From positions 1-64,000 of the IMG/VR virus record IMGVR_UViG_3300048818_000143: a DNA stretch of 64,000 bases. One strand, given 5' to 3'. The DNA comes from a virus. Both the position numbers and the translations under genes were made by a program. The notes beneath the pieces were generated by a model. The model searched no databases. It saw only the letters and a program-made list of their open reading frames with translations, and was not told the origin of the DNA. This document shows, one piece after another, positions 1 through 64,000 of this stretch. Within the stretch, counting starts at the first letter, position 1, and each line of letters begins with the position of its first letter.

Positions 1-36
1 GGGGGGGGTGTGATCCGCATCCCGCTCGTCGAGTCG

Positions 37-324
37 TTACGGACGGCCAGCGACAGCCGCCTGAGCAGCCGCGACAGTTGGAGTCGGAGTATTCGCCACC
101 ATCGCCGCGGTGACCGCCGCTGTGCGCGCCTGCATCTTGGTGCTGGTATCGGCGAAAATCGCTACCTGCGCGGGCGTGAGAGGCCCTGCCGCTGCGACTT
201 GCGCCTGCAACGCCGCGATGATCGCGGGCTGTGCGTTGATGAAAACCACGGCGCCGTCAATCACGGTGTCTTCGGCGTCTACGTCCTTTACTTGCTGTGC
301 GAGAAGATCGTCGATCTGAGCCAT
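37..324 (-). CDS. hypothetical small protein (95 aa)
   Basis: Last ORF of the long minus-strand operon. Ala/Val/Thr-rich with no recognisable motif. The competing + strand ORFs (10-354, 110-319) are Arg/Cys-rich antisense-type noise. Confidence 0.45.
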   Translation of the reverse strand: MAQIDDLLAQQVKDVDAEDTVIDGAVVFINAQPAIIAALQAQVAAAGPLTPAQVAIFADTSTKMQARTAAVTAAMVANTPTPTVAAAQAAVAGRP

Positions 325-341
325 TTCGTTTCTCCTAGGAT

Positions 342-566
342 TTACGAAAGTTGAGTGGCCGCTGGCGGCGTCTGCGCAGTATCCACCGCCGTTTTCAAAG
401 TCTCAATGAGTGCCTTGTGCTTGGCGTTCGCCTCGACAAACTTCGCGACTATTGCGGGATCGGCTGATTCGCCGAGCAGATCAATTTTGTGGTCGATGTG
501 AGCGAGCCAACTATCGATGCGGTCGAGACGCTTTTCGAGGCCGTCAATAGTTAGCTTGATTTCCAT
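342..566 (-). CDS. hypothetical coiled-coil-like small protein (74 aa)
   Basis: ORF in the same orientation and tightly spaced with its neighbours. The charged, heptad-like sequence (IDGLEKRLDRIDSWLAHIDHKIDLL) looks helical. Confidence 0.5.
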   Translation of the reverse strand: MEIKLTIDGLEKRLDRIDSWLAHIDHKIDLLGESADPAIVAKFVEANAKHKALIETLKTAVDTAQTPPAATQLS

Positions 567-616
567 GCGCCCATCCTACGCCCTCGCGCGCTGATTGGTA
601 AAGCGCGGCACCAAAT

Positions 617-1207
617 TTAATGTCCCCTGAGCAGCGTGAATACTGATACGAGCATACTGAGCAACGCTACCCCTACCGCGACAGACATTTGCGCCACCCA
701 GTTGCTTTGCATCTTGCCTGCCGATCGTGCCACTTCGGACCCGGAAGTCTCCGCGATCGCCGTATCTACTCGGTGCGTAAGCTCCGCGAATCGTTTTTCG
801 AGGCCGCTTGGCCCCTCGATTTTATCGATCACGCTCCCAAGTTGCTGACTAAGTTCCACGCGGGTAGCCATTAACTGGCCCTGCCTGCCCATCGCTTCCT
901 TGATTTCGTTGCCCGCCTCGAAGCGCTTGTCGGCCGCAGTCTCGGCTTTCACCACCGCACGATCAGCAGCAGCGAGCGCCGCCGCGACCGCCTTCTCAGC
1001 CGCGCTTAATGCAGTCTGCATAGCTGTCTGTTGAGCGAGAAAGGCAGCGTTTACCGCCTCCGTCTGAGCCTGAAAGCGTTGCTGGTAGCGCAGGTCGGCG
1101 TCGGTGAGCTTCTCGCGGATATGACGTTCCGATACATCAAGCATCTCGTCAAAATGCGCCTTGAGCATCGCGGGCGTCCAGCCCTTGTCGTACATCTCAT
1201 CCGCCAT
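617..1207 (-). CDS. tail-anchored coiled-coil membrane protein (196 aa)
   Basis: Long Ala/Gln/Glu-rich helical region followed by one C-terminal hydrophobic helix (WVAQMSVAVGVALLSMLVSVFTLL). Function unknown. Confidence 0.6.
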   Translation of the reverse strand: MADEMYDKGWTPAMLKAHFDEMLDVSERHIREKLTDADLRYQQRFQAQTEAVNAAFLAQQTAMQTALSAAEKAVAAALAAADRAVVKAETAADKRFEAGNEIKEAMGRQGQLMATRVELSQQLGSVIDKIEGPSGLEKRFAELTHRVDTAIAETSGSEVARSAGKMQSNWVAQMSVAVGVALLSMLVSVFTLLRGH

Positions 1208-1243
1208 ATCTAAATCCCTTGGCCGCTGTGAGGTGAACGTGGA

Positions 1244-1780
1244 TCATGGAAGGACGGTCGGCGTCTCCGTAACTGCTTGCAGCAGATTTCCCGAAACATC
1301 ATAAGCTGAGAAAACCATCGTATGCTGACCTACGGGGGCGAGCGTCCAGAAGAAATAGCCAGTGACAGGATTCACCAGCGGCAATCCGTTGCACATATAG
1401 ACGGCGGTTGGAGCGCCCGATGCGGGAACGCATGGACGGCCGAACCCAGACAGAGGGTTCGCGATAGGATTGCCATTGTCGGTTACTCTCACAGACGCTA
1501 CCAGGTCGAGCCGCAGTATCGTCCATTGGATATAGACCTCAGAGCCACCTGATACAAACTGCTGGTTGGGTATCCATATGTTGCCGAAGACGCTCATTCC
1601 TGACGGAGTAGACGTTGCGGTCGGGATAGCGGGTGTAGCCGTCGGGGCGACTATCGGTGTGCCCGTCGCGGTCGGGGTGGCTCCAGCGGGCTCGCACATG
1701 GCACTCTGCCCAGGTTGGAGCACGACCTGCGCGTGAGCCGTGCTCGCGAGAAGTAGAAATATTGCTATTAGCGTTTTCAT
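1244..1780 (-). CDS. secreted protein with Pro-Thr linker (178 aa)
   Basis: Start chosen at MKTLIAIFLLLASTAHA/QV (Sec-like signal with an AHA site), preceded by GAGG 6 nt upstream. A PT-rich stretch (ATPTATGTPIVAPTATPAIPTATSTP) precedes a Cys-containing beta-rich domain. Confidence 0.6.
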   Translation of the reverse strand: MKTLIAIFLLLASTAHAQVVLQPGQSAMCEPAGATPTATGTPIVAPTATPAIPTATSTPSGMSVFGNIWIPNQQFVSGGSEVYIQWTILRLDLVASVRVTDNGNPIANPLSGFGRPCVPASGAPTAVYMCNGLPLVNPVTGYFFWTLAPVGQHTMVFSAYDVSGNLLQAVTETPTVLP

Positions 1781-1788
1781 GTTAAACC

Positions 1789-3696
1789 TCATGGCCATGG
1801 CCAATGTGACAGGGGCGTTGGCGTGCTGGTCGGGGTCGGGACCACCGGCGTCGGAGTAGGAGTCGGCGTCGGTGTAATTGTTGGCGTTGGAATCGCTGAC
1901 GTAGAAGTTGGGGTTGCCGTCGGTGTTGGTGTCGATGTCGGAGTCGGAGTTGCGGTTGATGTCGGCGTAGGCGTCGCGGTCGGGGTCGGTGTTACGGATG
2001 GCGTCGAATCATTCAGCGGCGCTATTTCCCAAGGATTTATCACTTTCGCCGTGCCGCCTGTTACGGATTGAATCTGCGCCCCCGTGGCATCGTACACCCT
2101 CAATTCGCTGGCGGCCTGCATCGTTACGTAAATATGTCCCTGCCAATCTACCACCACGCCTTCGGGGTCGGTCGTGGATCCCGTATTGATGGTTAGGTCA
2201 GGCGCGACGTTGCAGGTCCCGTGGGTACAGTCGCCATTGTTATATTTCAACACTTTTTGGGTGTTACCGTTGGCGACGTAAATGTTGCCGCTATTGTCCA
2301 ATGCCACTTGAGTCGGTTGCGTAAGCACCGAACCGCCATCGTTGATAATCCAGTTGATGACGCCGGCCATCGTCATCGACAATATCTTCGGCACCGTATA
2401 TCCCGTGACATAAAGGACATTGTTTTTATCAACGGCGATTCCCCCGCATGTCATTCCAATGCTGAAACTGGCATTGGGCACGATATTACCGCCCGCTACT
2501 AGTTGAGCGGCGGTGAACTCCAAAACCTCTTTGCCTGTCGTCACGTCCTGATTGCACGCCCAGAGATTTCCCGCCTGATCAAACGTCAGCCCGATTACTA
2601 CCGAAAGCAGCGTGTTGCCACCTGCAATGGTTACGAGCGGCGATACCGAACCGGAAGCATTGGAGGCATACTTGTATATTGAATCGTTAAGGTACGAGCC
2701 AATCCAGATATTTCCTGATGCGTCGAGCGCGACGCCACCAGCATCGCCGTACGCGGTATCGACAAAACCTTGCGATGGAGCCACATTGCCGGTGGCAGAA
2801 TAAGGCCACATGGACGCCGTGTTGCTCGCTGTGCGATGAATGCCGACCCAGATATTAGTGGCGTTTCCGAACCCTGCGGTTGGCACTGAGAAGGGTGTTG
2901 CCGTTGGCGTCGGGGTTGCGGTCGCCGTAGCAGTAGGAGTTGGCGTGGGAGTAGGCGTTGCGGTTGGAGTGGGCGTTGGGAGCGGTGGTGCGATCGCGAC
3001 TTGCACGCTGGAATATTGAATCGCGCCGCCCGTGAACATAGTCTGACTGCCTGTCGCTGAGCCTGAACTCAGCAGGAAATCCGTAATTGTTCCCGACGAA
3101 TTAGTATTCGGTCCTTGCACAGCAATCGTGCCTTCTGAGGGTGTTGAGAACGTCGCCGACGCCTGATCTGCCACATATATCATTAACAGCATATCGGCTG
3201 CTGTCGTAGGCACGATGCTGTTGCTGGTCTGTGTACTCGAATTCCCTGTGTGCTGGGTACTGAACACGAGAGTCGGCGTCAGGTCTTCGTTCTTATAGGC
3301 GCTAGTCTGATAGGAACCTGTCGGAGACCCTGTCCCAAAAGTAAACGAATGCGAACCGGCACAGTCACTAGACGCACATACATGCCAGAAAACCTCATGC
3401 CGACGGGTCGCACCGGCATACGTTTGATTGAATCCGGCGGTCCATCCGCTCGGCGGCGTGATCGTTCCCGTATTCGAGATGTTCATGTTCACAAAGACGA
3501 TGTCATTGTCGGTGACGCCGCTTCCGAGAGTTACGCTCACTGAGGTAGCGCCACTAATCTCGGCACTGGACGTGCCATTCGTCTCACGGGCAACGGACGC
3601 CCACGCGGGCGAGGCCAGCAGGAACAGCGCGAAGCTAGAAAGGATTACAAGTTTCAAGCCGCCACACCGTTCCGTCGAGTTGGAAGTTAGCGTCAA
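1789..3696 (-). CDS. secreted NHL-repeat (beta-propeller) protein with two Pro-Thr linkers
   Basis: 635-aa ORF with a signal-like N-terminus ..LVILSSFALFLLASPAWA/SV. Repeated NHL/YWTD-type signatures: DASGNIWIG, DQAGNLWAC, DKNNVLYVTG, DNSGNIYVAN, DWQGHIYVT. PT linkers are encoded at nt 2893-2988 and 1792-2010. The N-domain is paralogous to that of 3635-8263. Start is uncertain (ATG 3696 or TTG 3657). Confidence 0.7.
   Translation of the reverse strand: MTLTSNSTERCGGLKLVILSSFALFLLASPAWASVARETNGTSSAEISGATSVSVTLGSGVTDNDIVFVNMNISNTGTITPPSGWTAGFNQTYAGATRRHEVFWHVCASSDCAGSHSFTFGTGSPTGSYQTSAYKNEDLTPTLVFSTQHTGNSSTQTSNSIVPTTAADMLLMIYVADQASATFSTPSEGTIAVQGPNTNSSGTITDFLLSSGSATGSQTMFTGGAIQYSSVQVAIAPPLPTPTPTATPTPTPTPTATATATPTPTATPFSVPTAGFGNATNIWVGIHRTASNTASMWPYSATGNVAPSQGFVDTAYGDAGGVALDASGNIWIGSYLNDSIYKYASNASGSVSPLVTIAGGNTLLSVVIGLTFDQAGNLWACNQDVTTGKEVLEFTAAQLVAGGNIVPNASFSIGMTCGGIAVDKNNVLYVTGYTVPKILSMTMAGVINWIINDGGSVLTQPTQVALDNSGNIYVANGNTQKVLKYNNGDCTHGTCNVAPDLTINTGSTTDPEGVVVDWQGHIYVTMQAASELRVYDATGAQIQSVTGGTAKVINPWEIAPLNDSTPSVTPTPTATPTPTSTATPTPTSTPTPTATPTSTSAIPTPTITPTPTPTPTPVVPTPTSTPTPLSHWPWP
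1792..2010 (-). repeat. coding low-complexity Pro-Thr repeat (C-terminal ~73 aa of the NHL protein)
   Basis: The translation is almost pure (P-T)n with S/A/I/V interruptions. Similar PT linkers are encoded at 2893-2988 and 7496-7579. Confidence 0.8.
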
Positions 3697-6600
3697 GATC
3701 CGATGGTGGACTCTGCGTTACCCCCAGCGTGCAGTTAGTTCCCACCCCAACCACTGTGCAGGAACCGTTCTGTGTCGAGAACGGCCCTATCGTACCTGAC
3801 GGCAGCGTGATCGTCCCGCCGCTCGAAGTCTGATGAATGTGCCACGTCATGATTTCGCCGCTTGCGCAGGCGCACGGCAGGGTCATCAGCGTCGGACTCG
3901 CGGTATTGGCGAAGGTCTGAACATCAACCCAAGGAGCGGTAGCCGAATTACAGACTCCGACCGGTGTAGTTCCCGTAAGCGCATGGGTCGCAGGCAAAGA
4001 AGTCCATGCCGCCACTGGCGGAGCGTTCGCGGTGCTGGTAGCGACTGGAACTTGCCCTATGACCGGCGCGACAGCCGGAGCAATAAATGCGTAGGCTCCG
4101 GTCTCAATCTGCAACGTGGTAGCCGCGAGGTTCCCGTTGTAATCGATGTTGAATTTCGTGTTGGTATGCGTGGAGTCCTGAAGCCTGATGAACTGGCCGG
4201 TCGGGGTCGCGAGGGCATACCCATCGAACATATCGATCCCCGCACCGCTCTGGGTGTTCGCCGAGCCGTTGAGCAGGTAGTTGCCAAGCGCGGTTGAACC
4301 TCCCTGTTCAACCCACACCGACCCATTGCAATAGATAGGACAATGCGTCGAGCCGCCGGTCGTACAGGTTGCGCCGTTCGCGCACGTTGCGTTGCAATCG
4401 GTAGCCACACCCTCCTGCGATTCATTCGTGGAGTTGCAGGCAGGGGCGCTGCCGATGACACCTTGGTAGAGAACCGCCATAGGCCCTGAAAAGGACGGAG
4501 GTCTGATGACGGTCGCACCCGCTATCGCCAGCGGCTCTATCCAAAAGGAGCCCGAGGTGACACCGTTGCCGAAAAAGCCTTTATTCGACGCCACACCGCC
4601 GTCGCAATCCACATTAAATGGTGTCGCAAACGAGGGGGTGTAGAGCCGCAGGAACGAGCCTGGGCTGCCGAGGCATTGCCCCGTAACCATCACGTTACCC
4701 GAGGCGAACTGCTCAAGGTCAAGATTCTCGCCATTCACGAACTGGCCCGGTTCGATACCCGCCGGTCCAATCGCAAGGGGAGTTATTTGAGAGCCGTTGT
4801 AAGTGATTTTATTCCCGTTTGTAACCGGCGCATTATTGAAGATGTTGCTTAGGTTGGTGGCGTCTATGTCGCTGTAGAAGATACCCGGCTCGATCACGGT
4901 GTTATTGTATGCCTGATCGTGATTGATCGTGATGCGAGCGCCGCCAAAGCCCGCCGACGCCAACCCACCGCCAATCAAGTGAAAATCGGTATGCGAGCCA
5001 TTGTTGAATAGTATCGAATCGTTATCGAGGTTCAGCCCTACGGTCGCATCGTAGTTGCGCACCACCACCGCATCACCGACAAAGGCGACCGGCGTTCCGT
5101 TACTCACGGCTTCCAAGTAGCTGTTATTTATCGACTCCGACTGCGCACCGCTTATCGCAACCATCATCGCGGTCGGGTCTGTGGCATTAACCATTTCAAC
5201 GTCTAGGCCCTTGATTTGGCCGTTGATCATGCCGTTGAATGCGTCCACACCGATATGTCCGACGCCCGCACAAGTCAGGGTGTCAAAAGTCAGATCGTTG
5301 TCGTACCCACCCGTCCCGTTAGTCGGAGCGTCGAAGTAGAAACAGGTGTGCGTACCCTGAATCGACATCTTACGATGTGTAGCGTTCTGCTCGAATACCG
5401 AGACACCGATGCCGCAGTTGCCCGCGCCTACGTGGTCAGTGTTGAGTCCCGATTGATAAGCCCACCCACCCGAAACACCAGGCGTCGAGTCACCGATCGC
5501 GAGGCATTCCGTAGTCGGCGTTATCGTTCCGCCAGTGCCGGTGCCCATGTCGGAGAACGGACCCATCGGGAAGGTCAGATGCGTCGAGTCAACAACCTTC
5601 GCGAGCACAGTGCGGTTGTAGTTGCCATCTTTGATGGTGCCGAAGCCCGAACCCGCTCCAAGGCCAGTGTTCTGACTGATCCATGTGATATGCGTTGAGT
5701 CCTCGGTGTTGACTATCCAGCCGTTGCCCGCAGGACTGTTGTAGCCACTAGGGGTATTGCCCGCCGAGATGATCTGGTCGCCAGCGAGCAGGCCGTGAGG
5801 AGCAGAGCAAGTTGCGGTGACGATATTGGGCTGCGTGACTGCCGCGGTGGCGAGCACCTGCCCTGTGCCGCCAGTGCATCCGGTGAAGCAGTTGCCCGAG
5901 CCCCCCGTGCAGGCCGCCCCGCTGGTGACGCCAGTGCAATAAATTGGATCGGTCCCGAACGACGCCAAGGTGGCGATGTAGATCGGCATGCTGCTACCGG
6001 TGAGAAAACCAGTCGTAGACGCCACGTTCACGATGGCGCTCGGGAGGCTGGTCGTGAGCGATAGCGTCGTGGATCCCGCCGATTCACTGAGCGCGGTCGG
6101 GGTGCAGGCGTTCGCACCCGCATTTCCATTCACCGTCGTACCGACACCGGCAATGACGATAGGGAGAGCGCCACTCGATACGGGCAGAGGGCTCGCTACC
6201 GTGGCCGTCGTGGTGCGGTCGCCTCCCGTAGAGGCTTGAATCAGCGAGGTGACGTTCACTGACGAGGCGTCGGTTCCGCTGCCGAGGAAGTAGCAGCCCT
6301 CTATGTCGCCGCCTTCCTGGCACGACCCCGGCGTAGCTCCATTCGGTGAGCACCCAAAGCGATTATTGATGCCGTAGGTATTGGTCGAGTAGATGACCGT
6401 CCCTTCGACATCAGATTGGAAGAGCGACGTATTCGCGGGAATGACTCCCGTCCCACCGTTGCAATTATTTAGCTGGCCCGCAGTAGGAGCACCGCCGCAA
6501 AAGATTTTCTGACCTGTACCCGCGAACACGATAGGGATACTCGCGTTGGCTTTGAATCCGGTGCTCAAGATCACCGTCACCGAAAAGTTGGTGCCGCCGA

Positions 6601-8263
6601 GAGTATTCGACCCCGTGGTGGTCGTAACCGCTGGCGCAAAGGGTGTCGTGGTCTCTCCGAAATGAGCGCCCCAATTAGGGCTGACCCAAGAGCCACACTG
6701 GAGTTTACCGTTAGTCGGCCAGTTGGTGTTGGGCACGACATAACAACCGCCCGGCGGTGTCGGAACATCCACCTCCTGTCCCGGAAGTCTCATCGCTGCC
6801 GCTAAATCGAAAGCAGGTTGATCGTTCGTAACGCAATCGCCCTTCGCGCCGAGAGTTACAACATTGATGGCGTTGTTCGAAGGAAGGGACGGCACCCACT
6901 GTGTTCCGTTGAATACCCATGTATCACCAGTGACCGGTGGCGTCGCCGATATCGGGGTTCCTTGAAATCCGACTACGGTACAAAGCCCGGGAACAGCAGT
7001 TGAGCACGAGATATCTCCCGTCAGCGTATAGAACGCGGGATCGAGCGGCCCTTGAATCAGGATCTGTCCCGTAGTTCCCGGATTCACGCCCGGTATCGCT
7101 GTGCCGTTGAAATTGATCGTACTGATGCCGATCCCGCCTAGCGGTGGATTTGTGATGGAGATGCCGCTTGATCCTGGACCTGTTGCCGCAACTCCCGTCA
7201 CCAGCGAGGCCGGCCCATTGTTTGCCGCCACGAGCTGCGAGAGATTCGCGCTAGTCGCATTCGGTATCTGGATGCGCACAGGTTGCCCGCTGCCCACCGT
7301 CAGGAAAACTACGAGTCCTTCCGGTACGTTTGTGGGGTTGGGCAGATTGCCGAAAGCGTCAGTGTTGACGGAGAACTTTCCCGCGGGAGTCAGCGAGCCG
7401 CCTTGATTCTGCAGCGAGTAAGTATCGAATACGACACGCTGGCTAATAGCCGGGCTGCCGTTTATTTTGAGCACGTTGCCGCCGACGTTGCAGACCGGAT
7501 TCGGGACTGGCGTCGGCGTTGCTGTCACCGTAGGAGTAGAGGTCGTTGTCGGGGTCGGAGTGACAGTCGGCGTCGGGCCGGTCGCCAAGAGCTCGATCTG
7601 CTCCGCGGCCCAATTCACGTTGCCCGAGGTGCCTGCATTGATATTGTTGGTATAAGTCCCCGAAAAGGGAATCGGCACGTATTCCTGCGCGACACCCGCA
7701 TTCGGCGTCGCCTGAGTATTCGTCACGTTGAACGCGGTCGTGAAAGTCATTGTGAGCGCCTGGTTGGTCCCCGCGCTCCATCCGAAATCCACCAGCAGCA
7801 TCGAGTTCGCGCCGGTTGTCGTGATTGGCGGCGCCGTCAAAGTATTACCCGCCGTTCCAAAATCGTTGGTCCCCGCGACTGCGCCCACTCCTACCGCGCC
7901 GGCGTATGTCGTGACGCCGCAAGCCTCGCCCGCATGACCTCCCGTAAAGGTGTAACTCGCAGGCTCGCTGCTCGCGACTCGATAGCAGAGTATCGATTGC
8001 ACGTTGGCGCTGGTTGATTGATCCTGGCGGACGAAGCTCCATCCCGTGGGACAATTCTGTGTCGGCGAACTGATGCTTTGGTCGACGTAGTGCCAGACCA
8101 TCAGGTTGCCGTTGGTGGTTCCAGTCGGCACGTTGCACGAGATCGGGGATGACGCCGCTGTGTTGTGCGCCGCGGCTACAAACGTGATCGCGGCATCGGC
8201 GCGCGCCGCGAAAAGTAGCAAGAGCGCGGCTATTAGGCTTGAGATTCTTCTTTTGTTTCGCAT
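3635..8263 (-). CDS. giant secreted beta-helix protein, tailspike/depolymerase-like (pectate-lyase superfamily motif)
   Basis: Uninterrupted 4.6-kb ORF; start taken at MRNKRRISSLIAALLLLFAARADA/AITF (Sec-like signal). PT linker at nt 7496-7579. The motif INVVTLGAKGDCVTNDQPAFDLA (nt ~6800-6868) matches the characteristic N-terminus of Pectate_lyase_3-type right-handed beta-helix domains of phage tailspikes. Gly/Thr/Asn-rich throughout. Confidence 0.75.
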   Translation of the reverse strand: MRNKRRISSLIAALLLLFAARADAAITFVAAAHNTAASSPISCNVPTGTTNGNLMVWHYVDQSISSPTQNCPTGWSFVRQDQSTSANVQSILCYRVASSEPASYTFTGGHAGEACGVTTYAGAVGVGAVAGTNDFGTAGNTLTAPPITTTGANSMLLVDFGWSAGTNQALTMTFTTAFNVTNTQATPNAGVAQEYVPIPFSGTYTNNINAGTSGNVNWAAEQIELLATGPTPTVTPTPTTTSTPTVTATPTPVPNPVCNVGGNVLKINGSPAISQRVVFDTYSLQNQGGSLTPAGKFSVNTDAFGNLPNPTNVPEGLVVFLTVGSGQPVRIQIPNATSANLSQLVAANNGPASLVTGVAATGPGSSGISITNPPLGGIGISTINFNGTAIPGVNPGTTGQILIQGPLDPAFYTLTGDISCSTAVPGLCTVVGFQGTPISATPPVTGDTWVFNGTQWVPSLPSNNAINVVTLGAKGDCVTNDQPAFDLAAAMRLPGQEVDVPTPPGGCYVVPNTNWPTNGKLQCGSWVSPNWGAHFGETTTPFAPAVTTTTGSNTLGGTNFSVTVILSTGFKANASIPIVFAGTGQKIFCGGAPTAGQLNNCNGGTGVIPANTSLFQSDVEGTVIYSTNTYGINNRFGCSPNGATPGSCQEGGDIEGCYFLGSGTDASSVNVTSLIQASTGGDRTTTATVASPLPVSSGALPIVIAGVGTTVNGNAGANACTPTALSESAGSTTLSLTTSLPSAIVNVASTTGFLTGSSMPIYIATLASFGTDPIYCTGVTSGAACTGGSGNCFTGCTGGTGQVLATAAVTQPNIVTATCSAPHGLLAGDQIISAGNTPSGYNSPAGNGWIVNTEDSTHITWISQNTGLGAGSGFGTIKDGNYNRTVLAKVVDSTHLTFPMGPFSDMGTGTGGTITPTTECLAIGDSTPGVSGGWAYQSGLNTDHVGAGNCGIGVSVFEQNATHRKMSIQGTHTCFYFDAPTNGTGGYDNDLTFDTLTCAGVGHIGVDAFNGMINGQIKGLDVEMVNATDPTAMMVAISGAQSESINNSYLEAVSNGTPVAFVGDAVVVRNYDATVGLNLDNDSILFNNGSHTDFHLIGGGLASAGFGGARITINHDQAYNNTVIEPGIFYSDIDATNLSNIFNNAPVTNGNKITYNGSQITPLAIGPAGIEPGQFVNGENLDLEQFASGNVMVTGQCLGSPGSFLRLYTPSFATPFNVDCDGGVASNKGFFGNGVTSGSFWIEPLAIAGATVIRPPSFSGPMAVLYQGVIGSAPACNSTNESQEGVATDCNATCANGATCTTGGSTHCPIYCNGSVWVEQGGSTALGNYLLNGSANTQSGAGIDMFDGYALATPTGQFIRLQDSTHTNTKFNIDYNGNLAATTLQIETGAYAFIAPAVAPVIGQVPVATSTANAPPVAAWTSLPATHALTGTTPVGVCNSATAPWVDVQTFANTASPTLMTLPCACASGEIMTWHIHQTSSGGTITLPSGTIGPFSTQNGSCTVVGVGTNCTLGVTQSPPSDLDANFQLDGTVWRLETCNPF

Positions 8264-8940
8264 GCCACCATCCGCCGCACATTCTCGCATAAGCCGTTTA
8301 TCAGCGCTAACTCGTCAGGAACATCGAATATCCGGTGGTCAACTACCAGGTGACTCTTCTTGGAGCCTATAGCCAGTGCCATCGGCGAATATCCTGCGCA
8401 CCCACCTAGACACATCTGCGGCCATTCCTTCAGGTGGGAGACGTTCGAAAGCAGTACTTGAGGCGGCGGCACGTCGGGGTTAATCGCCCGGGTCAGAAGT
8501 CCGTACGCGATCTCCGGAGGCAGCTTGAGAATCTGGCGCATCGTCGCGAAGCGTCCCATGAGTCTCAGTGTCGATTCTCCATAGTCGAGGGTAGCTATCA
8601 GCGTCTGCGCGTCGTCTTTGTCCCGGGCGGTAACGGCGATCGTCGTGCCTATCGATTCGGTGAGGACTCCGTGAATTAAGCAGCGATGGAGTTGTGGATT
8701 TTCATGGATCGTTTCGAGCAGCGCTTTTGCGTAGAGCGCTGTCATCTTGAAAGTATGTAACGGACTGAGGTGCCATCCCGGCTCGAAATAACCAGCGGGC
8801 GTGTCGAAGTAAGTTCCAATCGCCAGCGGCTGCGGGTTCTGCTCGATGAAAAGCCGCCGCATAGGATCCGGCTCCATCGCCGTCCAGCCCTCAGAAACGC
8901 AGGCCGGGATATGAATGGCAATCTCAGATTTGGACGGCAT
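8233..8940 (-). CDS. CAT / 2-oxoacid-dehydrogenase-E2-like acyltransferase (putative, 235 aa)
   Basis: Start at MPSKSEIAIHIPAC. Its size, and the near-C-terminal motif LVVDHRIFDVPDE followed by a helix (LALINGLCENV), resemble the DHRxxDG / HHxxxDG catalytic region of the CoA-dependent acyltransferase fold. Upstream elements (TALYAKALLETIHENPQL, VLLSNVSHL) line up with the E2 pattern. Confidence 0.45.
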   Translation of the reverse strand: MPSKSEIAIHIPACVSEGWTAMEPDPMRRLFIEQNPQPLAIGTYFDTPAGYFEPGWHLSPLHTFKMTALYAKALLETIHENPQLHRCLIHGVLTESIGTTIAVTARDKDDAQTLIATLDYGESTLRLMGRFATMRQILKLPPEIAYGLLTRAINPDVPPPQVLLSNVSHLKEWPQMCLGGCAGYSPMALAIGSKKSHLVVDHRIFDVPDELALINGLCENVRRMVACETKEESQA

Positions 8941-9574
8941 TTTTCGCCAGCTTTTCCACATAGCGATTCTGGGCGGCACTTAGGCACGTTCGACAGGTCT
9001 CAAAGGGCTTCCGCCATTTCTGCTTCATCAATTTGATATTATCTGGCGTCCGCGCATGCCCGCACCGAAAGGTTATACCATCTCGTCTTCGGCACGGTCT
9101 GCCCAACCGGGCCGTCATGCACGGCTTGCATCGTCGAACAAACGCCTCGGGATTTTTCCTACCTTTCCGGAATACTTTGTACGTAATCGTATTTTCGGCG
9201 GTCATTAGGTGCCCTCGCTTACACCGAACGCGATTCGCCCCGAGTAACTGGGTGCGCTGCTTCCAAATAGTTAGCCCCTTTCGAATTTGAGCTTTGCGCC
9301 TCAAACTCATCAAAACGTATGCGGTCATCATTACTCCAGCCGCTCGATGTCCCGATACGGTCCAACAGAATTGGTCTTGGTGCCGTGGATTCCTAGAACG
9401 CTTAAATCCTATAGATCCGCCAAACAATCGTTGAAGCCTTTCTAGAGGTTCGCGCTGGACTTGAACCGCACTGCAACGCAGATTCTTGGCCCAGTCCCCA
9501 AAGGTTCCTTCACCTTCAAGAAATCCTGCCGCCCAAAACAATTCCTTCAGGTCAAAGGCGCAGGCCGGGATATG
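8914..9574 (-). mobile_element. putative homing-endonuclease gene insertion bounded by a 16-nt direct repeat
   Basis: The identical 16-mer cgcaggccgggatatg occurs at 8898-8913 and 9559-9574 (+ strand). Both copies encode HIPAC at codons 9-13 of the two consecutive genes. The interval carries only the LAGLIDADG ORF. Confidence 0.4.
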
Positions 9575-9598
9575 TAGCTTTATTTCATTTGCTGGCAT
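8924..9598 (-). CDS. LAGLIDADG-type homing endonuclease with C-terminal Cys-rich Zn-finger repeats
   Basis: Start at MPANEIKLHIPAC. It contains the LAGLIDADG-like motif WAAGFLEGEGTF and downstream LERLQRLFGGSI. The C-terminal half has repeated CKRGH...N...C..C / CGHARTPDN...CRTC elements typical of phage homing-endonuclease DNA-binding modules. Visibly lower GC than flanking genes. Confidence 0.6.
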   Translation of the reverse strand: MPANEIKLHIPACAFDLKELFWAAGFLEGEGTFGDWAKNLRCSAVQVQREPLERLQRLFGGSIGFKRSRNPRHQDQFCWTVSGHRAAGVMMTAYVLMSLRRKAQIRKGLTIWKQRTQLLGANRVRCKRGHLMTAENTITYKVFRKGRKNPEAFVRRCKPCMTARLGRPCRRRDGITFRCGHARTPDNIKLMKQKWRKPFETCRTCLSAAQNRYVEKLAKNAVQI

Positions 9599-9843
9599 AC
9601 GAACTCCGCAATGCTCCGCGGCGTCGGACTGTTCCCGTAGATCGAATTGAACAGAAGCCTTCCCCAAATCTCCTCTTCGGCCGGCACACCGTACTTTTCT
9701 TCGATCGCTATGATGATCCCCGCGAAGTCCACCGAGTCCATCATCAGGTCTTCGAAGACCTTGGCGTCTACTCCCGCTTTGCGGCCCGCGACCTCCGTGA
9801 TGAGGCCGGCCATCGCTTCTGGTGTCGGTTTATTCAAAGGCAT
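9580..9843 (-). CDS. acyl/peptidyl carrier protein-like (ACP / DltC-like, 87 aa)
   Basis: Start at MPLNKPT. The core FEDLMMDSVDFAGIIIAIEEKYGVPAEEE aligns with the ACP helix II region (E. coli AcpP: [30 protein letters not shown]), including the Ser that carries phosphopantetheine. The tail (..W....TP.SIAEFV) is reminiscent of DltC. Confidence 0.6.
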   Translation of the reverse strand: MPLNKPTPEAMAGLITEVAGRKAGVDAKVFEDLMMDSVDFAGIIIAIEEKYGVPAEEEIWGRLLFNSIYGNSPTPRSIAEFVCQQMK

Positions 9844-10168
9844 CTTTGATCGCTTTAGTGAGAAGCCCTGGGTACTTTTCAAGTAAGAAGCGTTCGAACT
9901 TGGCTTGCGCGTCGATCACTTCCTGCATCTTCTCAATCAGTTTCTTGGTCTGGTCCGTCGCTACGATCACCCTGCCTGTGTTCGCGAGAATCGCCTGCTT
10001 TCCGTCCTTGAGCGCATCAACCAAAGAGGGCATTGCCGCCACAAGGGCGCTCGCTGAGCGACGTTCTTCCTCCGGGTTGAGTCCTAAGCAGTTCTGACCC
10101 GGCGGGAGCCCTACGGGCTCGTGCTGCTCGGAGATGTCAACTGCTCCGTTTCCTGTGTGCGTAACCAA
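9830..10168 (-). CDS. hypothetical protein (112 aa)
   Basis: ORF in the operon with normal amino-acid composition and a helical C-terminal half. No motif recognised. Confidence 0.5.
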   Translation of the reverse strand: MVTHTGNGAVDISEQHEPVGLPPGQNCLGLNPEEERRSASALVAAMPSLVDALKDGKQAILANTGRVIVATDQTKKLIEKMQEVIDAQAKFERFLLEKYPGLLTKAIKDAFE

Positions 10169-10611
10169 AGGGCCTCCGAATAATACTTGGGGTCGTCTAC
10201 TTCGATGCGGTAGAAAATCCCCGGGTGCTTACTGAATACTTGGAGCGAGTTGTTAAATCGCCCCTTGAGTCTCCCGTTGCAAAACATCTGAATCGGATCG
10301 GGCGCGTTCCACGTCACAGTCGCCACATCCGCACCGTCGGGCTTGATAGTCGCCTTGTCGAGCGTGAGTTTGAGCGCCGTCTTCGCTTTGATGCGCTTTC
10401 CATCTTCGACGTAGTGCTGATGGCCGGCCTGGCGTTCGATCTTCGCGTATAGCTGTTCGTCCGGGATAGATTCGTTCTGCGGTCCTTTGCGCATCAGGAA
10501 AAGCCGCGCGTCTCCCGCCTTCTCGGGATGCGTGTCCAGCACGGAGTCATCCATCGCGTTGACGGTTCGGATCCGCCCCTCTTTGTCATAGGAGACCCAA
10601 TAGCGTTTCAT
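10111..10611 (-). CDS. hypothetical protein (166 aa)
   Basis: Start at MKRYWVSYDKEG, immediately after the stop of the upstream fibre-like gene (10608-10610). No motif recognised. Confidence 0.55.
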   Translation of the reverse strand: MKRYWVSYDKEGRIRTVNAMDDSVLDTHPEKAGDARLFLMRKGPQNESIPDEQLYAKIERQAGHQHYVEDGKRIKAKTALKLTLDKATIKPDGADVATVTWNAPDPIQMFCNGRLKGRFNNSLQVFSKHPGIFYRIEVDDPKYYSEALWLRTQETEQLTSPSSTSP

Positions 10612-11900
10612 CTTAAGAACTCCGACACCCATAGTTTGATGGTATTTATCGTCACCGCAAAAGTTCCGTTGGACGATCCGTTGTGGACCTTGATCTGCAA
10701 ACTAAACGTGTTCACCCCCGCCGCTCCAGGCGTAAAAACCGACCCGATGTAAAGGCCACCAAATGCGAACCCCGAAACCGTCGCGATTTGATTGATATTT
10801 GGATTCGGCCCCACCAAGATATTCGCGCTCTGATCTACTATCTGAAAATCGAACTCATCCAGTTGAGCCATCTTCGCGACGACACCGTTTAGCGTGGAAA
10901 ATATCTGGCAAAGATCGGCGGGATTTACGACCGTCAGACTTACCGACAGAATCGTTACCCAGGTGTCGTAACTGCTAGAGCCTCCCGCCCCTATAGTGAC
11001 GGGAACCCCCAGCGACGCCTTGGCCCAATTCGTGATCGCGTTCGCAGCGATCATCGCCGTCGTAATGGAGCCGTTGGGAATTTCCAACTCGAAGACCGTC
11101 TGCAGGTCAAAGCTCGTACCGTCGTAGAGAAAGACCCCGATCGCGCCCGCGGGAATCGTCGCTGGCGTAGCCGGCGGCCCCACCACCGCTCCCGCAGTAG
11201 GAGTCAGCACACCGCCCAACCAGAACTCGACCGGGACCGCGCCTATCCCATTGAGATTGATGGTGTCGCCGCCCTGGCTCGCCTGTGTCCATAGGAAGGC
11301 GTAGAGCTTGCCCTTGACGTAAGCCGTGATCGCCGGCGTCAGCGCTCCGGTGAAAGCCGTTCCGGCACCGCCGTTCGTGATCGTGGTGAAGGTCGGAGCG
11401 TTGCTCTGCGTCTCGACGTTGCCCGGGAGCGCTGCCGCTAGAATTCCGAATTGGACTTCCGATAGACCCGCATCGAGCGCGCCAACATCCATCAAGCAAA
11501 CCACTAGCGTATCGGCGCCGGCGAAAGTCGCGCTCGTGATCGTTCCGTAAACCGTCCCCGCAGTGACCGTCGCCTTGATGCGTCGACCGACTACCGCGAT
11601 CGCGGGATAGTTCGCGCCCGGGTCTACCCAATCGCCGGTGAGAGTGAAGCTGTTCGGGCTCGCATAGACTGGCGGCGCGGGATTCGGCGACTGAGGAGTG
11701 TTGAGATTTAGCCAGCGCTCCCATCCCTTGTTAACGCCCTCTTCCCTGAAAGTCGCGCGCCACACTCTTTGATTCGCCGCGAGGTCCTCCGGCGAACCCT
11801 GATTCATGTAGTCGGTTCCGGTTATGGGGCGATTGCTGTCCGCTCCGAACAGATCGTTCTGCCATTCTGTGATAATCGGATCAGCTACAGGATTCGGCAT
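10608..11900 (-). CDS. tail fibre-like structural protein (430 aa)
   Basis: Start at MPNPVADPIITEWQNDLF, directly after the stop of the 1512-aa gene. Gly/Thr/Ala-rich beta-type sequence in a position typical of fibres. Call rests on context only. Confidence 0.5.
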   Translation of the reverse strand: MPNPVADPIITEWQNDLFGADSNRPITGTDYMNQGSPEDLAANQRVWRATFREEGVNKGWERWLNLNTPQSPNPAPPVYASPNSFTLTGDWVDPGANYPAIAVVGRRIKATVTAGTVYGTITSATFAGADTLVVCLMDVGALDAGLSEVQFGILAAALPGNVETQSNAPTFTTITNGGAGTAFTGALTPAITAYVKGKLYAFLWTQASQGGDTINLNGIGAVPVEFWLGGVLTPTAGAVVGPPATPATIPAGAIGVFLYDGTSFDLQTVFELEIPNGSITTAMIAANAITNWAKASLGVPVTIGAGGSSSYDTWVTILSVSLTVVNPADLCQIFSTLNGVVAKMAQLDEFDFQIVDQSANILVGPNPNINQIATVSGFAFGGLYIGSVFTPGAAGVNTFSLQIKVHNGSSNGTFAVTINTIKLWVSEFLR

Positions 11901-11901
11901 C

Positions 11902-14900
11902 TTAGGTCGCTCCCGCCGCTTCGCGCTCTTCTTTCTTCTTGCCGAGCAAAATATCACGCAGCATCGGCCCTAATGTCAGTTTGTCCTCGGGACGCATATT
12001 GGGCCAAGGGGAAGGACCATCCTTGGGATTTAAGCGCTCCAATAAAACTTTGCGCGCGGTTTTCATGTCGCCTTCGTCTTCATGTGACTCAGCCATCTTA
12101 TACGCCTTGGCTACTTCTACCAAAGGAATCCGGTGAAGCGCCGCTTCGAGCGGTGGCAATTTGGACTGCTTCCACTCATTCGCTATGTCGTTAGGTGTCA
12201 GACCTTTGGCGAGCGCGGCCTTCATATCGGGCATCGCCTTGCTCTGACCACTGCGCACTTGGCGCATCTGCTGCCGGATCTGCATCATCGTTTGCTGGCG
12301 CTGTAGCGCTTGGGGACTTTGCGGCTGAGTTCGGATTTGCTGGTCCTCAAGCTGGTCTACGTAATTCTGCATCGGCGTCTGTCTAAGAGTCCTCGGTGCC
12401 GGCGTCAGCCCCATGACACCCACGGCCGTCTGTTTCAGCGCGCCACCGATTCCGCCTGAGCCTCCAGCTTGTTGCTGCTGCTCTTGGATATTCTTGATGG
12501 CGAACGGCACGCCGCCCACATCGGCTAGGTGCTTCAGTATCTTCGTGGCCTGAGTCGCTTTCGTATCCGCGTGCTGAAAATAGATCGGCTTGCCGAAGTA
12601 ATCGGCGTTGCGCAAAATCTCGTAACCCGCTACCAGCGGCCAATTAAGTTTAGAGGCCGCCACTTCCATCAGCGCGCGCCCCGGTCCTAGCACGTCATTG
12701 GGATCCTGCTTGCGTTCTTTGCCTACGAACGAAAGAATATCGCGCGCCAGATATTCCGGGGGACTGACCCTGATGTAATTGCCCTTCGAATCTTTCTGGC
12801 CTGTCGGCCACGTATAAATCTCGGGAATGCTCTTGGGCCATTCTCCTGTGACTAACTTGTTGATAATTGCGCCCTGAAGTCCCGCGCGCAGAATCTTTCC
12901 GCTCGCGTACTGAAGTGCCAATCTCGATTGCATGTCAAGCGCTTGGCCGGTCGCGAGTTGATAGCCACCTCGCCCTATGCCCCCGAACAATCGCAACGTC
13001 CCGATGTTCCAGCCCGGATAAGCGATGATATTTCCGAGAATGTCCTTGAATTTATTCGTGGTGTGCAGGTTGTCGCGCGCGATCTGGCCCATGACGTTAT
13101 CGAGATGCTTGCGCGCCGCTTGCGCCACTCCCCTGCGTTGAACGTAGGTCAGTTCCTCGCCGCCATTCTTCTCTATCGCGGCGCCGAGCTCCCGATTGTA
13201 GACTCGTTCGAACGCGCCAAGCTTCATGGGAGTAACGATCTTTCGCATCGTCGCTCCGAGCACGTTCTTCATGATCTTACCCGGGAGCCCCATCTTCTCG
13301 CCGAATGCGTCAGTGAGGCTCTGGGTCAAGATCGAATCGCCGAAGTCGAACGACCCTCCACCCATGATGGCGTCTTTGACTACGGGGTCGCCGAACAATC
13401 CCTTTTGTCCCGCCTGCTCGATCTCTCTGCCGCGATTCCAGATTTTGTAACCTTCGGGAACCGTCAGCCAGGTCCTGGGCAATCGACTGAGCGCGCCGGC
13501 CGCGCCCTTGATATCTCCCTCCGCAAGTCGACCGAGACCTTCAGCCATCGCGCCGCCGCCTTCGATATCGGCCAGCGAGTTCGCTTCGAGCATGATGTGG
13601 AAAGTCGAAAGCTCCTGCCGCAGCGCATTGCCCATGGCTCCGATGCTTCGAAAGAGTCCCTGCTTGAATCCCGGTGCCGTGTAATTGTTGATGATGCGCG
13701 ACGCTTCTTCCGGCGCCACATACGCACCTCGGGGAATATGGCCCTTGTACTCGGGCGCGTACTGTCGGACCTGCGCGATTCGATCGTCGATCGGCGCGTA
13801 GCCTTTGGGCATCTGCTCGCCTTCTTTCAGAAACCGCGTCAGCCCAGCCTCCTGCAGGCCCCGGAAAATCTTCTGGCCCGTCACGTAACGCCACTGGTTC
13901 TGCAGACCAGCAAGTATCATGTCGGCCGGGTTGTCGTACCGCGGCGTCAATCCTTTCCCGATCGCATCCGAGATCGAAGAGTAATAGCGCTGCTTCGTGA
14001 AGCCCGTCGATCCTTGGAGCGATTTGCCGGTCGCCTGCTGCATCTCGCTGAATACTTTCTGGACTTTCTCCGGGTCGTCGGCGTAGAGATGCGGCAGGTA
14101 ATTCTCGATGTAGCCTTGCTCGCCGTTTCGAAGCTTGGCGATCTCTTCCCAGCTTTTCTCCAGTCCGTCGCGCGCAGCTTGGAGCGCCGGCCGAATCTCG
14201 GGCGGCAGCACGTCGTAATTTCCTTGCTCGAGCTGCGAATAGATATTCCAGCGCTGCGAGGGTTCGACGCCTTTCATGTAATCTTTAAAGGGTTCGAGCG
14301 CGAGGCGTGCGGATCCTACGCGCGCGCGCAACTCTGCCGCCTGCTCTTCCTGGATTGCACTCGCTCGTTCGGCGAACGGTCCCATCGTCTCGGGCGCGAA
14401 TACCTGCTTGAGCCAAGTCACCGGCCTCGACGCTTCGAGTTTGGTCGATACCGCGCGCGCCAGCGATTGGGCTTTCTGCGCCGCTTGGAGCGGCACGATA
14501 CCTCCCGACAGCGTAGTGCCCGGCTCTCCTCCGAAAAGGCCGCCTTGAGGCGTTTCCGGCTCAGCCTGCCCTATCTCTATGCCTGCCCGCGCCGCGTCGG
14601 TCTTAACCGCTTCAGGAAGTTTCGCCCGCGCCGTTTCATAAATCGAATTCTTTTCGTTGGGCTTTTCCGCGAGGTCGTACGCGAGCTGCTTCAAGACGTT
14701 ATTCGTCTCGGACCCGCTCTGATATACGAACCGCGGCATCAGATCGGCGAGCTGGCGCGCTTCCGTCGCTCGCTTCTGCATCTCGGGCGCGTCGATCTTC
14801 GTCTCGCCCGCGCTCTCCAACATCCCCTTGCCTTTGGCTGCCCGGCTCATTCCCCTCGCCGTATCGGTGAGCGTGTCGCGCACCTCGCCCAGAATCTTCA

Positions 14901-16440
14901 CCTGTTGCGGCAGCGTGGTCTTTTTTATCTCGAAGCCCTTGCCCCCGAACGATCCTTGACCCTCACCGCCGCTCACCACGTCCGAGCCGCGCTGCAGTCG
15001 AATCGTGTCCGCGAGTCCCTGCGCGCTGAGTTTCTTTTCTTGCCCGGCGAGTTGTTTGTAAACTTCGTCCTGGCCCGCTGGATCATCAGCCATCTCGCGG
15101 CCGAGAGTTACCCCCCACGATTCAGGCATCTGTCCGGTGTTGACCTGCTTCCAGAGAAACGGCGATAGCTGCGACATTCCAGCAGCGTCGGAAGTCTTTG
15201 CCTCACTCATCGAGATCCCGAGTCCTTCCATGTCGGAGCCCGACATGCCGGTATCGCGGATCAACTTCGCCATGTCGAGCGCGGTCCCGTGCTGGTCTTT
15301 CATGTTGACCAGTCCGGCGTAGGTGCGCGCCTCGGTCGCCGTTACGTTCGTCTGTCGCTTCTCGCCCGTAAGCGGATCTTCAAATTCAAGCGCGCCTGGA
15401 ATTTCTTCATTCGTCCCGTTGAGCACCTGAAAGCGCAGCGTTTCATTATCGGGAGCCAGTCGCTTGAAGGCTTCGAGCCTGTGATGCCCTTCTGCCACGA
15501 AATCGCCCTCGGGTGTGCTGTGCACAGTCACAACGCCGCGCGCGCCCGGATCCCATTTCTTGATTTTTTCGAGTTGCTTCGTCACGCCCTTGGCGTTGAC
15601 GTTCTGCTTGAACTGGTAGGTTTCGGGATCGACTTTGAGCAGGTCGGGATTTTCGCGAAGGTCTTTGGCTTTTAGATAGAAGACTTGCCCGTTGGGGTTC
15701 TCTGCTTGGGCGTTCAGTACGTCGCCCGTCGCCTTATCGATCTTGGGCGGCGGCGCTTCGGGAGGCTTGCTTTCAGGTGCGGGTTCGGTAGGCTTGGTTT
15801 CAGCCGTTCCTTCGTCCACTGGTCCGGATGGCGCGGCGGCTACGGGCTCCTCTTCAGCCGGTATGCCTGCTTCATCTTTTGCTGCCGCCGTCGCCTCCGG
15901 ACCAATCGCAGGTTCCGCACCCTCCGCACGATTGAAACCTTCCATCGCATAGGCGCGTTCGAGCCCGTGCGATGCTATTAGCGGAATCCCTATCCCTGCT
16001 GCAAACCGAAGTAGCGGATTTTCGGTGTAGCGCGATGCCATGTCGGCCGCGCCCTGACCGAGCATTCCATACCCGACGCGCGCCGCAGTCCCGAGGCCGG
16101 GGACGGGAAATGCCGCACCGCCGACCGCAGCGCCGGCCAATCTTGCGGGCTCTTCTCCGATCTTGGGCGTCAGTGCCGCGGTCGTCTTTTGCTGGAGATA
16201 CTCTGACGGCATCGACAAAACATTCTTGTCTGCCGTTTCTTTCTGGAATTGTTCTTCACCCGAACCGTACCGACGACCGGACGGGTCCATAAAGCCCGGC
16301 GTGAATTCCTGTGACGGCCCCGGCTTGGCGAGAATGTCCTGAAGCTTGTTGTCCCCGATCGGTTTGAGCGTATCCGGCGACAATTGCTGCAATCGCGTAA
16401 TAGGCGCGAGAGTGCTAGGGTCGAGCTGCTCAAGAGGCAT
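11902..16440 (-). CDS. large polyvalent (probably virion-packaged/ejected) protein with ParB-like nuclease domain
   Basis: 1512-aa uninterrupted ORF. The ParB/Srx-type motif VVTVHSTPEGDFVAEGHHRLEAFKRL lies at aa ~300-330 (nt ~15435-15680). It follows three low-complexity internal-protein-like genes. The antisense 746-aa ORF is Arg-rich noise. Confidence 0.7.
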   Translation of the reverse strand: MPLEQLDPSTLAPITRLQQLSPDTLKPIGDNKLQDILAKPGPSQEFTPGFMDPSGRRYGSGEEQFQKETADKNVLSMPSEYLQQKTTAALTPKIGEEPARLAGAAVGGAAFPVPGLGTAARVGYGMLGQGAADMASRYTENPLLRFAAGIGIPLIASHGLERAYAMEGFNRAEGAEPAIGPEATAAAKDEAGIPAEEEPVAAAPSGPVDEGTAETKPTEPAPESKPPEAPPPKIDKATGDVLNAQAENPNGQVFYLKAKDLRENPDLLKVDPETYQFKQNVNAKGVTKQLEKIKKWDPGARGVVTVHSTPEGDFVAEGHHRLEAFKRLAPDNETLRFQVLNGTNEEIPGALEFEDPLTGEKRQTNVTATEARTYAGLVNMKDQHGTALDMAKLIRDTGMSGSDMEGLGISMSEAKTSDAAGMSQLSPFLWKQVNTGQMPESWGVTLGREMADDPAGQDEVYKQLAGQEKKLSAQGLADTIRLQRGSDVVSGGEGQGSFGGKGFEIKKTTLPQQVKILGEVRDTLTDTARGMSRAAKGKGMLESAGETKIDAPEMQKRATEARQLADLMPRFVYQSGSETNNVLKQLAYDLAEKPNEKNSIYETARAKLPEAVKTDAARAGIEIGQAEPETPQGGLFGGEPGTTLSGGIVPLQAAQKAQSLARAVSTKLEASRPVTWLKQVFAPETMGPFAERASAIQEEQAAELRARVGSARLALEPFKDYMKGVEPSQRWNIYSQLEQGNYDVLPPEIRPALQAARDGLEKSWEEIAKLRNGEQGYIENYLPHLYADDPEKVQKVFSEMQQATGKSLQGSTGFTKQRYYSSISDAIGKGLTPRYDNPADMILAGLQNQWRYVTGQKIFRGLQEAGLTRFLKEGEQMPKGYAPIDDRIAQVRQYAPEYKGHIPRGAYVAPEEASRIINNYTAPGFKQGLFRSIGAMGNALRQELSTFHIMLEANSLADIEGGGAMAEGLGRLAEGDIKGAAGALSRLPRTWLTVPEGYKIWNRGREIEQAGQKGLFGDPVVKDAIMGGGSFDFGDSILTQSLTDAFGEKMGLPGKIMKNVLGATMRKIVTPMKLGAFERVYNRELGAAIEKNGGEELTYVQRRGVAQAARKHLDNVMGQIARDNLHTTNKFKDILGNIIAYPGWNIGTLRLFGGIGRGGYQLATGQALDMQSRLALQYASGKILRAGLQGAIINKLVTGEWPKSIPEIYTWPTGQKDSKGNYIRVSPPEYLARDILSFVGKERKQDPNDVLGPGRALMEVAASKLNWPLVAGYEILRNADYFGKPIYFQHADTKATQATKILKHLADVGGVPFAIKNIQEQQQQAGGSGGIGGALKQTAVGVMGLTPAPRTLRQTPMQNYVDQLEDQQIRTQPQSPQALQRQQTMMQIRQQMRQVRSGQSKAMPDMKAALAKGLTPNDIANEWKQSKLPPLEAALHRIPLVEVAKAYKMAESHEDEGDMKTARKVLLERLNPKDGPSPWPNMRPEDKLTLGPMLRDILLGKKKEEREAAGAT

Positions 16441-16487
16441 TTAGATGAACCCCTTAATAGCCGCGCTCTTGCTCTCCAGCACGCTCA

Positions 16488-17627
16488 TCATCCCCACACA
16501 GTTCCATCAGGCGCAACGTAAATCGCCTTACCCGCCTTCTTGGATTTCGATTCGTCGAATTTCGCCAGACCGTGGGGAGTGCTCTCTTCCTTCGGGGGAG
16601 TCTTTCCCTTGCTATCGCTTGGACCCGGTGACGCTGCAGCCGGTTTATCGGCAGGCTTCGGAGCCGCAGGTGCCGGAGTAGCGTCGAGTTCTTTGTATCC
16701 CGCGTTCTTGAGCGCATCCTGTCCGGGTTCACCCTTCGACCATTCCTCAAAAGATGGTGGCCCCTTCCACGCGGCAGGCTCATCGGGGTGCATCATCTTG
16801 ATCAGTGGGAGATTCTTCGCCCAACTCTCATTGACTTCTTTGAAATTGGCCTCATAGGTCTTGCGCGCGCTGTCCATCGCTTTGTCGTTGACCGCCGCCT
16901 GACCGCCCGCCGGAGGCGCTGGTGCCGGTGCCGTCGCCTTCGTCGCGCGCGCTTCTGCGCCTCGCGCTTCCGTCACAGCGATCTGTGGCGCTGCTTTCAA
17001 ATCCATCGCCGCCTGCTTTCCAGCCGCGACCCTCGACATTCCCGCGCCTACGTAAGCATCAACCTGCTTTTGAAAGTCCGTCTCTTTTCCCGCCGCATGA
17101 GCTTCGGCAGCTTTAGCCGCAATATCGTGCAGCATCGCGGGATCGGACTTGGCGATTTCTTTGAACGCCCCCATGTCGCTCTCTTGTACGCCCGTATATC
17201 TGAGCGCCGCCAGCGATGCGGGAACGGCCTTAACCGCCAGATCGCGTTCGAGATACGATTTCGGATCGGCGAAGTAGCGAGCCTGGTCGGTCGGGTCTTT
17301 GATATTCAGTCCGTAAGCGCGTTTCGCCTCTTCGTTCGATAAAACGATGCCGTTCATTTTCTGCTGCTGCTGAAGTCCCTGAACCTGCGCGCTGAGCTCG
17401 TCCATCTTGAGCGGTTGCTGCTGCTGCTCCATGTTGAGCCGCTGCTGCTGCTGCGCGGTCTGCATACCGCCCGCCAAGCCCTCTCCCGCGCCCATGAGGC
17501 CACGTCCGACCGCACCCCGACTCCCTGCCAGCTTCGGACTCGACAAGGCCGCCCCTGCCCCCCCTAACAGCGCGGGCAGCAATGCCTCAACAGCCGGGCT
17601 ATTCAGGATGTCCATTAGGCCGGGCAT
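16488..17627 (-). CDS. low-complexity Ala/Gly/Gln/Pro-rich protein, internal virion protein-like (379 aa)
   Basis: ORF adjacent to two other low-complexity ORFs and upstream of the polyvalent protein. Contains QQQQ tracts and an AP-rich C-terminus. Confidence 0.55.
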   Translation of the reverse strand: MPGLMDILNSPAVEALLPALLGGAGAALSSPKLAGSRGAVGRGLMGAGEGLAGGMQTAQQQQRLNMEQQQQPLKMDELSAQVQGLQQQQKMNGIVLSNEEAKRAYGLNIKDPTDQARYFADPKSYLERDLAVKAVPASLAALRYTGVQESDMGAFKEIAKSDPAMLHDIAAKAAEAHAAGKETDFQKQVDAYVGAGMSRVAAGKQAAMDLKAAPQIAVTEARGAEARATKATAPAPAPPAGGQAAVNDKAMDSARKTYEANFKEVNESWAKNLPLIKMMHPDEPAAWKGPPSFEEWSKGEPGQDALKNAGYKELDATPAPAAPKPADKPAAASPGPSDSKGKTPPKEESTPHGLAKFDESKSKKAGKAIYVAPDGTVWG

Positions 17628-17628
17628 A

Positions 17629-18300
17629 TCACGCCGCCATCTTCAGATTTCGAATCATGCTCGCGTAACTCGCCAAGGTCGCAGCCGGATTAGCTTCCGC
17701 TCCCGCCTTCGGTCCTACTGGCTGCACCGGAACTATCGTCGGTGCTCTTTGTCCCGCCTGTGCCGGCGGCGCGGCCCCCGGCTTATTCATTGCCGAATTT
17801 GCAAAGCCTCCAGCCTGATTCAAGAGCGTATTTCCTAGCGGCGAGTTCATCATGCTCATGATGCCACTGCCGCCACTCGAAGCCGTGCCCGCCGCCGGCG
17901 AGGCCATTCCTATACTGCTTGCGTCAGTCGCAGCGGGAAGGGCAGCCGTGCCGGAACCCACCGCGCCCGTGTCGCCGGCCATAAAACCGCTACCACCCAA
18001 GGTGCTACCGCCCGCGAAGATGCCGCCGATAGCATTCATGATGCTGCCGATCTTATTTGCCGAACTCGGATTTATTCCCGCGGCTCCTTCGGGATTTATT
18101 CCCAAAGATCCTGTCGTTCCCAATGATTGCCCCGGGAACAATCCGCCGCCGCTACCACCCGGATCCATGAACGCACCCGGTCCGGTATTGTTCCCGAACG
18201 CCCCCGAGATATTCGCGGGATCGAATAAAGCGCCGCCGATTCCCTTTCCAACATTGCCGCCAGGAATCAACGAGCCTATCGTTTGTCCGATGCCACCCAC
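17629..18300 (-). CDS. Gly/Ser/Ala-rich low-complexity protein, internal virion protein-like (223 aa)
   Basis: ORF 1 nt downstream of... actually abutting the neighbouring gene (its stop at 17629 follows the start of the next gene at 17627). Extremely Gly-rich. The + strand alternative (17852-18322) is Pro-rich antisense. Confidence 0.5.
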   Translation of the reverse strand: MGGIGQTIGSLIPGGNVGKGIGGALFDPANISGAFGNNTGPGAFMDPGGSGGGLFPGQSLGTTGSLGINPEGAAGINPSSANKIGSIMNAIGGIFAGGSTLGGSGFMAGDTGAVGSGTAALPAATDASSIGMASPAAGTASSGGSGIMSMMNSPLGNTLLNQAGGFANSAMNKPGAAPPAQAGQRAPTIVPVQPVGPKAGAEANPAATLASYASMIRNLKMAA

Positions 18301-18348
18301 TATCCCATCTCCACGAGATTGAGCATTTCGGCTATGTGTATCATAATC

Positions 18349-19113
18349 CTACTTTGTGGCTGAGGGATTCGTGGCCGAACCTATACTAAACCCACCAGTC
18401 AAAGAACTGAACAAATTGCCGAACTGCTGCAATTGAGACCAAGGATATTGGTTTTGCTGCGCCGCGTTCTGTTGATTGGCATTCAAAACATTCTGCTGCT
18501 GCGTCTGCTGCGTCGTGCCGGCCGCCAGCAACTGATTCGCTCCCGTATAGAGATTCGAGGTCGTTTGCGGCAGTAACCCCAATTCCGATACCTGATTCGC
18601 GCGCTCATTCGTGTAGTTGGTTCCGTAGATGCTCGCTTCGGTGTTTCCGATATTCTGCCCGAGGCCATACTGATTCGCCGCTTGCTGCTGCAGAAAGCCC
18701 GAATTGCCCCCCAGCGATCCTGGACCTCCACCGCTCGCTCCGATTCCTTCCGCCATCAAGCCCGGCGCCGTCGCCGTGTTGTACTGATTTACCAGCCCCT
18801 GAGTCGCCGCTTGCGCCGTCTGTGCGAGCCATGGATTCGAGTTCGGGCTGAGATACTGCCCCGAGAGTGTCTGCCCAATCTGCCCGGCTCCCATGTTCGC
18901 GATACCGTTCGCCCCGCCCGTCTGCCCTTCAATCTGGCTTAGCGCCGATTGCTGGTCGGGCGTGAGGCCCGCGACCTGGTAATTCATTCCCGATGGATAA
19001 GCCGACTGGTTGTTCGCGAGGTTGGCGCCTTGCCCTAAAAAGTCTTTGGCATAAGACGCCGCCCAGGGAGGCAGGCCCTGCGTTTGATTTATGGTGCTCG
19101 GCCCGCCACTCAT
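18349..19113 (-). CDS. Gln/Asn/Gly-rich low-complexity protein, internal virion protein-like (254 aa)
   Basis: The ORF start overlaps the upstream gene stop (19110-19113). Q/N-rich composition as seen in podovirus internal proteins. Confidence 0.55.
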   Translation of the reverse strand: MSGGPSTINQTQGLPPWAASYAKDFLGQGANLANNQSAYPSGMNYQVAGLTPDQQSALSQIEGQTGGANGIANMGAGQIGQTLSGQYLSPNSNPWLAQTAQAATQGLVNQYNTATAPGLMAEGIGASGGGPGSLGGNSGFLQQQAANQYGLGQNIGNTEASIYGTNYTNERANQVSELGLLPQTTSNLYTGANQLLAAGTTQQTQQQNVLNANQQNAAQQNQYPWSQLQQFGNLFSSLTGGFSIGSATNPSATK

Positions 19114-19640
19114 AGGAGTTCCTTCCTATAATGAAGCTGGCTCAGTTTCCAGCCGCCGCGATCCAGCCCGAGATTTCTTTGACGCCTTATCCAGCCCATG
19201 CGCCCTGAGATATGTTCGATTTGAATGCACCCGCGGTCGAGCGCCAGCCCGTCAATAAGCGGCTCGACGCGCTCGAGCAGCCCCGCTTTTTCGCTGTAGC
19301 CGACCCAGATAAAGAACGTCAGCGGCGCTTGCAGAAACTCGTCGAAGGGATAGGAACTCAGCACGAACCCATCGATCGCGCCGTCCTCATCCATCACCCA
19401 ATGGAGCTCGACCGTGTTCTGGCTCGCGAGGCCCTTGATGATCGCCATCCGTATTTGTTCCGGTATCCAGGTTGCATAGGAGCGAGTCAGGCCGTTGCGC
19501 TTCTGAGCTACCAGCGCTTTCTTCTTGACGATCTCGAGCTTCGATCGCAGCCACGGCCAATGCGCGCGCAAGCCCTCGCCGTCACAACGCTTGAGAATCG
19601 GCAGCTTGACTTCTTGCGTCTGTGTATGACCGTTCTGCAT
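19110..19640 (-). CDS. hypothetical protein (176 aa), possibly acyltransferase-like
   Basis: Start at MQNGHT forms an ATGA overlap with the stop of the upstream membrane-protein gene. Soluble. No firm motif, and a GNAT-like impression only. Confidence 0.5.
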   Translation of the reverse strand: MQNGHTQTQEVKLPILKRCDGEGLRAHWPWLRSKLEIVKKKALVAQKRNGLTRSYATWIPEQIRMAIIKGLASQNTVELHWVMDEDGAIDGFVLSSYPFDEFLQAPLTFFIWVGYSEKAGLLERVEPLIDGLALDRGCIQIEHISGRMGWIRRQRNLGLDRGGWKLSQLHYRKELL

Positions 19641-20863
19641 CACGCCCATCCTAACCCTCGAATCTCCATCGTGAAAGCGACGACTAGGAAAATCGACGCG
19701 ACTATCAGTACTTTGGCAAACTGATCGATAGGTGTCTTAGCGATGAGAGCTACGAAAAACGGGAAGCTCTGAATCCAGTAGCGCGCGCCGAATTGCTCGA
19801 CTCCATTGCTCCAGACCAGCATGCACGCGCCCATCCCGAGGACGATCGCTGACCAAAGTAGGACCATCTCCACGTTCCAGAATTTTGCGCGCAGGGCCAA
19901 AAGCAGCGCTGGACTGGTAGTGAGCAGCGATTGCCCGATCGCCTGCGGCCGGATGAAGGGAACCTGCCAAGTGTAGGCTGGCCCCAGAAAGAGCGCCGTG
20001 TAGATGTTGAGCGGTAGGTAGTGAAGGCTAAAAGGCCCCCACGGGAATCTCTTGCCACCCGCTATATCTTGTGCGTACCAGATCCACATCGTCGGGTCGG
20101 TGAGACCCCCGAACCGCGCCTCGTTGAGAATCGCGTAGATTACCACCCCTAGCGCTACCACCAAAAGATAGTCGACCAAACCTCGATGCTTCCATAGGAG
20201 CCACGCCGCATAGACCGGAAGCACCAGCACGAGGTCGTTGCGCGCGAAGCAAGCGACAACCGCCCAGAGCCCGACATTCAGAGGTCGCGCCTTCCCATAA
20301 AGCTCACTGAGCACCAGGAACGTCGGAATCGTTGAGATTACCGAGCACATCCCCCACGAGGCTCCGTACGTGGCTTCGTAGAAGACTACTGTTCCGAACC
20401 CGAAAAAGAGTGTAAGCCATAGCGCATGGTGATTTTCTTTTGGGTCAGTCTTGCCGTTTGGGCGATTTTCTTCCTCGCCTTCCTGAAGCGAGTTCTCAAC
20501 TGGATGGTCGATACGCTGGCTCATTCGCCAACAAGCCGTCATTGCGAGCGCGCCATAAAAGACCGAAATTAGCGTCTGGTTGTAAAACTTCAGCGCTACG
20601 AAAGGCAGACATAAAAGCGCCGCTAGCGGCGGATGCACCGTGTAAATGAAGCCGCCGATCGTAACGTGCTCCCACGGCTGAAAAGGATTGACGCTCAGAT
20701 GCCCATGGAGCATCGAGTAGGCCAGAACGATATGCTCGTTGTGCTGGCTCGGCGGCCCCATGCAGAGCCAATAGGCGAGTAGCGCCAGCATGAAAATGGC
20801 AGCGGTTTTCAATTTCAGCACGTCCCGCCGGTTAAAAGGCCCGCAGTGAAAATCTCGGTACAC
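19640..20863 (-). CDS. polytopic membrane protein, GT-C-type glycosyltransferase-like (alternatively Wzy/ligase-like)
   Basis: About 400 aa with roughly 9-11 hydrophobic helices. It has an HPPL element after the first loop and a C-terminal GVEQFGARYW element, as in ArnT/PMT-like enzymes. Embedded in the fibre gene block. Alternative GTG start at 20821 (GTGCTGA overlap with the upstream stop). Confidence 0.5.
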   Translation of the reverse strand: MYRDFHCGPFNRRDVLKLKTAAIFMLALLAYWLCMGPPSQHNEHIVLAYSMLHGHLSVNPFQPWEHVTIGGFIYTVHPPLAALLCLPFVALKFYNQTLISVFYGALAMTACWRMSQRIDHPVENSLQEGEEENRPNGKTDPKENHHALWLTLFFGFGTVVFYEATYGASWGMCSVISTIPTFLVLSELYGKARPLNVGLWAVVACFARNDLVLVLPVYAAWLLWKHRGLVDYLLVVALGVVIYAILNEARFGGLTDPTMWIWYAQDIAGGKRFPWGPFSLHYLPLNIYTALFLGPAYTWQVPFIRPQAIGQSLLTTSPALLLALRAKFWNVEMVLLWSAIVLGMGACMLVWSNGVEQFGARYWIQSFPFFVALIAKTPIDQFAKVLIVASIFLVVAFTMEIRGLGWA

Positions 20864-21615
20864 CAGCCGTGCGTGCCATAAACCGTCTTCGTGACCGACG
20901 CCCCGACACTCGATCCGCTCTTAAAACTCGCAGCCTTGACCGACGCCGAGGTGCAGAAGTCGCCCGTAGGTTTGAGTGTTGCCTTTCCGTGCAGGTCAAT
21001 AACATTCTCGTTGTTAGATGCAAACCAAGATGGATCGGTATAGAGGCCCGTGTGCAACATCCCCGCGTTACCGCCGAGTTGCAGCCCTACAGTGATAGGG
21101 CGCCCCCACCCGTTGATTAACAAACCGTAGGTCGTGTTCCACATTCCGTTCAAAGGCTGATCGACGCCGCTGTAATCTTCTACGTCGATTTCGTGCCCGA
21201 CCAGCAACGAAGGTTGCGTCGCGTAGGCATCTGAGATGAGCGCCCAGCAAAGCGCACCGTGCGCGTAACACGCAGACTGAATGAAAGCTCCGAGCGCCGC
21301 TCTTTCGATACCTGGAAAGACTGAAGAGTCGAAGGTTGCCGTCGATACAAATAGGCCGCCTTTCTCATAGCCTGTCGGTGAGTTTGTCGAGTTGATCAGA
21401 TTCTGAATCTCGAATCCCCACTCGTTCCCTAGTCCATTCATCTCAATGAAGAAGCGATTGTGCGCGGAATCCCATGCGGGCGGGTTGAACGGTGCTGCGT
21501 TAGTATCGTTTACCTCTATCCCTGCGGCAGAACCGCTTTGAAGCAGGAACGGTGCGGCCCATCCTATCGAAGGCACCAAGAGCAGCGCGAGGCAGGATAT
21601 GGCGGCGCTTTTCAT
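20815..21615 (-). CDS. secreted Cys-containing protein (266 aa)
   Basis: Start at MKSAAISCLALLLVPSIGWA/AP (Sec-like), 1 nt after the upstream stop. Six cysteines, including a C-terminal ..WCTEIFTAGLLTGGTC. Confidence 0.6.
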   Translation of the reverse strand: MKSAAISCLALLLVPSIGWAAPFLLQSGSAAGIEVNDTNAAPFNPPAWDSAHNRFFIEMNGLGNEWGFEIQNLINSTNSPTGYEKGGLFVSTATFDSSVFPGIERAALGAFIQSACYAHGALCWALISDAYATQPSLLVGHEIDVEDYSGVDQPLNGMWNTTYGLLINGWGRPITVGLQLGGNAGMLHTGLYTDPSWFASNNENVIDLHGKATLKPTGDFCTSASVKAASFKSGSSVGASVTKTVYGTHGWCTEIFTAGLLTGGTC

Positions 21616-21616
21616 C

Positions 21617-22387
21617 TTACATGCATACCCAATTGAATTTATCATTAGCCGCGCTGACGAAATCAATGACACAGGTTGAGGTTCCGCACGCGCCAACACT
21701 CACAGTCTTTGGAGCAATGTTAGCCCCAGCGTCATCGAATACACAAAATGGCGATTGCCCCCAGACGCCAGCCGCCGACCAAGTGATCGTACAGGTCGTA
21801 GCGAGCGCGGTCTGGGTAGTAAGTTGGCCACGATTATTAGTGCTACCTGTTGTGACCGATGAGCCAGCACCGTTGCAACCGGCCGACAGGGTCGGGGCGG
21901 CGCCGCCAGTAGACGAAAAGGTGTTGCCATTGCCGAGCGTCACGTCACCCGCGGCGCTGATGAGTATGCGCTGCGTGTTGTTGGTATCGAAAGTCATCGT
22001 GGCGCTGGCTACTTCATCGAACGCCATGCCACCAGTGGCGTTGGACCCGAAGAAGATATTATCCCCGACTCCGGTACTGTTCAGTTGCATCAGGAAATAG
22101 TGGTTAGCGTCGTTCAGGAACTCGAAGCCAGTCTGCGCTGCGTTTCCGTTGCTGAGATTTTGCGCAAGCAGAAAGGTCACGGAGGAATTGACGTTAGCGG
22201 ACTGTTGTATCGAGCCCGACTGCGCAGGCGCCGCTATCCCAACCCCGATCGAATTACAATTCGGTGTAACGCCGCCCGGACAATTCGCGCTGTTGGTTGC
22301 GATGGCCGCGTCTCCAGCGTGAACTACCTGCCACGCGGAGGCCCCGATCAGCAGACCGGCCATGAGCGCCGCTATAATCCGATTCAT
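21617..22387 (-). CDS. secreted fibre-like protein (256 aa)
   Basis: Signal-like MNRIIAALMAGLLIGASAWQVVHA/GD. Gly/Asn/Thr-rich fibre-like middle (SIGVGIAAPAQSGSI...) and a Cys-rich C-terminal domain. Confidence 0.6.
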   Translation of the reverse strand: MNRIIAALMAGLLIGASAWQVVHAGDAAIATNSANCPGGVTPNCNSIGVGIAAPAQSGSIQQSANVNSSVTFLLAQNLSNGNAAQTGFEFLNDANHYFLMQLNSTGVGDNIFFGSNATGGMAFDEVASATMTFDTNNTQRILISAAGDVTLGNGNTFSSTGGAAPTLSAGCNGAGSSVTTGSTNNRGQLTTQTALATTCTITWSAAGVWGQSPFCVFDDAGANIAPKTVSVGACGTSTCVIDFVSAANDKFNWVCM

Positions 22388-24012
22388 TTGAAACTACTCT
22401 CGAACCAACAATTCGCGCTCGCCGTCCACGACCCACACGAGGTCGAAGAACAAAGCCACACTATCCCATTTGAGAAATTCATGGGCGGATCGATGCCCTC
22501 TATCACACTCTGCTTGGACCCTATCGTAAAGCAGTGCTCTGGGGCGACCGCGGTCGCCGTCGCTCCCGGCGTTCCCGCCGTGTTCATCGCCATCGCCCAA
22601 AGCTGAGTCGTGCCCTCATTCGTAACCGTATAGTGATAGAGATTGCCCGCGCTGGTTTTCGCTACCCAGCTATTCACGTTGTCTGCGCTGGTCGTCGGGA
22701 GCACCGCTACCGGTGCCGTTCCTGTCGGATTCGGAATCATCGCCACGGGCGTAATCAGCAAGACTGCTGGCGTATTGTTGATAGATACCGAACCTTGAAT
22801 CGCCGGCGTGTTATTTATCGAGACGCTGCCTTGAATCGCAGGGGTATTGTTAATCGAAACCGACCCCTGGATTGCAGGAGTATTCTGAATCCATGCCGCC
22901 GCGTTGATCGTCGAGGTCGCCACAAAGACCGTGTGCGCCCCGACCTGCACCGTTCCTTGGACCCAAGTCGTAGGAACCGTCACGAACACCGTGCCCGGCT
23001 GCACTCCTATCGTGGGCAGCGAAACGGGGATGGTCGCACCTGGGTAAGTCAGCGCACTGATCGTGCCCTGTACCCACGTTGTAGGAACAGTAACCACTAC
23101 CGTGCCCGGCTGTACCCCAATGGTCGGGACAGAAACAGCGATGGTAGAAAGCGCCTGCACGTTCACCGTGGCCTGCGAAGCGTTCACATTCATGAACATA
23201 TTGGCCGATCCCGTGGCTATGGGGATTGGTGACTGACTCGGATTGTTGACGAAAACGGTGCCCCCGCCTCCGCTTCCCGCCGGAACGCCCGTCACGTAAA
23301 CGGTATTCTGCACCCAAGCTGCCACATTCAAAGTCGAAGTCGCCACTTGGACGGTATTTTGGACCGCTACACCCGGCGTGTTCTTCACGTTCACGTCGTA
23401 ACTTTGAGTCGGAATGGCGATGATGCCAGCGGTATTTATGGCGACACCTATCGTTGGCACCGACACTGGAATCGTCGCACCGGCCTGCACGTTCACGAAA
23501 AAGTTTGCTGAGCCCGTCGCTATAGGAATCGGCGACTGGTTGGGGTTGTTTACAAAGACGGTTCCCCCGCTCACTGCACCAGCGACGATATTGACGTTCA
23601 CGGTCCCTGTCACGATCATCGAGGGCATCGAAACTACCGCGACACCCGCCGTATTACTGATAAAAACCGTTCCACCACCACCGCCGCCTGCTGGAACTCC
23701 TGTCACATAGACTGTGTTCTGTACGAGCACGCCTGGAGTGTTCTGAATTCCTACGCTGAAAGTCCCTGAAGTCGGATAGACTCCCTGCCCTCCGGTCGCA
23801 GGAATGTAGCCTTGCGCTAAGACTTCAGCTTCGTGATGATCGAACAGTTCTTTGAACGCAGACCACCAACTCCGATCGTGCGCGAGCATGGATACCGAGC
23901 TTGGCCCTCGTCCGCCTCCTTCCATTGGATCTGGCGCGTTCGACATCGAAAGCACCAAGAAGACCAGCAGCAGCGTTAAGGTCGGTATGAGATATTTCGC
24001 GTGCGACTTCAT
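22384..24012 (-). CDS. repeat-rich fibre-like protein with N-terminal signal-anchor (542 aa)
   Basis: Start [23 protein letters not shown] forms an ATGA overlap with the upstream stop. Internal duplicated modules are present (QNTVYVTGVPAG.GGGGTVF, SPIPIATGSAN.F.NV, PTIGVQPGTV.VTVPTTWVQGT). There are three perfect TPAIQGSVSINN repeats and a Cys-rich C-terminus. Confidence 0.65.
   Translation of the reverse strand: MKSHAKYLIPTLTLLLVFLVLSMSNAPDPMEGGGRGPSSVSMLAHDRSWWSAFKELFDHHEAEVLAQGYIPATGGQGVYPTSGTFSVGIQNTPGVLVQNTVYVTGVPAGGGGGGTVFISNTAGVAVVSMPSMIVTGTVNVNIVAGAVSGGTVFVNNPNQSPIPIATGSANFFVNVQAGATIPVSVPTIGVAINTAGIIAIPTQSYDVNVKNTPGVAVQNTVQVATSTLNVAAWVQNTVYVTGVPAGSGGGGTVFVNNPSQSPIPIATGSANMFMNVNASQATVNVQALSTIAVSVPTIGVQPGTVVVTVPTTWVQGTISALTYPGATIPVSLPTIGVQPGTVFVTVPTTWVQGTVQVGAHTVFVATSTINAAAWIQNTPAIQGSVSINNTPAIQGSVSINNTPAIQGSVSINNTPAVLLITPVAMIPNPTGTAPVAVLPTTSADNVNSWVAKTSAGNLYHYTVTNEGTTQLWAMAMNTAGTPGATATAVAPEHCFTIGSKQSVIEGIDPPMNFSNGIVWLCSSTSCGSWTASANCWFESSFK
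22774..22881 (-). repeat. 3 x 36-nt tandem coding repeat (TPAIQGSVSINN x3), identical in protein but diverged at synonymous sites
   Basis: Units are at 22774-22809, 22810-22845 and 22846-22881. All three translate to the same 12 aa, while every one of the 12 codon positions uses at least two different synonymous codons across the units. Confidence 0.9.
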
Positions 24013-24872
24013 CAAATATCCCACGCCCCGGCTGCGCCATCCAAGAAGTCGAGCTCCATATACCCGCGCGTCATAATAGCCGCGCTATTCGCGCCATCGA
24101 TCGTGTCGGTTCCATTGGGCGTCGCTTGAACAAAGTGCGCGCCGTTATCGATGCGCTTGATAGACACCTTAAAACCGCTCCCGATTGCGGCAGGGAAGTT
24201 CACTATGAAGTCCGCGCCCGCGGGCGTCGGGACTCGAAGCCAGAGGTCTGCTGTTAATGGAGCGACTGTGTAGGGCGTCTGCCCGGTCGTAAGAGTAATA
24301 ACCGTCCGGCCTGTGCCCGACGATCCCGCTGGTCCCTGCGGCCCTATTGCACCTTGCGGACCTGCTGGCCCTTGCGCGCCATCTTTGCCGGCCGCCCCGG
24401 CTGGTCCCGCTGGTCCGACAGGCCCGGGCGTTCCTTGGCCCGTTTCGGGAAACCATTTCTCCTCGATCTGATCGTAGGTCAGGGTTATTAGCTGCCCCGG
24501 CGTAAATGGCCCGGCGGCGAGCCCTATGTTTCCGCCCGTCCCCAAACTGAAAGCGCCGTCTGCTACGAGAAAAACTGGTCCTGAAAACTGGCTCGGCGGC
24601 AGAATCTCCGTCACCGTCCCCGTGCCCGTTACGTGGTGGTTCGGGTTCGTGAGCATCAGTGTGCCCGATCTCGAATCCAGCGCATCGCCGAAGGTCTGGA
24701 CCTGTGAATTTATTTGGTCCTGGATATTCCCGAAGATCGTATTTAGGCTGTTCGTCAGGTCGCGCGCCCAAGTGAAAAGCACGCGCACGGCCTCTCGTAG
24801 CCCCGCGTACTTCGAAGTCTCGCCCGAAGTCGGCGGATTGGGAATCGAGATGTTTGCGAGCGGCTGATTCAT
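24012..24872 (-). CDS. collagen-like tail fibre protein (286 aa)
   Basis: About 14 uninterrupted G-X-Y triplets ([42 protein letters not shown]) encoded at nt ~24309-24440, flanked by globular domains. The overlapping 235-aa ORF in another frame is Arg-rich noise. Confidence 0.7.
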
Positions 24873-24879
24873 TCATAGG

Positions 24880-25368
24880 TCACTGTTGGACGTAGGTCAG
24901 GACTCCCTGCACATTCGCCGAGCCACCCGTGATCGTCAGGCATAGCGCCTGCGGCAGTGAATGCGTCGCCACCGAGAGCGGCACCGCTATTCCAGGCTGA
25001 TTGATTTCCAGAAACGGCGCGTTCATCGCTCCGGTCAAGGCGGTCGGGGTGCTACACGTATCTCCCGCATAGCCAAGTTGAATCCCCGGCGTCGATCCCG
25101 TTTCCGTCACGAAAAGCCCGCACACGTAAATCTTCTGCTGTGGCACGATGCCCGTATTCGGATTCGGCGAAGGCGTCGCCACCGCCAACAGCACCGTTGC
25201 CGAAGTGACTGATATCGGCGTCGAGTTCTTGTAGACCTGCGGATTGAGGCAGGGTTCCTGCGACGGGTTGAATTGCCCGGCGCCGAGCCCCACAAGGAAG
25301 ATCGCGACTAAGCCGAAAAGCGCCGCTATTCTAAGTTCAATTTTCTCCACTGAAAGAAACCTCCGCAT
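24880..25368 (-). CDS. small membrane-anchored/secreted Cys-containing protein, paralog family member (162 aa)
   Basis: Hydrophobic N-terminus (IAALFGLVAIFLVGLGAG). Shares the pattern PC...K...SAT...[KQ][KQ]IY[VI]C...TP..L.Y....C.T...C....TYV with 27931-28440. Confidence 0.55.
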   Translation of the reverse strand: MRRFLSVEKIELRIAALFGLVAIFLVGLGAGQFNPSQEPCLNPQVYKNSTPISVTSATVLLAVATPSPNPNTGIVPQQKIYVCGLFVTETGSTPGIQLGYAGDTCSTPTALTGAMNAPFLEINQPGIAVPLSVATHSLPQALCLTITGGSANVQGVLTYVQQ

Positions 25369-26896
25369 CTATGTCGGCCAACTCCCCGTCTGCCAGCCAC
25401 ATCATTTTGAGCCGCTGCAATCGATCTGTGCTCACGAAATCGAAGTATCCCGAATCGCTGATATCGACGTTTCCCTGCTTCGCGATCGGCGTCTGTCCTG
25501 CCACGTAGGTACTGAGAACCGTCAGCTTGGCTGGCGAGGCCAGCGGCTGCCCCTGCGGGTACTGATTAAATCCTGGGCGCGCGCGCGACAGCGAATAGAG
25601 ACTCACCTTGTCGCCGATATCGCCCGTAATTATGAACGCTGGAATGTTCGAGATATCGGCGCCATTGAGCGCCTGCAGAACGTGGCTCGTGTCGACGTAG
25701 CCCGAAAGCCCAATCGAACTCCCCCCAAAGAACGGCGCTCCGTAAACTCCCCTCGGATCCGGGGAGCCTGGAATGTTCACATACTTGACCCAATAATTCT
25801 CGAATTCCGCCCAAGTGTAGGCCCACGATTTGGGAATCTGCCCGACCAGCGGCGTGTCGATGGTATTGCGCCCATGCAGCCATTTTCCGGTCGCCAGCGA
25901 GAGCGACAAATACGAATCTAAAGTTCCCGCCGGGTTCGCATTCACCGATGGATACCAGAAGATCACCTGGTTCCTCGGCAAGTCCCATTGCAGGAAGATG
26001 CTCGACGAATAATTCTGGTCGAGATCCCCGTTGCCCTGGTAGCTCCCGAAAAACCAGCGCGAGAGATTATTCGGAATCGTGCTGAGGCTGTAGCCGTCGA
26101 ACGTGTAGAAGTCGCTAGGACCGACGAATATCTGGATAGGCCCGCCACCGAAAATTGTCGGTCCGATCACGCTGATAACGGAATTCGGCCCCGGCGTCCC
26201 TATCTTGTCCGAAACCTTGCCGAAATTCCAAAAGAACGGTGGACTCCCCGACCACTGGCCCGAGTAAAGCGCATTCGCCTTGTAGAGAGTGATGCCAGAG
26301 CGCAGCGCCTTCGCTGCCGTAATTATGCCAGGCGTCGAGGTCAGCGCTCCAGTTACCGTGATGGTCGCCAACGAGGGCGTCCAAATCGTATCGTTGAAGG
26401 TGTAAACGAACTCGTTCGAGTCGGCGAGGATCGCGAACAGCGTGAAGTCCGTCGCTTCCACGATCGAAGATACCGGCGGCATCCCCGGCAGCGCTTCGAA
26501 GTTGTTCCCGCTGCTCGATACTTGAATCGGGTCAACGCCATTGGTCGCCAGTAGGTCATTCCCGTAGACCGTGAAGTACCACGTGTTTGTAAGATTGCGC
26601 AGCGTGAGATTCTGATTTACGAGATTGCCGCCTGGCGTCTGGTAGAGCTGATTCGCCGTCGCCAGCACAAGCACAAACTCGCCGCCCAATGGCGTCGCAA
26701 ACGCGCCCGTAACTTTGAAGGGCAACGCGGTCATCACCGGCAATGGTGACGGCATGTTCCTAAAACCGCCGCGAGTCGAGTAACACCATTGCGAATCAGT
26801 CAAAATCGCTTGGACTGCGGGCGGAATCCGCTCACCTAAAAGCCCTGCTATTACGGGATCTAGATCGGGTGCGAAATCTCCGAGCACCAAGCGCAT
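25337..26896 (-). CDS. tail structural protein (nozzle / tail-tubular-B-like by position, 519 aa)
   Basis: Start at MRLVLGDFAPDLDP just after the upstream stop. A large soluble beta-rich protein following an adaptor-like gene. No specific motif. Confidence 0.5.
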   Translation of the reverse strand: MRLVLGDFAPDLDPVIAGLLGERIPPAVQAILTDSQWCYSTRGGFRNMPSPLPVMTALPFKVTGAFATPLGGEFVLVLATANQLYQTPGGNLVNQNLTLRNLTNTWYFTVYGNDLLATNGVDPIQVSSSGNNFEALPGMPPVSSIVEATDFTLFAILADSNEFVYTFNDTIWTPSLATITVTGALTSTPGIITAAKALRSGITLYKANALYSGQWSGSPPFFWNFGKVSDKIGTPGPNSVISVIGPTIFGGGPIQIFVGPSDFYTFDGYSLSTIPNNLSRWFFGSYQGNGDLDQNYSSSIFLQWDLPRNQVIFWYPSVNANPAGTLDSYLSLSLATGKWLHGRNTIDTPLVGQIPKSWAYTWAEFENYWVKYVNIPGSPDPRGVYGAPFFGGSSIGLSGYVDTSHVLQALNGADISNIPAFIITGDIGDKVSLYSLSRARPGFNQYPQGQPLASPAKLTVLSTYVAGQTPIAKQGNVDISDSGYFDFVSTDRLQRLKMMWLADGELADIDAEVSFSGEN

Positions 26897-26897
26897 T

Positions 26898-27728
26898 TTA
26901 CAAATATCCTCGGAGAACAAGCGGCTTATCGAGGTCCAGTGTGGCCTTCATCAGACGGTATTTTTCCCTGTCTACTATCCCTCGAAATGGCGTTTTCTTT
27001 GGTTCCGGCCAATTGATGTACGTGTCGGCGAGCTCCAGTACCGTCGCCGCGATGATCAACTTGCTCGCGTCTTCCGTCCAGAAATTATCGTCTGCGTCAA
27101 TCAAGGGCGCGGCCGGCGCCGCGTTGCCGGTTATCTCCAAGGGGTACGCCTGGTCCGGAGTCAGGTAGAGCCGCAGCCGCGTTCCGAACTGCGCATATGC
27201 GTATGGCGGCCCTGCGTTCGGTGGGCTTAGCGGATCCGCCAAAAGCACGTCGTTGTAGTTGGCCTTATCAAGATCGAGCCAGACACCGCCTCCATATGTG
27301 ATTGTAGTGCCCGATGGGACCAGATCGATGCCGCCCGTGCATCCAGTCAGGTTGAGGCCCGAAATGCCCGTATAGCTCACCGGGAAGCCCAGAATGAGTA
27401 CTGTCCCCTTGAGAGGGAAGTTCGTTACAGATGAAAGCGGAATCGTCGCGGCTGGCAGAGTAACCGATGCCGTCGTCTGCGCCTGAAGTCCGTTGAGGCC
27501 ACCCAACAGAAACCGCACCATCTTGACGTTGCGAATTCCATTGGGGAGGTCGAGCCACGCCGTTCCGGGCGTGCAAACTAGCGATGTGTCGGTTACGTCA
27601 GAGCTGTACCAGAAGAAGTTCTGGAAGAACTGGATTCGGTCCTGAGACTCATCGTAGATGATCTGGGAGAGGTCGGTTCGGTTCCCGCATCGCTGAGCGA
27701 CTCGCGCTTGAAGGGTCGCGTAATCCAT
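26898..27728 (-). CDS. head-tail adaptor / tail-tubular-A-like protein (276 aa)
   Basis: The N-terminal MDYATLQARVAQRCGNRTDL and the later YLTPDQAYPLEITG pattern resemble phage adaptor/neck families. Position is downstream of the capsid block. Confidence 0.45.
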   Translation of the reverse strand: MDYATLQARVAQRCGNRTDLSQIIYDESQDRIQFFQNFFWYSSDVTDTSLVCTPGTAWLDLPNGIRNVKMVRFLLGGLNGLQAQTTASVTLPAATIPLSSVTNFPLKGTVLILGFPVSYTGISGLNLTGCTGGIDLVPSGTTITYGGGVWLDLDKANYNDVLLADPLSPPNAGPPYAYAQFGTRLRLYLTPDQAYPLEITGNAAPAAPLIDADDNFWTEDASKLIIAATVLELADTYINWPEPKKTPFRGIVDREKYRLMKATLDLDKPLVLRGYL

Positions 27729-27745
27729 TAACCGGCCTCATGGCG

Positions 27746-27919
27746 TCAGCCCACAAACTTCATCGTATCCGGCTGAGCCTTCTTCTTCGGATTCCAGTGC
27801 TGGCTCCCGCCTAGATACTTCGGAGTCTCCCCAAGCAGGGGAAACTCCTTGCCAAGCTCCTCGTGCATCTCGCCGTCGCTCATCTTCTGAGCCGGCGCTT
27901 CTAGGACTTTTTCAGCCAT
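27746..27919 (-). CDS. small hypothetical protein (57 aa)
   Basis: Internal ATG of the 27746-28144 ORF (MAEKVLEAPAQK...). It has GAGGTG 5 nt upstream and begins 9 nt after the stop of the upstream gene. The longer 132-aa version is Arg-rich and overlaps that gene. Confidence 0.45.
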   Translation of the reverse strand: MAEKVLEAPAQKMSDGEMHEELGKEFPLLGETPKYLGGSQHWNPKKKAQPDTMKFVG

Positions 27920-27930
27920 TACGGCACCTC

Positions 27931-28440
27931 TTACGGGACGATGACGTAGGTGATCGTGGCGCCAAGCACGTTGTAGCCCTGATAGCAGACATCGATACCC
28001 GGGCTCGCCGCCGCCGCTGGAACCGGTCCATCGACCATCGTGTTGCCCGGTCCGTACATCGCGCCACCGTTGGCTCCGTAAATGCCAAGCTGCGCCTGTC
28101 CGAGCGCCGGTACGACCGACCCGTAGGGGCTGCTCGTCGCACATGGAGTGCCCGCGACCTGCACGCCATAGGAAAGCGTGAGCGCCGGCGTCGCGCCGTT
28201 GCTGTTGAAAGGCTGCGCCACTTCGACGCTACAGATGTAAATCTGCTTGCCTAGCACACCCGGTATCGCGGTGAACGTCGCGCTTGCTCCAGGGGCCGCG
28301 AGGAATTTGCTTCGCTTCGGGTAGATGGCGCATGGGTCCATCGCCGTCTGCGCAAACACAAAACCGGCGAAGCCGAGCATGCACGCGACTACCAGAAGCC
28401 TCGCCAGATTCGCCCGGATCGATCCTTTTTCTGCTTTCAT
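27931..28440 (-). CDS. small secreted Cys-containing protein, paralog family member (169 aa)
   Basis: Start at MKAEKGSIRANLARLLVVACMLGFAGFVFA/QT with a GAAGGA RBS. Paralogous pattern shared with 24880-25368. Confidence 0.6.
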   Translation of the reverse strand: MKAEKGSIRANLARLLVVACMLGFAGFVFAQTAMDPCAIYPKRSKFLAAPGASATFTAIPGVLGKQIYICSVEVAQPFNSNGATPALTLSYGVQVAGTPCATSSPYGSVVPALGQAQLGIYGANGGAMYGPGNTMVDGPVPAAAASPGIDVCYQGYNVLGATITYVIVP

Positions 28441-28457
28441 TTTTCCTTCACCCGCCC

Positions 28458-28835
28458 CTAGAAACTGCACACTGAGACGCTCTGGCTAGAGCAACCCATG
28501 TCGACCGGCACGATGCAGTAGACCGCGCCCGAGGGAACAATCGGATTGGTCTTCGCCGCATGCTCAGTTGGCAAAATCGGCACAGTCGCCGCAGTCGGCA
28601 CCAGCGTTCCTGAATAAATGGTCGCCGCGGTCACGTCTATGTCGCAATAGGCCGGACACGAAGTCCCGCCGACGAAATAGAATAGCGGTCCACGGCCCGT
28701 CCCACCTGCGGCAAAATTGGCCGCCACAAGCTGAGTCGAAGAAGTCGTAATAGTCGCGGTCGAACAGATGGCATGCGCCAGATTCGGCACGGCCAGCATT
28801 ACCGCGAATAGCGCTGCTACTAGGTATTTTCTCAT
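28458..28835 (-). CDS. small secreted Cys-rich protein (125 aa)
   Basis: Signal MRKYLVAALFAVMLAVPNLAHA/IC, with a GGAGG RBS 7 nt upstream. Seven Cys in the mature part. Loosely resembles the two paralogs above. Confidence 0.6.
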   Translation of the reverse strand: MRKYLVAALFAVMLAVPNLAHAICSTATITTSSTQLVAANFAAGGTGRGPLFYFVGGTSCPAYCDIDVTAATIYSGTLVPTAATVPILPTEHAAKTNPIVPSGAVYCIVPVDMGCSSQSVSVCSF

Positions 28836-28903
28836 CTCGATTCCTCCGCGACTCGAACCCTACTTTTTGTCTTTTTTCTTGTCGTCTTTCTTTGACTTTT
28901 TCA

Positions 28904-29155
28904 CTACGGCCTCCCTTTGCTGACGGTGTCTCTTTCCCACGTGATCTTCGTGCGCGACTCGCCCATCGCGTCGGCATCATACGGAGATCCGACCTGCGGT
29001 CCAGCGTTCTGCCCGAGGTCCAGTTGCATGCCTTTAGTCAGCATCTGAACCGGCACTTCCCACGAAAACGCATCGGCGTGCCGCTGCGCGTCGTTATCGC
29101 CCGGCAGGATCTTATAGTCGCTGTCGAAAACTTTCGCCTTGCTCTTAACAGGCAT
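28904..29155 (-). CDS. hypothetical small structural-module protein (83 aa)
   Basis: ORF with ordinary composition (MPVKSKAKVFDSDYKILPGDND...), placed between capsid-proximal genes. Confidence 0.5.
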   Translation of the reverse strand: MPVKSKAKVFDSDYKILPGDNDAQRHADAFSWEVPVQMLTKGMQLDLGQNAGPQVGSPYDADAMGESRTKITWERDTVSKGRP

Positions 29156-29164
29156 GACTGCCTC

Positions 29165-29416
29165 CTACTTCTTTCCGTATTTGCTAGCGTACAATCCCGT
29201 ACCGCCGAGCCTTGTTTTCTCGGTTACTTCGAATTCCATGCGCTCACGATGGCGCAGGTCGCGTTCGGTCGGAACATGCGAAGCCATCTCAAGCGGGCTG
29301 TCGTCGAGAATGAGATCGTCAATTCTCGATCGCGCGCCGCCGTCGCCGCTACCTACGCACGCCTGGCCGTTCGGATAACCGAGGTAGCCCAAGGACATGA
29401 AGATTCCGTTAGCCAT
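29165..29416 (-). CDS. hypothetical small protein (83 aa)
   Basis: Internal ATG (MANGIFMSLGYLGYPNGQ...) lies 2 nt after the stop of 29419-30219. The longer 302-aa reading is Arg-rich and overlaps that gene. Confidence 0.45.
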   Translation of the reverse strand: MANGIFMSLGYLGYPNGQACVGSGDGGARSRIDDLILDDSPLEMASHVPTERDLRHRERMEFEVTEKTRLGGTGLYASKYGKK

Positions 29417-29418
29417 GG

Positions 29419-30219
29419 CTAATTGCCGTAGTAACCTCGCATCGTGTAATTGATGCGCCCGGTGATCGGCGTGGTCGCCGCGTTGTAAGTGGTCGGTGAT
29501 GCGTGAATCTTCAGCGTCAACCACTGCTGCCCGATGATTGCCGGCACCACGGGGTTTGGCGTTCCCGGTGGCGGTGTCGTGTTGAATGGCGAAGAATAGC
29601 CCGCTGGTATCGCGCTCGGCACCGCGGTCGCGGTTGCCACGGTCGTCGAGCTCACGCTGCCCCATGACAGGAGTACGATGCCCGATCCGGCTTGGACTGC
29701 CGCGATCGCCTGATACGCCGCCGTATTTCCGGCCTGCTGAATCAACGAACCCTTCGGAATGACGACTCCAGCGACGCTCGAGTAGCAGGTTACGAAAGTG
29801 CTGCCCGAGAGTGAGGCGTATCCGATCAGGATGCCGTTCACCATCAAAAGGCCGTTGGTCGCGGTGAAACTCGCGGTCGAAGCCGCTGCCGTCAACGTGA
29901 AGCTGGTCCCGAGCGCCGGCGTAGTGAACGCGGTCCCTACGGTGCCGCTGGTTGCCGCGGCGAGAATCTGGTTGTCGCCCAAGTCGAACGTCACGGCGCT
30001 GCCGGTGTCCAGCTCGGGGATGTTCACTTCGTAATCCTGAAGCGTGCAGCCGCCAGGAATCGGCGCGAGGCAAATGACGTCACCAATCAGGAAGCCCGCG
30101 GCGCCAGTCTGCAACAGCATAGTCGCAAGCGTGGCGATGAACGAGTCCTCCATCGCCGCTGCATTCGGTTGGGATTTCGACGGCAATACCGCCGTATCGG
30201 CGAAATAAATCTGTCCCAT
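29419..30219 (-). CDS. capsid-associated structural protein (decoration-like, 266 aa)
   Basis: Ala/Thr/Gly-rich beta-type protein, two genes downstream of the major capsid gene. Call is contextual. Confidence 0.5.
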   Translation of the reverse strand: MGQIYFADTAVLPSKSQPNAAAMEDSFIATLATMLLQTGAAGFLIGDVICLAPIPGGCTLQDYEVNIPELDTGSAVTFDLGDNQILAAATSGTVGTAFTTPALGTSFTLTAAASTASFTATNGLLMVNGILIGYASLSGSTFVTCYSSVAGVVIPKGSLIQQAGNTAAYQAIAAVQAGSGIVLLSWGSVSSTTVATATAVPSAIPAGYSSPFNTTPPPGTPNPVVPAIIGQQWLTLKIHASPTTYNAATTPITGRINYTMRGYYGN

Positions 30220-30220
30220 G

Positions 30221-30715
30221 TTAGAATCCCACCTCCACCGGTTTCCGGGGGTCTACTTCCGGCTCTTCTTCTTCAACGGGCTTGGGCGGCGGCTGGTTGT
30301 ACACGTTCACCTTGCCCGCATCCGCCTGCGCCTGTTTCGCGTGCGCAAGTTCCCGCTCCGCGCGTTCGCGCTCTTTCAGCGCCGCGTCTGCCGCGATCTT
30401 CGCGTCTACGGCGGCCTTTTTGTCCGCTGCCGCTTTCATCACCAGCGCGCGCCGAGGAGTACAAACCGGGCAATCGTCGCGATGAGAGTCGAGCATCTTG
30501 GTATGCGGAGACTCGACCTTGCCGTGGTCCTTGTCCCACTGGATCCGCCTCTTTTCCAAGTCGGCGGCTTGCGCCGGTGTGTACCGCGCACGCTCTTCGG
30601 AGCTCAACAGGTCGCCTTCGAACGCTGGCTCTGGCATGTCGTGAGTAACGAGATGCTCCAAGGAGTCGGCAATTCGGCTCGCAAAATTGATCATCTGATT
30701 TGCATTCGCGTCCAT
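30221..30715 (-). CDS. hypothetical charged coiled-coil protein (164 aa)
   Basis: ORF directly downstream of the capsid gene, with a Lys/Ala/Glu-rich helical segment. The competing + strand ORFs are Arg/Pro-rich. Confidence 0.55.
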   Translation of the reverse strand: MDANANQMINFASRIADSLEHLVTHDMPEPAFEGDLLSSEERARYTPAQAADLEKRRIQWDKDHGKVESPHTKMLDSHRDDCPVCTPRRALVMKAAADKKAAVDAKIAADAALKERERAERELAHAKQAQADAGKVNVYNQPPPKPVEEEEPEVDPRKPVEVGF

Positions 30716-30765
30716 CTAGCCCTCTAAAATAGAACCTGTTATTATGGCGCTATAGCTCTTTTTAC

Positions 30766-31986
30766 TTAGGTTACGGAAACAAACGTACTCCCTGTAATCA
30801 CGCCGTAGTCGCTGCCGCCGAACTGCGTCTTGCACAGCCCGAAAATCATTCCATTGATGATTCGAAGCTGGTTGTTACCGTCCAGAGGCTCTTCTACCCA
30901 CTTCACTCGCAGCGGATTGTCGGGGGTTCCATCGGCCATTCCGACCGCCAGCGCGATTCCCTGAGCGCCCAGAAACACGAAGCGCCCGATGTTCGCGGTC
31001 GCGTACGAGTAGCTATAGAGACTGTTTGGCGCCGGCACGAGCTGCTTGGTCTGCGGATTCTTGACTTGGTTCGTGGTCGAGGTCAGCCCGTCTCCCCAAG
31101 GGAGGTAGGTGTCCTGATGCAGCACCACGTTGTCGAAAATTCCGAGCGCGCCGGTGAAAAGCGGGTTGCCTTGAATCTGGCCGCCCTGTAGCGCGGCTCG
31201 CATCAAGTCTCCCCACTCCCCCTGCGAGAAATTCTTTTTGAGGTCTTTGACTTGCAGATGATCCAGGAACGCCACACCCGCGATTTCCAGACCATTGATG
31301 ACGACCGGCTTGATAGGAACCGCGAGGTTGCCCTGCGCCATCGCCACCATGTCCGGAATCATGTCCAGATTGAACGCATACTTAGGGTCGGTGCCTACGG
31401 TCGATTCCGTAGTCGCGCCGCCCGGAAATATGACGTGATCGCTCGAAGGCTCGATCGGCGACTGCATTCCGGTGTAGTTGTACGCACCCGCATCGCCCGG
31501 GTTCTGCGCGTTGATCGCGTTATTCAGATACGGAAGCTTGGTCGCTCCGGTATTGCCCGCCGCCTGATTCATCAGCGAGTAGTCGATCATGGTCCGGAAC
31601 CAGTTCGCGAGGCCGTTGCGCGCCTTATCCCTTAGGGAGAAAGGCACCCGCTGCTGCGACATCATGCCCTTGAGGAGCATGGCTTGTCGCAACTGATTGA
31701 TGACCAGCGCTGCCTGATCGTAGGTCAGAGGCACTTCGTTGCCGGCGATAACCGAATCGCCCGCGATGCCAGGGCCGAACGGATTGTAAATCAAGTCGTA
31801 CTTGATCGTGTCTCCGTTCTTCTCCGAGGTCTCCTCGAAGTACTGGACGAAATTGCTCGGGTCGTCTTTCGATAGCCCGACCGCCATCAACTTCGAGGCA
31901 GTCGTGTATCGGATGGCCTGAGCGTAGGTGAGTTCCGAATAAAGGGTGACGGCTGCGGGGTCGCCGGCAACTATGACTGTTTCCAT
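30766..31986 (-). CDS. major capsid protein, N4-gp56-like family (HK97 fold)
   Basis: 406 aa. The N-terminal region (KNGDTIKYDLIYNPFGPGIAGDSVIAGNEVPLTYDQAALVINQLRQA) matches the remembered signature of the N4-gp56 capsid family (GDTI.F.L...L.G.G..GD..L.GNEE.L......V.ID.LR.A). Lies downstream of portal and scaffold. Confidence 0.75.
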   Translation of the reverse strand: METVIVAGDPAAVTLYSELTYAQAIRYTTASKLMAVGLSKDDPSNFVQYFEETSEKNGDTIKYDLIYNPFGPGIAGDSVIAGNEVPLTYDQAALVINQLRQAMLLKGMMSQQRVPFSLRDKARNGLANWFRTMIDYSLMNQAAGNTGATKLPYLNNAINAQNPGDAGAYNYTGMQSPIEPSSDHVIFPGGATTESTVGTDPKYAFNLDMIPDMVAMAQGNLAVPIKPVVINGLEIAGVAFLDHLQVKDLKKNFSQGEWGDLMRAALQGGQIQGNPLFTGALGIFDNVVLHQDTYLPWGDGLTSTTNQVKNPQTKQLVPAPNSLYSYSYATANIGRFVFLGAQGIALAVGMADGTPDNPLRVKWVEEPLDGNNQLRIINGMIFGLCKTQFGGSDYGVITGSTFVSVT

Positions 31987-32175
31987 CTCAGCACTGCCTC
32001 CACGTCAACGCTACGAATCGGTCAGCGCGGGAGGCCATCGTGAGATGGTCGCTTCGTTTCTTTTGTCTCGACCGGAAGGACGGTCGGCTGCTTTTTAATT
32101 ACGCTGTTAGCGTCAGCACTTCCGCTAAGCACACGATTACGCGCATGCAACATTCTTGTCAAGTGTCGATTCTGT

Positions 32176-32204
32176 TTGACCCCCGCCCTATTTTCCGTTA
32201 TGAA
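32176..32204 (+). promoter_or_regulatory. putative promoter of the plus-strand glycosylation island
   Basis: TTGACC (32176-32181), 17-nt spacer, then TATGAAAAT (from 32199), followed by AAGGAG and the ATG at 32234. The same architecture occurs at 48448-48479. Confidence 0.4.
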
Positions 32205-32233
32205 AATAGACATCTCGCAAAGGAGCGTCTGAT

Positions 32234-32638
32234 ATGGATCAACCGTGGATAGGGGCAGGAACAGAATTTATTATCATTTTGGTGGTCATGGGCGTGATCG
32301 TCTGGGCGGTCTATGGATATCCCATGTGGCGCGTATGGGCGCAGGAGCGAGCAGGTGCTGCCGATCTCGCGCAGGCTCATATGGAGCAGCAGGTTCAGGT
32401 AGCGCGGGCTAAAGGTCGCCTCGATGCGGCGCAACTCAATAAGCAGGCCGCCATCGTAGAGGCCGAAGCTGTCTCGGAGCAGATCAAGCGCATCGGTGAA
32501 CAACTGACTTCGCACGACCTTTATCTCAAATGGCAGTGGATCAAAATGATGGAAGAGACCGACAACAACGATGTCATCTACGTTCCAACGGAAGCTAATA
32601 TACCGATCCTCGAAGCCACGCGACTGAAGGACCGGTAG
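32234..32638 (+). CDS. membrane-anchored protein with SPFH/band-7-like C-terminal coiled coil (134 aa)
   Basis: N-terminal TM (FIIILVVMGVIVWAVYGYPMW). The following AQAHMEQQVQVARAKG...AAIVEAEAVSEQIKRIGEQL...YLKWQWIKMM...VIYVPTE resembles the C-terminal part of stomatin/HflC-type proteins. The core SPFH domain seems absent. Confidence 0.5.
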   Translation: MDQPWIGAGTEFIIILVVMGVIVWAVYGYPMWRVWAQERAGAADLAQAHMEQQVQVARAKGRLDAAQLNKQAAIVEAEAVSEQIKRIGEQLTSHDLYLKWQWIKMMEETDNNDVIYVPTEANIPILEATRLKDR

Positions 32639-33996
32639 GTGAAACGGATTCTTTTCTGGGCGCTTCTGGCGCATAGCGCCGCTATTTTAGCTATGCGCTG
32701 GAATCAGCCCCTGGTAGGTGAACATGGATTCCGACAAACTCAAACCGCCCTCAGTGTTTTCTGGCTCCTGCGGGGAGGCCCATGGCTGGCTTACTGGACT
32801 CCTGTGCTCGGCCCTCCATGGTCGATCCCGTTTGAATTCCCCCTCTTCCAATGGATCGTTGCCCTGCTCGCACGAATGGGCGTTGGACTCGATCCGGCCG
32901 GACGTTGCGTCGCTTGGGCTTTTGGCGTTCTGGCATTGTTCCCGCTGCGACGAATCGCGACGCACCTCGACATTGATCCGTGGATCGTTGGGTGCCTCTA
33001 CCTTGCCAGTCCTCTCTATCTCTACTGGTCGACAGCGTTCTTAATCGATACGTGCGCGCTGTTTTTGTGCACTGAATTTCTCGCTCTGATGATGGAGGAT
33101 AAGTGGATACTCGGCATGTTCGTTGGCATCTTAGCTGCGCTGGTAAAATTGCCGTCCTTCGTAATTTTTGCTGCTGTGTCGTTGCTGTTGCCGCTGGCAT
33201 CGCATGGACGAACTATACTGATGCCGTTAAGGCCCAAAGTCCTCTAGGGGCACTTCTGACCACCTCGCAGCCGGCGCAGCGCAAGCATAATTTCGGGACG
33301 CTGGAGCAGCGCTTTTCGCCCGCGCTTTGGGATACGATCAAGGAACGGATTCAGGAGATTCTATGATCGCGCTGGTTTGCTTCGGAGCCTTCCTGCTGCC
33401 CTTCTTTCTGTTCCCTACGCTCTATGAAGTACACGCCTACTACTCGGTGGCCTGCGGAGTTTTTCTTATCCTGGCTATCGCTAAAATGTTGACGGAGGAA
33501 TTGTGAAGACTATCGGATTATCCATGGCCGGGTTCATTCTCATCCTTGGCCTTGGACTCGGCGAATGGTGTCTGCTCGCAAGGATGAACTGCGGTTCTTA
33601 TTGGCCTCCGTGTTGCAATTGCCGTGACCCTCTTTTCGAGCATTGGTGGTCTGACAAGATCAAGGATACTCCATGAAGTCCCTGCTTTTCTATCTCCTGA
33701 TCGCCTCGCAGTTGCTGTACTTCTATGCACACTACGACCTGCGCCCGAGCGATGGCGGGATCGTCGCCTTCGCGCGTGATATCCGCGACCACACGAAGCC
33801 GGACGATGTTATTCTGATCTACGGACTCGAATGGAATCCCGAGCTCCCCTACTATGCGGAACGCAAGGCTGTGATGTTTCCGGCCTCGTTGATGACGCCC
33901 GAGCAGATCGCGCGCGCGTCAAAGTGGGCAAATTCTCTCAACGTAGGCGCCGTGGTTCGATGCGCCGACAAAGGCTGTGAGGTCGAATATCGATGA
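32639..33996 (+). pseudogene. GT-C (ArnT/PMT-like) membrane glycosyltransferase split into five consecutive ORFs (decayed or genuinely split gene)
   Basis: The ORFs are 32639-33247 (frame 2; multi-TM, ArnT-like N-terminus), 33103-33366 (frame 1; AWTNYTDAVKAQSPLG loop), 33363-33506 (47 aa, TM), 33503-33676 (57 aa, TM + Cys-rich) and 33673-33996 (TM + DDVILIYGLEWNPELPYYAERK periplasmic tail). The last three junctions are ATGA/GTGA overlaps. The first needs a -1 shift near the T5 run at 33165-33169. Confidence 0.5.
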
Positions 33997-35081
33997 GCAA
34001 CGTCATTATCGTTACGGGGAGTGCGGGACTGATTGGCTCTGCTGCGGTTCGCTTTTTCGCCGAAAAAGGCTTCGATATTGTGGGCGTCGATAACGACATG
34101 CGCGCGCAGTTTTTCGGCGCGGCCGCCAGTACGAGGCCCAACTTGCGACAACTGGCAAGCGAGGTCAAACACTACTTCCACTACAACATCGATATCCGCG
34201 ACCAGCTCGGCGTCGAGGCGCTATTTAGGCGGGGCGACAAAAACATCCATGCGATCGTCCACTGCGCCTCTCAGCCTTCGCACGATTGGGCGGCCTCCGA
34301 CCCGCATACCGACTTCGGGGTGAACGCGGTAGGGACGCTCAATCTGCTGGAAGCGACGCGCCGCTATTGCCCGGAAGCGCCGTTCGTCTTCATGTCGAGC
34401 TCGAAGGTGTACGGGGATACGCCCAACAAAATCATGCTGGAAGAACTAGACACCCGCTTCGACATTCCCCGAGGCGAGACCCAAATTAGCGAAATCGGAC
34501 TTTGGTATTCCGGCGACGGCATCAACGAGCGCATGTCCATCGACCAATCGCTTCATTCCCTCTTCGGAGTTTCGAAACTCAGTGCCGATCTGCTCGTACA
34601 GGAATACGGCCGTTACTTCGGAATGAAAACCGTCTGCTTCCGGCCCGGCTGTCTCACCGGCCCCAACCACGCAGGAGTTGAACAACATGGGTTCCTTTCG
34701 CACTTGGTTAAGTGCGCTGTTTCGGGCGCGCCGTACCGAATCATTGGTTACGGGGGAAAGCAGGTCCGAGATAACATTCACTCTCAAGATGTCGTGTCCG
34801 CGATGTGGGAGTTTATTAGAGCGCCCCGTTCTGGTGTCGTCTACAACCTTGGTGGAGGTCGGCACTCCAACTGTTCAATCCTTGAAGCCATCGCGGACTG
34901 TGAAAGGCTGACCGGCAAGAAGATGGAAACTTCCTACGTCGATACTCCGCGTAAGGGCGATCACAAATTCTGGATTGGCGACCCACGCAAATGGCAAAGT
35001 CATTACCCGAACTGGACCTGGACCTATGATCACGAGCGGTTGATAACTGAGATGGTCGAAGCCGAGCAGGCCGCGAAGTGA
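33993..35081 (+). CDS. NAD-dependent sugar epimerase/dehydratase (extended SDR, CDP-paratose-2-epimerase-like)
   Basis: Rossmann motif VTGSAGLIGS, then MSSSKVYG and the GVSKLSADLLVQEYGRYFGMKTVCFRPGCLTGP block. The expected catalytic Tyr of YxxxK is Phe (F191, nt 34563-34565). ATGA overlap with the upstream ORF. Confidence 0.75.
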   Translation: MSNVIIVTGSAGLIGSAAVRFFAEKGFDIVGVDNDMRAQFFGAAASTRPNLRQLASEVKHYFHYNIDIRDQLGVEALFRRGDKNIHAIVHCASQPSHDWAASDPHTDFGVNAVGTLNLLEATRRYCPEAPFVFMSSSKVYGDTPNKIMLEELDTRFDIPRGETQISEIGLWYSGDGINERMSIDQSLHSLFGVSKLSADLLVQEYGRYFGMKTVCFRPGCLTGPNHAGVEQHGFLSHLVKCAVSGAPYRIIGYGGKQVRDNIHSQDVVSAMWEFIRAPRSGVVYNLGGGRHSNCSILEAIADCERLTGKKMETSYVDTPRKGDHKFWIGDPRKWQSHYPNWTWTYDHERLITEMVEAEQAAK

Positions 35082-35725
35082 AGCTGTCTGTCGTCATACC
35101 CGCGCGGGAAGAAGGAGTAAACGCCGTCATTACGCACGGCAAAATAAAGTCGCTCCTTCTGCGGCGAGATATCGAAAGTGAAATCATAATCTCCCCCGAC
35201 GATGGCGAACCTCACGGCTATGGGCTGGCTGTGCGACGCGGCCTCACACGCTGCACGGGAGACGTAATTGCGATCATGATGGCGGATGGTTCCGACGATC
35301 CCGCCGATCTAGTTCGTTGCTTTCATCGTATCGAAGTCGAAGGTTACGACTGTTGCTTCGGCTCGCGGTGGGACTGGAGCGGTTCTCTTTTATTTAGAGT
35401 AGAGGACTATCCGTGGCCCAAGCTCATCCTGAATCGCCTCGCCAACAAAGCCATCCAGTGGCTCTTCTGGATCGACTACAACGACGTGACCAACGCCTTC
35501 AAGCTCTACCGGCGCGAGGTCATAGAAGCCATCCAGCCGCTCGAAAGCGAGCAATTCGACCTGACTGTCGAGATGCCGCTGAAAGCGATTACTATGGGCT
35601 TCAAGTACGCAGTGATCCCCATCTCATGGACGAATCGAAAGGTAGGAAAAAGTAAATGGCGAATCAGCGAACTTGGAAGCAAATACGTCCGGCGAGTCCT
35701 GCAACTGTGGTGGCGCTCGCTTTAA
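35078..35725 (+). CDS. GT2 polyprenyl-phosphate glycosyltransferase (Dpm1/Ppm1/GtrB/ArnC-like, 215 aa)
   Basis: GTG start in a GTGA overlap. KLSVVIPAREE..., IAIMMADGSDDPADL (DxD-type) and GSRW...NDVTNAFKLYRREV...EMPLKA...IPISWTNRKVGKSKW fit the Dpm1-like GT2 pattern. Confidence 0.7.
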   Translation: MKLSVVIPAREEGVNAVITHGKIKSLLLRRDIESEIIISPDDGEPHGYGLAVRRGLTRCTGDVIAIMMADGSDDPADLVRCFHRIEVEGYDCCFGSRWDWSGSLLFRVEDYPWPKLILNRLANKAIQWLFWIDYNDVTNAFKLYRREVIEAIQPLESEQFDLTVEMPLKAITMGFKYAVIPISWTNRKVGKSKWRISELGSKYVRRVLQLWWRSL

Positions 35726-36000
35726 TAGCGATGCTCGCGATCAGTTGTAAGGCGTCTATTTTCGCCAACCACAACCTCGGCTTCAAAACCTGCATCAAGC
35801 CTACCTCGGAGCCTCTTAAAGAGCCGCGCATCTCTACGCGCGATATGGATCCCGACGATACGGATGCCTGTCTGATTACGGTCGACGTGCCCAAAGATTG
35901 GCACTGCTGGACCGACGAGGCCCACGTTCTCGACGTGAAGGATGCTTACAAGTCTCACATCGGCTGGGTGCATCAGCCGCTCTGCCATCACGGAAAGTAG
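35656..36000 (+). CDS. putative lipoprotein/secreted small protein (114 aa)
   Basis: N-terminus ..ATVVALALIAMLAISC/KAS is lipobox-like, and four further Cys follow. It overlaps the GT2 3' end by 70 nt, so the start is uncertain. Confidence 0.4.
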   Translation: MANQRTWKQIRPASPATVVALALIAMLAISCKASIFANHNLGFKTCIKPTSEPLKEPRISTRDMDPDDTDACLITVDVPKDWHCWTDEAHVLDVKDAYKSHIGWVHQPLCHHGK

Positions 36001-36008
36001 AAAGAGTT

Positions 36009-36044
36009 GCGCCCTGCCGAAAGGGGGGACAAACGGCAGGGCGC
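36009..36044. terminator. strong hairpin between convergent units (11-bp perfect stem)
   Basis: GCGCCCTGCCG (36009-36019), 14-nt loop, then CGGCAGGGCGC (36034-36044), located between the island stop (36000) and the scaffold-like gene stop (36102). There is a T-rich run only on the minus-strand side (AACTCTTTCT). Confidence 0.5.
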
Positions 36045-36101
36045 TGGGGGACAGAATACGTAAGCAATGCTATTTAAGCATATCGAGAATTACCCCGCAA
36101 C

Positions 36102-37370
36102 CTACCCAGCGAGAAGTTTCGTATGCCATCGTGGATCGGCTGCACTAGCCGCCGCCATGTAGTCCCGCGCTCCCTGTGGATCGCGGTTTCGTAACGCCAC
36201 CCATTCCGAGAGTTTCGTAATCTGCGGCATGTCGGGCTCGGTCGCAGCGGCGCTCGCCGCGTTCGAGATGCTCTTGCCGGCCGCGCTCGCGCGCGCCTCG
36301 CGCCTAATCTTTTCCGCTACGGTAGTCGTCGGCGCTGGGGCGGGCCCTGGTGCGGGGGTAGGTGATGCGCCTAGTGCGGGGGTGCGCGCTTTAGGCTGAT
36401 AGCCCATGAACTCCGTCGCCGTTTCCCAAACCTTTTGAGGGACTGGTACATGCTCTGCCAGCGCGCCCTGGACGATGAGATTACGCTGACGGCCGATATA
36501 CAAGTCCGTCGCCACCTTCATCGCTGCAGTCGTGTCATCAACATTACGGGCGTCGCCCTCGGTGTCGATCGCCGTGCGCAGCCTGGCCGCGTCCGGATGA
36601 CGCTGATTTTCGGGGAGCGCTTCCTGTGTGGAGAGCCATTTGATCATTTCGCCGGCTTCATATCGAGCGCCACCGCTGCGCTGATAGCGTCCAGTCTCGA
36701 CTGTGATTAGGTGCTTGATAGCATCATCGTAATCCGGATGCTCCGCGCGAAATGCCGCTTCCTGGGTATTTATGGTGGCGACTAGATTGGTTTCGTTATT
36801 CTGGTTTCCCAGCCGCGCTTCCATGTCGGCGATGCGACGATCGGACTCTTCGCGGACTTTGCGGATTTCTGCTTTGTATCCGAATGGATCGTCGGCGTCG
36901 GTTTCGGGTGTTGCGGCTGCTGGTGCCGGCGCTGGGGCGCCAGGCTCCGGAGCCCGCCCCGTTTTCTTCATTTCTTTCTGGACGCGCCGGAACTCCCGCC
37001 AGTCAATTCCGGTAGGAGGCTTCGGTGCTTCGGGTGCGGCTGGCGTCTCGGGGGCCGCCGCCACTGGGGCAGGAGCGGGCGCTGGTGCCGCGGGCGCTGG
37101 AGCAGGCTCAGGAGCGGGGGCTGCCGGTTCCGGCGCCGCTGCGGGCGTCTCCGTCTCAACCAATTCGGTTGTCGCCAGGATTGGCACTTCCACTGGAGGC
37201 GCATCGGGCGCGGGTGCCGCCCCGGGCACCGCGACCGGAAACATATCGCTATGCGAGGTCTCCAGATTCTTGCGCGCGTTGGCTACTCGATCGTCGAGAT
37301 CCGAGAATGGGTCTTTGCGCTCGCCGACTGGAGTCGGTCCTACTTTTACGGGGGTCTTCTTCGCTGCCAT
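36102..37370 (-). CDS. scaffolding-like protein (422 aa, Ala/Pro/Glu-rich)
   Basis: Located between the portal/ATP-grasp genes and the capsid gene. Long AP-rich low-complexity tracts plus helical charged regions. Call is contextual. Confidence 0.5.
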   Translation of the reverse strand: MAAKKTPVKVGPTPVGERKDPFSDLDDRVANARKNLETSHSDMFPVAVPGAAPAPDAPPVEVPILATTELVETETPAAAPEPAAPAPEPAPAPAAPAPAPAPVAAAPETPAAPEAPKPPTGIDWREFRRVQKEMKKTGRAPEPGAPAPAPAAATPETDADDPFGYKAEIRKVREESDRRIADMEARLGNQNNETNLVATINTQEAAFRAEHPDYDDAIKHLITVETGRYQRSGGARYEAGEMIKWLSTQEALPENQRHPDAARLRTAIDTEGDARNVDDTTAAMKVATDLYIGRQRNLIVQGALAEHVPVPQKVWETATEFMGYQPKARTPALGASPTPAPGPAPAPTTTVAEKIRREARASAAGKSISNAASAAATEPDMPQITKLSEWVALRNRDPQGARDYMAAASAADPRWHTKLLAG

Positions 37371-37374
37371 GCTT

Positions 37375-37668
37375 TTACTCTCCGCTTATATTTACGACGC
37401 CCGGTTTGAGGTTCGTCGCTGGTGCCGCGATTGTGAGCGGCTGCGCGTAGTCCGGTAAATAGACTCGAAACGCCGCATACCCCTTTCCGTCCACGCGGAC
37501 CCAAGTTCGCAGGTCGGCGCTTACGCGCTCAGCCAGCCAGTCCCACGATACGCGATCTATTATGACCGTCTCTTTGAGCTGGTCAATTTCTGCCAACGCG
37601 GCAATTAAATCATCGATAGACCGATAGAGCGGCTGCTTTTCGACTTCTTTTTCCGCTACCGCGCTCAT
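37375..37668 (-). CDS. hypothetical protein (97 aa)
   Basis: ORF overlapping the ATP-grasp gene stop by 4 nt. Ordinary composition. Confidence 0.55.
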   Translation of the reverse strand: MSAVAEKEVEKQPLYRSIDDLIAALAEIDQLKETVIIDRVSWDWLAERVSADLRTWVRVDGKGYAAFRVYLPDYAQPLTIAAPATNLKPGVVNISGE

Positions 37669-38990
37669 AGCGAATCTCCCATCTCGGTCACGATGTCCTC
37701 GGGCTCGGGAATTCTACCGCCGAACGCAATGCCGTGTTTGGCGGCTTCTTTCACCGATTCGAGCAGGCTCGCGAACCCCGCCACGTTCGCATGGACGGGC
37801 AGGTCTTTGAGCGCGCCCAGATTCTTTTTCAGATGCGCAATCGCCGCTTCGACCGTGTTTCCGGCGCCGATTACCACGCCAGGCTCGCCGCTCTTGTCCG
37901 GCGCGAATTTATACACCCCGTCGACTTTGCCATAGCGATAGAGTTTCACCCAGCGCTCGACATTCTTCGGAATTCGCAGCGTGCGCCATTCTTTTACGAT
38001 CGAATCATGCTTCGCGCCGCCGTCAAAATGCAGCGTCGCTTCGACCGCAAACCGCCACCTAAACTCGGGCGGTATCACGATCCCGTTCGCGCCGTACCAG
38101 ATCACCTCCGCGAAGTTCGTGCAAGTCTCAAGCTGATGCTCTCCGGTCTGTCCGGGCATCCGCGGCGTCGGGTCGATGAAATAGGGCACGCCGTCTTTGA
38201 TACGAATCTCAGTCGCCCACCAGCCCCGATAACCAAAACTCTTGAGCACCGGAGCCATCTTCTCGTTGACGATCTTGATTTCGTCGGGTAGGTCATCTGC
38301 GCTGAGTTCGGATCCTAAGTAGAGCTCGTTCTTTTTCTCGTAGCCCTGAAACGACGACGGTGGGTATTGCCCATCGATGCACCAGCCATCGTAACCGATT
38401 TCCAAGTCGGACTTGAGGTTGTCCTGCACGACGAAAATAACGATTTCCTTGGCGCCGCCGAAAATGACGGCGAGGTCGTCCAGGTAGTCTTCGCTGTGCT
38501 CGTAGTCGAGATGGTGCCAGGTCTCCATGTTCGCGCGGAACGCGTTAATTTTGATCCACTTGTTCTCGACTTTCTTGAGATGCGCGCGCAGCGCCGTGAG
38601 CCCCAGAATCGTTTCCGAGTGGACCGTCTCCAGCCCCACGCTTTCGAGCACTTCTAAAAATTGGTCCCGATAGAGCTCGAGGCTGGTCGCGCCCATGTGC
38701 CCCCACACGGCTTTCCCGATCCTGCGCAAATGCCGCTGCATGTCGCCGTAGCCGATGTCGGGAAACACAAAGAGGTCGACGTTATCGAGGACTTTGGGGT
38801 TCAGGAATTCGTCGATCTTCTCAACGTTGTCGAGGCCGTAGCCGCGCATGAAGTCCGAGATGTCACGGTATTCAGCCTCGCACGGCGAGTAGTAGTAGAC
38901 CTTCTTACACGTCTCCGCGAGCTTTTCAGCGACGCTTATAAACGTGCCGTAGTCGACCACGCAGGCCGTCACTTCTTCGACCGACTTCAT
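37665..38990 (-). CDS. ATP-grasp fold enzyme (441 aa)
   Basis: The C-terminal half (FGYRGWWATEIRIKDGVPYFIDPTPRMPGQTGEH) matches the ATP-grasp pattern G..G....E.....G.PY.IE...R.GG. The preceding KWIKINAFRANMETWH... fits the central domain. It overlaps the portal stop by 4 nt. Confidence 0.6.
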   Translation of the reverse strand: MKSVEEVTACVVDYGTFISVAEKLAETCKKVYYYSPCEAEYRDISDFMRGYGLDNVEKIDEFLNPKVLDNVDLFVFPDIGYGDMQRHLRRIGKAVWGHMGATSLELYRDQFLEVLESVGLETVHSETILGLTALRAHLKKVENKWIKINAFRANMETWHHLDYEHSEDYLDDLAVIFGGAKEIVIFVVQDNLKSDLEIGYDGWCIDGQYPPSSFQGYEKKNELYLGSELSADDLPDEIKIVNEKMAPVLKSFGYRGWWATEIRIKDGVPYFIDPTPRMPGQTGEHQLETCTNFAEVIWYGANGIVIPPEFRWRFAVEATLHFDGGAKHDSIVKEWRTLRIPKNVERWVKLYRYGKVDGVYKFAPDKSGEPGVVIGAGNTVEAAIAHLKKNLGALKDLPVHANVAGFASLLESVKEAAKHGIAFGGRIPEPEDIVTEMGDSL

Positions 38991-41176
38991 TGATCCTTGC
39001 CACCGCCGCCTTTATCGACTGGTTGCCGCATCGTGTCCCAGATATCGGTCGCTTGCGTAGCCATGTCCATCGCGTGTTGGCCTTGATCCATCCCGTGCTG
39101 GCCTTGCGCGCGCTTTTCCTCGCGCGACTTCGTAAGCCCGTCCATGATGAGCTTGAGCATGTCGGTGCCGCTCTGACCGGACAGTCGCTTCGCCTTCGCC
39201 ATTTCGAGCTCGGCGCGAGCGTTCTTTTCTGCGACTTCCGCCTGAATCTGGATCGGCCCCTTCTGCTGGCCCCGACCGCCCGGCACCGGCAACCCAGCCT
39301 CGCGCAGTTTCGCCATCTGCTGCGCTTCGTCGGTCATGGCTTTTTCGATCGCCATCGCCCAGGTCCGCGGTATCGGCAGCGCGCGCACGAACATTGGCAG
39401 GAACTTGTTCATCCGGAGTAGCGTCTGTCCGAACGGTCCGAGCAGGAGATCCGCTAGGTACTGCTTCATGTTCGGATCGCGCTCGGCTTCATCGAGCGAA
39501 ATTTCATACTCCAGCGAGAAAGGCGCGTCCTCGAGTTTGATCACCTCGCCTTCCTGTGAAGCCGGGCCACCCACCCGAATCAGCCGCGAGTCGGAAATGA
39601 GCTGAAGGTGATCGTAAACGATCATCCCCTCTTCCTGGCGCCAGTCCTCTTCGGCGTCGAACTCGGCCGCGAGCAGGACCATCCCCGCGCGCTGCTTGCG
39701 CTTGAGAGTCACGCCGGATGTGCCGCTCCCGCCTAGCCCGAGCGTCTCCGCGTTGATGCCTGTGATAGTATCGCCCATCGCCGAGATGACGAACTGCATG
39801 ATCGCCATCGCAGCGGCGGGCACTTCCGGCTGCTGCTTGGGAATAATTTTCTTGTTCTGAATCGCGCCGTCGCCAACGACGTTGATAGAGCCTGTCATCG
39901 AAGCGGTATCGATAAAGTCCTGGAGCTGCGCCTTATCGTCGAATGCTGTTACTTCTGCGAGGTAGCCGCCCTTGGCCTGCTTCGCGAAACTCTCCAGCAT
40001 CTGGTTGAAAAACTTGTTGATGTAGCGGTTCGGGTCGAGCATCACCTTCGCGAATCCGTAAGCCAGCTTCGATTCCTCGTCGAAGTGACAGCAAACCGGA
40101 TTGAAGGTGAAGCGCGAGCCAGGCAGATGCTCCGGCGCTTCCATCAAAAAGCGCCGATTCAGTACGAACGCATGCTTGTAGTGCCTGCCTATCTGTCTAT
40201 CGAAGTGCTCGATTTCGAGGTCGAATAAGTTTTGGAGGCGGGTTTCGTACTCGCGAAACTCCCCTTCATCCATGAATTGCTCGGTATTATCCAGCGGATC
40301 TTCGAAGACGTAGCCCGCCTGGTTGTCCCACCATTCGAACTCGAGCAGCCGCGACTGGTCTTTCTTCCCAACGCTATTGGCCTTGAGTTTGTCCAGCGGG
40401 TAACTCTGCACGTAGGGGATTTTGTACGGGACGCGATCGACTGACGGCCAGCTCAGCGCCTTGCCCTCGGCGCTCGCATAGTCGATCAGAAAATGCGCGT
40501 CTTTCGAAGGGAACAGCGCCTTGATTTCCTCGTTCTCAATCCACGCCTCTCGCGCGCGCCACCGGCAATGCTCGGCGTCCAAGTTAATTTCCGCGCACCC
40601 GTCCGGCCACAACATCTCCATCGGATCGATGCGGTCGTAACCCACGAGGCCGCGAGGGTCTTTCGCCCGGGAGATGAAGCACTTCGTCCACCCCATTCCC
40701 GTGATCAGAAAGTCGTTAAAAGCGCGGCTTCGCTTATTGTTCGCGTGGGACATTTTCGTGGCCCACTCGAAGTATTTCTGGACGCGATCGCCGAAAAGCT
40801 GCGCCTGGTCGTTATCCATGCTCACGGCGTTGAACAGGAGCGCCAAATACGAATCGCGTTGCACGCCCGAGATGTAACGAATGAATTTCTGAGTCGTGTT
40901 GAATGCGTTGTGCGGGCGTCGCTGCTCTTTCAGCACCCGCTCGTCTTCATCTGAGAGCTGGCGTCCCGCGATGAAGCGCTGGCACTCGCGTCCGTCCGTG
41001 CGCCATTTGTTGCACTTGGGCTCGGCTTTCTGGACTTGGCGCAGTATCCACGGCAGCTTCGGATGCCCCATGAGACCGACCGCACCCGCTGGCTCCGAGC
41101 CCGTATCGGTGAAGCGCGGGACCGGGATGGTCGCGATGTCTCGGGTACTTTCGTTGAAAAGATTTTCTACCGCCAC
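38987..41176 (-). CDS. portal protein (729 aa)
   Basis: Size, position immediately downstream of the large terminase, and an acidic/helical C-terminus. Consistent with N4-like portals by length. Confidence 0.75.
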   Translation of the reverse strand: MAVENLFNESTRDIATIPVPRFTDTGSEPAGAVGLMGHPKLPWILRQVQKAEPKCNKWRTDGRECQRFIAGRQLSDEDERVLKEQRRPHNAFNTTQKFIRYISGVQRDSYLALLFNAVSMDNDQAQLFGDRVQKYFEWATKMSHANNKRSRAFNDFLITGMGWTKCFISRAKDPRGLVGYDRIDPMEMLWPDGCAEINLDAEHCRWRAREAWIENEEIKALFPSKDAHFLIDYASAEGKALSWPSVDRVPYKIPYVQSYPLDKLKANSVGKKDQSRLLEFEWWDNQAGYVFEDPLDNTEQFMDEGEFREYETRLQNLFDLEIEHFDRQIGRHYKHAFVLNRRFLMEAPEHLPGSRFTFNPVCCHFDEESKLAYGFAKVMLDPNRYINKFFNQMLESFAKQAKGGYLAEVTAFDDKAQLQDFIDTASMTGSINVVGDGAIQNKKIIPKQQPEVPAAAMAIMQFVISAMGDTITGINAETLGLGGSGTSGVTLKRKQRAGMVLLAAEFDAEEDWRQEEGMIVYDHLQLISDSRLIRVGGPASQEGEVIKLEDAPFSLEYEISLDEAERDPNMKQYLADLLLGPFGQTLLRMNKFLPMFVRALPIPRTWAMAIEKAMTDEAQQMAKLREAGLPVPGGRGQQKGPIQIQAEVAEKNARAELEMAKAKRLSGQSGTDMLKLIMDGLTKSREEKRAQGQHGMDQGQHAMDMATQATDIWDTMRQPVDKGGGGKDQ

Positions 41177-41188
41177 AGCCGCACCCCA

Positions 41189-42697
41189 CTACAACGCTGA
41201 TTCCCAAGTTCCAATTTGCGGACGCTTGCGATCTAGCATACGCGCTTCCAATTCCGCTGGCGCGGTCGGGTATCGAATGCCCAGTTCGGGTTCTTGCAGC
41301 CTGGTCATCATGTCCAGGAAGTCGTCGTGATCGATCGAGTTGTCGCCGGCGTACTCCAGATATTCCCGATTTACGAAGTAATCAACGATGTTCTGCGGCT
41401 CGTCCTCGCCCAAGTCGATCATCGGCATCTGGATCATGTCGGTGTCGGGGATGCAGATTATTCCCTCGCGGAACATCGGAATCAGGCCCTCGATGCGGGT
41501 TTCTTTCGAAAGCATGTGGCGTGGCCCGCGGCGCCCGACCGGAATCGGTTTGAGGTTCACGCCCGCCTTTTTTAGCTCGCGCTCCAAAAACCACGCATCC
41601 CGGACCATCCCGTACTCTTCATAGAGCCACCGCACCGGCCGCCACTTTCGTATCAACCGGATGTGCTCGCGCGCGTTGTCGTCGAGGTCCAGGCGTCCCA
41701 CCACGCCATCGACCAGCAGCAGCCGCTTTTCCGGCGTCGCTACGAAAACTCCTATGACCGTAGGATCGGATTTCGGATCCTCGCCTTTCGAAGGGTCGGT
41801 GAGCATGTAGGCCGGGAATTTCAGCGGCATGACGCGCTTTTTGTAAAAAGTCAGCCATTCGAACTTGAAGCGGCGCCCCTGATTCGCGTCGGGGTTTTGC
41901 TGATAAAGCGCGTTCCAGGTCCGCAAGTCTTTCTTGTTCGCGCGATACCACGGCTCTCCGAAGCGCTCGGGCCAGAGGAACTCGCCAGGCTGTCTATCCA
42001 GCGGATCGTCGGCCTCTGCCTCGGCAGGTACCCTGAGCACATGCCAGAGACCACCGTTCTCGGCCGTACCCTCTTCCTCGATCACGCGATCGAAAAAGTC
42101 ACCGCGGCACCAGCGCGTGAGGCACATCAGCCGCGAGCCGCCCTCGAGCCGGGTTCTCACCGTCGAGCGATAATCCTCGAAGCGCGAAAGCATCGTCGCC
42201 TCGGATTTCGCCTCGTTCATGTTTTTGATTGGGTCGTCGATGTCCAGCACGCCGTCGACGCCGGCGCCGGTGATGGTCCCGTTGAAGCCGGCAGAGAAAA
42301 ATTCGCCGCCCTTAGTGGTCTGGAAGTAGCTGCCACTGCGCGCGAACTGCGAAAGCTTGCACTCGGGGAAAGCTTCCTTGTGAACGTCGCCGGTTATGAG
42401 CGTCAGAATTTTGCGGCCGAATCTTTTGGCGAAGCGATCGGAGTAGCTGATCAGCATGTTCTTGCGCTCGGGAAAGCGCCCGAAACACCATGCCGTGAAA
42501 TTGATGCTCGCAACCTCGCTCTTCGCGTGCCGCGGCGGCATCAGGATCGCCAGCGCCTTGATTTCGTGGGTAGCTACTCGATGGAGCGCCGGTACAACGA
42601 AGTCCTGGTGAAAGCTCACCCATCCGTAGCTGGGGTTGGCCTTGAGCAAAAAGGCTCCCATGTTATTCCGCACAAGGTTGATGGTCTTGGCGTCCAT
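41189..42697 (-). CDS. terL: terminase large subunit
   Basis: 502 aa. Walker A-like ILMPPRHAKSE, Walker B-like GVLDIDDP, and a C-terminal nuclease-like region (LTDPSKGEDPKSDPTVIGVF). The antisense 362-aa ORF is Arg-rich. Confidence 0.85.
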   Translation of the reverse strand: MDAKTINLVRNNMGAFLLKANPSYGWVSFHQDFVVPALHRVATHEIKALAILMPPRHAKSEVASINFTAWCFGRFPERKNMLISYSDRFAKRFGRKILTLITGDVHKEAFPECKLSQFARSGSYFQTTKGGEFFSAGFNGTITGAGVDGVLDIDDPIKNMNEAKSEATMLSRFEDYRSTVRTRLEGGSRLMCLTRWCRGDFFDRVIEEEGTAENGGLWHVLRVPAEAEADDPLDRQPGEFLWPERFGEPWYRANKKDLRTWNALYQQNPDANQGRRFKFEWLTFYKKRVMPLKFPAYMLTDPSKGEDPKSDPTVIGVFVATPEKRLLLVDGVVGRLDLDDNAREHIRLIRKWRPVRWLYEEYGMVRDAWFLERELKKAGVNLKPIPVGRRGPRHMLSKETRIEGLIPMFREGIICIPDTDMIQMPMIDLGEDEPQNIVDYFVNREYLEYAGDNSIDHDDFLDMMTRLQEPELGIRYPTAPAELEARMLDRKRPQIGTWESAL

Positions 42698-42698
42698 C

Positions 42699-42980
42699 TC
42701 AATGCAGGAGCCGCGCTATATTGCCAAACTCTGGCCGGTCGGGTGTTATGACCTTTCGATTGTTCGCGATCTCTTCTTTCATCAATTCGAGCAGCGCCTT
42801 CGAAAGCGGCTCAAGCGCCCTGATATCGCTGGCTTGAATCTGTGCGCGCAGAATGTGCTTGGCTCCCATGTGCAGGTCGATCAGGCAGACCGGTTGCCCC
42901 GCCGAGTCTTTCTTGGTTTTCCATCGCGCGCGGATGGGCTCCACGTTGGGAGAACCGTCTTTGGTGAATTCGATGCTCAT
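42699..42980 (-). CDS. hypothetical protein (93 aa)
   Basis: Directly upstream of terL, with an ATGA overlap to the preceding ORF. Could be part of a small terminase, but no motif supports this. Confidence 0.5.
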   Translation of the reverse strand: MSIEFTKDGSPNVEPIRARWKTKKDSAGQPVCLIDLHMGAKHILRAQIQASDIRALEPLSKALLELMKEEIANNRKVITPDRPEFGNIARLLH

Positions 42981-43165
42981 CCCAGTTTGGCTATGCCTTC
43001 AATGCGGCGCAACTTATTTTCGGCCTGTTCGGCGCGATCCAGAAGCTGTGGCGTCCAACCTGCAAGGGAGAGGGCTTCTGCGAAAGTGAGCTTTCCACCC
43101 AAGCGTAATTGTTGAATTAGGCCCACGTACAATTCCTCAGCCGTTTGCTGCTCTTCCTGACTCAT
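42977..43165 (-). CDS. hypothetical small protein (62 aa)
   Basis: ATGA overlaps at both ends. Helical, acidic. Confidence 0.45.
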   Translation of the reverse strand: MSQEEQQTAEELYVGLIQQLRLGGKLTFAEALSLAGWTPQLLDRAEQAENKLRRIEGIAKLG

Positions 43166-43419
43166 ATGTCAACCTTGATTCCGCGCGCTTCGAGGTAGGT
43201 TTTTGCTTCGTGACAAACACAGTTTCGGCGGCAAACGCCCAGAATGTGGGGGTAATTGCACGACATACAACAGCCGTGCTTGTGCGAAAGGATAGTTTTG
43301 ACCCGCATTCCCTCCAACATGCGCTTGAGCAAGTCGAGGTCTTGCGGGGTCGGATCGGCGACAGTCGCCGGCTCAGGCGTTTTCTGTATCGCCAGATTGT
43401 GCTTGCGCTTCGCCGCCAT
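43162..43419 (-). CDS. small Cys-rich protein (85 aa)
   Basis: Seven Cys/His in HKHGCCMSCNYPHILGVCRRNCVCHE, probably metal-binding. Confidence 0.5.
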   Translation of the reverse strand: MAAKRKHNLAIQKTPEPATVADPTPQDLDLLKRMLEGMRVKTILSHKHGCCMSCNYPHILGVCRRNCVCHEAKTYLEARGIKVDI

Positions 43420-44047
43420 TTACCTCTTCTCGCTTAGCGCTGCTGCGCCTGAATGCTTCGTTGAGTTTCTCGTCGCGCCCTGAAAAATCCGCCAGCACGT
43501 CCGGTATCGGAGTCTCCCCCGGCAGCGCTACTCTCTCGATCTTCTTACCCAGATATTCCTTGTCGACTACCCGCATCTCTTTCAAGATCGAATTCGCCGC
43601 CAAAAACTGGCCCGCGTCGAGCGCCTGATAGTACAGCCCCATGTGCTGGTAGAGATAGTAAAGCCCCTTTTGCTCTGAATTGCCATCCACCGGGAACGGC
43701 ATCATCTTCAAGGCATCCGAATTCGGGATCAAATAGTCGTTGATTACTCGTACCAGATGCTGGTCCCGATGCTCCTCGAGGCGCTTTACCTGGTAGTAAT
43801 TGCGGTGGGAATTTATAAGGCGCCGGAGCTTGCGCGCGGTTGCGCCGGCCAGAAGCAAGAACGCTATCTCTTCAAACTTCGCGTGGGTACAAAGCGAACA
43901 GGGAGTTCCGGACTTATTGAGCTTGTCGGCTACGAGCTCCGGATTGGATTGAAAGAGCAAATAGGCTTGGTGCGCCATGGCGCGCGCGATCATTGGGGGC
44001 CATGGTTTGAAGGGCTTGGCGGCTTTTCCGTTTTGGGAGTCGGGCAC
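43373..44047 (-). CDS. hypothetical protein (224 aa), small-terminase candidate by position only
   Basis: First sizeable ORF downstream of the tRNAs in the packaging block. Helical. No motif recognised. Confidence 0.55.
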   Translation of the reverse strand: MPDSQNGKAAKPFKPWPPMIARAMAHQAYLLFQSNPELVADKLNKSGTPCSLCTHAKFEEIAFLLLAGATARKLRRLINSHRNYYQVKRLEEHRDQHLVRVINDYLIPNSDALKMMPFPVDGNSEQKGLYYLYQHMGLYYQALDAGQFLAANSILKEMRVVDKEYLGKKIERVALPGETPIPDVLADFSGRDEKLNEAFRRSSAKREEVNGGEAQAQSGDTENA

Positions 44048-44121
44048 TCATGCACTCCGTTTCGATATATAGGCCCCTTGCAGATTTTACAGGGGATGCT
44101 TTTGGTTCCTGCGTCCATTTT

Positions 44122-44194
44122 AGCTGGCGGCGGGAATCGAACTCGCGACCTCTGGTTTACGAAACCAATGCTCTACCGTCTGAGCTACACCAGC
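44122..44194 (-). tRNA. tRNA-Thr (anticodon CGT)
   Basis: The reverse complement GCTGGTGTAGCTCAGACGGTAGAGCATTGGTTTCGTAAACCAGAGGTCGCGAGTTCGATTCCCGCCGCCAGCT folds by hand into a cloverleaf. It has a 7-bp acceptor stem, GCTC/GAGC D-stem, anticodon loop TTCGTAA, and a TTCGATT T-loop with one mismatch in the T-stem. Confidence 0.85.
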
Positions 44195-44203
44195 ATAAGT
44201 TAG

Positions 44204-44275
44204 ATGCGCCGGTGGGATTTGAACCCACGATCTTCTGGTTATGAGCCAAATGAGATGCCACTTCTCCACGGCGCG
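44204..44275 (-). tRNA. tRNA-Met (anticodon CAT) with bacterial initiator (fMet) hallmarks
   Basis: The reverse complement is CGCGCCGTGGAGAAGTGGCATCTCATTTGGCTCATAACCAGAAGATCGTGGGTTCAAATCCCACCGGCGCAT. It shows a C1xA72 mismatch, an A11:U24 pair, a CUCAUAA loop and a GGTTCAAATCC T-arm, closely echoing E. coli tRNA-fMet. Only two of the three G:C pairs at the bottom of the anticodon stem are present. No encoded CCA. Confidence 0.8.
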
Positions 44276-44536
44276 TCAGTTTCCAATCGGGCGGGTGCTC
44301 CAGCGAATCACCGCCGCCATGGGATACTTGTACACTGCTCCGGCGTTGTCGGTCAAAACCAACGCTACGAAATTCTGCCCTGGCTGATTCGGGACGGGAT
44401 AAAAAATAAACGTATCCTCTATGCAGCCTTCGATTGTATCGATGCGGCCGTTGATCAACTCGACGCTCGCGGTCCTGAGTTCTTCCATGGGCCTCCGGGT
44501 GTGGTTGACGACGCACTGCAAAATGTTATCGCTCAC
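44276..44536 (-). CDS. hypothetical protein (86 aa)
   Basis: ORF ending immediately before the tRNA 5' end. Ordinary composition. Confidence 0.45.
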   Translation of the reverse strand: MSDNILQCVVNHTRRPMEELRTASVELINGRIDTIEGCIEDTFIFYPVPNQPGQNFVALVLTDNAGAVYKYPMAAVIRWSTRPIGN

Positions 44537-44741
44537 GGGGGATCCTCTTTTTCTCAGCGAATGCGAACGTCTCTTTCAGCATCGATCTGGCGGCAGCTTT
44601 CCATGGAATCACTACCCCGCGCGGCACATCGGCAGCCTCGTAACCCTCGGAGCACGGCTCCAGCCAGCCCTTGCCGGTCATATATATGCGCCGGCGTCCG
44701 TCGTGCTCGTGTGGCCCGAGCCCGCAATGTCTACAACTCAT
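44526..44741 (-). CDS. small Cys/His-containing protein (71 aa)
   Basis: MSCRHCGLGPHEHD...EPCSEGY is Zn-ribbon-like. 4-nt overlap with the upstream gene. Confidence 0.45.
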   Translation of the reverse strand: MSCRHCGLGPHEHDGRRRIYMTGKGWLEPCSEGYEAADVPRGVVIPWKAAARSMLKETFAFAEKKRIPRER

Positions 44742-45115
44742 CCGCGCCGCTCGTATTTACCGCGCAGCCGCACGGTTGGAGCGCTCACCGAGCGCCCGCG
44801 GCTGACCTTTGGAAATTGCCCCGCTTCCCTGAAACGCAATAGCTGCGCGCGTAGAGTCTCCGGGTTTATTTCCAGCCCTTCGCATACGAAATTGAAGCTA
44901 CACGGATGGTGCGCCGTGTTTTCGATCCAGTCCCACGCCTGCTGAATTATTACTTTGTGATTGAGGTTCCCTGAAAAACGCCCCGAAACCACTCGCACCG
45001 CATCTTCTAATAGAGCCAGCCATAGGCGAGAGTATCCGTCGCGTCCGCGGGATTTGCGCAGGTCCGCGAACTGCTCCGGCAGCATCGTGTCGGGCGTCAG
45101 ATTCTCGAGGTCCAT
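44738..45115 (-). CDS. hypothetical protein (125 aa), paralog of 59128-59496
   Basis: Shares L.LA.LE.A.R....A..WI......F..VCEGL.I......LL with the plus-strand gene at 59128. Confidence 0.6.
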   Translation of the reverse strand: MDLENLTPDTMLPEQFADLRKSRGRDGYSRLWLALLEDAVRVVSGRFSGNLNHKVIIQQAWDWIENTAHHPCSFNFVCEGLEINPETLRAQLLRFREAGQFPKVSRGRSVSAPTVRLRGKYERRG

Positions 45116-45116
45116 C

Positions 45117-45293
45117 TTACTTGCTCGTCATCTTACTCAAATCGATTCGGGGGTGCATCGCGCTGTAGTGCTCGACCTGGCACTCCGGCTTGCAATACTT
45201 CTTCTTTCGGCCGCGCTGCCCTTTGGGAGTCTCAGCTAAGACCGTCTCGCAGCCCGGCCGCGCGCACACCCTACTCTGCGGCTGGTTGCTCAT
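45117..45293 (-). CDS. small Zn-ribbon protein (58 aa, below the ORF-track cutoff)
   Basis: Hand translation: MSNQPQSRVCARPGCETVLAETPKGQRGRKKKYCKPECQVEHYSAMHPRIDLSKMTSK. It has a CxxxC...CxxxC pattern, and its stop lies 1 nt before the next start. Confidence 0.4.
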   Translation of the reverse strand: MSNQPQSRVCARPGCETVLAETPKGQRGRKKKYCKPECQVEHYSAMHPRIDLSKMTSK

Positions 45294-46158
45294 CTTGAGC
45301 CTCCGCCTTCTTTTTCGACTTCACACCCTTGGGACGGCCCGCCTTCTTTTTGGGCTTGGGTTCCGGCTCGGGCTCGTAATCCGCGATCGCCTGCACCATG
45401 TCGCGCGTCGCGACCAGCGTATGCCCCAGCGGCCCTAAATCCTCTCCAAAGCCCGTCAGAGCCTTTGCGATGTCCTCGAACCGCGACTGGTCCGTCTTGC
45501 CCTTGTCGAGGTCGGCCATGAGCTTCTCTGCGCTCTTGACGAACTGCTCGCAATGCTTGATGCCCTTCTTCAGCGCCGGCTCGAGCTCTTTGTTCACGAG
45601 CTTGGTAAAATCCTGCGCGCTCAAGCGCTGCTTGCGAACTTTTCCCTTCTTGGTCTGGACCGTACCCTTGGGCTTGCCCCGCTTTTTCTCCCGGCCCTGC
45701 GTCTCGCGGATATTGGTCCGGAGCTCTTCCCGCGTCCATTTATTATCGGCCGCCAGCCCGAGCCACGCTTTTCGCTGCTCTGGGTCTTTGATACCGGCCA
45801 CTACCTGATGGCAGCTCCAAGACAGTTCCGGGCGCCGCTCTTCGAATCGAATCGTCCGCGCCACGTACATCGCCGCCGTCAGCGTTCCAGGGTCGTATCC
45901 CATCACGTCGACGAACTGCGAGTACGCCTCGCCATAATGCGCTTCGCCGAAATTCGCCAGGTCGCCCGCAATCCAATATTGCGCATCGGCGTAATTTTTC
46001 GCCGCCGCCAAAAGATCTGCCCAACGCTCCTGCTCGAGGTCGTCCGGCAAACCTTCCAGCCCTACCGGCGTCACATAGCGAGCAATCGCGATCTGGCGAT
46101 CTTCCCGGACCGCTAGTTCCTGAGTTTGAGTTTCCTGAATTCCGTTTTCTTCACTCAT
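45271..46158 (-). CDS. putative DNA-binding protein (295 aa) with Lys-rich C-terminus
   Basis: The YWIAGDLANFGEAHYGEAYSQF...LSWSCHQVVAGI...WLGLAADNKWTREELR pattern resembles plasmid/phage ParB-associated or DUF3102-type proteins (from memory). Basic KKRGKPKG tracts. Confidence 0.6.
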   Translation of the reverse strand: MSEENGIQETQTQELAVREDRQIAIARYVTPVGLEGLPDDLEQERWADLLAAAKNYADAQYWIAGDLANFGEAHYGEAYSQFVDVMGYDPGTLTAAMYVARTIRFEERRPELSWSCHQVVAGIKDPEQRKAWLGLAADNKWTREELRTNIRETQGREKKRGKPKGTVQTKKGKVRKQRLSAQDFTKLVNKELEPALKKGIKHCEQFVKSAEKLMADLDKGKTDQSRFEDIAKALTGFGEDLGPLGHTLVATRDMVQAIADYEPEPEPKPKKKAGRPKGVKSKKKAEAQDEQPAAE

Positions 46159-46208
46159 AATTCCCTTAACCTAATTTCTTGGGCGAGTAATTGCAAGAGG
46201 TCGACCGC

Positions 46209-46868
46209 TCATGTTTCCCTCGCTTCAACCGCGCGGCAGATGGCCTCGCCGATCTCGTAGGGTATCTTGGCGCGTTCCGCAGCTCTGTCCTCGGTCGGCC
46301 ATAGACTTTCTTTCGGTATGCGCTTTACTTGGGGCAGCAGTGTCGGAATGCGCCCCCAGAAATAATGACCCGCGATATTAGACAGAACTGGACCTAAGAC
46401 CGGAGTCAGCCATTTGCGGGAATGAATGGTGTTCTCGATTATCCATGCGCCAGGCTTCAGGTAATCCACCCAAGCCCGACAAGCCCGAGCTATTTCGATA
46501 CCCTCATCCGGTGGCCCGATCGGATCGTAGGGGGAAACTGGTATCCAGTCGTCTATCGGAGGGCATTTACAATCATAGGCGTGCTTTCGATGAATGTTGC
46601 ACCAGAAATCATCGCAGCACTCGCATCGAGTCCAAGGCGCCTTTGCTTTCCACGGAAGCGCATTGCGTGCGAACTCCTGGCATGGCGGGCTCGCCCACAG
46701 CACATCGACATGAAACGGCTTCAGCGGCAGTGCGCGAACGTCGGCCACGATGCTTGGGGAAAACCTTGCGTCAATATCGACGGTGATAACTTTCCATCCT
46801 CTGTCGAGCGCCGGCTGACTGGCGCCGCCAAGTCCGGAACAAAGGTCGAGCCATACGAGTTTCCTCAC
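46209..46868 (-). CDS. DNA (cytosine-5) methyltransferase, compact (219 aa)
   Basis: GTG start (GAAGGA RBS, GTGA overlap with the upstream stop). Motif I WLDLCSGLGG, motif IV SPPCQEF, motif VI IIENT. A Cys-rich insert CECCDDFWCNIHRKHAYDCKCPP. The C-terminal AKIPYEIGEAI is motif-X-like. Confidence 0.75.
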   Translation of the reverse strand: MRKLVWLDLCSGLGGASQPALDRGWKVITVDIDARFSPSIVADVRALPLKPFHVDVLWASPPCQEFARNALPWKAKAPWTRCECCDDFWCNIHRKHAYDCKCPPIDDWIPVSPYDPIGPPDEGIEIARACRAWVDYLKPGAWIIENTIHSRKWLTPVLGPVLSNIAGHYFWGRIPTLLPQVKRIPKESLWPTEDRAAERAKIPYEIGEAICRAVEARET

Positions 46869-47272
46869 GCCAATTCCTTCGCCAACTGGCAATACTCGCA
46901 ACTCGGCTCAAATTTCCGGTGCGTTGAACACTGATACTTTTCTGCCGATGCGACTGGCCGCGCACCGGATTTTTCGGAGCGCCGCTCTTTCACAACCTCT
47001 ACCGGAATTTCCGGCCGCCCTACACCAGACTTGCCAGGATCGCCGCGTGCAACTCTGTGTACGTCGCTACCGTCTCCACCCTCCCCGCCGGCTCCATGTG
47101 CAACATCAGATCGCGCGCTATTTCCGCCGCCTGCTCTTTCCTCGACCCGATCCTCCCCTCCTCCCGCCGCTCGCGCCGCTCTCTTTTCCAATCCTCGCTT
47201 CCCACATTCCTTCGGGTCGAGTCTCCAACATTCGTGCTCGTCTCCACATCCACACCTCCTTGTAGGGTACAT
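46865..47272 (-). CDS. hypothetical Cys-containing protein (about 135 aa; start uncertain)
   Basis: Supported mainly by the GTGA coupling to the methyltransferase start and by Cys clusters (RRCGCGDEHECW, YQCSTHRKFEPSCEYC). The middle is Gly/Arg/Glu-rich and weak. An ATG at 47350 is also possible. Confidence 0.35.
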   Translation of the reverse strand: MYPTRRCGCGDEHECWRLDPKECGKRGLEKRAARAAGGGEDRVEERAGGGNSARSDVAHGAGGEGGDGSDVHRVARGDPGKSGVGRPEIPVEVVKERRSEKSGARPVASAEKYQCSTHRKFEPSCEYCQLAKELA

Positions 47273-47380
47273 ACCCCCTTTATACCCTATACCCCCTAGG
47301 GAGTCTACCCCCAAGGATCCCAGACCTATGAAAATACTAAGCGTGTTCAACTACCCTACGACTGAGGAGGGGTACCCCGG
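47268..47380 (+). repeat. cluster of TACCC(CC) direct repeats
   Basis: The sequence reads GGGTACATACCCCCTTTATACCCTATACCCCCTAGGGAGTCTACCCCCAAGG ... CTACCCTACG ... GGGTACCCCGG. There are six or more copies in about 110 nt, at the 5' boundary of the leftward operon. Confidence 0.6.
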
Positions 47381-47529
47381 AAGGGATGCCGCCTAGGGAA
47401 CCCCGGACCTCGGACTCCCGAGGCTGACCGATGCTGCGTTGCTCTCTCTCCTACCACAGGTAGTAGGTGATTATGCTGACCGCTGCCTCTAGCTCTGTAG
47501 TGCTTCTCTGCGTAGGAGTAGAGCAGTCG

Positions 47530-47900
47530 CCTAAGTACTATTATGTCAACTAGGTTAGCTGCTCTCGGTCAGGCCAGTGCGTGGCGCTTGGGAGAGTGGT
47601 TAAACTCGAGGCGAGGCTAGGCGAGTGCGTTGCCATAGCTTGGCTCGGTAGGCGTGGAAGTGGAGAGGACAGAGAGGAGTAGCGTTGTAGTTGTGCGTGG
47701 CTAGGTTAGAGCATGATGAGTCTTTCCATAGGCAGGGTTGATTAGAAGGGTTGTTCGCTCTGTTGTTGGGTTTGTGGTGCGCTTGGGGGTTTGCGGGGCT
47801 TGGTGAGGCGCTGCGGGCTGATTGGCGCATGTTTCTATCGTCCTATATGCGAGGCTTTGAGGTGCGCTGCTTGATTAGGTGTTTGAGCGGCGCTCGAGCG
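47530..47900. other. non-coding, strongly G/T-skewed region with iterated GTGCG motifs and G-tracts (candidate origin or regulatory hub)
   Basis: No credible ORF, and the + strand is visibly poor in C. GTGCG occurs at 47577, 47625, 47693, 47777 and 47862 in the same orientation. GCGCTTGGG occurs twice, and CTAGGTTAG twice (47550, 47701). Seven GGG+ tracts lie between 47730 and 47820. It sits between divergent gene blocks. Confidence 0.5.
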
Positions 47901-47927
47901 CTTGATCCGCGATAACCGTTGCGCGCG

Positions 47928-48383
47928 CTATCTCCCCATTATGTGGTTGCACTGTTCGCGGTAGTTGCTCGGGATTGAGTGAAGCTTGCCGTCATTCTCT
48001 GGCGCTCCGCAAGCCTCGCACGCGAGCACCGGCGGCCGGCGCATCTGGTAGCTGTGTACGCTGCACGCCCTGAATCCGAAACCGTGATACCAGTGCATCA
48101 GCTTGGCGCGCGTAATTATCGGGCGGCCGCTGTCTGATTTAAACGGATCCGCAATCAGCGTTAGCTCTACCTGGTGCTGGTCGGCGAGCTCGCAGAGCTT
48201 GCGCATCGCGCGAGTGCCGGCGCCGCGGCCGGGCTCGAGCGCTTCGATGCTCGCGATCTGAATTGCTCCGTCATCGATGGCGAGCGTCACCGCGCAGCCC
48301 TCGAGCTCGCGCGCCCATTCTCGCGTGCTCTCCGGTAATTGCCCAAACTCTCCTATTAAAGCAGCGCTATTTGCGATTTTCAT
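47928..48383 (-). CDS. GNAT-family N-acetyltransferase (151 aa)
   Basis: IASIEALEPGRGAGTRAMRKLCELAD matches the acetyl-CoA-binding motif A (R/Q-x-x-G-x-G/A). A short Cys-containing C-terminal extension follows. Confidence 0.65.
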   Translation of the reverse strand: MKIANSAALIGEFGQLPESTREWARELEGCAVTLAIDDGAIQIASIEALEPGRGAGTRAMRKLCELADQHQVELTLIADPFKSDSGRPIITRAKLMHWYHGFGFRACSVHSYQMRRPPVLACEACGAPENDGKLHSIPSNYREQCNHIMGR

Positions 48384-48447
48384 CTAATCCAGCGTAGCGC
48401 TTTTCACCTACTCCCGCAAGGGCTTTAGATTTATTTCTCTTACCCTC

Positions 48448-48479
48448 TTGACAGACTTTGTATTATTCGATATGGAAAT
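48448..48479 (+). promoter_or_regulatory. putative early rightward promoter
   Basis: TTGACA (48448-48453), 17-nt spacer, then TATGGAAAT (from 48471). GGGAGG lies 9 nt before the ATG at 48521. Same architecture as 32176-32207. Confidence 0.4.
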
Positions 48480-48520
48480 AGGCGCAACGTAATTAACTCA
48501 GCTTTGGGAGGCTGACTATC

Positions 48521-48739
48521 ATGGAAACTAACGAGAGACTCGACCACGCGATTGCGGATCTTGGGCGTCGCGCTGGCGGCCCAGCGTCGGAGGAAGAAAT
48601 AGGTGCGTTGCGCGATATCCTGCATGTCGAGGGGTTTGGTGGACGTGAAGACAGCGCAACGACGATGCGAGCCGCGCGGAAGATTGCCAAAGAACGTATG
48701 ACCTGGCTGCGCAATCAGCGGGCCGAGGGGATGCGATGA
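48521..48739 (+). CDS. hypothetical early protein (72 aa)
   Basis: Strong RBS (GGGAGG). 4-nt overlap with the next ORF. Confidence 0.55.
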   Translation: METNERLDHAIADLGRRAGGPASEEEIGALRDILHVEGFGGREDSATTMRAARKIAKERMTWLRNQRAEGMR

Positions 48740-48936
48740 CCTCGCACAAATTCGAAGCCTGCAGGCGCAAGCGTTGCGCTGAATGCCCCGGCGCTTATTT
48801 TGATGATGCCGGCGAGCCGGTCAAGTGCTCATGCCCGCATCATGTTCAAGCCGCGCTATTCGGCGCCGTTCAATCTGTTCAACGCGATATGTTCGCCGAG
48901 GTGTCCAATGTCTCAAATAATTCGCGCGCATCCTGA
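48736..48936 (+). CDS. small Cys-rich protein (66 aa)
   Basis: ACRRKRCAECPG...KCSCPHH is Zn-binding-like. Translationally coupled to its neighbours. Confidence 0.5.
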   Translation: MTSHKFEACRRKRCAECPGAYFDDAGEPVKCSCPHHVQAALFGAVQSVQRDMFAEVSNVSNNSRAS

Positions 48937-49144
48937 CGACCCATCGTGCAACTGTGACGGTTGCGCGGTCGGCTACAAGATCAATCGTCAACGCGAGCAT
49001 GTTCACACGTGCTTGAACTGTAACAACGTGGTCGGCATCGGCGGTGCCGACTGTGAATCTAACCGCGATCATGATTTTGCGCTCTGCTACGATTGCTCAA
49101 ACCAGACGATGGAAGACGCCAGCCCATCTGAGAAACTGTCTTAA
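48908..49144 (+). CDS. small Cys-rich protein (78 aa)
   Basis: Internal ATG of the 48800-49144 ORF (MSQIIRAHPDDPSCNCDGCAVGY...CLNCNN...CYDC), with four CxxC-like pairs. Confidence 0.45.
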   Translation: MSQIIRAHPDDPSCNCDGCAVGYKINRQREHVHTCLNCNNVVGIGGADCESNRDHDFALCYDCSNQTMEDASPSEKLS

Positions 49145-49171
49145 ATCGGCTCTGTGCGCGAAGGATACATC

Positions 49172-49306
49172 ATGAAACCACGTCCAGTAGTATGCTGTTT
49201 TGCTTGTGGGCGCCGTTTTTTCTCCAAACGCTACAAACACGCCGCGCGCGATGTCGAGACCGTGCGGCGCATGTACTTGCACGTCTCACGTAAACACCGA
49301 AAGTAA
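49172..49306 (+). CDS. small basic Cys-containing peptide (44 aa, below the ORF-track cutoff)
   Basis: Hand translation: MKPRPVVCCFACGRRFFSKRYKHAARDVETVRRMYLHVSRKHRK. AAGGA RBS, followed by a terminator-like hairpin. Confidence 0.35.
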   Translation: MKPRPVVCCFACGRRFFSKRYKHAARDVETVRRMYLHVSRKHRK

Positions 49307-49320
49307 TAAGAATCTGCGCG

Positions 49321-49358
49321 AGCCCGGCCGCGTTTTCAAATAGCCGGGCTTTTGCTTT
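49321..49358 (+). terminator. rho-independent-type terminator
   Basis: AGCCCGGC (49321-49328) pairs with GCCGGGCT (49343-49350) around a 14-nt loop, followed by TTTGCTTT. Confidence 0.5.
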
Positions 49359-49611
49359 GGGAGGCAAAATATGAATCAGTTTCTGACCCTCGTTACTCTG
49401 ACCGCCGTCTATTTATCGTGGCGCGCGCAAACACCATTCAGGAGCATGACTCGCCGTGCCTTCCTCGTGATGAATGGGTGGACGGTGAAGCCATGAACCA
49501 GGCCGACGAATTTTTCGCTCGACGGCGCGCACGCATCAAATGGATCTGCTTTTGGTGCGTGGGCGCTTATGCGCTATTCCTCGTAGCTGCTCTGGTGGAG
49601 GGCTTCATTCG

Positions 49612-49911
49612 ATGACAACTCTAAAAGCACAGCTATTCTCTAAAGAGCAGATCACGGAATGGCTTTCGGCCGTCGACCCTGCCGTTCTTCAAGCGTCCCT
49701 CTCTGACGCCTCCGCACGAGCTAGCCAGCGTGTCGACTGGCTGAATGCGAACAATGGACCGGCAACGATCGAATGGCTGCGCTACGTGCTCAAAAAAGAG
49801 GGCGGAATAGAAACTCCCCCTATTACTATCGACCACGTCCAGCTCATTCTTATCATGGAGTATTTTTTAGAAAACAACTTCGACAAGATGATCGAGGATT
49901 TAAGCAAGTGA
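49612..49911 (+). CDS. hypothetical protein (99 aa)
   Basis: Internal ATG (MTTLKAQLFSKEQITEW...), immediately upstream of the AAA+ gene. Confidence 0.5.
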   Translation: MTTLKAQLFSKEQITEWLSAVDPAVLQASLSDASARASQRVDWLNANNGPATIEWLRYVLKKEGGIETPPITIDHVQLILIMEYFLENNFDKMIEDLSK

Positions 49912-49913
49912 AG

Positions 49914-51416
49914 ATGACAGATTCTCTCAAACGCGCGCGCGCGGTAGGCGTGCCGATCGTTGCGATTACTACGCAAGATCAGCCGAACACCGTGGCGCAA
50001 ATTGCCGGCGCTCTTAACGGCTCGATGCCTCTTCTATGCTGGGATGTGGTCCGCGGCTATTCGCCGCTGAATGAGCCCGGAATCGACGCCAAGGCGAAGA
50101 TTCTCGAAAAGCACGATGAGATGGGGCTAACCAATTTCGCCGAGGCGCTTATAGCGGCGCTCGAATTGCCCGAACGGTCGATACTGATTTGTTTCAACGC
50201 GCATCGATTCTTAGATGACCCGGCGCCGTGCCAAGCTTTGATGAACCTGCGCAATCTCTTCAAGAATTCGCAACGCACAATCGTTCTCCTGGCGCCAGGC
50301 TTTTCGCTGCCGGCCGAGCTCGCCCAGGATGTGCTTTTGCTCGATGAACCGCTCCCATCTGAGGATGAGATCCGCGTCTCATTTGGGAAGCTGGCGACTG
50401 AGAACGAGCTAGCGATGGAAGATGACACGCTCGAGCGCGCGACTGATGCGTTGCGAGGGCTGGCCGCGTTTGCCGGCGAGCAAGCGAGTGCGCTTTCTAT
50501 CCAGGCTGACCGTAGCGTTTCACTTCCTGAATTGTGGGCGCGCAAAAAAGCGATGCTTCCGAAGGGCCTCGAGCTCGAATATCCGTCTCAAACTTTCGAT
50601 GACATCGGCGGCGCCGTGGCCGTGAAAGCGTTCTTCAATCAGCTAGGCGCCGGGCCTCGCAAGTTTCGTGTCGTGATTATCATAGACGAAATCGAGAAGC
50701 TGGTGGCCGGCGCTGGTGGCGACTCTGGTCTAGGCGACAGCTCCGGCACGTCTCAAGATGCAATGGCCGTGCTTCTAACTGAGCTCGAAGACCGCGACTA
50801 TTTCGGGATCACTCACTTCGGACCTCCGGGAACCGGGAAGACTTACACCGCGCGCGCGATCGCTGCGACGTTCGGGCTTCCGTGCGTCAGGATGGATACG
50901 GGCGCGATGAAAGGGCGGTATGTTGGTGACAGCGAAGGCGCAATCAGAGCGGCGCTTAAAGCGATTTATGCGCTGGCCGGCGATGGCGGCGCTTTGATCG
51001 TCGCGACTACTAACCAGTTTGGATCGTTGCCGACTGCGTTACGCGATCGACTCGCCAAGCTGGGGGTTTGGTTCTATGACCTGCCAACAGCGGCCGAGCG
51101 TAGCGCGATCGCGAAACTCCAGGCCAAGCATTATGGACTGAAGGCGAAAGACGCCGCGGCATTCTTCGAGCCGCTCGAGGGCTGGTCTGGGCGCAACATC
51201 CGCAATTGTTGCGAGCTGGCCCAGGCGCTGGCGTGCGACTTCGCCGAGGCGTCAAAATACGTTATCCCGCAGGCGCAACAAGAGCCCGCGGGCCTCGAGC
51301 GCTTGCGCAAGATGGCGGAGGGTCGGTTTCTATCGGCTAGCACGCCAGGCGTCTACAAGGCCGCGCGCGTTAAAGAGTCTCTAACTCCAGAATCAGGAAG
51401 GAAGGTAAATCTATGA
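49914..51416 (+). CDS. AAA+ ATPase, Ycf46-like N-terminal domain, with Walker B block preceding Walker A block
   Basis: 500 aa from MTDSLKRARAVGVPIVAITT. The N-domain pattern (..PLLCWDVVRGY....ILICFNAHRFLDDP...LRNLFKNSQRTIVLL.P....P.EL...VLLLDEPLP) resembles cyanobacterial/plastid Ycf46. VVIIIDEIEK + GDSSGTSQDAMAVLLTELE lies at nt 50670-50780. GPPGTGKT is at nt 50820-50843. Sensor-1-like LIVATTN is at nt 50994-51014. Confidence 0.8.
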   Translation: MTDSLKRARAVGVPIVAITTQDQPNTVAQIAGALNGSMPLLCWDVVRGYSPLNEPGIDAKAKILEKHDEMGLTNFAEALIAALELPERSILICFNAHRFLDDPAPCQALMNLRNLFKNSQRTIVLLAPGFSLPAELAQDVLLLDEPLPSEDEIRVSFGKLATENELAMEDDTLERATDALRGLAAFAGEQASALSIQADRSVSLPELWARKKAMLPKGLELEYPSQTFDDIGGAVAVKAFFNQLGAGPRKFRVVIIIDEIEKLVAGAGGDSGLGDSSGTSQDAMAVLLTELEDRDYFGITHFGPPGTGKTYTARAIAATFGLPCVRMDTGAMKGRYVGDSEGAIRAALKAIYALAGDGGALIVATTNQFGSLPTALRDRLAKLGVWFYDLPTAAERSAIAKLQAKHYGLKAKDAAAFFEPLEGWSGRNIRNCCELAQALACDFAEASKYVIPQAQQEPAGLERLRKMAEGRFLSASTPGVYKAARVKESLTPESGRKVNL

Positions 51417-51853
51417 GTCACATCGTTAAGATCGCGATCGAAGTTAAAGACCTCGACGCATTGGCGGCCGCGGCGCGCGCGTTGGGCCTCGAGCTGATGC
51501 GCGGACAGCGCACTTACAGGCATTACGGCGCGCACGAGGCGCAGACCGGGCTTCCCGAGGGCTTCACGATGAAAGACTTGGGACAGTGCGAGCACGCGCT
51601 GCGCATCGTCGGTGCCGACAAGGAGGCTTGCGAGATTGGCATCGCGCGCCGGCGCGACGGTCGACCGGGCTATGTCCTGCTGGCCGACATGTTTAGTTAT
51701 GGGCAGCTGCCCGAACACGTGGGCGCGAACTGCGAAAAGCTCAAGCAGAACTACTCAAGCGAAGTTGCGCGCCGCACGCTCCAAAAGCAGGGCTATCGAG
51801 TCACTTCCGCAACTAAGGCCGATGGTCGCATCGTCCTGCAGGCGACACGATGA
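51413..51853 (+). CDS. DUF1257 (Ycf35-like) family protein (146 aa)
   Basis: MSHIVKIAIEVKDLDALAAAARALGLEL ... EIGIARRRDGRPGYVLLADMF ... LKQNYSSEVARRTLQKQGYRV....DGRIVL fits the remembered DUF1257 consensus. 4-nt overlap with the AAA+ gene. Confidence 0.6.
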   Translation: MSHIVKIAIEVKDLDALAAAARALGLELMRGQRTYRHYGAHEAQTGLPEGFTMKDLGQCEHALRIVGADKEACEIGIARRRDGRPGYVLLADMFSYGQLPEHVGANCEKLKQNYSSEVARRTLQKQGYRVTSATKADGRIVLQATR

Positions 51854-52032
51854 GCGAAACAATCACAGTGGAAATCGAGCTCGATGGTTCCTCGACGGTC
51901 TCCGTCGCAGGCGTCAAAGGGAAACGTTGTAAAGACATCACGCGCCAGGTTGAGGCGGCGCTTGGTAAAGTCACGGCCGACACGCCGACAGGGGAGATGG
52001 CACAACGTGAAACCGTTAAAGCTGCTAATTGA
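51850..52032 (+). CDS. DUF2997-like small protein (60 aa)
   Basis: ITVEIELDGSSTVSVAGVKGKRCKDITRQVEAALGKV fits the remembered DUF2997 pattern (I.I..DG.V...V.G..G..C...T..lE..LG.V). 4-nt overlap with the upstream gene. Confidence 0.55.
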   Translation: MSETITVEIELDGSSTVSVAGVKGKRCKDITRQVEAALGKVTADTPTGEMAQRETVKAAN

Positions 52033-52276
52033 AACGACTGGCGAAGTCACCGCGATTTATAGCGATGCTCTCGCCGACCTATGCGACGAGGGCGCCGCGA
52101 CTATCACGCGCGCGTCTCATGTCGAGCCCGTTGTGCTCGAAAATCCGGCCGGCGAGGTGGAAAGCGGATGGGCTGCGACTATGAACAACGGGATCATGAT
52201 CGGACCTTTTCGGCTGCGCCAAACGGCGCTTGACGCCGAGGTTGATTATCTCGAAAGGATACTACTAGGTCTCTAA
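52007..52276 (+). CDS. hypothetical conserved phage protein (89 aa)
   Basis: GTG start inside the end of the previous gene. The motif ITRASHVEP...W.A.M..G...GPFRLRQTALDAEVDYLE is reminiscent of a recurrent small phage family. Confidence 0.45.
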   Translation: MKPLKLLIETTGEVTAIYSDALADLCDEGAATITRASHVEPVVLENPAGEVESGWAATMNNGIMIGPFRLRQTALDAEVDYLERILLGL

Positions 52277-52307
52277 ACCCCTTAACTGTTTTTGGGAGAA
52301 CAGGAAA

Positions 52308-53219
52308 ATGGCTGAGTCAAATATCATGGATCGCTGCGTTCTGCTCCAGGTCTCCGTTTCAAGCTTTGGAGTCAAGCGCAAGCTGCCGACCTCGAAGATA
52401 GACGCCGGCGACGCCAATAAAACCTTTCTGCACGTATCGAAGGACTTGATCAAGTCCGAGCGCTACACCGCGATCAGGAAGGCTGACGGGGATTTCCGCA
52501 CGTGGCTGACCTCGCGCTGTCTACCGTCGCTGTTCAAAGAGGGTATTTACTTACTGCCGATCGACTTGATCGAAGAGGTGGACGCCGAGATCCAAAAGTA
52601 CACCGCTGCGCGCCAGGAGCGGATTGATCGGTTTCTCGAGGAATACCCGGACAAGCGCGACGAGGCGGAAACCGAGCTGGGTTCATGCTTCGATGCTTCG
52701 CAGTATCCCGAGCCGATGGCCGTGCGCGCGACGTTCGGAGTAGTCACCCGGTATCTGTCATTCTCGACGCCAGGCAACTTACGGGGAATCAATAAAGACA
52801 TTTTCGATCGCGAGACTCAGAAACTCAAAGAGACGATCGCGAGCGCTCAGGAGGAGATTCAAACCGTGCTCCGCGCCGGGTTTTCGGAGCTCGTTACCCA
52901 TCTGATCGACAGGCTCTCACCGGATGCCACAGGTAAGCAGAAGGTGTTTCGCGACTCGTTGATCGGGAACGTCCGCGACTTCATGGCTAACTTTGCGGCG
53001 CGCAACATTACCGATGACGCAGAGCTAGCGGCGCTGGTCGATCAGGCGCGCGAGATTATCGAAGGCGTCGACCCTCAGACGCTGCGCGACCATAGGGGCG
53101 TTAGAAACACCGTGCGCGAAGCGCTGGCCGACGTGAAATCAACCCTCGATGAAATGCTGGTAGACAAGCCAGGCCGCAAGATCGCTTTCGAAGACATGCA
53201 GGGAGAGGCTACCGCATAG
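52308..53219 (+). CDS. DUF3150-like protein (303 aa)
   Basis: The N-terminal VLLQVSVSSFGVKRKL....ID and the later LLPIDLIEEVDAEIQKYTAARQERIDRFLEEYP resemble the DUF3150 pattern (from memory). GGAGAA RBS. Confidence 0.55.
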   Translation: MAESNIMDRCVLLQVSVSSFGVKRKLPTSKIDAGDANKTFLHVSKDLIKSERYTAIRKADGDFRTWLTSRCLPSLFKEGIYLLPIDLIEEVDAEIQKYTAARQERIDRFLEEYPDKRDEAETELGSCFDASQYPEPMAVRATFGVVTRYLSFSTPGNLRGINKDIFDRETQKLKETIASAQEEIQTVLRAGFSELVTHLIDRLSPDATGKQKVFRDSLIGNVRDFMANFAARNITDDAELAALVDQAREIIEGVDPQTLRDHRGVRNTVREALADVKSTLDEMLVDKPGRKIAFEDMQGEATA

Positions 53220-53255
53220 CGACATTCCCAGGCGCGGCCGGCCGTCGCTGATGCC

Positions 53256-53471
53256 TCAACCCTCGAGCACGCCGCTGCTCGGGGGTTTTTCTTTGACCTT
53301 CAGACAAACAGCAATCGGATAACCTTGCACCCACCGCGCCAGACCTCGCGGCTTATCTTCAAGTTGCTTCGGAATTGAATTTGCTTCGGCTCGCGCCTTA
53401 CGACTGGAAGCCCGCAGCATCTCGCGGATACGTTCGCCGTGTCGTGCAGCCTCATCGACTTTGAATTTCAT
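53256..53471 (-). CDS. hypothetical small basic protein (71 aa)
   Basis: Start at MKFKVDEAARHGER, with GAGG 5 nt upstream. Last gene of the minus-strand recombination block. Confidence 0.45.
   Translation of the reverse strand: MKFKVDEAARHGERIREMLRASSRKARAEANSIPKQLEDKPRGLARWVQGYPIAVCLKVKEKPPSSGVLEG
53260..53294 (+). terminator. rho-independent terminator at a convergent junction
   Basis: CCCTCGAGCA (53260-53269), loop CGCCGC, TGCTCGGGGG (53276-53285; one G.U pair), then TTTTTCTTT. It overlaps the 3' end of the convergent minus-strand ORF. Confidence 0.6.
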
Positions 53472-53478
53472 TTGAACC

Positions 53479-54129
53479 TCACTTCTCGAAGATGATCTTG
53501 CGCGGCGCATCGGTTACGACAAGCGAGGCTTTTCGCTCGCGCGCGATGCGCTGCTCTTCCAGAATTAGCCGCTTCTGCGTGCGCTTGGTTTTCTTCGCTA
53601 GCTGAGTCTCGAGCGCCTCGAGCTCGCGCCTGCGCTGCTCCACCCGGTCGTAAACGCTGCCCATCTGCTCCGCAACTAGCTGCTCTGTCCTGTCAGCTTT
53701 GGGCTCGAAGCGCGCCGGGTTTGCCATCTCATAGGCCAACTTGCAGCCGAGGAACTCAATCAACATCCCCTCATCGATCGCGTCGAGCTGCGCGTGGGTG
53801 CCAGACGCGAAGTGCAGAACGTAATAGCCGCGGCTGGCGTCCTGAATCTCGAGCAGCGCCGGCCTCTGTGTGGGTGCCAGACGTAGCCTTACCCGATAAG
53901 TCGCGTTGTAACTTAGCGGCACCTCGTTGCCTGAAAGTATGTCATCTCCGCTCACGCCCACGCCGAAGGGGTTGTAACTACCTTCGCGGACGATATTTTC
54001 CCGCACGCCGAAGAACTTTCGCGCATAGCGATACTTCCCGTCGAAATTCGTGATCTCCGCGATCCAGGGCTTTAGGCCGCCAGACGCGATCACGTCCCAC
54101 TGTGCGCCAGCTTTGATTAGTTCAGGCAT
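53479..54129 (-). CDS. hypothetical protein (216 aa) with C-terminal coiled coil
   Basis: Start taken at MPELIKAGAQWD, because the 45 upstream codons are Arg-rich. Contains two copies of the 13-mer repeat (53795, 53871). Confidence 0.55.
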   Translation of the reverse strand: MPELIKAGAQWDVIASGGLKPWIAEITNFDGKYRYARKFFGVRENIVREGSYNPFGVGVSGDDILSGNEVPLSYNATYRVRLRLAPTQRPALLEIQDASRGYYVLHFASGTHAQLDAIDEGMLIEFLGCKLAYEMANPARFEPKADRTEQLVAEQMGSVYDRVEQRRRELEALETQLAKKTKRTQKRLILEEQRIARERKASLVVTDAPRKIIFEK

Positions 54130-54297
54130 CAGCCGTGCTCGCCGATTATTCCGAATTTGCCTTCCGGTCGCCCGACCTCGTAGCAACAGATGATCCCGAA
54201 GAACTGCGTGCGCGTAACTCCAAGCCGATCCTCGCATTGGCAGGACTGATACATATCTTCCCACTTCGCCGCGACGCCGAGTTGAGTGAAATCTAGT

Positions 54298-54660
54298 TCA
54301 GGCATGGGTGCCAGACGCGAGCGCTTTGCGGATCGTATCCATCGCGCGCCCGTCCTTTATCATCGCTTTAGTGAAGCGCAGCACCCGCCATCCTGCAAGC
54401 ACCGCCGCATTATATTTGTCGCAGTCGCTTTCGAAGTGCGCTCCCCTGCCGTGGGCGCCAGACACCCAGCTCCCGCCCTCGCATTCAATGGCGATTAGAT
54501 GCCAGGGATCCGCGAAATCGAATCTCCAGCGCCGCGCAGAGTAGAATTTATATTCCCGCTCAAATAGCTCCGCTCGACCCGCCAATTTAAGATGGAATAG
54601 CATCAGGTCTTCGAGCGAAGAGTTGCGCGCCTTGAGCTGGGCTTTCTGTAGCACGTTCAT
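54298..54660 (-). CDS. PD-(D/E)XK nuclease, Vsr/DUF559-like (120 aa)
   Basis: Start MNVLQKAQ forms an ATGA overlap with the upstream stop. EREYKFYSARRWRFDFADPWHLIAIECEGGSWVSGAHGRGAHFESDCDKYNAAVLAGWRVLRFT fits the restriction-endonuclease-like fold family commonly found in phages. Confidence 0.6.
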   Translation of the reverse strand: MNVLQKAQLKARNSSLEDLMLFHLKLAGRAELFEREYKFYSARRWRFDFADPWHLIAIECEGGSWVSGAHGRGAHFESDCDKYNAAVLAGWRVLRFTKAMIKDGRAMDTIRKALASGTHA

Positions 54661-54854
54661 GCTGTTTTCCGCACCAGATGAATCGTCGGCGGTTGAATCC
54701 TCTGGACGTATTCGAAACAGTCCAAACAAATTCGCGTCGCCGTCGCTAATTTTGTAGGTATTGACCACGCTGGATCAACCTCCAGCATCTCATCGATATG
54801 CCTCGACCGCCTGCATAGTCTGCACAGTCTGCGCATGTTCGTGAACTCTGCCAT
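54657..54854 (-). CDS. small Zn-ribbon protein (65 aa)
   Basis: MAEFTNMRRLCRLCRR...ICLDCFEY carries two CxxC pairs. Coupled to the nuclease gene. Confidence 0.45.
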   Translation of the reverse strand: MAEFTNMRRLCRLCRRSRHIDEMLEVDPAWSIPTKLATATRICLDCFEYVQRIQPPTIHLVRKTA

Positions 54855-55210
54855 TCTGGTCCCTCCAGCGGTTGCACCACGCGTGAAGACTTCCATGCGG
54901 CACTAGCAACCTGTGTGCCAGCATGGCTTCCATAGCTGCGAAGTTCACACGAGCCAAAGTACGCCGATGCCACGTAAAGACGTGGACTTACAACGGGCTT
55001 TTAGTCAGAGAACTGCGCCACGCCGAAGGGCTATTAGACCAGCAAGTATGGATGGCGACTCTGTTGCTCATGAGCGGAAGACAGCTAACGGCTATGTTAC
55101 GCCTCTTGTTTCCGTCGGACAAGATGGTACATAATTAAACCATCCCCCAGGATGGCGAGAAGACAGCACTTGCCGAAAGCGCCGATACATCTCCCCGATG
55201 GTCGGCGTTT

Positions 55211-55468
55211 TCAATTTCTGGCGTACTCGATGGCGCTTTCCCGAGAATTGAAACCATCTGCGATACGTTTGCCGTTTTCAAAGACTGCCCATTCGGTAAA
55301 TTCCAAGCGCAGGCCGTACTTTCGAACGTCCAGCACTGAGCGCGTTTGCGTGATCATGTTCTTTCGGTGCTTTTGCTCGTGTTTGACATCGCCCCATTCG
55401 TCGGGCGTGCGCGTCACTTTCCAGTCGGGGCCAGATTCCGGACGTTCCCATATTTCACGCTGGTTCAT
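55211..55468 (-). CDS. hypothetical protein (85 aa)
   Basis: ORF with ordinary composition. 4-nt overlap with the upstream gene. Confidence 0.5.
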   Translation of the reverse strand: MNQREIWERPESGPDWKVTRTPDEWGDVKHEQKHRKNMITQTRSVLDVRKYGLRLEFTEWAVFENGKRIADGFNSRESAIEYARN

Positions 55469-55863
55469 TTCTGGATTCCCTTCTCGCCTACGATCGCGAT
55501 TGCCTTTCGGAGCACCGCTAGATTCGCGCGCCTCTGGTCGCCAGACGCCGCTAGCGCTTCCCGATGCGCGTTCTTCAGGTCGGCAAGCGCGTGCGTTTCC
55601 TTCCGCCGCGGCGCCATATCGACTACACGACTGGACTTTTCATCCAACCAACGGCGTTTGTTAAGGTACGTTGCCGGGTTTGGAATGTAATCTCGATTCT
55701 CCGGCCATACGCGCGTCTCGACGTCTTCCATGATTGTCGCGAGCAGCATCGCGTTGGGCTCTAATTTGCGCCAGGCCGCCCATGCTTCGTCGCGATGGGT
55801 CTTTCTGGGATAACGGTTATAGAAGATTTGAAATTCAGCACTCTCGAATAGATGCGTCTTCAT
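55465..55863 (-). CDS. conserved phage protein (132 aa), F..FY..YPRK motif family
   Basis: Start at MKTHLFESAEF (GGGGAG upstream). FQIFYNRYPRKTHRDEAWAAWRKL...YIPNPATYLNKRRWLDE is a recurrent motif in phage replication-module proteins (from memory). Confidence 0.55.
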   Translation of the reverse strand: MKTHLFESAEFQIFYNRYPRKTHRDEAWAAWRKLEPNAMLLATIMEDVETRVWPENRDYIPNPATYLNKRRWLDEKSSRVVDMAPRRKETHALADLKNAHREALAASGDQRRANLAVLRKAIAIVGEKGIQK

Positions 55864-56146
55864 AACTCCCCGCGTTGTCGATCGCAACTTGTAGCGCGAC
55901 TATTCCGTCTGCGTATTCTCCATCCCAAGTCATCAGCCAGCACGTAGCCAGCGCGTCTTCGATCAATTCCGTGGCCCGGCCGAATAGTTCCGGATCGTTG
56001 TCGTCGTCGGCGCGCAGCAAACAGAGCCACAGCCAATCGGGATACTCCAAGTATAGCTCTCGCGTTTTCTCAATGAGCTCGAGTACCGTGCCAACCGGTT
56101 TCACCTCGGCCGCCGAATCTGACGAATGAGTCTTCTTTTTCGCCAA
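55835..56146 (-). CDS. hypothetical acidic protein (103 aa)
   Basis: ORF with ordinary composition in the minus-strand block. Confidence 0.5.
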   Translation of the reverse strand: MAKKKTHSSDSAAEVKPVGTVLELIEKTRELYLEYPDWLWLCLLRADDDNDPELFGRATELIEDALATCWLMTWDGEYADGIVALQVAIDNAGSYEDASIREC

Positions 56147-56244
56147 AGCCTAAATCCTTCCCGTCAAGCAGGAGCCTTCCAAGCTCCGGAGACCATGTTA
56201 CCCTCGACTTCGAGCTCTCGGGTGCCACAGCGGGCGGCTCCTGC

Positions 56245-56661
56245 TTAAGCCGGGGCCTTCTCTTCTTCTTCCCCCATTCCATTCAACGTCTCCACTACGC
56301 GCAACTGAAATAGTTGCGGCTGCTTTAACACGAAACTGTTGGGAAAGCGAAGCGTCGCTATTCCGATCGCTCGAAGTGCCCGATCGCGCCGGCCGTCCCT
56401 GCCCTTGGTGCGCGCGTGAACACCGCCATCAAGTTCTACGCACAACTTCTTTTTACGATGGAACAGATCGAGAATCCAACCGTTCGTCGCGCCGGCGCTC
56501 CGGTGCCGCGGTGTCGTGATCGAGACTTGCCGCTCGAACCCGAGCCGCTGCAGCACTTCCCAGGCTTTCGCTTCCGCCGGCGTGGGTGCCAGACGCATGC
56601 GTGCGGCTTGATGGATTCTGAAAAGTCGCCTCTGTTCCTCTGTGTGGAATCTATTGTTCAT
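56245..56661 (-). CDS. DUF559 endonuclease-domain protein (Vsr-like fold, 138 aa)
   Basis: PTPAEAKAWEVLQRLGFERQ...WILDLFHRKKKLCVELDGGVHA....DGRRDRALRAIGIATLRFPNSFVL matches the DUF559 pattern (T.aE..LW..LR...F.RQ....y..DF.....klviElDG..H......D..R...L...G...lRf.n..v). Carries one 13-mer copy near its 5' end. Confidence 0.7.
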   Translation of the reverse strand: MNNRFHTEEQRRLFRIHQAARMRLAPTPAEAKAWEVLQRLGFERQVSITTPRHRSAGATNGWILDLFHRKKKLCVELDGGVHARTKGRDGRRDRALRAIGIATLRFPNSFVLKQPQLFQLRVVETLNGMGEEEEKAPA

Positions 56662-56836
56662 GGCTCATATGTGGCGCGGTTTCGGCGAGCCAGCAATCTG
56701 CGCACAGCGGCTCATCGTTGATACCTAGCAGCGCTTCTTGGATCGGGCGCCGGCAGCGCGCGCAGGCATCTTCCACGGAATTCCGAACATCAGGAGGAAC
56801 TGCGCCAGCGCTTTTTCTTTTTGTTGTGTGTTCCAT
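56651..56836 (-). CDS. small Zn-ribbon protein (61 aa)
   Basis: ACARCRRP...LCADCW carries two CxxC pairs. It competes with ORF 56725-56928 in another frame, so the boundaries are uncertain. Confidence 0.4.
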   Translation of the reverse strand: MEHTTKRKSAGAVPPDVRNSVEDACARCRRPIQEALLGINDEPLCADCWLAETAPHMSHEQ

Positions 56837-56914
56837 GCGATGTCACCGTAAATGCGTTCTTCGCGCGGTTCGCGTTGAATCCAATCGTCCAGCGATGCGT
56901 AAGGAAAATCGCCT

Positions 56915-57787
56915 TCAAAAGATTTCACGGTCAGCAGCGAGCCTCCGGACTGTCGTTGAGATAGATGCCGCTACTGAGCGTGGCTTTTTCTCATCGTATC
57001 CCGCCTTGTACGCGCGGCTAATCTCTATCCCGCAGCCCGAGACTTTCGCGTAGTTTTTACAAAATCCGCGCAAGCCAGCGACGATGTGCTTTTGCTTCGA
57101 CTCTGAGATGGCCCGTTCAGCGTACAAGATATCCGCCATCTCGAACGCCCAGGACTCGAATTCCTCGCCGTCGAGCTCGATCGCGCCTTCGGGTTTCGGC
57201 CAATCTTTCGTCTGGACGCGATTCCAGAACTCGAGGATCTCGGGAGCAATGCTTTTCTCCCACCATTCGATATCGAATCGGACGGGGATTATCACGAGCT
57301 CGCCGCGGAAGTAGCAGCCATAATCCGCCTCTTCCGTCTCCGTGATGAAAAGCTGCGTCATGATTTGAGCCATGTAGTGCTCGGGGATATGCCCCTCTTT
57401 CGCCTGGCGGAAGGTTCCAGCCTCGATCGGGCATTTCAACTCGACGGGCCGGTTGATTTCGTGGCGCCAGCCGTCGAGCGAGCACATGAGGAACTCCCAG
57501 CCCGGCCGCGTGCATTCGACTACCAGAGGATTTACCGCGTCTCCGACTTCGATCGCGTAGGCGATCCGCGCTTCGTCTTCGGTGTCGTGGCCGTGCTTGG
57601 TGGCTTCGTGGGTGCCGGACTTCGAATTCTTCTGGCCGGACTTCTCGAGGAACAATCCAAAAGGGCCGCTGACGCCTTTGAATGGGTCCGTCATGAGAAT
57701 TACCGGCACGTCTGAGGCTCCGATGTGATCGGCGCGGATTTTATGCCAAGCCTCGCTATTCTGCTCTACGTCGATAATCTTCGGCAT
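56915..57787 (-). CDS. YqaJ-type (lambda-Exo-like) recombination exonuclease (290 aa)
   Basis: Start MPKIIDVEQNSEAWHKIRADHIGASDVPVIL is the YqaJ N-terminal signature, and forms an ATGA overlap with the annealing-protein gene stop. Confidence 0.75.
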   Translation of the reverse strand: MPKIIDVEQNSEAWHKIRADHIGASDVPVILMTDPFKGVSGPFGLFLEKSGQKNSKSGTHEATKHGHDTEDEARIAYAIEVGDAVNPLVVECTRPGWEFLMCSLDGWRHEINRPVELKCPIEAGTFRQAKEGHIPEHYMAQIMTQLFITETEEADYGCYFRGELVIIPVRFDIEWWEKSIAPEILEFWNRVQTKDWPKPEGAIELDGEEFESWAFEMADILYAERAISESKQKHIVAGLRGFCKNYAKVSGCGIEISRAYKAGYDEKKPRSVAASISTTVRRLAADREIF

Positions 57788-58947
57788 CAGCCCTGAGCCT
57801 CTTTCGCCTTTTTCTGCGATTCCGCTTTGCCGCTCATAATCTTGATCAGCGCGTCGGCCTGCTTCGCCGCGATGTCGGCTTTGCGCGTCTTCCACAGATC
57901 CGCGAACGATCCTTCAGCCGGCAGCGAGAACATCTTGAGGAACATAGCCTTGCCTTCGGCGCGCTTCGCATCGTCCGGATATTCGACCGAGGCGAACGTC
58001 TTATCGATCTGCTCCAAAAGCGTACCGTCTGCCTGGCTCGAATCTGCCGTTGCTTGCGCTGCGCCGCCCGTAGCGCCCGTTTCGGCCTGCTTCGGGGGTC
58101 TTCCCTTGCGTTTGGCCGGCTCGCCGCCTCCTGAGCCTTCTTCTTTCTTGTCGTCGGAACCGTGAAACGTGTCGGCAGGATCGTCACGCTTGCCCTCGAC
58201 TTCGGGAGATTCTTCGTCGAAGATCGCCGACGCGCCGGTTACGAGCCGCACCGCTGCGACTAGACAACGCTTCTCGGCGATTCGAATGACCGTGTTGAAC
58301 TGATCTGGCACGTCGAGATTCGGCACCCGTCCGACTTCTTGACCTTCGATTTCCTTTGCACCATCGGACCACTTGTGACCGCAGCCGCCCTTTTTGGCGA
58401 AACACAGCCAGCCGCCACCGTATTCAGCCTTGCCCTTGATAATCGCGTCCTTTCCGCATTCCGGACATTTCCGGCCGGCTTGACGCCACTGGTACTTGCT
58501 TTCGAACGTCGAACAGATCGCCGATGCTCCACCGAGTCGCCCGCCGCTGACCTGCGAATAAAGCGTGCAGTAGCGCTTGACCAGAAGGTGGCGCATTTTC
58601 TCGCCCTTGTCCGTGGTCTCGGTGATGAATTGCTCGGAATTGCCATCGCCTGAGAACTGCGCGTCGAGATTGAACAGCACGCAGAGCTTCTCCGCGCCCG
58701 GCTTCAAAAGCGTCGGCTTCGAAATATCCTTGCCGTCTTTGTCCTTGCGCTCAGTGCCGGGGATCACGCCGTAGTCGATATTCGGCTTCATCGCGTCGCG
58801 CTGAACTTCGATGATCTTGTCGAGCCGCGCTTTTATTTCTTCCGCGGTACGCTCCTCCGCGCGCACAATCTGTCCCGTCTCGCGTAGCGCTACTTCGCGG
58901 GAATTGTTATGAGGTTCATCCGTAACAATTTCGACTTCTTTCGACAT
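57787..58947 (-). CDS. putative single-strand annealing protein (RecT/Redbeta-like) with inserted Zn-ribbon (386 aa)
   Basis: Immediately upstream of, and coupled to, the YqaJ exonuclease. NIDYGVIPGT....KPTLLKPGAEKLCVLFNL resembles SSAP cores. An inserted CPECGK...CFAKKGGCGHKW is present, and the C-terminus is acidic/Gly-rich. AAGGAG RBS. Confidence 0.55.
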   Translation of the reverse strand: MSKEVEIVTDEPHNNSREVALRETGQIVRAEERTAEEIKARLDKIIEVQRDAMKPNIDYGVIPGTERKDKDGKDISKPTLLKPGAEKLCVLFNLDAQFSGDGNSEQFITETTDKGEKMRHLLVKRYCTLYSQVSGGRLGGASAICSTFESKYQWRQAGRKCPECGKDAIIKGKAEYGGGWLCFAKKGGCGHKWSDGAKEIEGQEVGRVPNLDVPDQFNTVIRIAEKRCLVAAVRLVTGASAIFDEESPEVEGKRDDPADTFHGSDDKKEEGSGGGEPAKRKGRPPKQAETGATGGAAQATADSSQADGTLLEQIDKTFASVEYPDDAKRAEGKAMFLKMFSLPAEGSFADLWKTRKADIAAKQADALIKIMSGKAESQKKAKEAQG

Positions 58948-58970
58948 CGATAATTCTCCTTTGTCGCCGC

Positions 58971-59000
58971 ACTATATAATTTCCATGCACACTATTGCAA
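58971..59000 (-). promoter_or_regulatory. putative sigma70-type promoter of the recombination operon
   Basis: On the minus strand: TTGCAA (58995-59000), 18-nt spacer, TATAGT (58971-58976), then AAGGAG and the ATG at 58947. The palindromic TTGCAA could also serve a plus-strand promoter (TTGCAA-17-TAGTAA, 58995-59023). Confidence 0.45.
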
Positions 59001-59127
59001 TACGTCCGCGACTTTGGTAGTAAGCATGGCGTCTAGCGTTGTTGGGCCGCAACCGATCATTGCGAACAAGCCCCTCATCGGGCGGTACGTAAAGCCGCTC
59101 GGCCTTTCTCAAGGGAGGCGGTGCGGG

Positions 59128-59496
59128 ATGAAACACGAAGAGGATGTGTTGGACATGCTGCTAGGCTCGCAAGAACTCACTCCAAGCCAGTTCCACGACC
59201 GCGCGCGCAAAAGCCAGCTCGAGCCCGAGCAGCGCCTATTGCTGGCTATTCTCGAAAGTGCGATTCGCGAATCCAAATTACAGAGCAACGGCATCGACCA
59301 TCGAGCGTCCGTGATGAAATGGATCGCCGGCGCCGACTGCGACGTACCATTCCAGCTTTGTTGCGAGGGGCTCGGTATCGAACTGGACTACGCGCGTCCT
59401 CGGCTTCTGCGAGAAATCAATAAAAGCAGCGCTAAAAATTGGTCGGCAGCAATCCGCTTGCGTTCGGACTATCTGCCGAAGGAGCCGACCAAATGA
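59128..59496 (+). CDS. hypothetical protein (122 aa), paralog of 44738-45115
   Basis: ATG with GGGAGG upstream. Shares the LLLAILESAIRE...WIAG...PFQLCCEGLGIELDYARPRLL pattern with the minus-strand paralog. Confidence 0.6.
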   Translation: MKHEEDVLDMLLGSQELTPSQFHDRARKSQLEPEQRLLLAILESAIRESKLQSNGIDHRASVMKWIAGADCDVPFQLCCEGLGIELDYARPRLLREINKSSAKNWSAAIRLRSDYLPKEPTK

Positions 59497-59690
59497 GCAT
59501 CATCGAAGCCATCAAGCGCGGTGAGGCGTGCGAGATATGCGGTAATCCTTTTGAACGGGGCGAACCCTATTCGATAAAATATCGCTTCGGCATCGGCCTC
59601 TACTGTTACCAATGCTACGGCGATGCTCAAGAAGTGAAGCGTAACGACCAATACTGTTTTAAGCCCAAGGAGCACCCCGATGCCAAATGA
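59493..59690 (+). CDS. small Zn-ribbon protein (65 aa)
   Basis: ATGA overlap with the upstream stop. ACEICGNPF...LYCYQCYGD. Confidence 0.5.
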   Translation: MSIIEAIKRGEACEICGNPFERGEPYSIKYRFGIGLYCYQCYGDAQEVKRNDQYCFKPKEHPDAK

Positions 59691-59723
59691 CGAGCAACAG
59701 CGCGAGGTGGCGGAGAGAGAAGG

Positions 59724-60221
59724 ATGATTCCGACAGTAGGCGTGCTTGATGAGTTCTTCTGGAGCCGGGTCGACGAGAACGGACCTTTACCCGCATATCG
59801 ACCGGAGTTAGGTCCGTGTTGGATTTGGACAGGCGCGACAACTAATGGATACGGGCATTATCGCAATCGTCGATGCCATCGCCTGATCTATGAATTAGTT
59901 AATGGTCCGGTGCCCCCGTCCTTGACACTAGATCACCTTTGTCGAGTCCGTCGCTGCGTAAGACCCGATCATGTCGAGCCAACAACCAATAAAGAAAACA
60001 TCCTTCGGGGCGAGGGCTTCAGTGCTATCAACGCGCGAAAAACGCACTGTCCTCAAGGTCATCCCTATTCTCGTGAGAACACGGCCCGCATTTCAACTAA
60101 CAACGACCGTAGATGTCGCATTTGTAAAGCAGAGAATTTCAAGAAGTGGTGGCAATTACATGGCGAAGAACAACGTGAGTTACGACGTACTCGAAAGCGT
60201 CAATCGCTACTACAATCTTAA
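59724..60221 (+). CDS. HNH homing endonuclease (165 aa)
   Basis: CWIWTGATTNGYGHYRNRRCHRLIYELVNGPVP.SLTLDHLCRVRRCVRPDHVEPTTNKEN is the classic phage HNH_3-type signature. A C-terminal HCPQGHPY...RRCRIC follows. Lower GC than its surroundings. Confidence 0.8.
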   Translation: MIPTVGVLDEFFWSRVDENGPLPAYRPELGPCWIWTGATTNGYGHYRNRRCHRLIYELVNGPVPPSLTLDHLCRVRRCVRPDHVEPTTNKENILRGEGFSAINARKTHCPQGHPYSRENTARISTNNDRRCRICKAENFKKWWQLHGEEQRELRRTRKRQSLLQS

Positions 60222-60420
60222 CCTTAGTCCGCCCGACCTGACCCTTCCGCAGCACGCCTGGGCGCTACTAGTGGCGATGCAGAAGCAGGATCTGCTTTCT
60301 GTGGATGACGCGATGGCGCAATGGTTCATAGCCTTTCAGTTATTCAAGCCCGTGGGCTACGATCCCATCGCGGAGTTGATCCAGTACGCCTACGAAGCGA
60401 TACCGAAGGAGAAGAAATGA
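60160..60420 (+). CDS. hypothetical protein (86 aa)
   Basis: Internal ATG of the 59971-60420 ORF (MAKNNVSYDVLESV...). Overlaps the HNH 3' end by 62 nt. Confidence 0.4.
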   Translation: MAKNNVSYDVLESVNRYYNLNLSPPDLTLPQHAWALLVAMQKQDLLSVDDAMAQWFIAFQLFKPVGYDPIAELIQYAYEAIPKEKK

Positions 60421-60635
60421 ACCGCTTATTTCGCTGGTTTCGGAAAACGAAGCCTTTATTGCCGCCAACGTGTGCAGGATGCAAACGGACCTTTAATGGT
60501 GGTGACTTAGTAGACTTGTGCCACAGTCCATATCTCGCGTTTTGCCACAATCGTGGCTTATGCTCGACGAAGTACATGTTCGCTGAAAATGTCAAAGACA
60601 TGATGGTTATGAATACGAGAACCTACCCACGATGA
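60417..60635 (+). CDS. small Cys-containing protein (72 aa)
   Basis: ATGA overlap with the upstream stop. TCAGCKRTF...LCHSPYLAFCHNRGLC. Confidence 0.45.
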   Translation: MNRLFRWFRKTKPLLPPTCAGCKRTFNGGDLVDLCHSPYLAFCHNRGLCSTKYMFAENVKDMMVMNTRTYPR

Positions 60636-61072
60636 CTAACCCCACCCCCGAAGAGCTTTCACAGTGGCTAGCGGACCTAGCCAAGGATGAGCCTGATGTG
60701 GCCGAGATGATGAGTCACGGTGGACGAACGGCCTTTCTCGAAGGCGGATGGTATTCAGAATCTGACGTAGATGTCCTTCTGACTCTCGCCGCCACCGAGC
60801 ATCACAAGGTCACGGAGCAGAGTGAGGGGATGGCGCGGCTGCAAGAGAACAAAGATCAACTATTACAGGCACTAGCCGCCTACGAAGAGCAGGTCACGGA
60901 GCAGGCGAAGCTGCTGGAGGAGGCGCGCGAGGTGATTCAGCGCCTGGATTCTCGTGTATGGCTAGACCACGACTTCGGTCGCGAGGGTCCGTGCCCCATT
61001 GTCGAATGCGAAACTTGCGAGGAACGCCGACACGCCCAATCCATGCTCGCGAAGCTGGAGACACCACGATGA
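60632..61072 (+). CDS. acidic coiled-coil protein (146 aa)
   Basis: ATGA overlap with the upstream stop. Glu/Leu/Gln-rich heptads and a C-terminal CPIVECETCEE. Confidence 0.55.
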   Translation: MTNPTPEELSQWLADLAKDEPDVAEMMSHGGRTAFLEGGWYSESDVDVLLTLAATEHHKVTEQSEGMARLQENKDQLLQALAAYEEQVTEQAKLLEEAREVIQRLDSRVWLDHDFGREGPCPIVECETCEERRHAQSMLAKLETPR

Positions 61073-61263
61073 CCCCTTTGGCTGAGATGCTTTATGCGCG
61101 CCGCGTTATGTCCCGCCTGACCATGCGAGAAGCGGCTAGAGAGATGGGCACCTCATCTGCAACGTATTGTCGTATCGAACAAGGTCATATCTGCGATGCG
61201 GAAACACTGATCAAGATAATCAGTTGGATGATGAAGGAGTTCCATGCCAAACCAACCCGATAG
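61069..61263 (+). CDS. XRE/Cro-type helix-turn-helix protein (64 aa)
   Basis: ATGA overlap with the upstream stop. RLTMREAAREMGTSSATYCRIEQG is a typical HTH_3 core. Confidence 0.6.
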   Translation: MTPLAEMLYARRVMSRLTMREAAREMGTSSATYCRIEQGHICDAETLIKIISWMMKEFHAKPTR

Positions 61264-61771
61264 CATCGAGACGCTGATTGAGAAAGCGCGACGCGCATTA
61301 CATCTTGGTCCTAATGACGTGGAGGTGAGGGTACTTCCCGCCTTAGACGCCCTCGCCCGCAGCCACGCGATTGTGCAGGGGGTGACTGCCACGGCAGATC
61401 GTCTTAATTCCGCAACTCATCCCTTGAGTCTCGCGATAGCTGGTGAATTGCTTGGCATCTTGAACGGATGGATCCCGCCCGCGGCCCCAACCGGCGAACC
61501 CACAGCATCAGCCATTGCGCATCCAGAAGAGCGACACGGATGGCGGGTGCTAGCGAAGTGTGACTGTTCATCTTGGCTAGCGGACGGTCATCACGAATCT
61601 GGATGCCCCAACGAGCCACCCACCGAAGCTCGCGGGGACGAGGCGCGGGAACGGGCTATTCAATTGCTTACGATACTGACTTCGGGCGTTAGCAACCCCC
61701 ATCAGCGGGAGCGGGCCGAACAAACCATAGACGCCATCCTCGGAGCAATAAATGAACACCGTGCCAAGTAG
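61244..61771 (+). CDS. hypothetical protein (175 aa)
   Basis: ORF with ordinary composition. The antisense 186-aa ORF is Ser/Arg-rich. Confidence 0.55.
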   Translation: MPNQPDSIETLIEKARRALHLGPNDVEVRVLPALDALARSHAIVQGVTATADRLNSATHPLSLAIAGELLGILNGWIPPAAPTGEPTASAIAHPEERHGWRVLAKCDCSSWLADGHHESGCPNEPPTEARGDEARERAIQLLTILTSGVSNPHQRERAEQTIDAILGAINEHRAK

Positions 61772-61796
61772 ATTGCGGACGCGAGAGAGTAGCCTC

Positions 61797-62129
61797 ATGA
61801 CCACGAACCAACTGCGCGCGAAACTGGCCGAGAAGCTGGAGGGTCGCGAGAATGAACAATGGATAGTTCTCGGCGATGGCGTCCATGTCGTGCGCGACAA
61901 TGAGACTTTCACCACAGTAGCCTCGTGTAACGAGGACGCCGAGATCATCGCCCTCGCTAACCCCACCAACCTGCGCCGCATCCTCACGGCGATGGAGGGG
62001 ATGGAGCAGGCGCTTTGGATGATCAAGCGTATGTCGGATGTGGATAACGGGAACGGCTTTAATCGAGTAGCCCGCGAAGCCCTCGCCGCGCTGGACCTCG
62101 ACGATGACGCAAAGGAGCCCGCGAAGTGA
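61797..62129 (+). CDS. hypothetical protein (110 aa)
   Basis: Start at MTTNQLRAKLAEKLEG (alternative ATG at 61752). Acidic. Confidence 0.5.
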   Translation: MTTNQLRAKLAEKLEGRENEQWIVLGDGVHVVRDNETFTTVASCNEDAEIIALANPTNLRRILTAMEGMEQALWMIKRMSDVDNGNGFNRVAREALAALDLDDDAKEPAK

Positions 62130-62278
62130 AACGGCACCCCTATGCGAGGCCTACCTTAAGGGACCGCCTTATTACAGGTGGATTCATGTCGCGTTTGACA
62201 CCAAAGCAGATCGCTCGCCTGCTCAAGTTGTCACAGGCCGAAGTTGAGGACGCTATTCGACGTGGTTTACGGGGATAA
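62126..62278 (+). CDS. small HTH-like protein (50 aa, below the ORF-track cutoff)
   Basis: GTG start in a GTGA overlap. Hand translation: VKRHPYARPTLRDRLITGGFMSRLTPKQIARLLKLSQAEVEDAIRRGLRG. LTPKQIARLLKLSQAEVEDAIRRG looks like an excisionase- or sigma-region-4-type HTH. Confidence 0.4.
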   Translation: MKRHPYARPTLRDRLITGGFMSRLTPKQIARLLKLSQAEVEDAIRRGLRG

Positions 62279-62322
62279 TGAGTTGACGCGCCTTGATCTG
62301 GACGCGACGGGGTTATTGTAGC

Positions 62323-62616
62323 ATGAAGATAGAGCGTTATTATGTGCCGAGTGATATGCGCGATGAATCTCGCAGCGAACTTTGTACCAGTCAGCATCCG
62401 AATCACAAAGTCCTCGGTCAAGTCCATGGCTTGCCCTTGTTTTGGCAGGCGTGGTGCTCCATTTGCGCCCTGAGTTCCGCGAAGCCTAATCCCTATATGA
62501 AGTCGGATTATTTCGAGGCAGCGATGCGATGGGCCAAGGCCGAATACGCTGAAAAGGCCCAGCGGTGGGCTAACCGTGGCAAGAAGAAAATAAAGCCGCT
62601 GGACGCGACGGGTTGA
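62323..62616 (+). CDS. hypothetical protein (97 aa)
   Basis: ATG at MKIERYYVPSD (the ORF-track start at 62293 is a TTG). Last plus-strand gene before the convergent junction. Confidence 0.45.
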   Translation: MKIERYYVPSDMRDESRSELCTSQHPNHKVLGQVHGLPLFWQAWCSICALSSAKPNPYMKSDYFEAAMRWAKAEYAEKAQRWANRGKKKIKPLDATG

Positions 62617-62752
62617 GTCTAGCAGGGATCCAGCGAAGGGCGACCTGGAAATGTGAAAAGCCAAGCGCAATGTCCAAGGCTCTTCGATCGCCCCTCGCCG
62701 AGAGGGGGTTACTGCATATCACTGAGGCTCTGCCGCTCCAGCGGCGTCAGGT

Positions 62753-63142
62753 TTACGAAGTCTTTGCGGCTGGAGCTGGCGTAGGGCAGCTCGTCACCAC
62801 CTGCACCGTTGCCGGCATCGCGGTCGTGAAACCATCTGAATTGCACTGGAACTGAATCGCCTGCGCTTCTTGAGCCGGCGAGATGGTCGAAAGCGGAATC
62901 GGCGGCAACGCGCTCACGAAGGCTTGCGGATTGCTGCAAATCTCCATCGCGCGCCGATACTGAGAGGCCGCCAAAGCATTGCCCGTGGTCTGTCCCGGCG
63001 CGCAGGTCGTCGCCGCGGCAAGAAGTATGCTGGCGTCGTTGGCGAGCACGCCGGGAATGATGCCTGCGGAGCCGCCGCCTACTTGGGCACAGGCCGACAG
63101 CCCGAGGGCCAAGGCCGCGATCGCGAGAGTTGTTAGTTTCAT
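62753..63142 (-). CDS. lipoprotein (129 aa)
   Basis: MKLTTLAIAALALGLSAC/AQ has a canonical lipobox (LSAC). Five further Cys follow. Confidence 0.65.
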   Translation of the reverse strand: MKLTTLAIAALALGLSACAQVGGGSAGIIPGVLANDASILLAAATTCAPGQTTGNALAASQYRRAMEICSNPQAFVSALPPIPLSTISPAQEAQAIQFQCNSDGFTTAMPATVQVVTSCPTPAPAAKTS

Positions 63143-63152
63143 GAGAGTCTCC

Positions 63153-63353
63153 TTAGTCAAGGTCATATTCAGCTTCGTTCAACGCTATCATAATCTCGCG
63201 CCACTGGTCGCTTTCGATGCAAGCCTCCAGTGCCTCGATACCGTCGTCTACCGTGGTGCCCTCGATGCGAGTCGCCCCGAACTTCGTCAGGATGGCCTCG
63301 GCGGCCGTGAAGTCTTGGTTTCGACCGAGCAGGACGGTGATTACCCGAGTCAT
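63153..63353 (-). CDS. hypothetical small acidic protein (66 aa)
   Basis: Start at MTRVITVLLGRNQ forms an ATGA overlap with the preceding mini-ORF. Confidence 0.45.
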   Translation of the reverse strand: MTRVITVLLGRNQDFTAAEAILTKFGATRIEGTTVDDGIEALEACIESDQWREIMIALNEAEYDLD

Positions 63354-63478
63354 CGAACCACTCCTAAACATCGAAATCCTTGTTGATTATGCGAGAGGTC
63401 GGGATGGACGATCTGCGCGTGGGCGGCGCTCGCGAGTAGCAGGAGGACGACAATTAGGGTGCGGAATCGCTCACTCAT
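63350..63478 (-). CDS. mini-ORF encoding a signal-peptide-bearing peptide (42 aa, below the ORF-track cutoff)
   Basis: Hand translation: MSERFRTLIVVLLLLASAAHA/QIVHPDLSHNQQGFRCLGVVR. Coupled to the downstream ORF. Confidence 0.35.
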   Translation of the reverse strand: MSERFRTLIVVLLLLASAAHAQIVHPDLSHNQQGFRCLGVVR

Positions 63479-63490
63479 GGCCACATTTAC

Positions 63491-63745
63491 TCATCGCTTC
63501 TTCCTCGACGCTGGGCGCTTCTTGGCTTTCGGCTTCGCGAGGACGGCGTGCAGCTTCGCGAGTTTTACGGGGTGGACCTCGGCGAGCGGTACAACGACCT
63601 CGCTTTCCTCACTGTCTTTTATGGCAAGTTTGATTGGCGGGATGAATCTGTCGTCTTGACAGTCCTTCGGCAATGGTTCATCGGGGTTGTCGCCTGTGAG
63701 AAAGTCCAGAATTTTGGCGACGATGGTTCGTTTGTCACTCATCAT
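63491..63745 (-). CDS. hypothetical protein with basic C-terminal tail (84 aa)
   Basis: 4-nt overlap with the upstream ORF. The C-terminus is AKPKAKKRPASRKKR. Confidence 0.5.
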   Translation of the reverse strand: MMSDKRTIVAKILDFLTGDNPDEPLPKDCQDDRFIPPIKLAIKDSEESEVVVPLAEVHPVKLAKLHAVLAKPKAKKRPASRKKR

Positions 63746-63996
63746 GGTCTATCCTTTGGCGGTTCGACTGGTGCCGCTGCTGCGGGCGGTTCAACCACAG
63801 GGCCCACGGTGGTTGTGGTGGTCGGAGTGGCAGCATCGGGCGTCGGCGCGGTCGTCGTGGTGACGGTCGGGGCCTTGCTCCTGAGCGCCGCTGCCGATGC
63901 GCCCATCGACGTCGTGAAATAGTACCCGATGACGATCGAGGCGTTGCTGATGAGGCCGCCGATGATGATGCCCATCGGCCCGTCTTTGAGTTGCAC
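63742..63996 (-). CDS. small single-pass membrane protein with Thr/Pro-rich tail (84 aa), holin-like by topology only
   Basis: GIIIGGLISNASIVIGYYF is a TM helix, followed by TTTAPTPDAATPTTTTT. The start lies 4 nt from the window end, so upstream context is missing. Confidence 0.45.
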   Translation of the reverse strand: MQLKDGPMGIIIGGLISNASIVIGYYFTTSMGASAAALRSKAPTVTTTTAPTPDAATPTTTTTVGPVVEPPAAAAPVEPPKDRP

Positions 63997-64000
63997 CGGG

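What the first reader, a model, noticed from the sequence alone, without database searches (positions are those of the whole stretch)
32176..36044. Self-contained plus-strand glycosylation insertion between scaffold and capsid genes, plus a second GT-C-like gene among the fibres
A translationally coupled operon runs opposite to the surrounding structural genes. It is bracketed by a promoter-like element (TTGACC-17-TATGAAAAT) and an 11-bp-stem hairpin. It encodes:
- a Dpm1/Ppm1/GtrB/ArnC-like GT2 (35078-35725)
- an extended-SDR sugar epimerase-like enzyme (33993-35081)
- a GT-C (ArnT/PMT-like) membrane transferase, split (32639-33996)
- an SPFH-tail membrane protein
- a lipoprotein-like ORF

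An apparently intact, GT-C-like polytopic protein (19640-20863) sits inside the fibre block.

The pairing of a GT2 polyprenyl-phosphate-sugar synthase with a periplasmic GT-C transferase follows a known logic. It is seen in phage Gtr seroconversion cassettes, in Arn lipid A modification, and in actinobacterial Ppm1/Pmt protein O-mannosylation of Sec-exported Pro/Thr-rich proteins.

The same genome encodes many signal-peptide proteins with PT linkers. This raises the untested possibility that the phage glycosylates its own exported proteins, rather than (or in addition to) remodelling host surface glycans for superinfection exclusion.
Basis: partly seen in the sequence, partly recalled or inferred. 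Interest (0 to 1): 0.8.

Follow-up and report, generated by a model that had tools for sequence, protein, structure and literature searches.

The report
Phage envelope-glycosylation operon, split GT-C enzyme
An uncultured soil phage carries, between its scaffold and capsid genes, a backwards-facing operon for adding sugars outside the cytoplasm, and its membrane transferase is encoded in several separately translated pieces that evolution has kept intact, which is unusual for this enzyme class.

Summary
A tightly coupled plus-strand operon (32234-36000) lies between the minus-strand capsid and scaffold-like genes.

It encodes:
- a stomatin-like small membrane protein;
- a GT-C transferase in pieces;
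- a tyvelose-epimerase-like SDR;
- a Dpm1/ArnC/GtrB-type GT2;
- a Cys-rich lipoprotein.

The 407-aa protein at 19640-20863 is a second, unrelated GT-C-fold enzyme.

New findings:
1. SDR, GT2 and GT-C derive from a widespread, apparently uncharacterised bacterial cassette.
2. The split is real. The same sequence appears in two other assemblies.
3. The split is probably not decay. The N|mid break is shared with two other diverged phage lineages. Each internal piece has its own Shine-Dalgarno sequence and start codon. dN/dS is about 0.2-0.3 while synonymous sites are saturated.
4. The second GT-C is found with cassette genes in four lineages. In two it lies next to them.
5. Neither GT-C family occurs in deposited phage genomes.

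Most likely function: Gtr/Arn-style periplasmic glycosylation from a polyprenyl-phosphate sugar. The acceptor is unknown. A host envelope glycan is the default. Phage-encoded exported PT-rich proteins have only weak circumstantial support.

Verdict: a new variant of a known kind, interest 0.62.

The parts
32176..32207 (+). Promoter-like string TTGACC-17-TATGAAAAT upstream of the operon
   Evidence: Read directly in the sequence. Not scored by the sigma-70 scan, and the region shows no excess over shuffles. The host sigma factor is unknown, so this is weak.
32234..32638 (+). 134-aa single-pass membrane protein, stomatin/SPFH-tail-like; first gene of the operon
   Evidence: phrog_11227, E 9e-35, full length. 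tblastn finds 62 phage records, several annotated stomatin-like protein or membrane protease subunit. No Pfam Band_7 hit. One N-terminal TM helix. SD AAGGAG upstream.
32639..33247 (+). GT-C piece N (202 aa): TM1, the first periplasmic loop with the family's invariant H-x-FRQTQTA and PWSIPFEFP motifs, and following TM helices up to the equivalent of P0002 helix 219-243
   Evidence: 47-52% identical to the N-terminal halves of intact homologues. Invariant motifs retained. 64% identical to the L089 N piece, dN/dS 0.21. The L089 piece ends at the same helix.
33103..33366 (+). GT-C piece 'mid' (87 aa, GTG start, frame -1 relative to N, overlapping N by 145 nt): basic N-terminus, one TM, and a periplasmic segment with the conserved NFGT..QRF motif
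   Evidence: Aligns to P0001 residues 417-477. GGAGGA lies 3-4 nt upstream of the GTG. Separate ORFs with starts at the equivalent position exist in L089 (ATG plus AAGGAGG) and L005. pN 0.39-0.45 against pS 0.71-0.76.
33363..33506 (+). GT-C piece C1 (47 aa from ATG 33363): two TM helices flanking the conserved periplasmic LY.VH.YY motif
   Evidence: Its ATG overlaps the mid stop codon (ATGA), with AGGAG 5 nt upstream. Aligns to P0001 residues 512-547. dN/dS 0.30 against L089. The TM helix that precedes it in intact homologues (P0002 about 319-344) is absent here and in L089 but present in L005.
33503..33676 (+). 57-aa ORF (one TM plus a Cys-rich tail) in a roughly 163-nt segment with no counterpart in intact GT-C homologues
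   Evidence: The insertion is seen relative to homologues. GTGA and ATGA overlaps with its neighbours, and GGAGGA upstream. L005 has an unrelated 70-aa membrane ORF at the same place. L089 has none. Function unknown.
33673..33996 (+). GT-C piece C2 (107 aa): last TM helix plus the C-terminal periplasmic alpha/beta domain
   Evidence: Aligns to P0001 residues 564-661. 64% identical to the L005 piece (dN/dS 0.21) and 43% to L089 (0.31). AAGGA upstream.
33993..35081 (+). 362-aa extended SDR, CDP-tyvelose-2-epimerase-like, with Phe in place of the catalytic Tyr (HSLFGVSK)
   Evidence: PF01370, E 4e-40. Best solved relatives are CDP-tyvelose 2-epimerases 9rl0 and 1orr, E 1e-30 and 5e-27. Phe is present at this position in all 16 full-length cassette orthologues and in 100 of 108 scorable representatives. 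71% identical to L089, dN/dS 0.18.
35078..35725 (+). 215-aa GT2 of the polyprenyl-phosphate glycosyltransferase (Dpm1/ArnC/GtrB) type, a compact variant lacking about 25 residues after the DDG motif
   Evidence: PF00535, E 2e-8. phrog_841 'GtrB-like', E 2e-16. The only PDB sequence hits are DPMS 5mlz and ArnC 9hwj. The deletion is shared with L089 and absent from the 16 intact cassette orthologues. pN 0.29 against pS 0.78.
35656..36000 (+). 114-aa lipoprotein (lipobox LAIS|C) with four further conserved Cys; last gene of the operon, overlapping the GT2 end by 70 nt
   Evidence: Homologues in L005 (139 aa) and L095 (134 aa) share invariant C31, C46, C72, C84 and C110. They are always on the strand opposite the structural genes.
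36009..36044 (.). Perfect 11-bp stem-loop between the convergent operon and the scaffold-like gene
   Evidence: Inverted repeat I22. dG -25.4 kcal/mol, z -4.0 on the plus strand and -6.1 on the minus strand. No canonical U-tract.
19640..20863 (-). 407-aa intact second GT-C-fold membrane protein of a rare family without a Pfam model
   Evidence: AF2 pLDDT 91.6. The top PDB fold matches are ALG12, ArnT, PIG-U, PimE and ALG3. E65 in the first periplasmic loop is D/E in 98% of the family; R208, R250, D256 and R361 are conserved. Found with cassette genes in the window, L001, L005 and L089.

Best explanation
This is a phage accessory ('moron') module for extracytoplasmic glycosylation. It works on the logic of the Gtr, Arn and other three-component systems.

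Inferred pathway:
1. In the cytoplasm, the tyvelose-epimerase-like SDR tailors a nucleotide sugar, or possibly the lipid-linked sugar.
2. The compact Dpm1/ArnC/GtrB-type GT2 transfers that sugar to undecaprenyl phosphate.
3. The lipid-linked sugar is flipped, presumably by a host flippase, since none was found in the phage.
4. In the periplasm the sugar is transferred to an acceptor by GT-C enzymes.

There are two GT-C enzymes:
- An ArnT/STT3-like GT-C of the 'FRQTQTA' family. In this phage it is made as separately translated membrane pieces (N, mid, C1, C2, plus an extra 57-aa ORF) that are inferred to reassemble in the membrane.
- A compact 407-aa GT-C of a second, rare family found mostly on phage-like contigs. 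It is encoded in the fibre block here, but lies next to the cassette in two related phages.

The stomatin-like protein and the Cys-rich lipoprotein travel with the operon.

The acceptor is not known. By precedent the most likely one is a host envelope glycan or lipid (O-antigen, LPS core or lipid A, or another surface polymer). Modifying it would alter the phage's own receptor landscape, giving superinfection exclusion or preventing readsorption.

What is shown: the folds, the family placements, the conserved split architecture and purifying selection. What is inferred: donor lipid, sugar identity, reassembly of the pieces, flipping and the acceptor.
For: Family placement of the soluble enzymes.
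- GT2 clade.
- SDR.

GT-C identity of the split gene.
- 514 homologues; the fragments cover 95-99% of intact proteins of about 520 aa.
- Invariant loop motifs are kept in the N piece.
- An AF2 model of the intact homologue P0002 (pLDDT 91.8) matches STT3, ArnT (TM-score 0.58), PglB, AglB, DPY19 and AftA.

Functional linkage of GT2 and GT-C.
- They are one polypeptide in P0001/L001.
- SDR, GT2 and GT-C lie within 6 kb of each other in about 16 of 80 bacterial species loci, usually with a second, canonical SDR.

The split is real.
- The island is 100% identical over 4301 bp in Logan SRR35912848.
- It is 99.95% identical, with no gaps, over 2151 bp in an ENA contig whose name (k141_...) suggests a MEGAHIT assembly.

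The split is conserved and selected.
- The N|mid break is shared with L089 and L005. In L089, SDR and GT2 lie between N and mid, so the two cannot be one polypeptide.
- The mid|C1 break is shared with L089. The C1|ORF|C2 arrangement is shared with L005.
- dN/dS is 0.21-0.31 for N, C1 and C2, and 0.26 for mid against L005 (not computable against L089). pS is 0.65-0.78, the same range as the intact SDR, GT2 and 407-aa genes.
- An SD-like motif lies 3-7 nt upstream of each of the four internal start codons. The background density is 5 per kb.
- Break points fall between predicted helices. Each piece begins with a basic N-terminus followed by a TM helix, so topology is preserved (inference).

Second GT-C.
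-.
- Convergent and adjacent to the cassette in L001 and L005, and on the same contig in L089.
Against: - No GtrA, SMR or MATE-like flippase candidate turned up in a crude hydropathy scan of the window.
- The SDR lacks the canonical catalytic Tyr.
- The GT2 lacks about 25 residues of the GT-A core and has MAD instead of DAD at the metal-binding motif.
- I know of no characterised GT-C that works as separate polypeptides. One TM helix is missing in this lineage, and an unrelated ORF is inserted.
- No integrase was found among the ten genes of the 41-63 kb region that were searched. Lysogenic seroconversion, the classical setting, is therefore not established.
- Most relatives of the 407-aa family have no cassette within 10 kb.
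- The host is unknown, so whether it has LPS is unknown.
Confidence: 0.55

Rival explanations
1. Decaying remnant. The FRQTQTA-type GT-C is a dead gene in this phage. Only the SDR and GT2 remain active, and they supply lipid-linked sugar to the intact 407-aa GT-C or to host GT-Cs. The fragments persist only as spacers that keep translational coupling.
For: - Relative to intact homologues there are three frame changes, loss of about 26-34 residues including a TM helix, and a roughly 163-nt insertion.
- There is no precedent for a split GT-C.
- An intact second GT-C is available.
- The GT2 is itself a deletion variant.
Against: - Fragments are 43-64% identical at the protein level to those of L089 and L005, while synonymous sites are saturated. 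dN/dS is 0.2-0.3, no higher than about 0.3 where computable and comparable to the intact SDR at 0.18. Neutral decay would give pN close to pS and frequent stop codons.
- The same break points recur in diverged lineages, and the gene order around them differs.
- Every internal piece has its own SD motif and start codon.
- The GT2 deletion is likewise shared and under selection.
Confidence: 0.2
2. Self-glycosylation. The GT-C enzymes O-glycosylate phage-encoded, Sec-exported proteins with Pro/Thr-rich linkers, as Ppm1/Pmt does in actinobacteria, rather than host glycans, or in addition to them.
For: - About nine window ORFs have Sec-like signal peptides. Two of these (1244-1804 and the 1551-aa ORF 3635-8290) also have PT-rich stretches.
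- The three genes directly upstream of the 407-aa GT-C are all signal-peptide proteins.
- The same pattern is seen in L004 and L005. In L089 a signal-peptide protein with a PT linker follows the GT-C C piece. In L003 a (PT)n-repeat ORF lies about 400 nt upstream of the GT-C.
- Upstream neighbours of the family are signal-peptide-like in 9 of 29 loci, against 47 of 462 in the background, p about 0.001.
- Fold matches include the protein-modifying enzymes STT3, PglB, Pmt and DPY19.
Against: - The signal-peptide and PT calls come from a crude hydropathy heuristic. One of the nine positives is the GT-C's own N-terminus.
- Most family members have no such neighbour.
- The upstream exported proteins are not homologous between close relatives.
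- The best overall structural match is ArnT, a lipid A transferase.
- No sequence similarity to GT39 reaches significance.
Confidence: 0.17
3. Not envelope glycosylation. The GT2 acts as an ordinary cytoplasmic Leloir transferase, for example on virion proteins or another soluble acceptor, and the membrane proteins have unrelated roles.
For: - The GT2 scores below the NCBIfam cut-offs.
- It lacks the canonical DxD motif and part of the fold.
- The operon sits among head genes.
Against: - Every significant GT2 match is to polyprenyl-phosphate transferases.
- The GT2 is fused to the GT-C in P0001 and linked to it in about 16 bacterial loci.
- Both membrane proteins have GT-C folds with conserved loop acidic or motif residues.
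Confidence: 0.05

Closest known systems
Phage Gtr seroconversion cassettes (GtrA-GtrB-GtrC of Salmonella P22-like and Shigella Sf phages)
   Same: Both are phage-borne. A GtrB-like GT2 (phrog_841) is predicted to load a sugar on undecaprenyl phosphate, paired with a polytopic membrane transferase acting outside the cytoplasm. Both are accessory genes, not needed for virion building.
   Different: - No GtrA-type flippase candidate found.
- An SDR sugar-tailoring enzyme is included.
- There are two GT-C enzymes, from families absent in 50,697 deposited phage records.
- One of them is split into cistrons.
- The module sits between the scaffold-like and capsid genes rather than by an integrase, and no integrase was seen among the genes searched.
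Arn lipid A modification (ArnC GT2 plus ArnT GT-C) and related lipid A/core systems (Rhizobium RgtE/RgtA-D with the LpsL epimerase; from my own knowledge)
   Same: A GT2 related to ArnC (PDB 9hwj). ArnT gives the highest TM-score among solved structures for the FRQTQTA family (0.58/0.58). An SDR prepares the sugar.
   Different: - No sequence-level similarity to ArnT, even with a profile.
- No formyltransferase, aminotransferase or deformylase genes.
- The SDR resembles a tyvelose epimerase, not ArnA, and lacks the catalytic Tyr.
Three-component pentofuranose side-chain systems with an auxiliary SDR epimerase (Kelly et al. 2024, PMC11127046)
   Same: A lipid-linked donor synthase, a GT-C and an auxiliary SDR that determines which sugar is added. 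That paper says its authors know of no other epimerases in O-polysaccharide side-chain glycosylation systems.
   Different: - The donor synthase here is a GT2, not a PRPP-dependent polyprenyl phosphoribose synthase.
- No MATE flippase candidate found.
- The SDR lacks the YxxxK Tyr that ORF13 retains.
Bacterial SDR(Tyr)-SDR(Phe)-GT2-GT-C cassette found here in Binataceae, Microcystis, Oryzomonas, Oligoflexia and others; I found no characterisation of it, though I did not search the literature for it specifically
   Same: It is the direct source. The SDR is 50-57% identical and the GT2 42-57%; gene order in L001 is the same. The Tyr-to-Phe SDR trait is shared.
   Different: - The phages dropped the canonical second SDR.
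- Window and L089 carry a GT2 with a 25-residue deletion.
- Window, L089 and L005 carry the GT-C as separate cistrons.
- A stomatin-like protein, a lipoprotein and a second GT-C have been added.
Actinobacterial Ppm1/Pmt protein O-mannosylation
   Same: A polyprenyl-phosphate sugar synthase plus a GT-C, in a genome with Sec-exported Pro/Thr-rich proteins. Pmt structures appear among the fold matches.
   Different: - Pmt matches are partial (TM-score about 0.34) and rank below STT3 and ArnT.
- A few intact homologues carry precomputed PMT_2 or PMT hits; neither window GT-C (the N piece or the 407-aa protein) has one.
- Nothing suggests an actinobacterial host.

Membership tests
GT-C fold glycosyltransferases (407-aa protein, 19640-20863) | Polytopic membrane protein whose fold matches solved GT-C enzymes | tested here: met
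   AF2 pLDDT 91.6, pTM 0.91. The top Foldseek PDB matches are ALG12, ArnT, PIG-U, PimE and ALG3, probability 1.0, TM-score 0.4-0.55.
GT-C fold glycosyltransferases (407-aa protein, 19640-20863) | Conserved acidic residue in the first extracytoplasmic loop | tested here: met
   E65 is D/E in 98% of 55 family members. D256 is D/E in 100%. R208 and R361 are invariant.
GT-C fold glycosyltransferases (407-aa protein, 19640-20863) | Sequence membership of a described GT-C family (Pfam or NCBIfam model) | tested here: not met
   No Pfam, NCBIfam or PHROG hit. No tblastn match in INPHARED.
GT-C fold glycosyltransferases (407-aa protein, 19640-20863) | Uses a polyprenyl-phosphate-linked sugar donor | not testable with these tools
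   Only genomic linkage to a PP-GT2 in the window, L001 and L089. GT2 was not visible in L005 because the contig ends.
GT-C 'FRQTQTA' family (split gene, 32639-33996) | Homology along the full length of intact family members | tested here: met
   Concatenated pieces cover 95-99% of proteins of about 520 aa at 30-34% identity, E down to 8e-64. Per-piece tblastn.
GT-C 'FRQTQTA' family (split gene, 32639-33996) | Family fold is GT-C | tested here: met
   The model of intact homologue P0002 (pLDDT 91.8) matches STT3, ArnT, PglB, AglB, DPY19, AftA and AftD with E 1e-7 to 1e-5. The profile search against PDB sequences found nothing.
GT-C 'FRQTQTA' family (split gene, 32639-33996) | Invariant first-loop motifs (H-x-FRQTQTA, PWSIPFEFP) | tested here: met
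   All are present in the window N piece.
GT-C 'FRQTQTA' family (split gene, 32639-33996) | Single contiguous polypeptide with the full set of TM helices | tested here: not met
   Four cistrons in three frames. About 26-34 residues (one TM helix) are missing, and a 57-aa ORF is inserted.
Polyprenyl-phosphate GT2 (Dpm1/GtrB/ArnC type) | GT2 domain with closest relatives among polyprenyl-phosphate transferases | tested here: met
   PF00535. PDB sequence hits are only DPMS 5mlz (3e-6) and ArnC 9hwj (1e-3). phrog_841 GtrB-like, 2e-16.
Polyprenyl-phosphate GT2 (Dpm1/GtrB/ArnC type) | Reaches a curated equivalog cut-off | tested here: not met
   The best NCBIfam score is 35 bits against cut-offs of 325-529.
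Polyprenyl-phosphate GT2 (Dpm1/GtrB/ArnC type) | Canonical DxD metal motif and a complete GT-A core | tested here: not met
   MAD replaces DAD, family-wide. The 25 residues after DDG are deleted in the window and L089 only.
Gtr-type three-component seroconversion cassette | Dedicated small flippase (GtrA or SMR-like) | tested here: not met
   A crude hydropathy scan (ORFs of at least 70 aa with two or more predicted TM helices) found no small polytopic candidate beyond the GT-C genes.
Gtr-type three-component seroconversion cassette | Carried by a temperate phage near the integration module | tested here: inconclusive
   The operon lies between the scaffold-like and capsid genes. No integrase was found among ten genes of the 41-63 kb region searched. 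Two assemblies of about 65.1-65.2 kb suggest a free, complete genome.
Extended SDR, CDP-tyvelose/paratose 2-epimerase | NAD-binding GxxGxxG and best similarity to TyvE | tested here: met
   GSAGLIGS is present. 9rl0 and 1orr are the top hits.
Extended SDR, CDP-tyvelose/paratose 2-epimerase | Ser/Thr-Tyr-Lys catalytic triad (YxxxK) | tested here: not met
   FGVSK aligns with YGCSK of TyvE. Phe is family-wide.
SPFH/Band 7 (134-aa protein) | Match to the Band_7 domain model | tested here: not met
   No Pfam Band_7 hit. Only the phage family phrog_11227 matches.
Bacterial lipoprotein (114-aa ORF) | Signal peptide with a lipobox Cys, conserved in homologues | tested here: met
   LAIS|C follows a basic n-region and a hydrophobic core. 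The Cys is invariant in three lineages.

The most novel reading that the evidence does not exclude
A GT-C glycosyltransferase that functions as a non-covalent assembly of three or four separately translated membrane polypeptides. The arrangement has been kept by selection in several phage lineages and works alongside a second GT-C family found mostly on phage-like contigs. A further, less likely extension is that the acceptors are the phage's own Sec-exported Pro/Thr-rich proteins, which would mean a tailed phage running a periplasmic protein-glycosylation pathway for its own products.
Probability: 0.4. Interest if true: 0.78.

Novelty: new variant of a known kind. Interest (0 to 1): 0.62.

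Why it matters
Phage-encoded surface glycosylation is a classic driver of serotype change and phage resistance. Known examples are few and come mostly from enterobacterial temperate phages.

This case extends the principle in several ways:
- It occurs in an uncultured soil podovirus-like phage.
- It uses two GT-C families not seen in deposited phage genomes.
- It ties them to a widespread bacterial cassette for which I found no characterisation. That cassette has an unusual Tyr-to-Phe SDR.
- It offers a natural 'split' GT-C.

If the pieces do reassemble, they mark permissive break points in a fold that is hard to study. They would be a useful handle for dissecting GT-C domain function and for enzyme engineering.

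The association with exported PT-rich proteins also makes one question directly testable: do phages glycosylate their own secreted proteins?

Tried and rejected
- DNA similarity of the island to INPHARED phages: none.
- Paralogy of the two GT-C genes: rejected. BLASTP shows no meaningful alignment.
- Assembly or sequencing error as the cause of the split: rejected. The same sequence appears in two other assemblies. Two of the three lesions, a roughly 70-nt deletion and a roughly 163-nt insertion, are too large to be homopolymer indels.
- The 163-nt insertion as a repeat or mobile element: no other copy in the window or in the fetched loci.
- Homology between the inserted 57-aa ORF and the 70-aa ORF at the same place in L005: none.
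- Programmed frameshifting to fuse N and mid: rejected. The last TM helix of N and the TM helix of mid are encoded by overlapping nucleotides in different frames. In L089, SDR and GT2 lie between them.
- Profile search of the FRQTQTA family against PDB sequences: nothing. Only fold comparison worked.
- IMG/VR scans:
  - GT2: none.
  - 407-aa protein: none.
  - FRQTQTA family: one locus, at a contig end.
  - The scan with the full 407-family alignment could not run for lack of a conserved stretch.
- Neighbour clustering around the 407-aa family was too noisy, because of spurious ORFs in GC-rich DNA, to name a conserved partner.
- PADLOC defence models: no hits.
- Pfam on tail-block and replication-side genes gave almost nothing.
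- Host identity and phage lifestyle remain unresolved. Cluster look-up returned no organism names.

Full report
**Setting**

The window is almost the whole genome of an uncultured tailed phage.
- It has a P22-type portal (38987-41176) and a Phage_capsid_3 major capsid protein (30766-31986).
- It has no DNA match in 50,697 deposited phage records, and its capsid is at most 36% identical to any of them.
- The same SDR protein lies on contigs of 65,218 and 65,121 bp from different data sets, so the genome is probably complete at about 65 kb.
- Relatives come largely from JGI metagenomes that I recognise as soil samples.
- The host is unknown.

Yes. ORFs on the plus strand from 32234 to 36000 abut or overlap at every junction. 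They lie between the minus-strand capsid gene and a 422-aa Pro/Ala-rich protein. That protein sits where a scaffold gene would be, but it has no family hit.

- Family searches confirm an extended SDR (PF01370, E 4e-40) and a GT2 (PF00535, E 2e-8).
- The 11-bp hairpin at 36009-36044 is exact and stable (dG -25.4 kcal/mol, z -4 to -6). It has no U-tract.
- The promoter-like string is present as written. A sigma-70 scan does not score it, and the region has no excess of such sites.

**The GT2**

Its only relatives among solved structures, by sequence, are Pyrococcus Dol-P-Man synthase (5mlz, E 3e-6) and ArnC (9hwj, E 1e-3). PHROGs places it in 'GtrB-like O-antigen conversion' (E 2e-16). The best NCBIfam hits are Dol-P-hexose transferase, AglJ, PgfS and ArnC, all far below cut-off.

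Two oddities stand out.
- The whole orthologous group has MAD where relatives have DAD.
- The window's protein lacks about 25 residues after the DDG motif. All 16 intact bacterial and phage orthologues examined keep them.

The deletion is not damage peculiar to this genome. The phage on L089 has the same deletion at 61% identity, with pN 0.29 against pS 0.78.

**The SDR**

Its closest solved relatives are CDP-tyvelose 2-epimerases (E 1e-30), and JGI names it CDP-paratose 2-epimerase. The catalytic Tyr of YxxxK is Phe (HSLFGVSK).

This is a family trait. All 16 full-length cassette orthologues have Phe, as do 100 of 108 scorable representatives from a search of 1.84 billion proteins. In bacteria the Phe-type SDR usually sits beside a second SDR with a normal Tyr.

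Members are fused to GT11, GT2, WecG and methyltransferase domains. The family therefore belongs to sugar-nucleotide or glycan pathways, but the reaction is unknown. From memory, sugar SDRs such as CapE and PseB also lack the canonical Tyr, so loss of Tyr need not mean loss of activity. That is a lead, not a test.

**The split GT-C: identity**

- Joined in order, the fragments hit 514 proteins of about 510-540 aa at 30-34% identity over 95-99% of their length.
- The family has an invariant H-x-FRQTQTA and PWSIPFEFP signature in the first loop. The window's N piece keeps it.
- A profile of the family finds nothing in PDB by sequence.
- An AlphaFold model of the intact homologue P0002 (pLDDT 91.8) matches STT3, ArnT (TM-score 0.58 both ways), PglB, AglB, DPY19, AftA and AftD.
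- The family occurs in 389 bacterial species genomes.
- In about 16 of the 80 loci fetched it lies within 6 kb of close orthologues of the window's SDR (50-57% identical) and GT2 (42-57%).
- On L001, a contig carrying phage-like genes, the GT2 and the GT-C are a single 689-aa protein.

These facts tie the three genes into one pathway.

**The split GT-C: decay or design?**

Relative to intact homologues the window shows:
- a frame change near 33160-33190;
- loss of about 26-34 residues (one TM helix) at about 33343-33375;
- an insertion of about 163 nt at 33483-33693.

At first sight this is a pseudogene. Four lines of evidence argue otherwise.

1. The sequence is not an assembly artefact. A Logan contig is 100% identical over 4301 bp. 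An ENA contig whose name (k141_...) suggests a MEGAHIT assembly is 99.95% identical, with no gaps, over 2151 bp.
2. The breaks are shared with diverged phages.
   - In L089 (SDR 71% identical, GT2 61%), the N piece ends at the same helix and is followed by SDR and GT2.
   - After GT2 come an 80-aa 'mid' ORF with its own ATG and Shine-Dalgarno sequence, ending ...IKDVL* where the window has ...IQEIL*, and then the C part.
   - In L005, N and mid are again in different frames. Mid and C1 form one ORF that keeps the TM helix missing here. A 70-aa membrane ORF separates C1 from C2, as the 57-aa ORF does here.
3. The pieces are under purifying selection.
   - dN/dS is 0.21 for N, 0.30 for C1 and 0.21-0.31 for C2.
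   - For mid it is 0.26 against L005; it cannot be computed against L089.
   - Synonymous differences are saturated (pS 0.65-0.78). These values match those of the intact SDR, GT2 and 407-aa genes.
4. Each internal piece has its own translation signals.
   - Upstream motifs are GGAGGA (mid), AGGAG (C1), GGAGGA (57-aa ORF) and AAGGA (C2), 3-7 nt before the start codon.
   - The background density of such motifs is 5 per kb.
   - Stop and start codons overlap as ATGA or GTGA.

A frameshift fusion of N and mid is excluded. The last TM helix of N and the TM helix of mid are encoded by overlapping nucleotides in different frames.

Mapped onto the P0002 model, the breaks fall between helices. N ends after helix 219-243. 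Mid is helix 248-277 plus the periplasmic loop. C1 is helices 343-394. C2 runs from helix 398 to the end. Each piece starts with basic residues followed by a TM helix, so the topology of every piece is preserved. This last step is inference.

I conclude that the GT-C is most likely made as several polypeptides that reassemble. I found no precedent for this, and reassembly itself is not shown.

**The second GT-C (19640-20863)**

- It has no Pfam, NCBIfam or PHROG hit.
- It has only 68 relatives among 5.8 billion protein clusters.
- It has no match in deposited phages.
- It shows no similarity to the split gene.
- Its model (pLDDT 91.6) matches ALG12, ArnT, PIG-U, PimE and ALG3.
- The family has an acidic residue in the first periplasmic loop (E65, D/E in 98%) and conserved R208, R250, D256 and R361.

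In L001 and L005 this gene lies just downstream of the scaffold-position genes and converges on the cassette. In L095 (capsid 76% identical) it lies just upstream of the capsid gene, with the lipoprotein and an HNH-like gene but no cassette. In L089 it is on the same contig as the cassette. The two GT-Cs therefore look like parts of one accessory module. In this phage that module is divided between the head-gene slot and the fibre block. Most other family members have no cassette within 10 kb, so the family can probably also use host-made donors.

**Other operon genes**

- The 134-aa protein belongs to phrog_11227 (E 9e-35). That family occurs in 62 phage records, some annotated stomatin-like.
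- The 114-aa ORF is a genuine lipoprotein. It has homologues in L005 and L095 and five invariant Cys.
- A crude hydropathy scan found no flippase candidate.
- There are no defence-system hits.

**Mechanism and acceptor**

The best-supported model has four steps:
1. cytoplasmic sugar tailoring;
2. transfer to undecaprenyl phosphate by the GT2;
3. flipping by a host protein;
4. periplasmic transfer by the two GT-Cs.

The acceptor cannot be read from sequence. A host envelope glycan or lipid is the default, by analogy with the Gtr and Arn systems. The co-travelling lipoprotein fits a surface-modification or exclusion role.

It has circumstantial support.
- Signal-peptide proteins lie directly upstream of the 407-aa gene here and in L004 and L005.
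- L003 has a (PT)n-repeat ORF about 400 nt upstream, without a predicted signal peptide.
- Such neighbours are enriched by a crude measure: 9 of 29 against 47 of 462.

The heuristic is rough. Most family members lack such neighbours. The exported proteins are not homologous between close relatives.

**Comparison with known systems**

The module works like a Gtr or Arn three-component system. It resembles the recently described systems with an auxiliary SDR (PMC11127046). It is not a member of any of them:
- no flippase candidate was found;
- the donor synthase is a variant GT2;
- the SDR lacks Tyr;
- the GT-Cs belong to undescribed families;
- one GT-C is split.

**Verdict**

This is a new variant of a known kind.

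Noticed in passing
window 1244-1804, 1789-3696, 3635-8290, 20815-21699, 21617-22387, 22384-24024, 27931-28470 (all minus strand): Many ORFs in the tail and structural block carry Sec-type signal peptides. They include a 1551-aa protein with a canonical A-x-A cleavage site and a long PT-rich linker. This is odd for proteins of a tailed phage that assembles in the cytoplasm. None has a Pfam hit.
   Followed up: partly
window 33503-33676; L005 12357-12569: An extra small membrane ORF sits between GT-C pieces C1 and C2 in two lineages, but the two ORFs are unrelated in sequence. Both keep stop/start overlaps with their neighbours. Function unknown.
   Followed up: partly
window 33993-35081 and bacterial loci L009-L087: A large SDR subfamily (679 representative clusters at E<=1e-30) resembles tyvelose epimerase but has Phe in place of the catalytic Tyr. 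In bacteria it is usually next to a canonical-Tyr paralogue, and some members are fused to GT11, GT2, WecG or methyltransferase domains.
   Followed up: partly
window 37665-38990 (minus strand): A 441-aa protein between the portal and scaffold-like genes is conserved in L001, L005 and L130 at about 30% identity. It has no Pfam or PHROG hit.
   Followed up: no
window 44122-44194 and 44203-44275 (minus strand): Two adjacent tRNA genes: tRNA-Thr(CGT) and tRNA-Met(CAT).
   Followed up: no
L095 2484-3233 (minus strand): An HNH-like 249-aa ORF lies between the lipoprotein and the capsid gene in a relative whose capsid is 76% identical. This marks the stretch upstream of the capsid gene as a variable insertion site.
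   Followed up: no
L003 9555-10714: In the closest long relative (ENA contig, 80% identical), the 407-aa GT-C homologue is called as two ORFs of 154 and 237 aa. This could be a real frameshift or a long-read assembly error; it was not resolved.
   Followed up: no
window 19110-19649 (minus strand): A 179-aa ORF overlapping the end of the 407-aa GT-C is conserved downstream of it in L003, L004 and L094 (57-100% identical). It has no family hit.
   Followed up: no
window 24012-24872 (minus strand): A 286-aa ORF with a collagen-like triple-helix repeat (Pfam E 1.5e-5, just below cut-off), as seen in some phage fibre proteins.
   Followed up: no

What the first reader, a model, noticed from the sequence alone, without database searches (positions are those of the whole stretch)
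49914..52032. AAA+ ATPase with swapped Walker blocks, in a three-gene cassette with DUF1257-like and DUF2997-like proteins
In the 500-aa ORF the order read from the translation is:
1. FDDIGG...LGAGPRKFR
2. VVIIIDEIEK-LVAGAGGDSGLGDSSGTSQDAMAVLLTELE (Walker B plus the following helix, nt 50670-50780)
3. ITHFGPPGTGKTYTARAIAATFGLPCVRMDTGAMKGRYVGDSEGAIRAAL (Walker A block, nt 50811-50960)
4. ALIVATTN (sensor 1)

Canonical AAA+ proteins, including the Ycf46 family that the N-terminal domain resembles, have Walker A, then Walker B, then sensor 1. The two blocks therefore appear exchanged within one continuous frame. One scenario is reciprocal deletions in a tandem duplication.

The gene is 4-nt-coupled to a DUF1257 (Ycf35-like) protein and then to a DUF2997-like 60-aa protein. 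I recall this trio recurring in bacterial and phage genomes, and I know of no assigned function for it.
Basis: partly seen in the sequence, partly recalled or inferred. Interest (0 to 1): 0.75.

Follow-up and report, generated by a model that had tools for sequence, protein, structure and literature searches.

The report
Phage AAA+ ATPase with swapped core
A phage gene encodes an AAA+ ATPase in which the Walker B segment lies before the Walker A segment; several hundred diverse relatives share this order and keep every catalytic residue, so it is an old, tolerated rewiring of a very conserved enzyme fold, and I found no earlier description of it.

Summary
In the 500/502-aa ORF (49908/49914-51416, +) the order is N-domain, FDDIGG linker, Walker B block (aa 253-298), Walker A block (aa 299-359), sensor 1. 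A profile of 121 normal-order relatives matches the protein in four non-colinear pieces that cover both profile and protein; exchanging the two blocks in silico gives one colinear match.

It is not an artefact. The swapped order occurs in all 46 first homologues (36-54% identity, one 97% fragment), all 147 new 50%-identity cluster representatives, all 80 IMG/VR loci kept, and 29 MAG loci. All 122 more distant relatives scored have the normal order. The split has 93/100 NJ bootstrap support on unswapped regions.

Walker A Lys, Walker B Glu, sensor-1 Asn and one Arg finger are invariant in 190 members. AlphaFold2 gives pLDDT 92.4 and pTM 0.85, with each core element present once.

The window is an uncultured phage. 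The cassette has five genes, not three: AAA, DUF1257, DUF2997, an 89-aa protein and a DUF3150-like protein. The module also accompanies normal-order relatives, so it predates the swap.

The biological role remains unknown, and no publication was found. I file it as a new variant of a known kind.

The parts
49908..51416 (+). Gene for the segment-swapped AAA+ ATPase. It gives 502 aa from GTG 49908 or 500 aa from ATG 49914. All residue numbers in this report count from the ATG.
   Evidence: ORF list; an independent gene call of 502 aa on the same phage in a Logan assembly; GTGA overlap with the upstream stop and GAGGA 9 nt upstream; Pfam AAA 67.7 bits.
49914..50558 (+). N-terminal domain (aa 1-215), an alpha/beta part plus a helical part. 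It looks like a degenerate AAA-like first domain and has no Walker motifs.
   Evidence: AF2 secondary structure. Foldseek aligns the whole protein to two-ring AAA proteins (Rix7, p97, NVL, Drg1) over about 590 columns at TMq about 0.5, and to phage 'ycf46' proteins at TMq 0.64-0.71. The Ndom HMM hits all 122 normal-order relatives. The AAA-like reading is an inference.
50559..50669 (+). Linker and helix alpha0 (aa 216-252), with FDDIGG at aa 228-233. In this clade it leads into the Walker B strand instead of strand beta1.
50670..50807 (+). Block B (aa 253-298): strand beta3 with Walker B VVIIIDE (D258, E259), the Gly/Ser-rich loop at the pore-loop-2 position, and helix alpha3.
   Evidence: Matches positions 308-349 of the normal-order profile, E 8.5e-9. 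AF2 gives a strand at 253-257 with pLDDT 96 and a helix at 279-294. E259 is present in 190/190 members and D or E at 258 in 190/190.
50808..50990 (+). Block A (aa 299-359): strand beta1, Walker A GPPGTGKT (aa 303-310, K309), helix alpha1, strand beta2, pore-loop-1 KGRYVG (aa 333-338), helix alpha2.
   Evidence: Matches positions 250-307 of the normal-order profile, E 2.1e-16. Pfam AAA profile positions 2-53. PDB sequence matches to VCP, Cdc48 and katanin cover only this block. K309 and G306 are present in 190/190 members.
50991..51089 (+). Strand beta4 with sensor 1 (ALIVATTN, N367), helix alpha4 with the Arg fingers (R377, D378, R379), and strand beta5.
   Evidence: N367 190/190, R379 190/190, Arg at position 378 in 182/190 members; the query has D378. 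AF2 elements.
51090..51416 (+). Helical lid domain with the GWSGxxI motif (aa 423-429) and the C-terminal tail.
   Evidence: AF2 helices 393-468; matches positions 351-478 of the normal-order profile together with the sensor-1 block; conservation figures.
51413..51853 (+). DUF1257 (Ycf35-like) protein, 146 aa. Its ATGA start overlaps the ATPase stop.
   Evidence: Pfam PF06868 22.5 bits against a cut-off of 22.2. BLASTP to neighbours of homologous ATPases, E 1.6e-36 to 6e-9. Found in 62/80 IMG/VR loci with iterated profiles.
51850..52032 (+). DUF2997 protein, 60 aa, with a 4-nt start/stop overlap.
   Evidence: Pfam PF11211 43.1 bits; found in 71/80 IMG/VR loci.
52007..52276 (+). Conserved small protein, 89 aa, GTG start. 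It overlaps the 3' end of the DUF2997 gene by 26 nt and has no family assignment.
   Evidence: BLASTP to small ORFs at the same position in L002, L005, L007 and L006, E 5e-14 to 5e-9. An independent gene call gives 89 aa. Found in 35/80 loci. No Pfam, NCBIfam or PADLOC hit.
52308..53219 (+). DUF3150-like protein, 303 aa, the most constant partner of the ATPase.
   Evidence: BLASTP E 9e-60 to L007_303, which hits PF11348 at 3.2e-16. Homologues P0329, P0333, P0336 and P0341 carry PF11348. Found in 75/80 IMG/VR loci. AF2 pLDDT 86.7, with no PDB fold match.
53258..53287 (+). Terminator-like hairpin (12-bp stem followed by a T run) 39 nt after the last gene. It probably ends the transcription unit.
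   Evidence: a consensus scan only

Best explanation
The gene encodes a functional classic-clade AAA+ ATPase of the Ycf46-like type, with a degenerate AAA-like N-domain followed by one active AAA domain. Two adjacent segments of the active core have changed places in the sequence.

The normal order is alpha0, [beta1-Walker A-alpha1-beta2-pore loop 1-alpha2], [beta3-Walker B-pore loop 2-alpha3], beta4 (sensor 1). Here it is alpha0, [beta3...alpha3], [beta1...alpha2], beta4. This amounts to a circular permutation of an internal 107-residue segment, with both flanks unchanged. Such an order is the product expected from a tandem duplication of the segment followed by loss of its first and last halves; that step is inferred.

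The fold can tolerate the change for a geometric reason (inferred from the established 5-1-4-3-2 all-parallel sheet). The starts of beta1, beta3 and beta4 lie next to each other on one edge of the sheet. Each new connection therefore shifts by only one or two strand positions. Every crossover keeps its direction across the sheet, so it should stay right-handed.

The protein should therefore bind and hydrolyse ATP at a normal inter-subunit site and act as a hexameric protein-remodelling motor (inferred). It is the first gene of a five-gene phage module with DUF1257, DUF2997, an 89-aa protein and a DUF3150-like protein. The module is older than the swap and also accompanies normal-order relatives in phages and in bacteria such as Planctomycetota. 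The partners are most likely cofactors, adaptors or substrates; the target and the role in infection are unknown.
For: Exchange of homologous blocks:
- The normal-order profile covers the native protein in four non-colinear pieces.
- The in-silico unswapped protein gives one colinear hit, 316 against 274.6 bits.
- The unswapped version scores higher against all 122 normal-order relatives, mean 175.5 against 132.4 bits.
- NCBIfam CDC48, FtsH and PAN profiles align about 185 colinear residues in the normal-order relatives P0059 and P0101, but only 45-50 residues (block A) in the query.

Natural and old:
- The swapped order is in 46/46 first hits and 147/147 new cluster representatives, 80/80 IMG/VR loci kept out of 260 matching contigs, 29 MAG loci from many phyla, and the cultured Tunturiibacter phage Tunturi_3 gp103.
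- The same phage was assembled independently in JGI and Logan data.
- An NJ split separates swapped from normal-order proteins with bootstrap 93/100 on regions outside the swap.

Functional:
- K309, E259, N367 and R379 are invariant in 190 members.
- Inteins sit in the P-loop and at sensor 1 of two members.

Foldable:
- AF2 gives pLDDT 92.4 and pTM 0.85. Each core element occurs once, and the Walker B strand is assigned as a paired strand at pLDDT 96.
- Only 2-8 residues at the three junctions fall outside the profile match.

Module:
-.
Against: - Model coordinates could not be obtained, so the strand order of the sheet was not checked directly. AF2 may lean towards known folds.
- There are no biochemical data for any member, and no solved structure of a Ycf46-like protein was found.
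- No duplication intermediate (A-B-A-B) was found, so the origin is conjecture.
- The NJ split compares two samples gathered around two different queries. It shows that they are separate, not strictly that the event happened once.
- Counts of DUF1257 and DUF2997 rose with profile iteration and had not levelled off, so some drift is possible.
- The partner proteins gave no functional clue.
Confidence: 0.85

Rival explanations
1. The order is an assembly error or a recent rearrangement private to this contig, leaving a broken gene.
For: Only the general point that metagenome contigs can be chimeric. No tool result supports it.
Against: The same order is found in 193 proteins at 36-54% identity (and one at 97%), and in 109 further loci from unrelated samples. 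The same phage was assembled twice, independently. The frame is continuous. The catalytic residues are invariant.
Confidence: 0.01
2. There are two tandem, partly degenerate AAA domains. Walker B would belong to the first, which has lost Walker A, and Walker A to the second, which has lost Walker B. Nothing would then be permuted.
For: Foldseek aligns the whole protein to two-ring AAA proteins, so an AAA-like N-domain does exist.
Against: The N-domain (aa 1-215) has its own strands and helical part, and it is shared unchanged with normal-order relatives. Block B matches positions 308-349 of the single normal-order AAA domain, which lie after the Walker A block there. The four pieces cover that profile once, with no duplication. 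AF2 shows one copy of each core element between aa 235 and 390.
Confidence: 0.03
3. The swapped protein is an inactive or pseudo-ATPase. The swap would have destroyed catalysis, and the protein survives as a scaffold.
For: There is no biochemical evidence of activity. In 46 of 190 members the Gly before the Walker A Lys is Ala. The query itself has D378 in place of one Arg of the finger pair.
Against: The Walker A Lys, Walker B Glu, sensor-1 Asn and R379 are invariant across 190 sequences that differ by half or more of their residues. That pattern fits selection for catalysis. Inteins, which typically sit in essential active-site motifs (general knowledge), are inserted in the P-loop and at sensor 1.
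Confidence: 0.07
4. The swap arose several times independently, or by recombination between genes rather than by internal duplication and loss.
For: No duplication intermediate was seen. Phage genomes recombine frequently (general knowledge).
Against: The breakpoints are the same in all members examined, since the block HMMs tile them alike. Swapped and normal-order proteins separate in an NJ tree built on regions outside the swap, with bootstrap 93/100.
Confidence: 0.1

Closest known systems
Ycf46-like AAA+ ATPases (classic AAA clade, SpoVK/Ycf46/Vps4 group) of cyanobacteria, plastids, Planctomycetota, Myxococcota and phages
   Same: They share the N-terminal domain, the linker with a DIGG motif, the lid and the C-tail. 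They share all catalytic motifs and the pore-loop-1 signature K-G-x-[L/Y]-V-G-x-S-E. They have the same neighbours: DUF1257 (Ycf35), DUF2997 and DUF3150.
   Different: All 122 normal-order relatives examined have Walker A before Walker B. The clade studied here has the two blocks exchanged. Direct comparison with a cyanobacterial or plastid Ycf46 was not made.
Circularly permuted GTPases (YlqF/YawG, YjeQ/RsgA, YqeH), with motif order G4-G5-G1-G2-G3 (established knowledge; mentioned in PMC6912228, listed)
   Same: They are a natural, family-wide reordering of the nucleotide-binding motifs of a P-loop NTPase that keeps the fold and the activity.
   Different: In those proteins the whole domain is circularly permuted, so its termini move, and they belong to the TRAFAC GTPase class. 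Here only an internal 107-residue segment of an ASCE-type AAA+ domain is permuted. The N- and C-terminal flanks stay in place.
Internally permuted palm of viral RNA-dependent RNA polymerases, motif order C-A-B (Gorbalenya et al. 2002, cited in the reference list of PMC13548321)
   Same: A catalytic motif has been relocated inside a conserved enzyme core, in a viral lineage, with the active site retained.
   Different: The fold, chemistry and host range are different.
Two-ring (type II) AAA proteins such as p97/Cdc48, Rix7/NVL and Drg1/Afg2
   Same: They are the best PDB fold matches over the whole length, TMq about 0.5 over about 590 columns. The second domain shares the classic-clade motifs.
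   Different: The N-domain here has no Walker motifs. Sequence similarity to these proteins is limited to block A. The second domain is permuted.

Membership tests
AAA+ ATPase, classic clade (Pfam PF00004) | Walker A GxxxxGK[ST] | tested here: met
   GPPGTGKT at aa 303-310. K309 and G306 are present in 190/190 clade members.
AAA+ ATPase, classic clade (Pfam PF00004) | Walker B hhhhDE | tested here: met
   VVIIIDE at aa 253-259. E259 is present in 190/190 members and D or E at 258 in 190/190.
AAA+ ATPase, classic clade (Pfam PF00004) | Second region of homology: sensor-1 Asn and Arg finger(s) | tested here: met
   N367 190/190, R379 190/190, Arg at 378 in 182/190. The query has R377-D378-R379.
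AAA+ ATPase, classic clade (Pfam PF00004) | Score above Pfam's gathering threshold | tested here: met
   67.7 bits against a cut-off of 21.2, but in two stretches. The best stretch covers only profile positions 2-53.
AAA+ ATPase, classic clade (Pfam PF00004) | Normal sequence order: beta1/Walker A, then beta3/Walker B, then beta4/sensor 1 | tested here: not met
   The order is Walker B, Walker A, sensor 1. The profile match is non-colinear.
AAA+ ATPase, classic clade (Pfam PF00004) | Five-stranded parallel sheet in order 5-1-4-3-2, plus a helical lid | tested here: inconclusive
   AF2 (pLDDT 92.4, pTM 0.85) shows all five strands, the helices and the lid once each.
AAA+ ATPase, classic clade (Pfam PF00004) | ATP hydrolysis and ring assembly | not testable with these tools
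   This needs purified protein.
Ycf46-like AAA+ family | Family-specific N-terminal domain of about 215-240 aa | tested here: met
   Query aa 3-243 match positions 5-241 of the normal-order profile at 120 bits. The Ndom HMM hits 122/122 normal-order relatives. The best viral fold matches are proteins named 'ycf46'.
Ycf46-like AAA+ family | Gene neighbourhood with DUF1257 (Ycf35) and DUF2997 | tested here: met
   Seen in the window, in 62 and 71 of 80 IMG/VR loci respectively, and next to normal-order relatives.
Ycf46-like AAA+ family | Orthology with cyanobacterial or plastid Ycf46 | not tested
   No authentic Ycf46 sequence was compared. The name comes from UniProt and JGI labels on relatives.
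Circularly permuted P-loop NTPases (cpGTPase type) | Whole-domain circular permutation that creates new termini | tested here: not met
   The flanks (aa 3-243 and 359-489) are colinear with the normal-order profile. Only the internal segment aa 252-355 is reordered.
DUF1257 (PF06868) | Pfam score above the cut-off | tested here: met
   22.5 bits against 22.2, which is marginal. Supported by BLASTP E 2.4e-20 to L006_145, which has a recorded PF06868 hit.
DUF2997 (PF11211) | Pfam score above the cut-off | tested here: met
   43.1 bits against 24.1, covering profile positions 1-46 of 47.
DUF3150 (PF11348) | Pfam score above the cut-off | tested here: inconclusive
   The window protein gives no Pfam hit at E<=0.1. 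Its homologue L007_303 (BLASTP 9e-60) scores 59.9 bits against a cut-off of 24.9, and four database homologues carry PF11348.
Known anti-phage defence systems (PADLOC; IetA/IteA, TRIP13 and others) | Full-length match to a defence-system protein model | tested here: not met
   Only short P-loop matches, at most 31.5 bits in PADLOC and 34.2 bits against a 510-bit cut-off for NCBIfam IteA. The four partner proteins gave no hits.

The most novel reading that the evidence does not exclude
This would be the first recognised natural lineage of AAA+ (ASCE-type P-loop) ATPases in which Walker B precedes Walker A, through an internal, non-terminal segment exchange. The lineage is fully functional, numbers at least several hundred diverse phage-borne members, and arose once inside an older five-gene module of unknown function. 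It would also be a natural experiment: the swapped and normal-order forms carry the same partners, which would allow a direct test of how chain connectivity affects AAA+ mechanics. One example is the N-domain feeding into the Walker B and pore-loop-2 strand instead of the P-loop strand.
Probability: 0.65. Interest if true: 0.8.

Novelty: new variant of a known kind. Interest (0 to 1): 0.75.

Why it matters
The order Walker A, Walker B, sensor 1 is treated as a constant of AAA+ and other ASCE P-loop ATPases, and motif-order rules and colinear profiles are used to recognise them.

- **Fold evolution.** A large, conserved clade with the two central blocks exchanged shows that the core sheet tolerates rewiring. 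It is a clean natural case of a non-terminal permutation, which is much rarer than whole-domain circular permutation.
- **Annotation.** The swap explains why standard profiles see only about 50 residues of these proteins.
- **Experiment.** It supplies matched swapped and normal-order proteins for folding and mechanism studies. One host-phage pair is already cultured: Tunturiibacter phage Tunturi_3.
- **The module.** Its function is unsolved.

Tried and rejected
- **Artefact or private rearrangement:** rejected by the homologue survey.
- **Two tandem degenerate domains:** rejected by the profile tiling and the AF2 element count.
- **DNA traces of the event:** repeats around the breakpoints are only short GC-rich chance matches. 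This is expected for an old event.
- **Duplication intermediates:** no protein among those held had two A or two B blocks, apart from unrelated two-ring AAA proteins.
- **Defence-system assignment:** PADLOC and NCBIfam gave only generic P-loop matches.
- **Function of the partners:**
  - The DUF3150-like AF2 model (pLDDT 86.7) has no PDB fold match; the best E is 0.59.
  - PDB sequence searches with DUF1257, DUF2997 and the DUF3150-like profile found nothing significant.
  - PHROGs lists all of them as unknown function.
- **Identity of the phage:** there is no near relative in GenBank phages, and the terminase is at most 35% identical to known ones.
- **Exact-sequence look-up of the 500-aa product:** this failed because the recorded gene starts 2 codons earlier.
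- **Genome scan:** A 12-sequence alignment worked.
- **Literature:** seven searches found no description of a Walker-swapped AAA+ and no function for DUF1257, DUF2997 or DUF3150. The library lacks most subscription journals, so absence is not proof.
- **Model coordinates:** these were not obtainable, so the strand order could not be measured.
Full report
**1. The observation**

The + strand carries a continuous ORF ending at 51416. From ATG 49914 it gives 500 aa. An independent gene call on the same phage in another assembly starts two codons earlier, at GTG 49908, giving 502 aa. That GTG overlaps the upstream stop as GTGA and has GAGGA 9 nt upstream. Numbering below is from the ATG.

The protein reads:
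- FDDIGG at aa 228-233
- VVIIIDEIEK at aa 253-262
- GPPGTGKT at aa 303-310
- ALIVATTN at aa 360-367

The ATGA start/stop overlaps with the next two genes are present. Pfam gives AAA at 67.7 bits, but in two stretches, the best covering only profile positions 2-53. It gives DUF2997 at 43.1 bits and DUF1257 at 22.5 bits against a cut-off of 22.2. PDB sequence matches (VCP, Cdc48, katanin and others) cover only aa 298-350.

**2. Is it a real exchange of homologous blocks?**

I built a profile from 121 relatives that have the normal order. It hits the native protein in four pieces:

| Query residues | Profile positions | Content | Score or E-value |
|---|---|---|---|
| 3-243 | 5-241 | N-domain and linker | 120 bits |
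| 252-295 | 308-349 | Walker B block | E 8.5e-9 |
| 298-355 | 250-307 | Walker A block | E 2.1e-16 |
| 359-489 | 351-478 | sensor 1, lid, tail | 84 bits |

The pieces cover both the protein and the profile once, with only 2-8 unmatched residues at the three junctions.

When the two blocks are exchanged in silico (X + aa 299-359 + aa 253-298 + Y), the same profile gives a single colinear hit over positions 5-478, at 316 against 274.6 bits. That unswapped sequence also scores higher than the native one against every one of 122 normal-order relatives, mean 175.5 against 132.4 bits. NCBIfam profiles of CDC48, FtsH and PAN align about 185 colinear residues in the normal-order relatives P0059 and P0101, but only 45-50 residues in the query.

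So two adjacent segments of one AAA domain have changed places, with nothing duplicated or lost. The alternative that Walker B belongs to a first degenerate domain and Walker A to a second is excluded by this tiling. The N-domain is also shared unchanged with the normal-order relatives.

**3. Is it an artefact?**

No. The evidence is as follows.
- The first database search returned 46 proteins of the same type: 45 full-length at 36-54% identity and one fragment at 97%. It also returned a few distant relatives.
- Block-specific HMMs place Walker B before Walker A in all 46 of these, and in all 147 additional representatives of 50%-identity clusters. Those came from an exhaustive profile search whose 150th hit still scored 585 bits in one colinear stretch.
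- All 122 relatives gathered around the nearest normal-order protein (P0047, 27% identity), together with P0049 and P0050, have Walker A first.
- A scan of IMG/VR found 260 viral contigs with a relative, and all 80 loci kept are swapped.
- A scan of one genome per prokaryotic species found 29 swapped loci. They lie in MAGs of Acidobacteriota, Myxococcales, Armatimonadota, Nitrospirales, Gemmatimonadetes, Planctomycetota, Verrucomicrobiota and others. The same scan found 51 normal-order loci.
- One cultured phage has the swapped form: Tunturiibacter phage Tunturi_3 gp103, 33.8% identity.
- The phage of the window was itself assembled independently in a JGI metagenome (65,218 nt) and a Logan assembly (65,121 nt).

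A neighbour-joining tree on the regions outside the swap (387 columns, 190 swapped and 121 normal-order proteins) contains the split swapped|normal with bootstrap 93/100. On the A+B core the support is 74/100. This fits a single old event. The caveat is that the two samples were gathered around two different queries.

**4. Is it functional and foldable?**

Conservation across 190 swapped proteins:

| Residue | Role | Conservation |
|---|---|---|
| K309 | Walker A Lys | 190/190 |
| G306 | Walker A Gly | 190/190 |
| E259 | Walker B Glu | 190/190 |
| position 258 | Walker B acidic residue | D or E in 190/190 |
| N367 | sensor 1 | 190/190 |
| R379 | Arg finger | 190/190 |
| position 378 | neighbouring Arg | Arg in 182/190 |

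The pore-loop-1 signature K-G-x-[L/Y]-V-G-x-S-E is also kept. Two members carry inteins, one inside the P-loop (GPPG|...|SGKS) and one at sensor 1. Inteins typically occupy essential sites (general knowledge).

AlphaFold2 with the 46-sequence alignment gives mean pLDDT 92.4 and pTM 0.85. Between aa 235 and 390 each element occurs once:
- alpha0 at 235-245
- beta3 at 253-257 (pLDDT 96, assigned as a paired strand)
- a flexible loop at the pore-loop-2 position
- alpha3 at 279-294
- beta1 at 297-302, followed by the P-loop
- alpha1 at 309-319
- beta2 at 324-327
- alpha2 at 339-355
- beta4 at 360-366
- alpha4 at 374-380
- beta5 at 385-387
- the helical lid

The following is inferred from the established AAA+ sheet order 5-1-4-3-2, in which all strands are parallel. 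The new connections are alpha0 to beta3, alpha3 to beta1 and alpha2 to beta4. Each moves a chain end by only one or two strand positions along the same edge of the sheet. Each also keeps the direction of its crossover, so the helices can stay on their usual faces. This explains why junctions of 2-8 residues suffice.

Foldseek aligns the whole model to two-ring AAA proteins (Rix7, p97, NVL, Drg1; about 590 columns, TMq about 0.5). Among viral models it aligns best to proteins named 'ycf46' from uncultured Caudovirales and Pseudomonas phage SM1 (TMq 0.64-0.71). The N-domain is therefore most likely a degenerate AAA-like first domain (inference).

**5. Surroundings**

The window is a phage genome:
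- large terminase at 41189-42697 (-) and portal at 38987-41176 (-)
- two tRNA genes
- no near relative among GenBank phages

After DUF2997 comes an 89-aa gene (GTG 52007-52276) that overlaps the DUF2997 gene by 26 nt. Its homologues sit at the same position in other loci (E 5e-14 to 5e-9), and the independent annotation also calls it. Then comes a 303-aa gene (52308-53219). It is homologous to proteins downstream of the ATPase in every locus type compared (E 9e-60 to 3e-36), one of which hits Pfam DUF3150 at 3.2e-16. A strong terminator-like hairpin follows at 53258-53287.

Partner counts in the 80 IMG/VR loci:

| Partner | Loci with a match |
|---|---|
| DUF3150-like | 75 |
| DUF2997 | 71 |
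| DUF1257 | 62 |
| 89-aa protein | 35 |

All matches lie on the same strand as the ATPase and almost all are adjacent to it. The DUF2997 and DUF1257 counts come from iterated profiles that had not yet levelled off. Some loci are cut by contig ends.

The same partners accompany normal-order relatives:
- a phage-like contig with identical gene order (L007)
- the Pirellula staleyi chromosome
- many Planctomycetota loci
- cultured phages Aeromonas HJ05 and Rhodobacter RcTiptonus

The module therefore predates the swap.

**6. Function**

Nothing assigns a role.
- PADLOC and NCBIfam give only generic P-loop matches.
- PHROGs files the ATPase in phrog_8638 and the two small partners in families of unknown function.
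- The DUF3150-like model (pLDDT 86.7) is a small sheet with long helices and has no PDB fold match.
- The partners have no solved relatives.

In the literature held:
- DUF2997, DUF1257 (ycf35) and fed7 form a conserved cyanobacterial cluster (PMC4284462).
- Ycf46 of Synechococcus elongatus is described as a KaiC-interacting AAA ATPase, encoded in a stress-induced three-gene operon and linked to circadian timing and carbon concentration (bioRxiv 10.1101/2025.07.21.665879).

By analogy with the classic AAA clade, I take the ATPase to be a hexameric protein-remodelling motor and the partners to be adaptors or substrates. This is inference.

**7. Comparison and novelty**

The protein works like, and descends from, Ycf46-like classic AAA+ ATPases. 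It fails one feature that is normally taken for granted, the order of the core elements. The nearest analogies are:
- the circularly permuted GTPases, which show a whole-domain permutation in a different P-loop class
- the internally permuted palm of some viral RNA polymerases (reference seen; the paper itself was not read)

Seven full-text searches found no description of an AAA+ or P-loop ATPase with Walker B ahead of Walker A. The library is incomplete, so prior description cannot be excluded. I rate it a new variant of a known kind, with interest 0.75.

Noticed in passing
homologues P0264 (861 aa) and P0203 (896 aa): Two swapped-clade members carry inteins. One lies inside the Walker A loop (GPPG|C...HN|SGKS) and one at sensor 1 (...FIAT|C...HN|CNS).
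   Followed up: partly
L002:5558-6331 and L003:4289-5062: An HNH endonuclease gene (257 aa) is inserted between the swapped ATPase and the DUF1257 gene in the loci that carry P0007.
   Followed up: no
window 51045-51047 (aa 378): The query, and its 97%-identical relative P0001, has Asp where 182 of 190 clade members have the first Arg of the Arg-finger pair. It is the only Asp in the set. R377 and the invariant R379 remain.
   Followed up: partly
window 52007-52032: The 89-aa gene overlaps the end of the DUF2997 gene by 26 nt in another frame. A similar overlap of 32 nt is seen in L002 (7023-7054), so the overlap itself may be conserved.
   Followed up: partly
L001:7684-8643 (Tunturiibacter phage Tunturi_3 gp96): This gene is annotated 'HNH endonuclease', but it is a homologue of the DUF3150-like protein of the window (BLASTP E 8e-48). 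The annotation is probably wrong.
   Followed up: partly
window 44122-44194 (-) and 44203-44275 (-): The phage carries adjacent tRNA-Thr(CGT) and tRNA-Met(CAT) genes. A 42-nt stretch of the tRNA-Met is 95% identical to a tRNA-Met of Caulobacter phage BL57.
   Followed up: no
window 56915-58947 (-): A YqaJ-type exonuclease gene and an adjacent 386-aa gene lie downstream on the other strand, and may form a recombination pair. A DUF559 gene and an HNH_3 gene are nearby. These are Pfam marks on the independent annotation of the same phage.
   Followed up: no
window 51850-52032: The only PDB sequence hits of the DUF2997 protein are non-significant matches (E 0.18 and 0.72) to ribosomal protein S3 and polynucleotide phosphorylase chains. 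This is a weak hint at most.
   Followed up: no
window 52308-53219: The DUF3150-like protein gives a confident AF2 model (pLDDT 86.7, pTM 0.75) of a small sheet packed against very long helices. It has no fold match in the PDB; the best E is 0.59.
   Followed up: yes
window 49540-49911: The ORF just upstream of the ATPase is translationally coupled to it (its stop overlaps the probable GTG start). It has no family hit and no detectable homologue upstream of the ATPase in seven other loci.
   Followed up: partly
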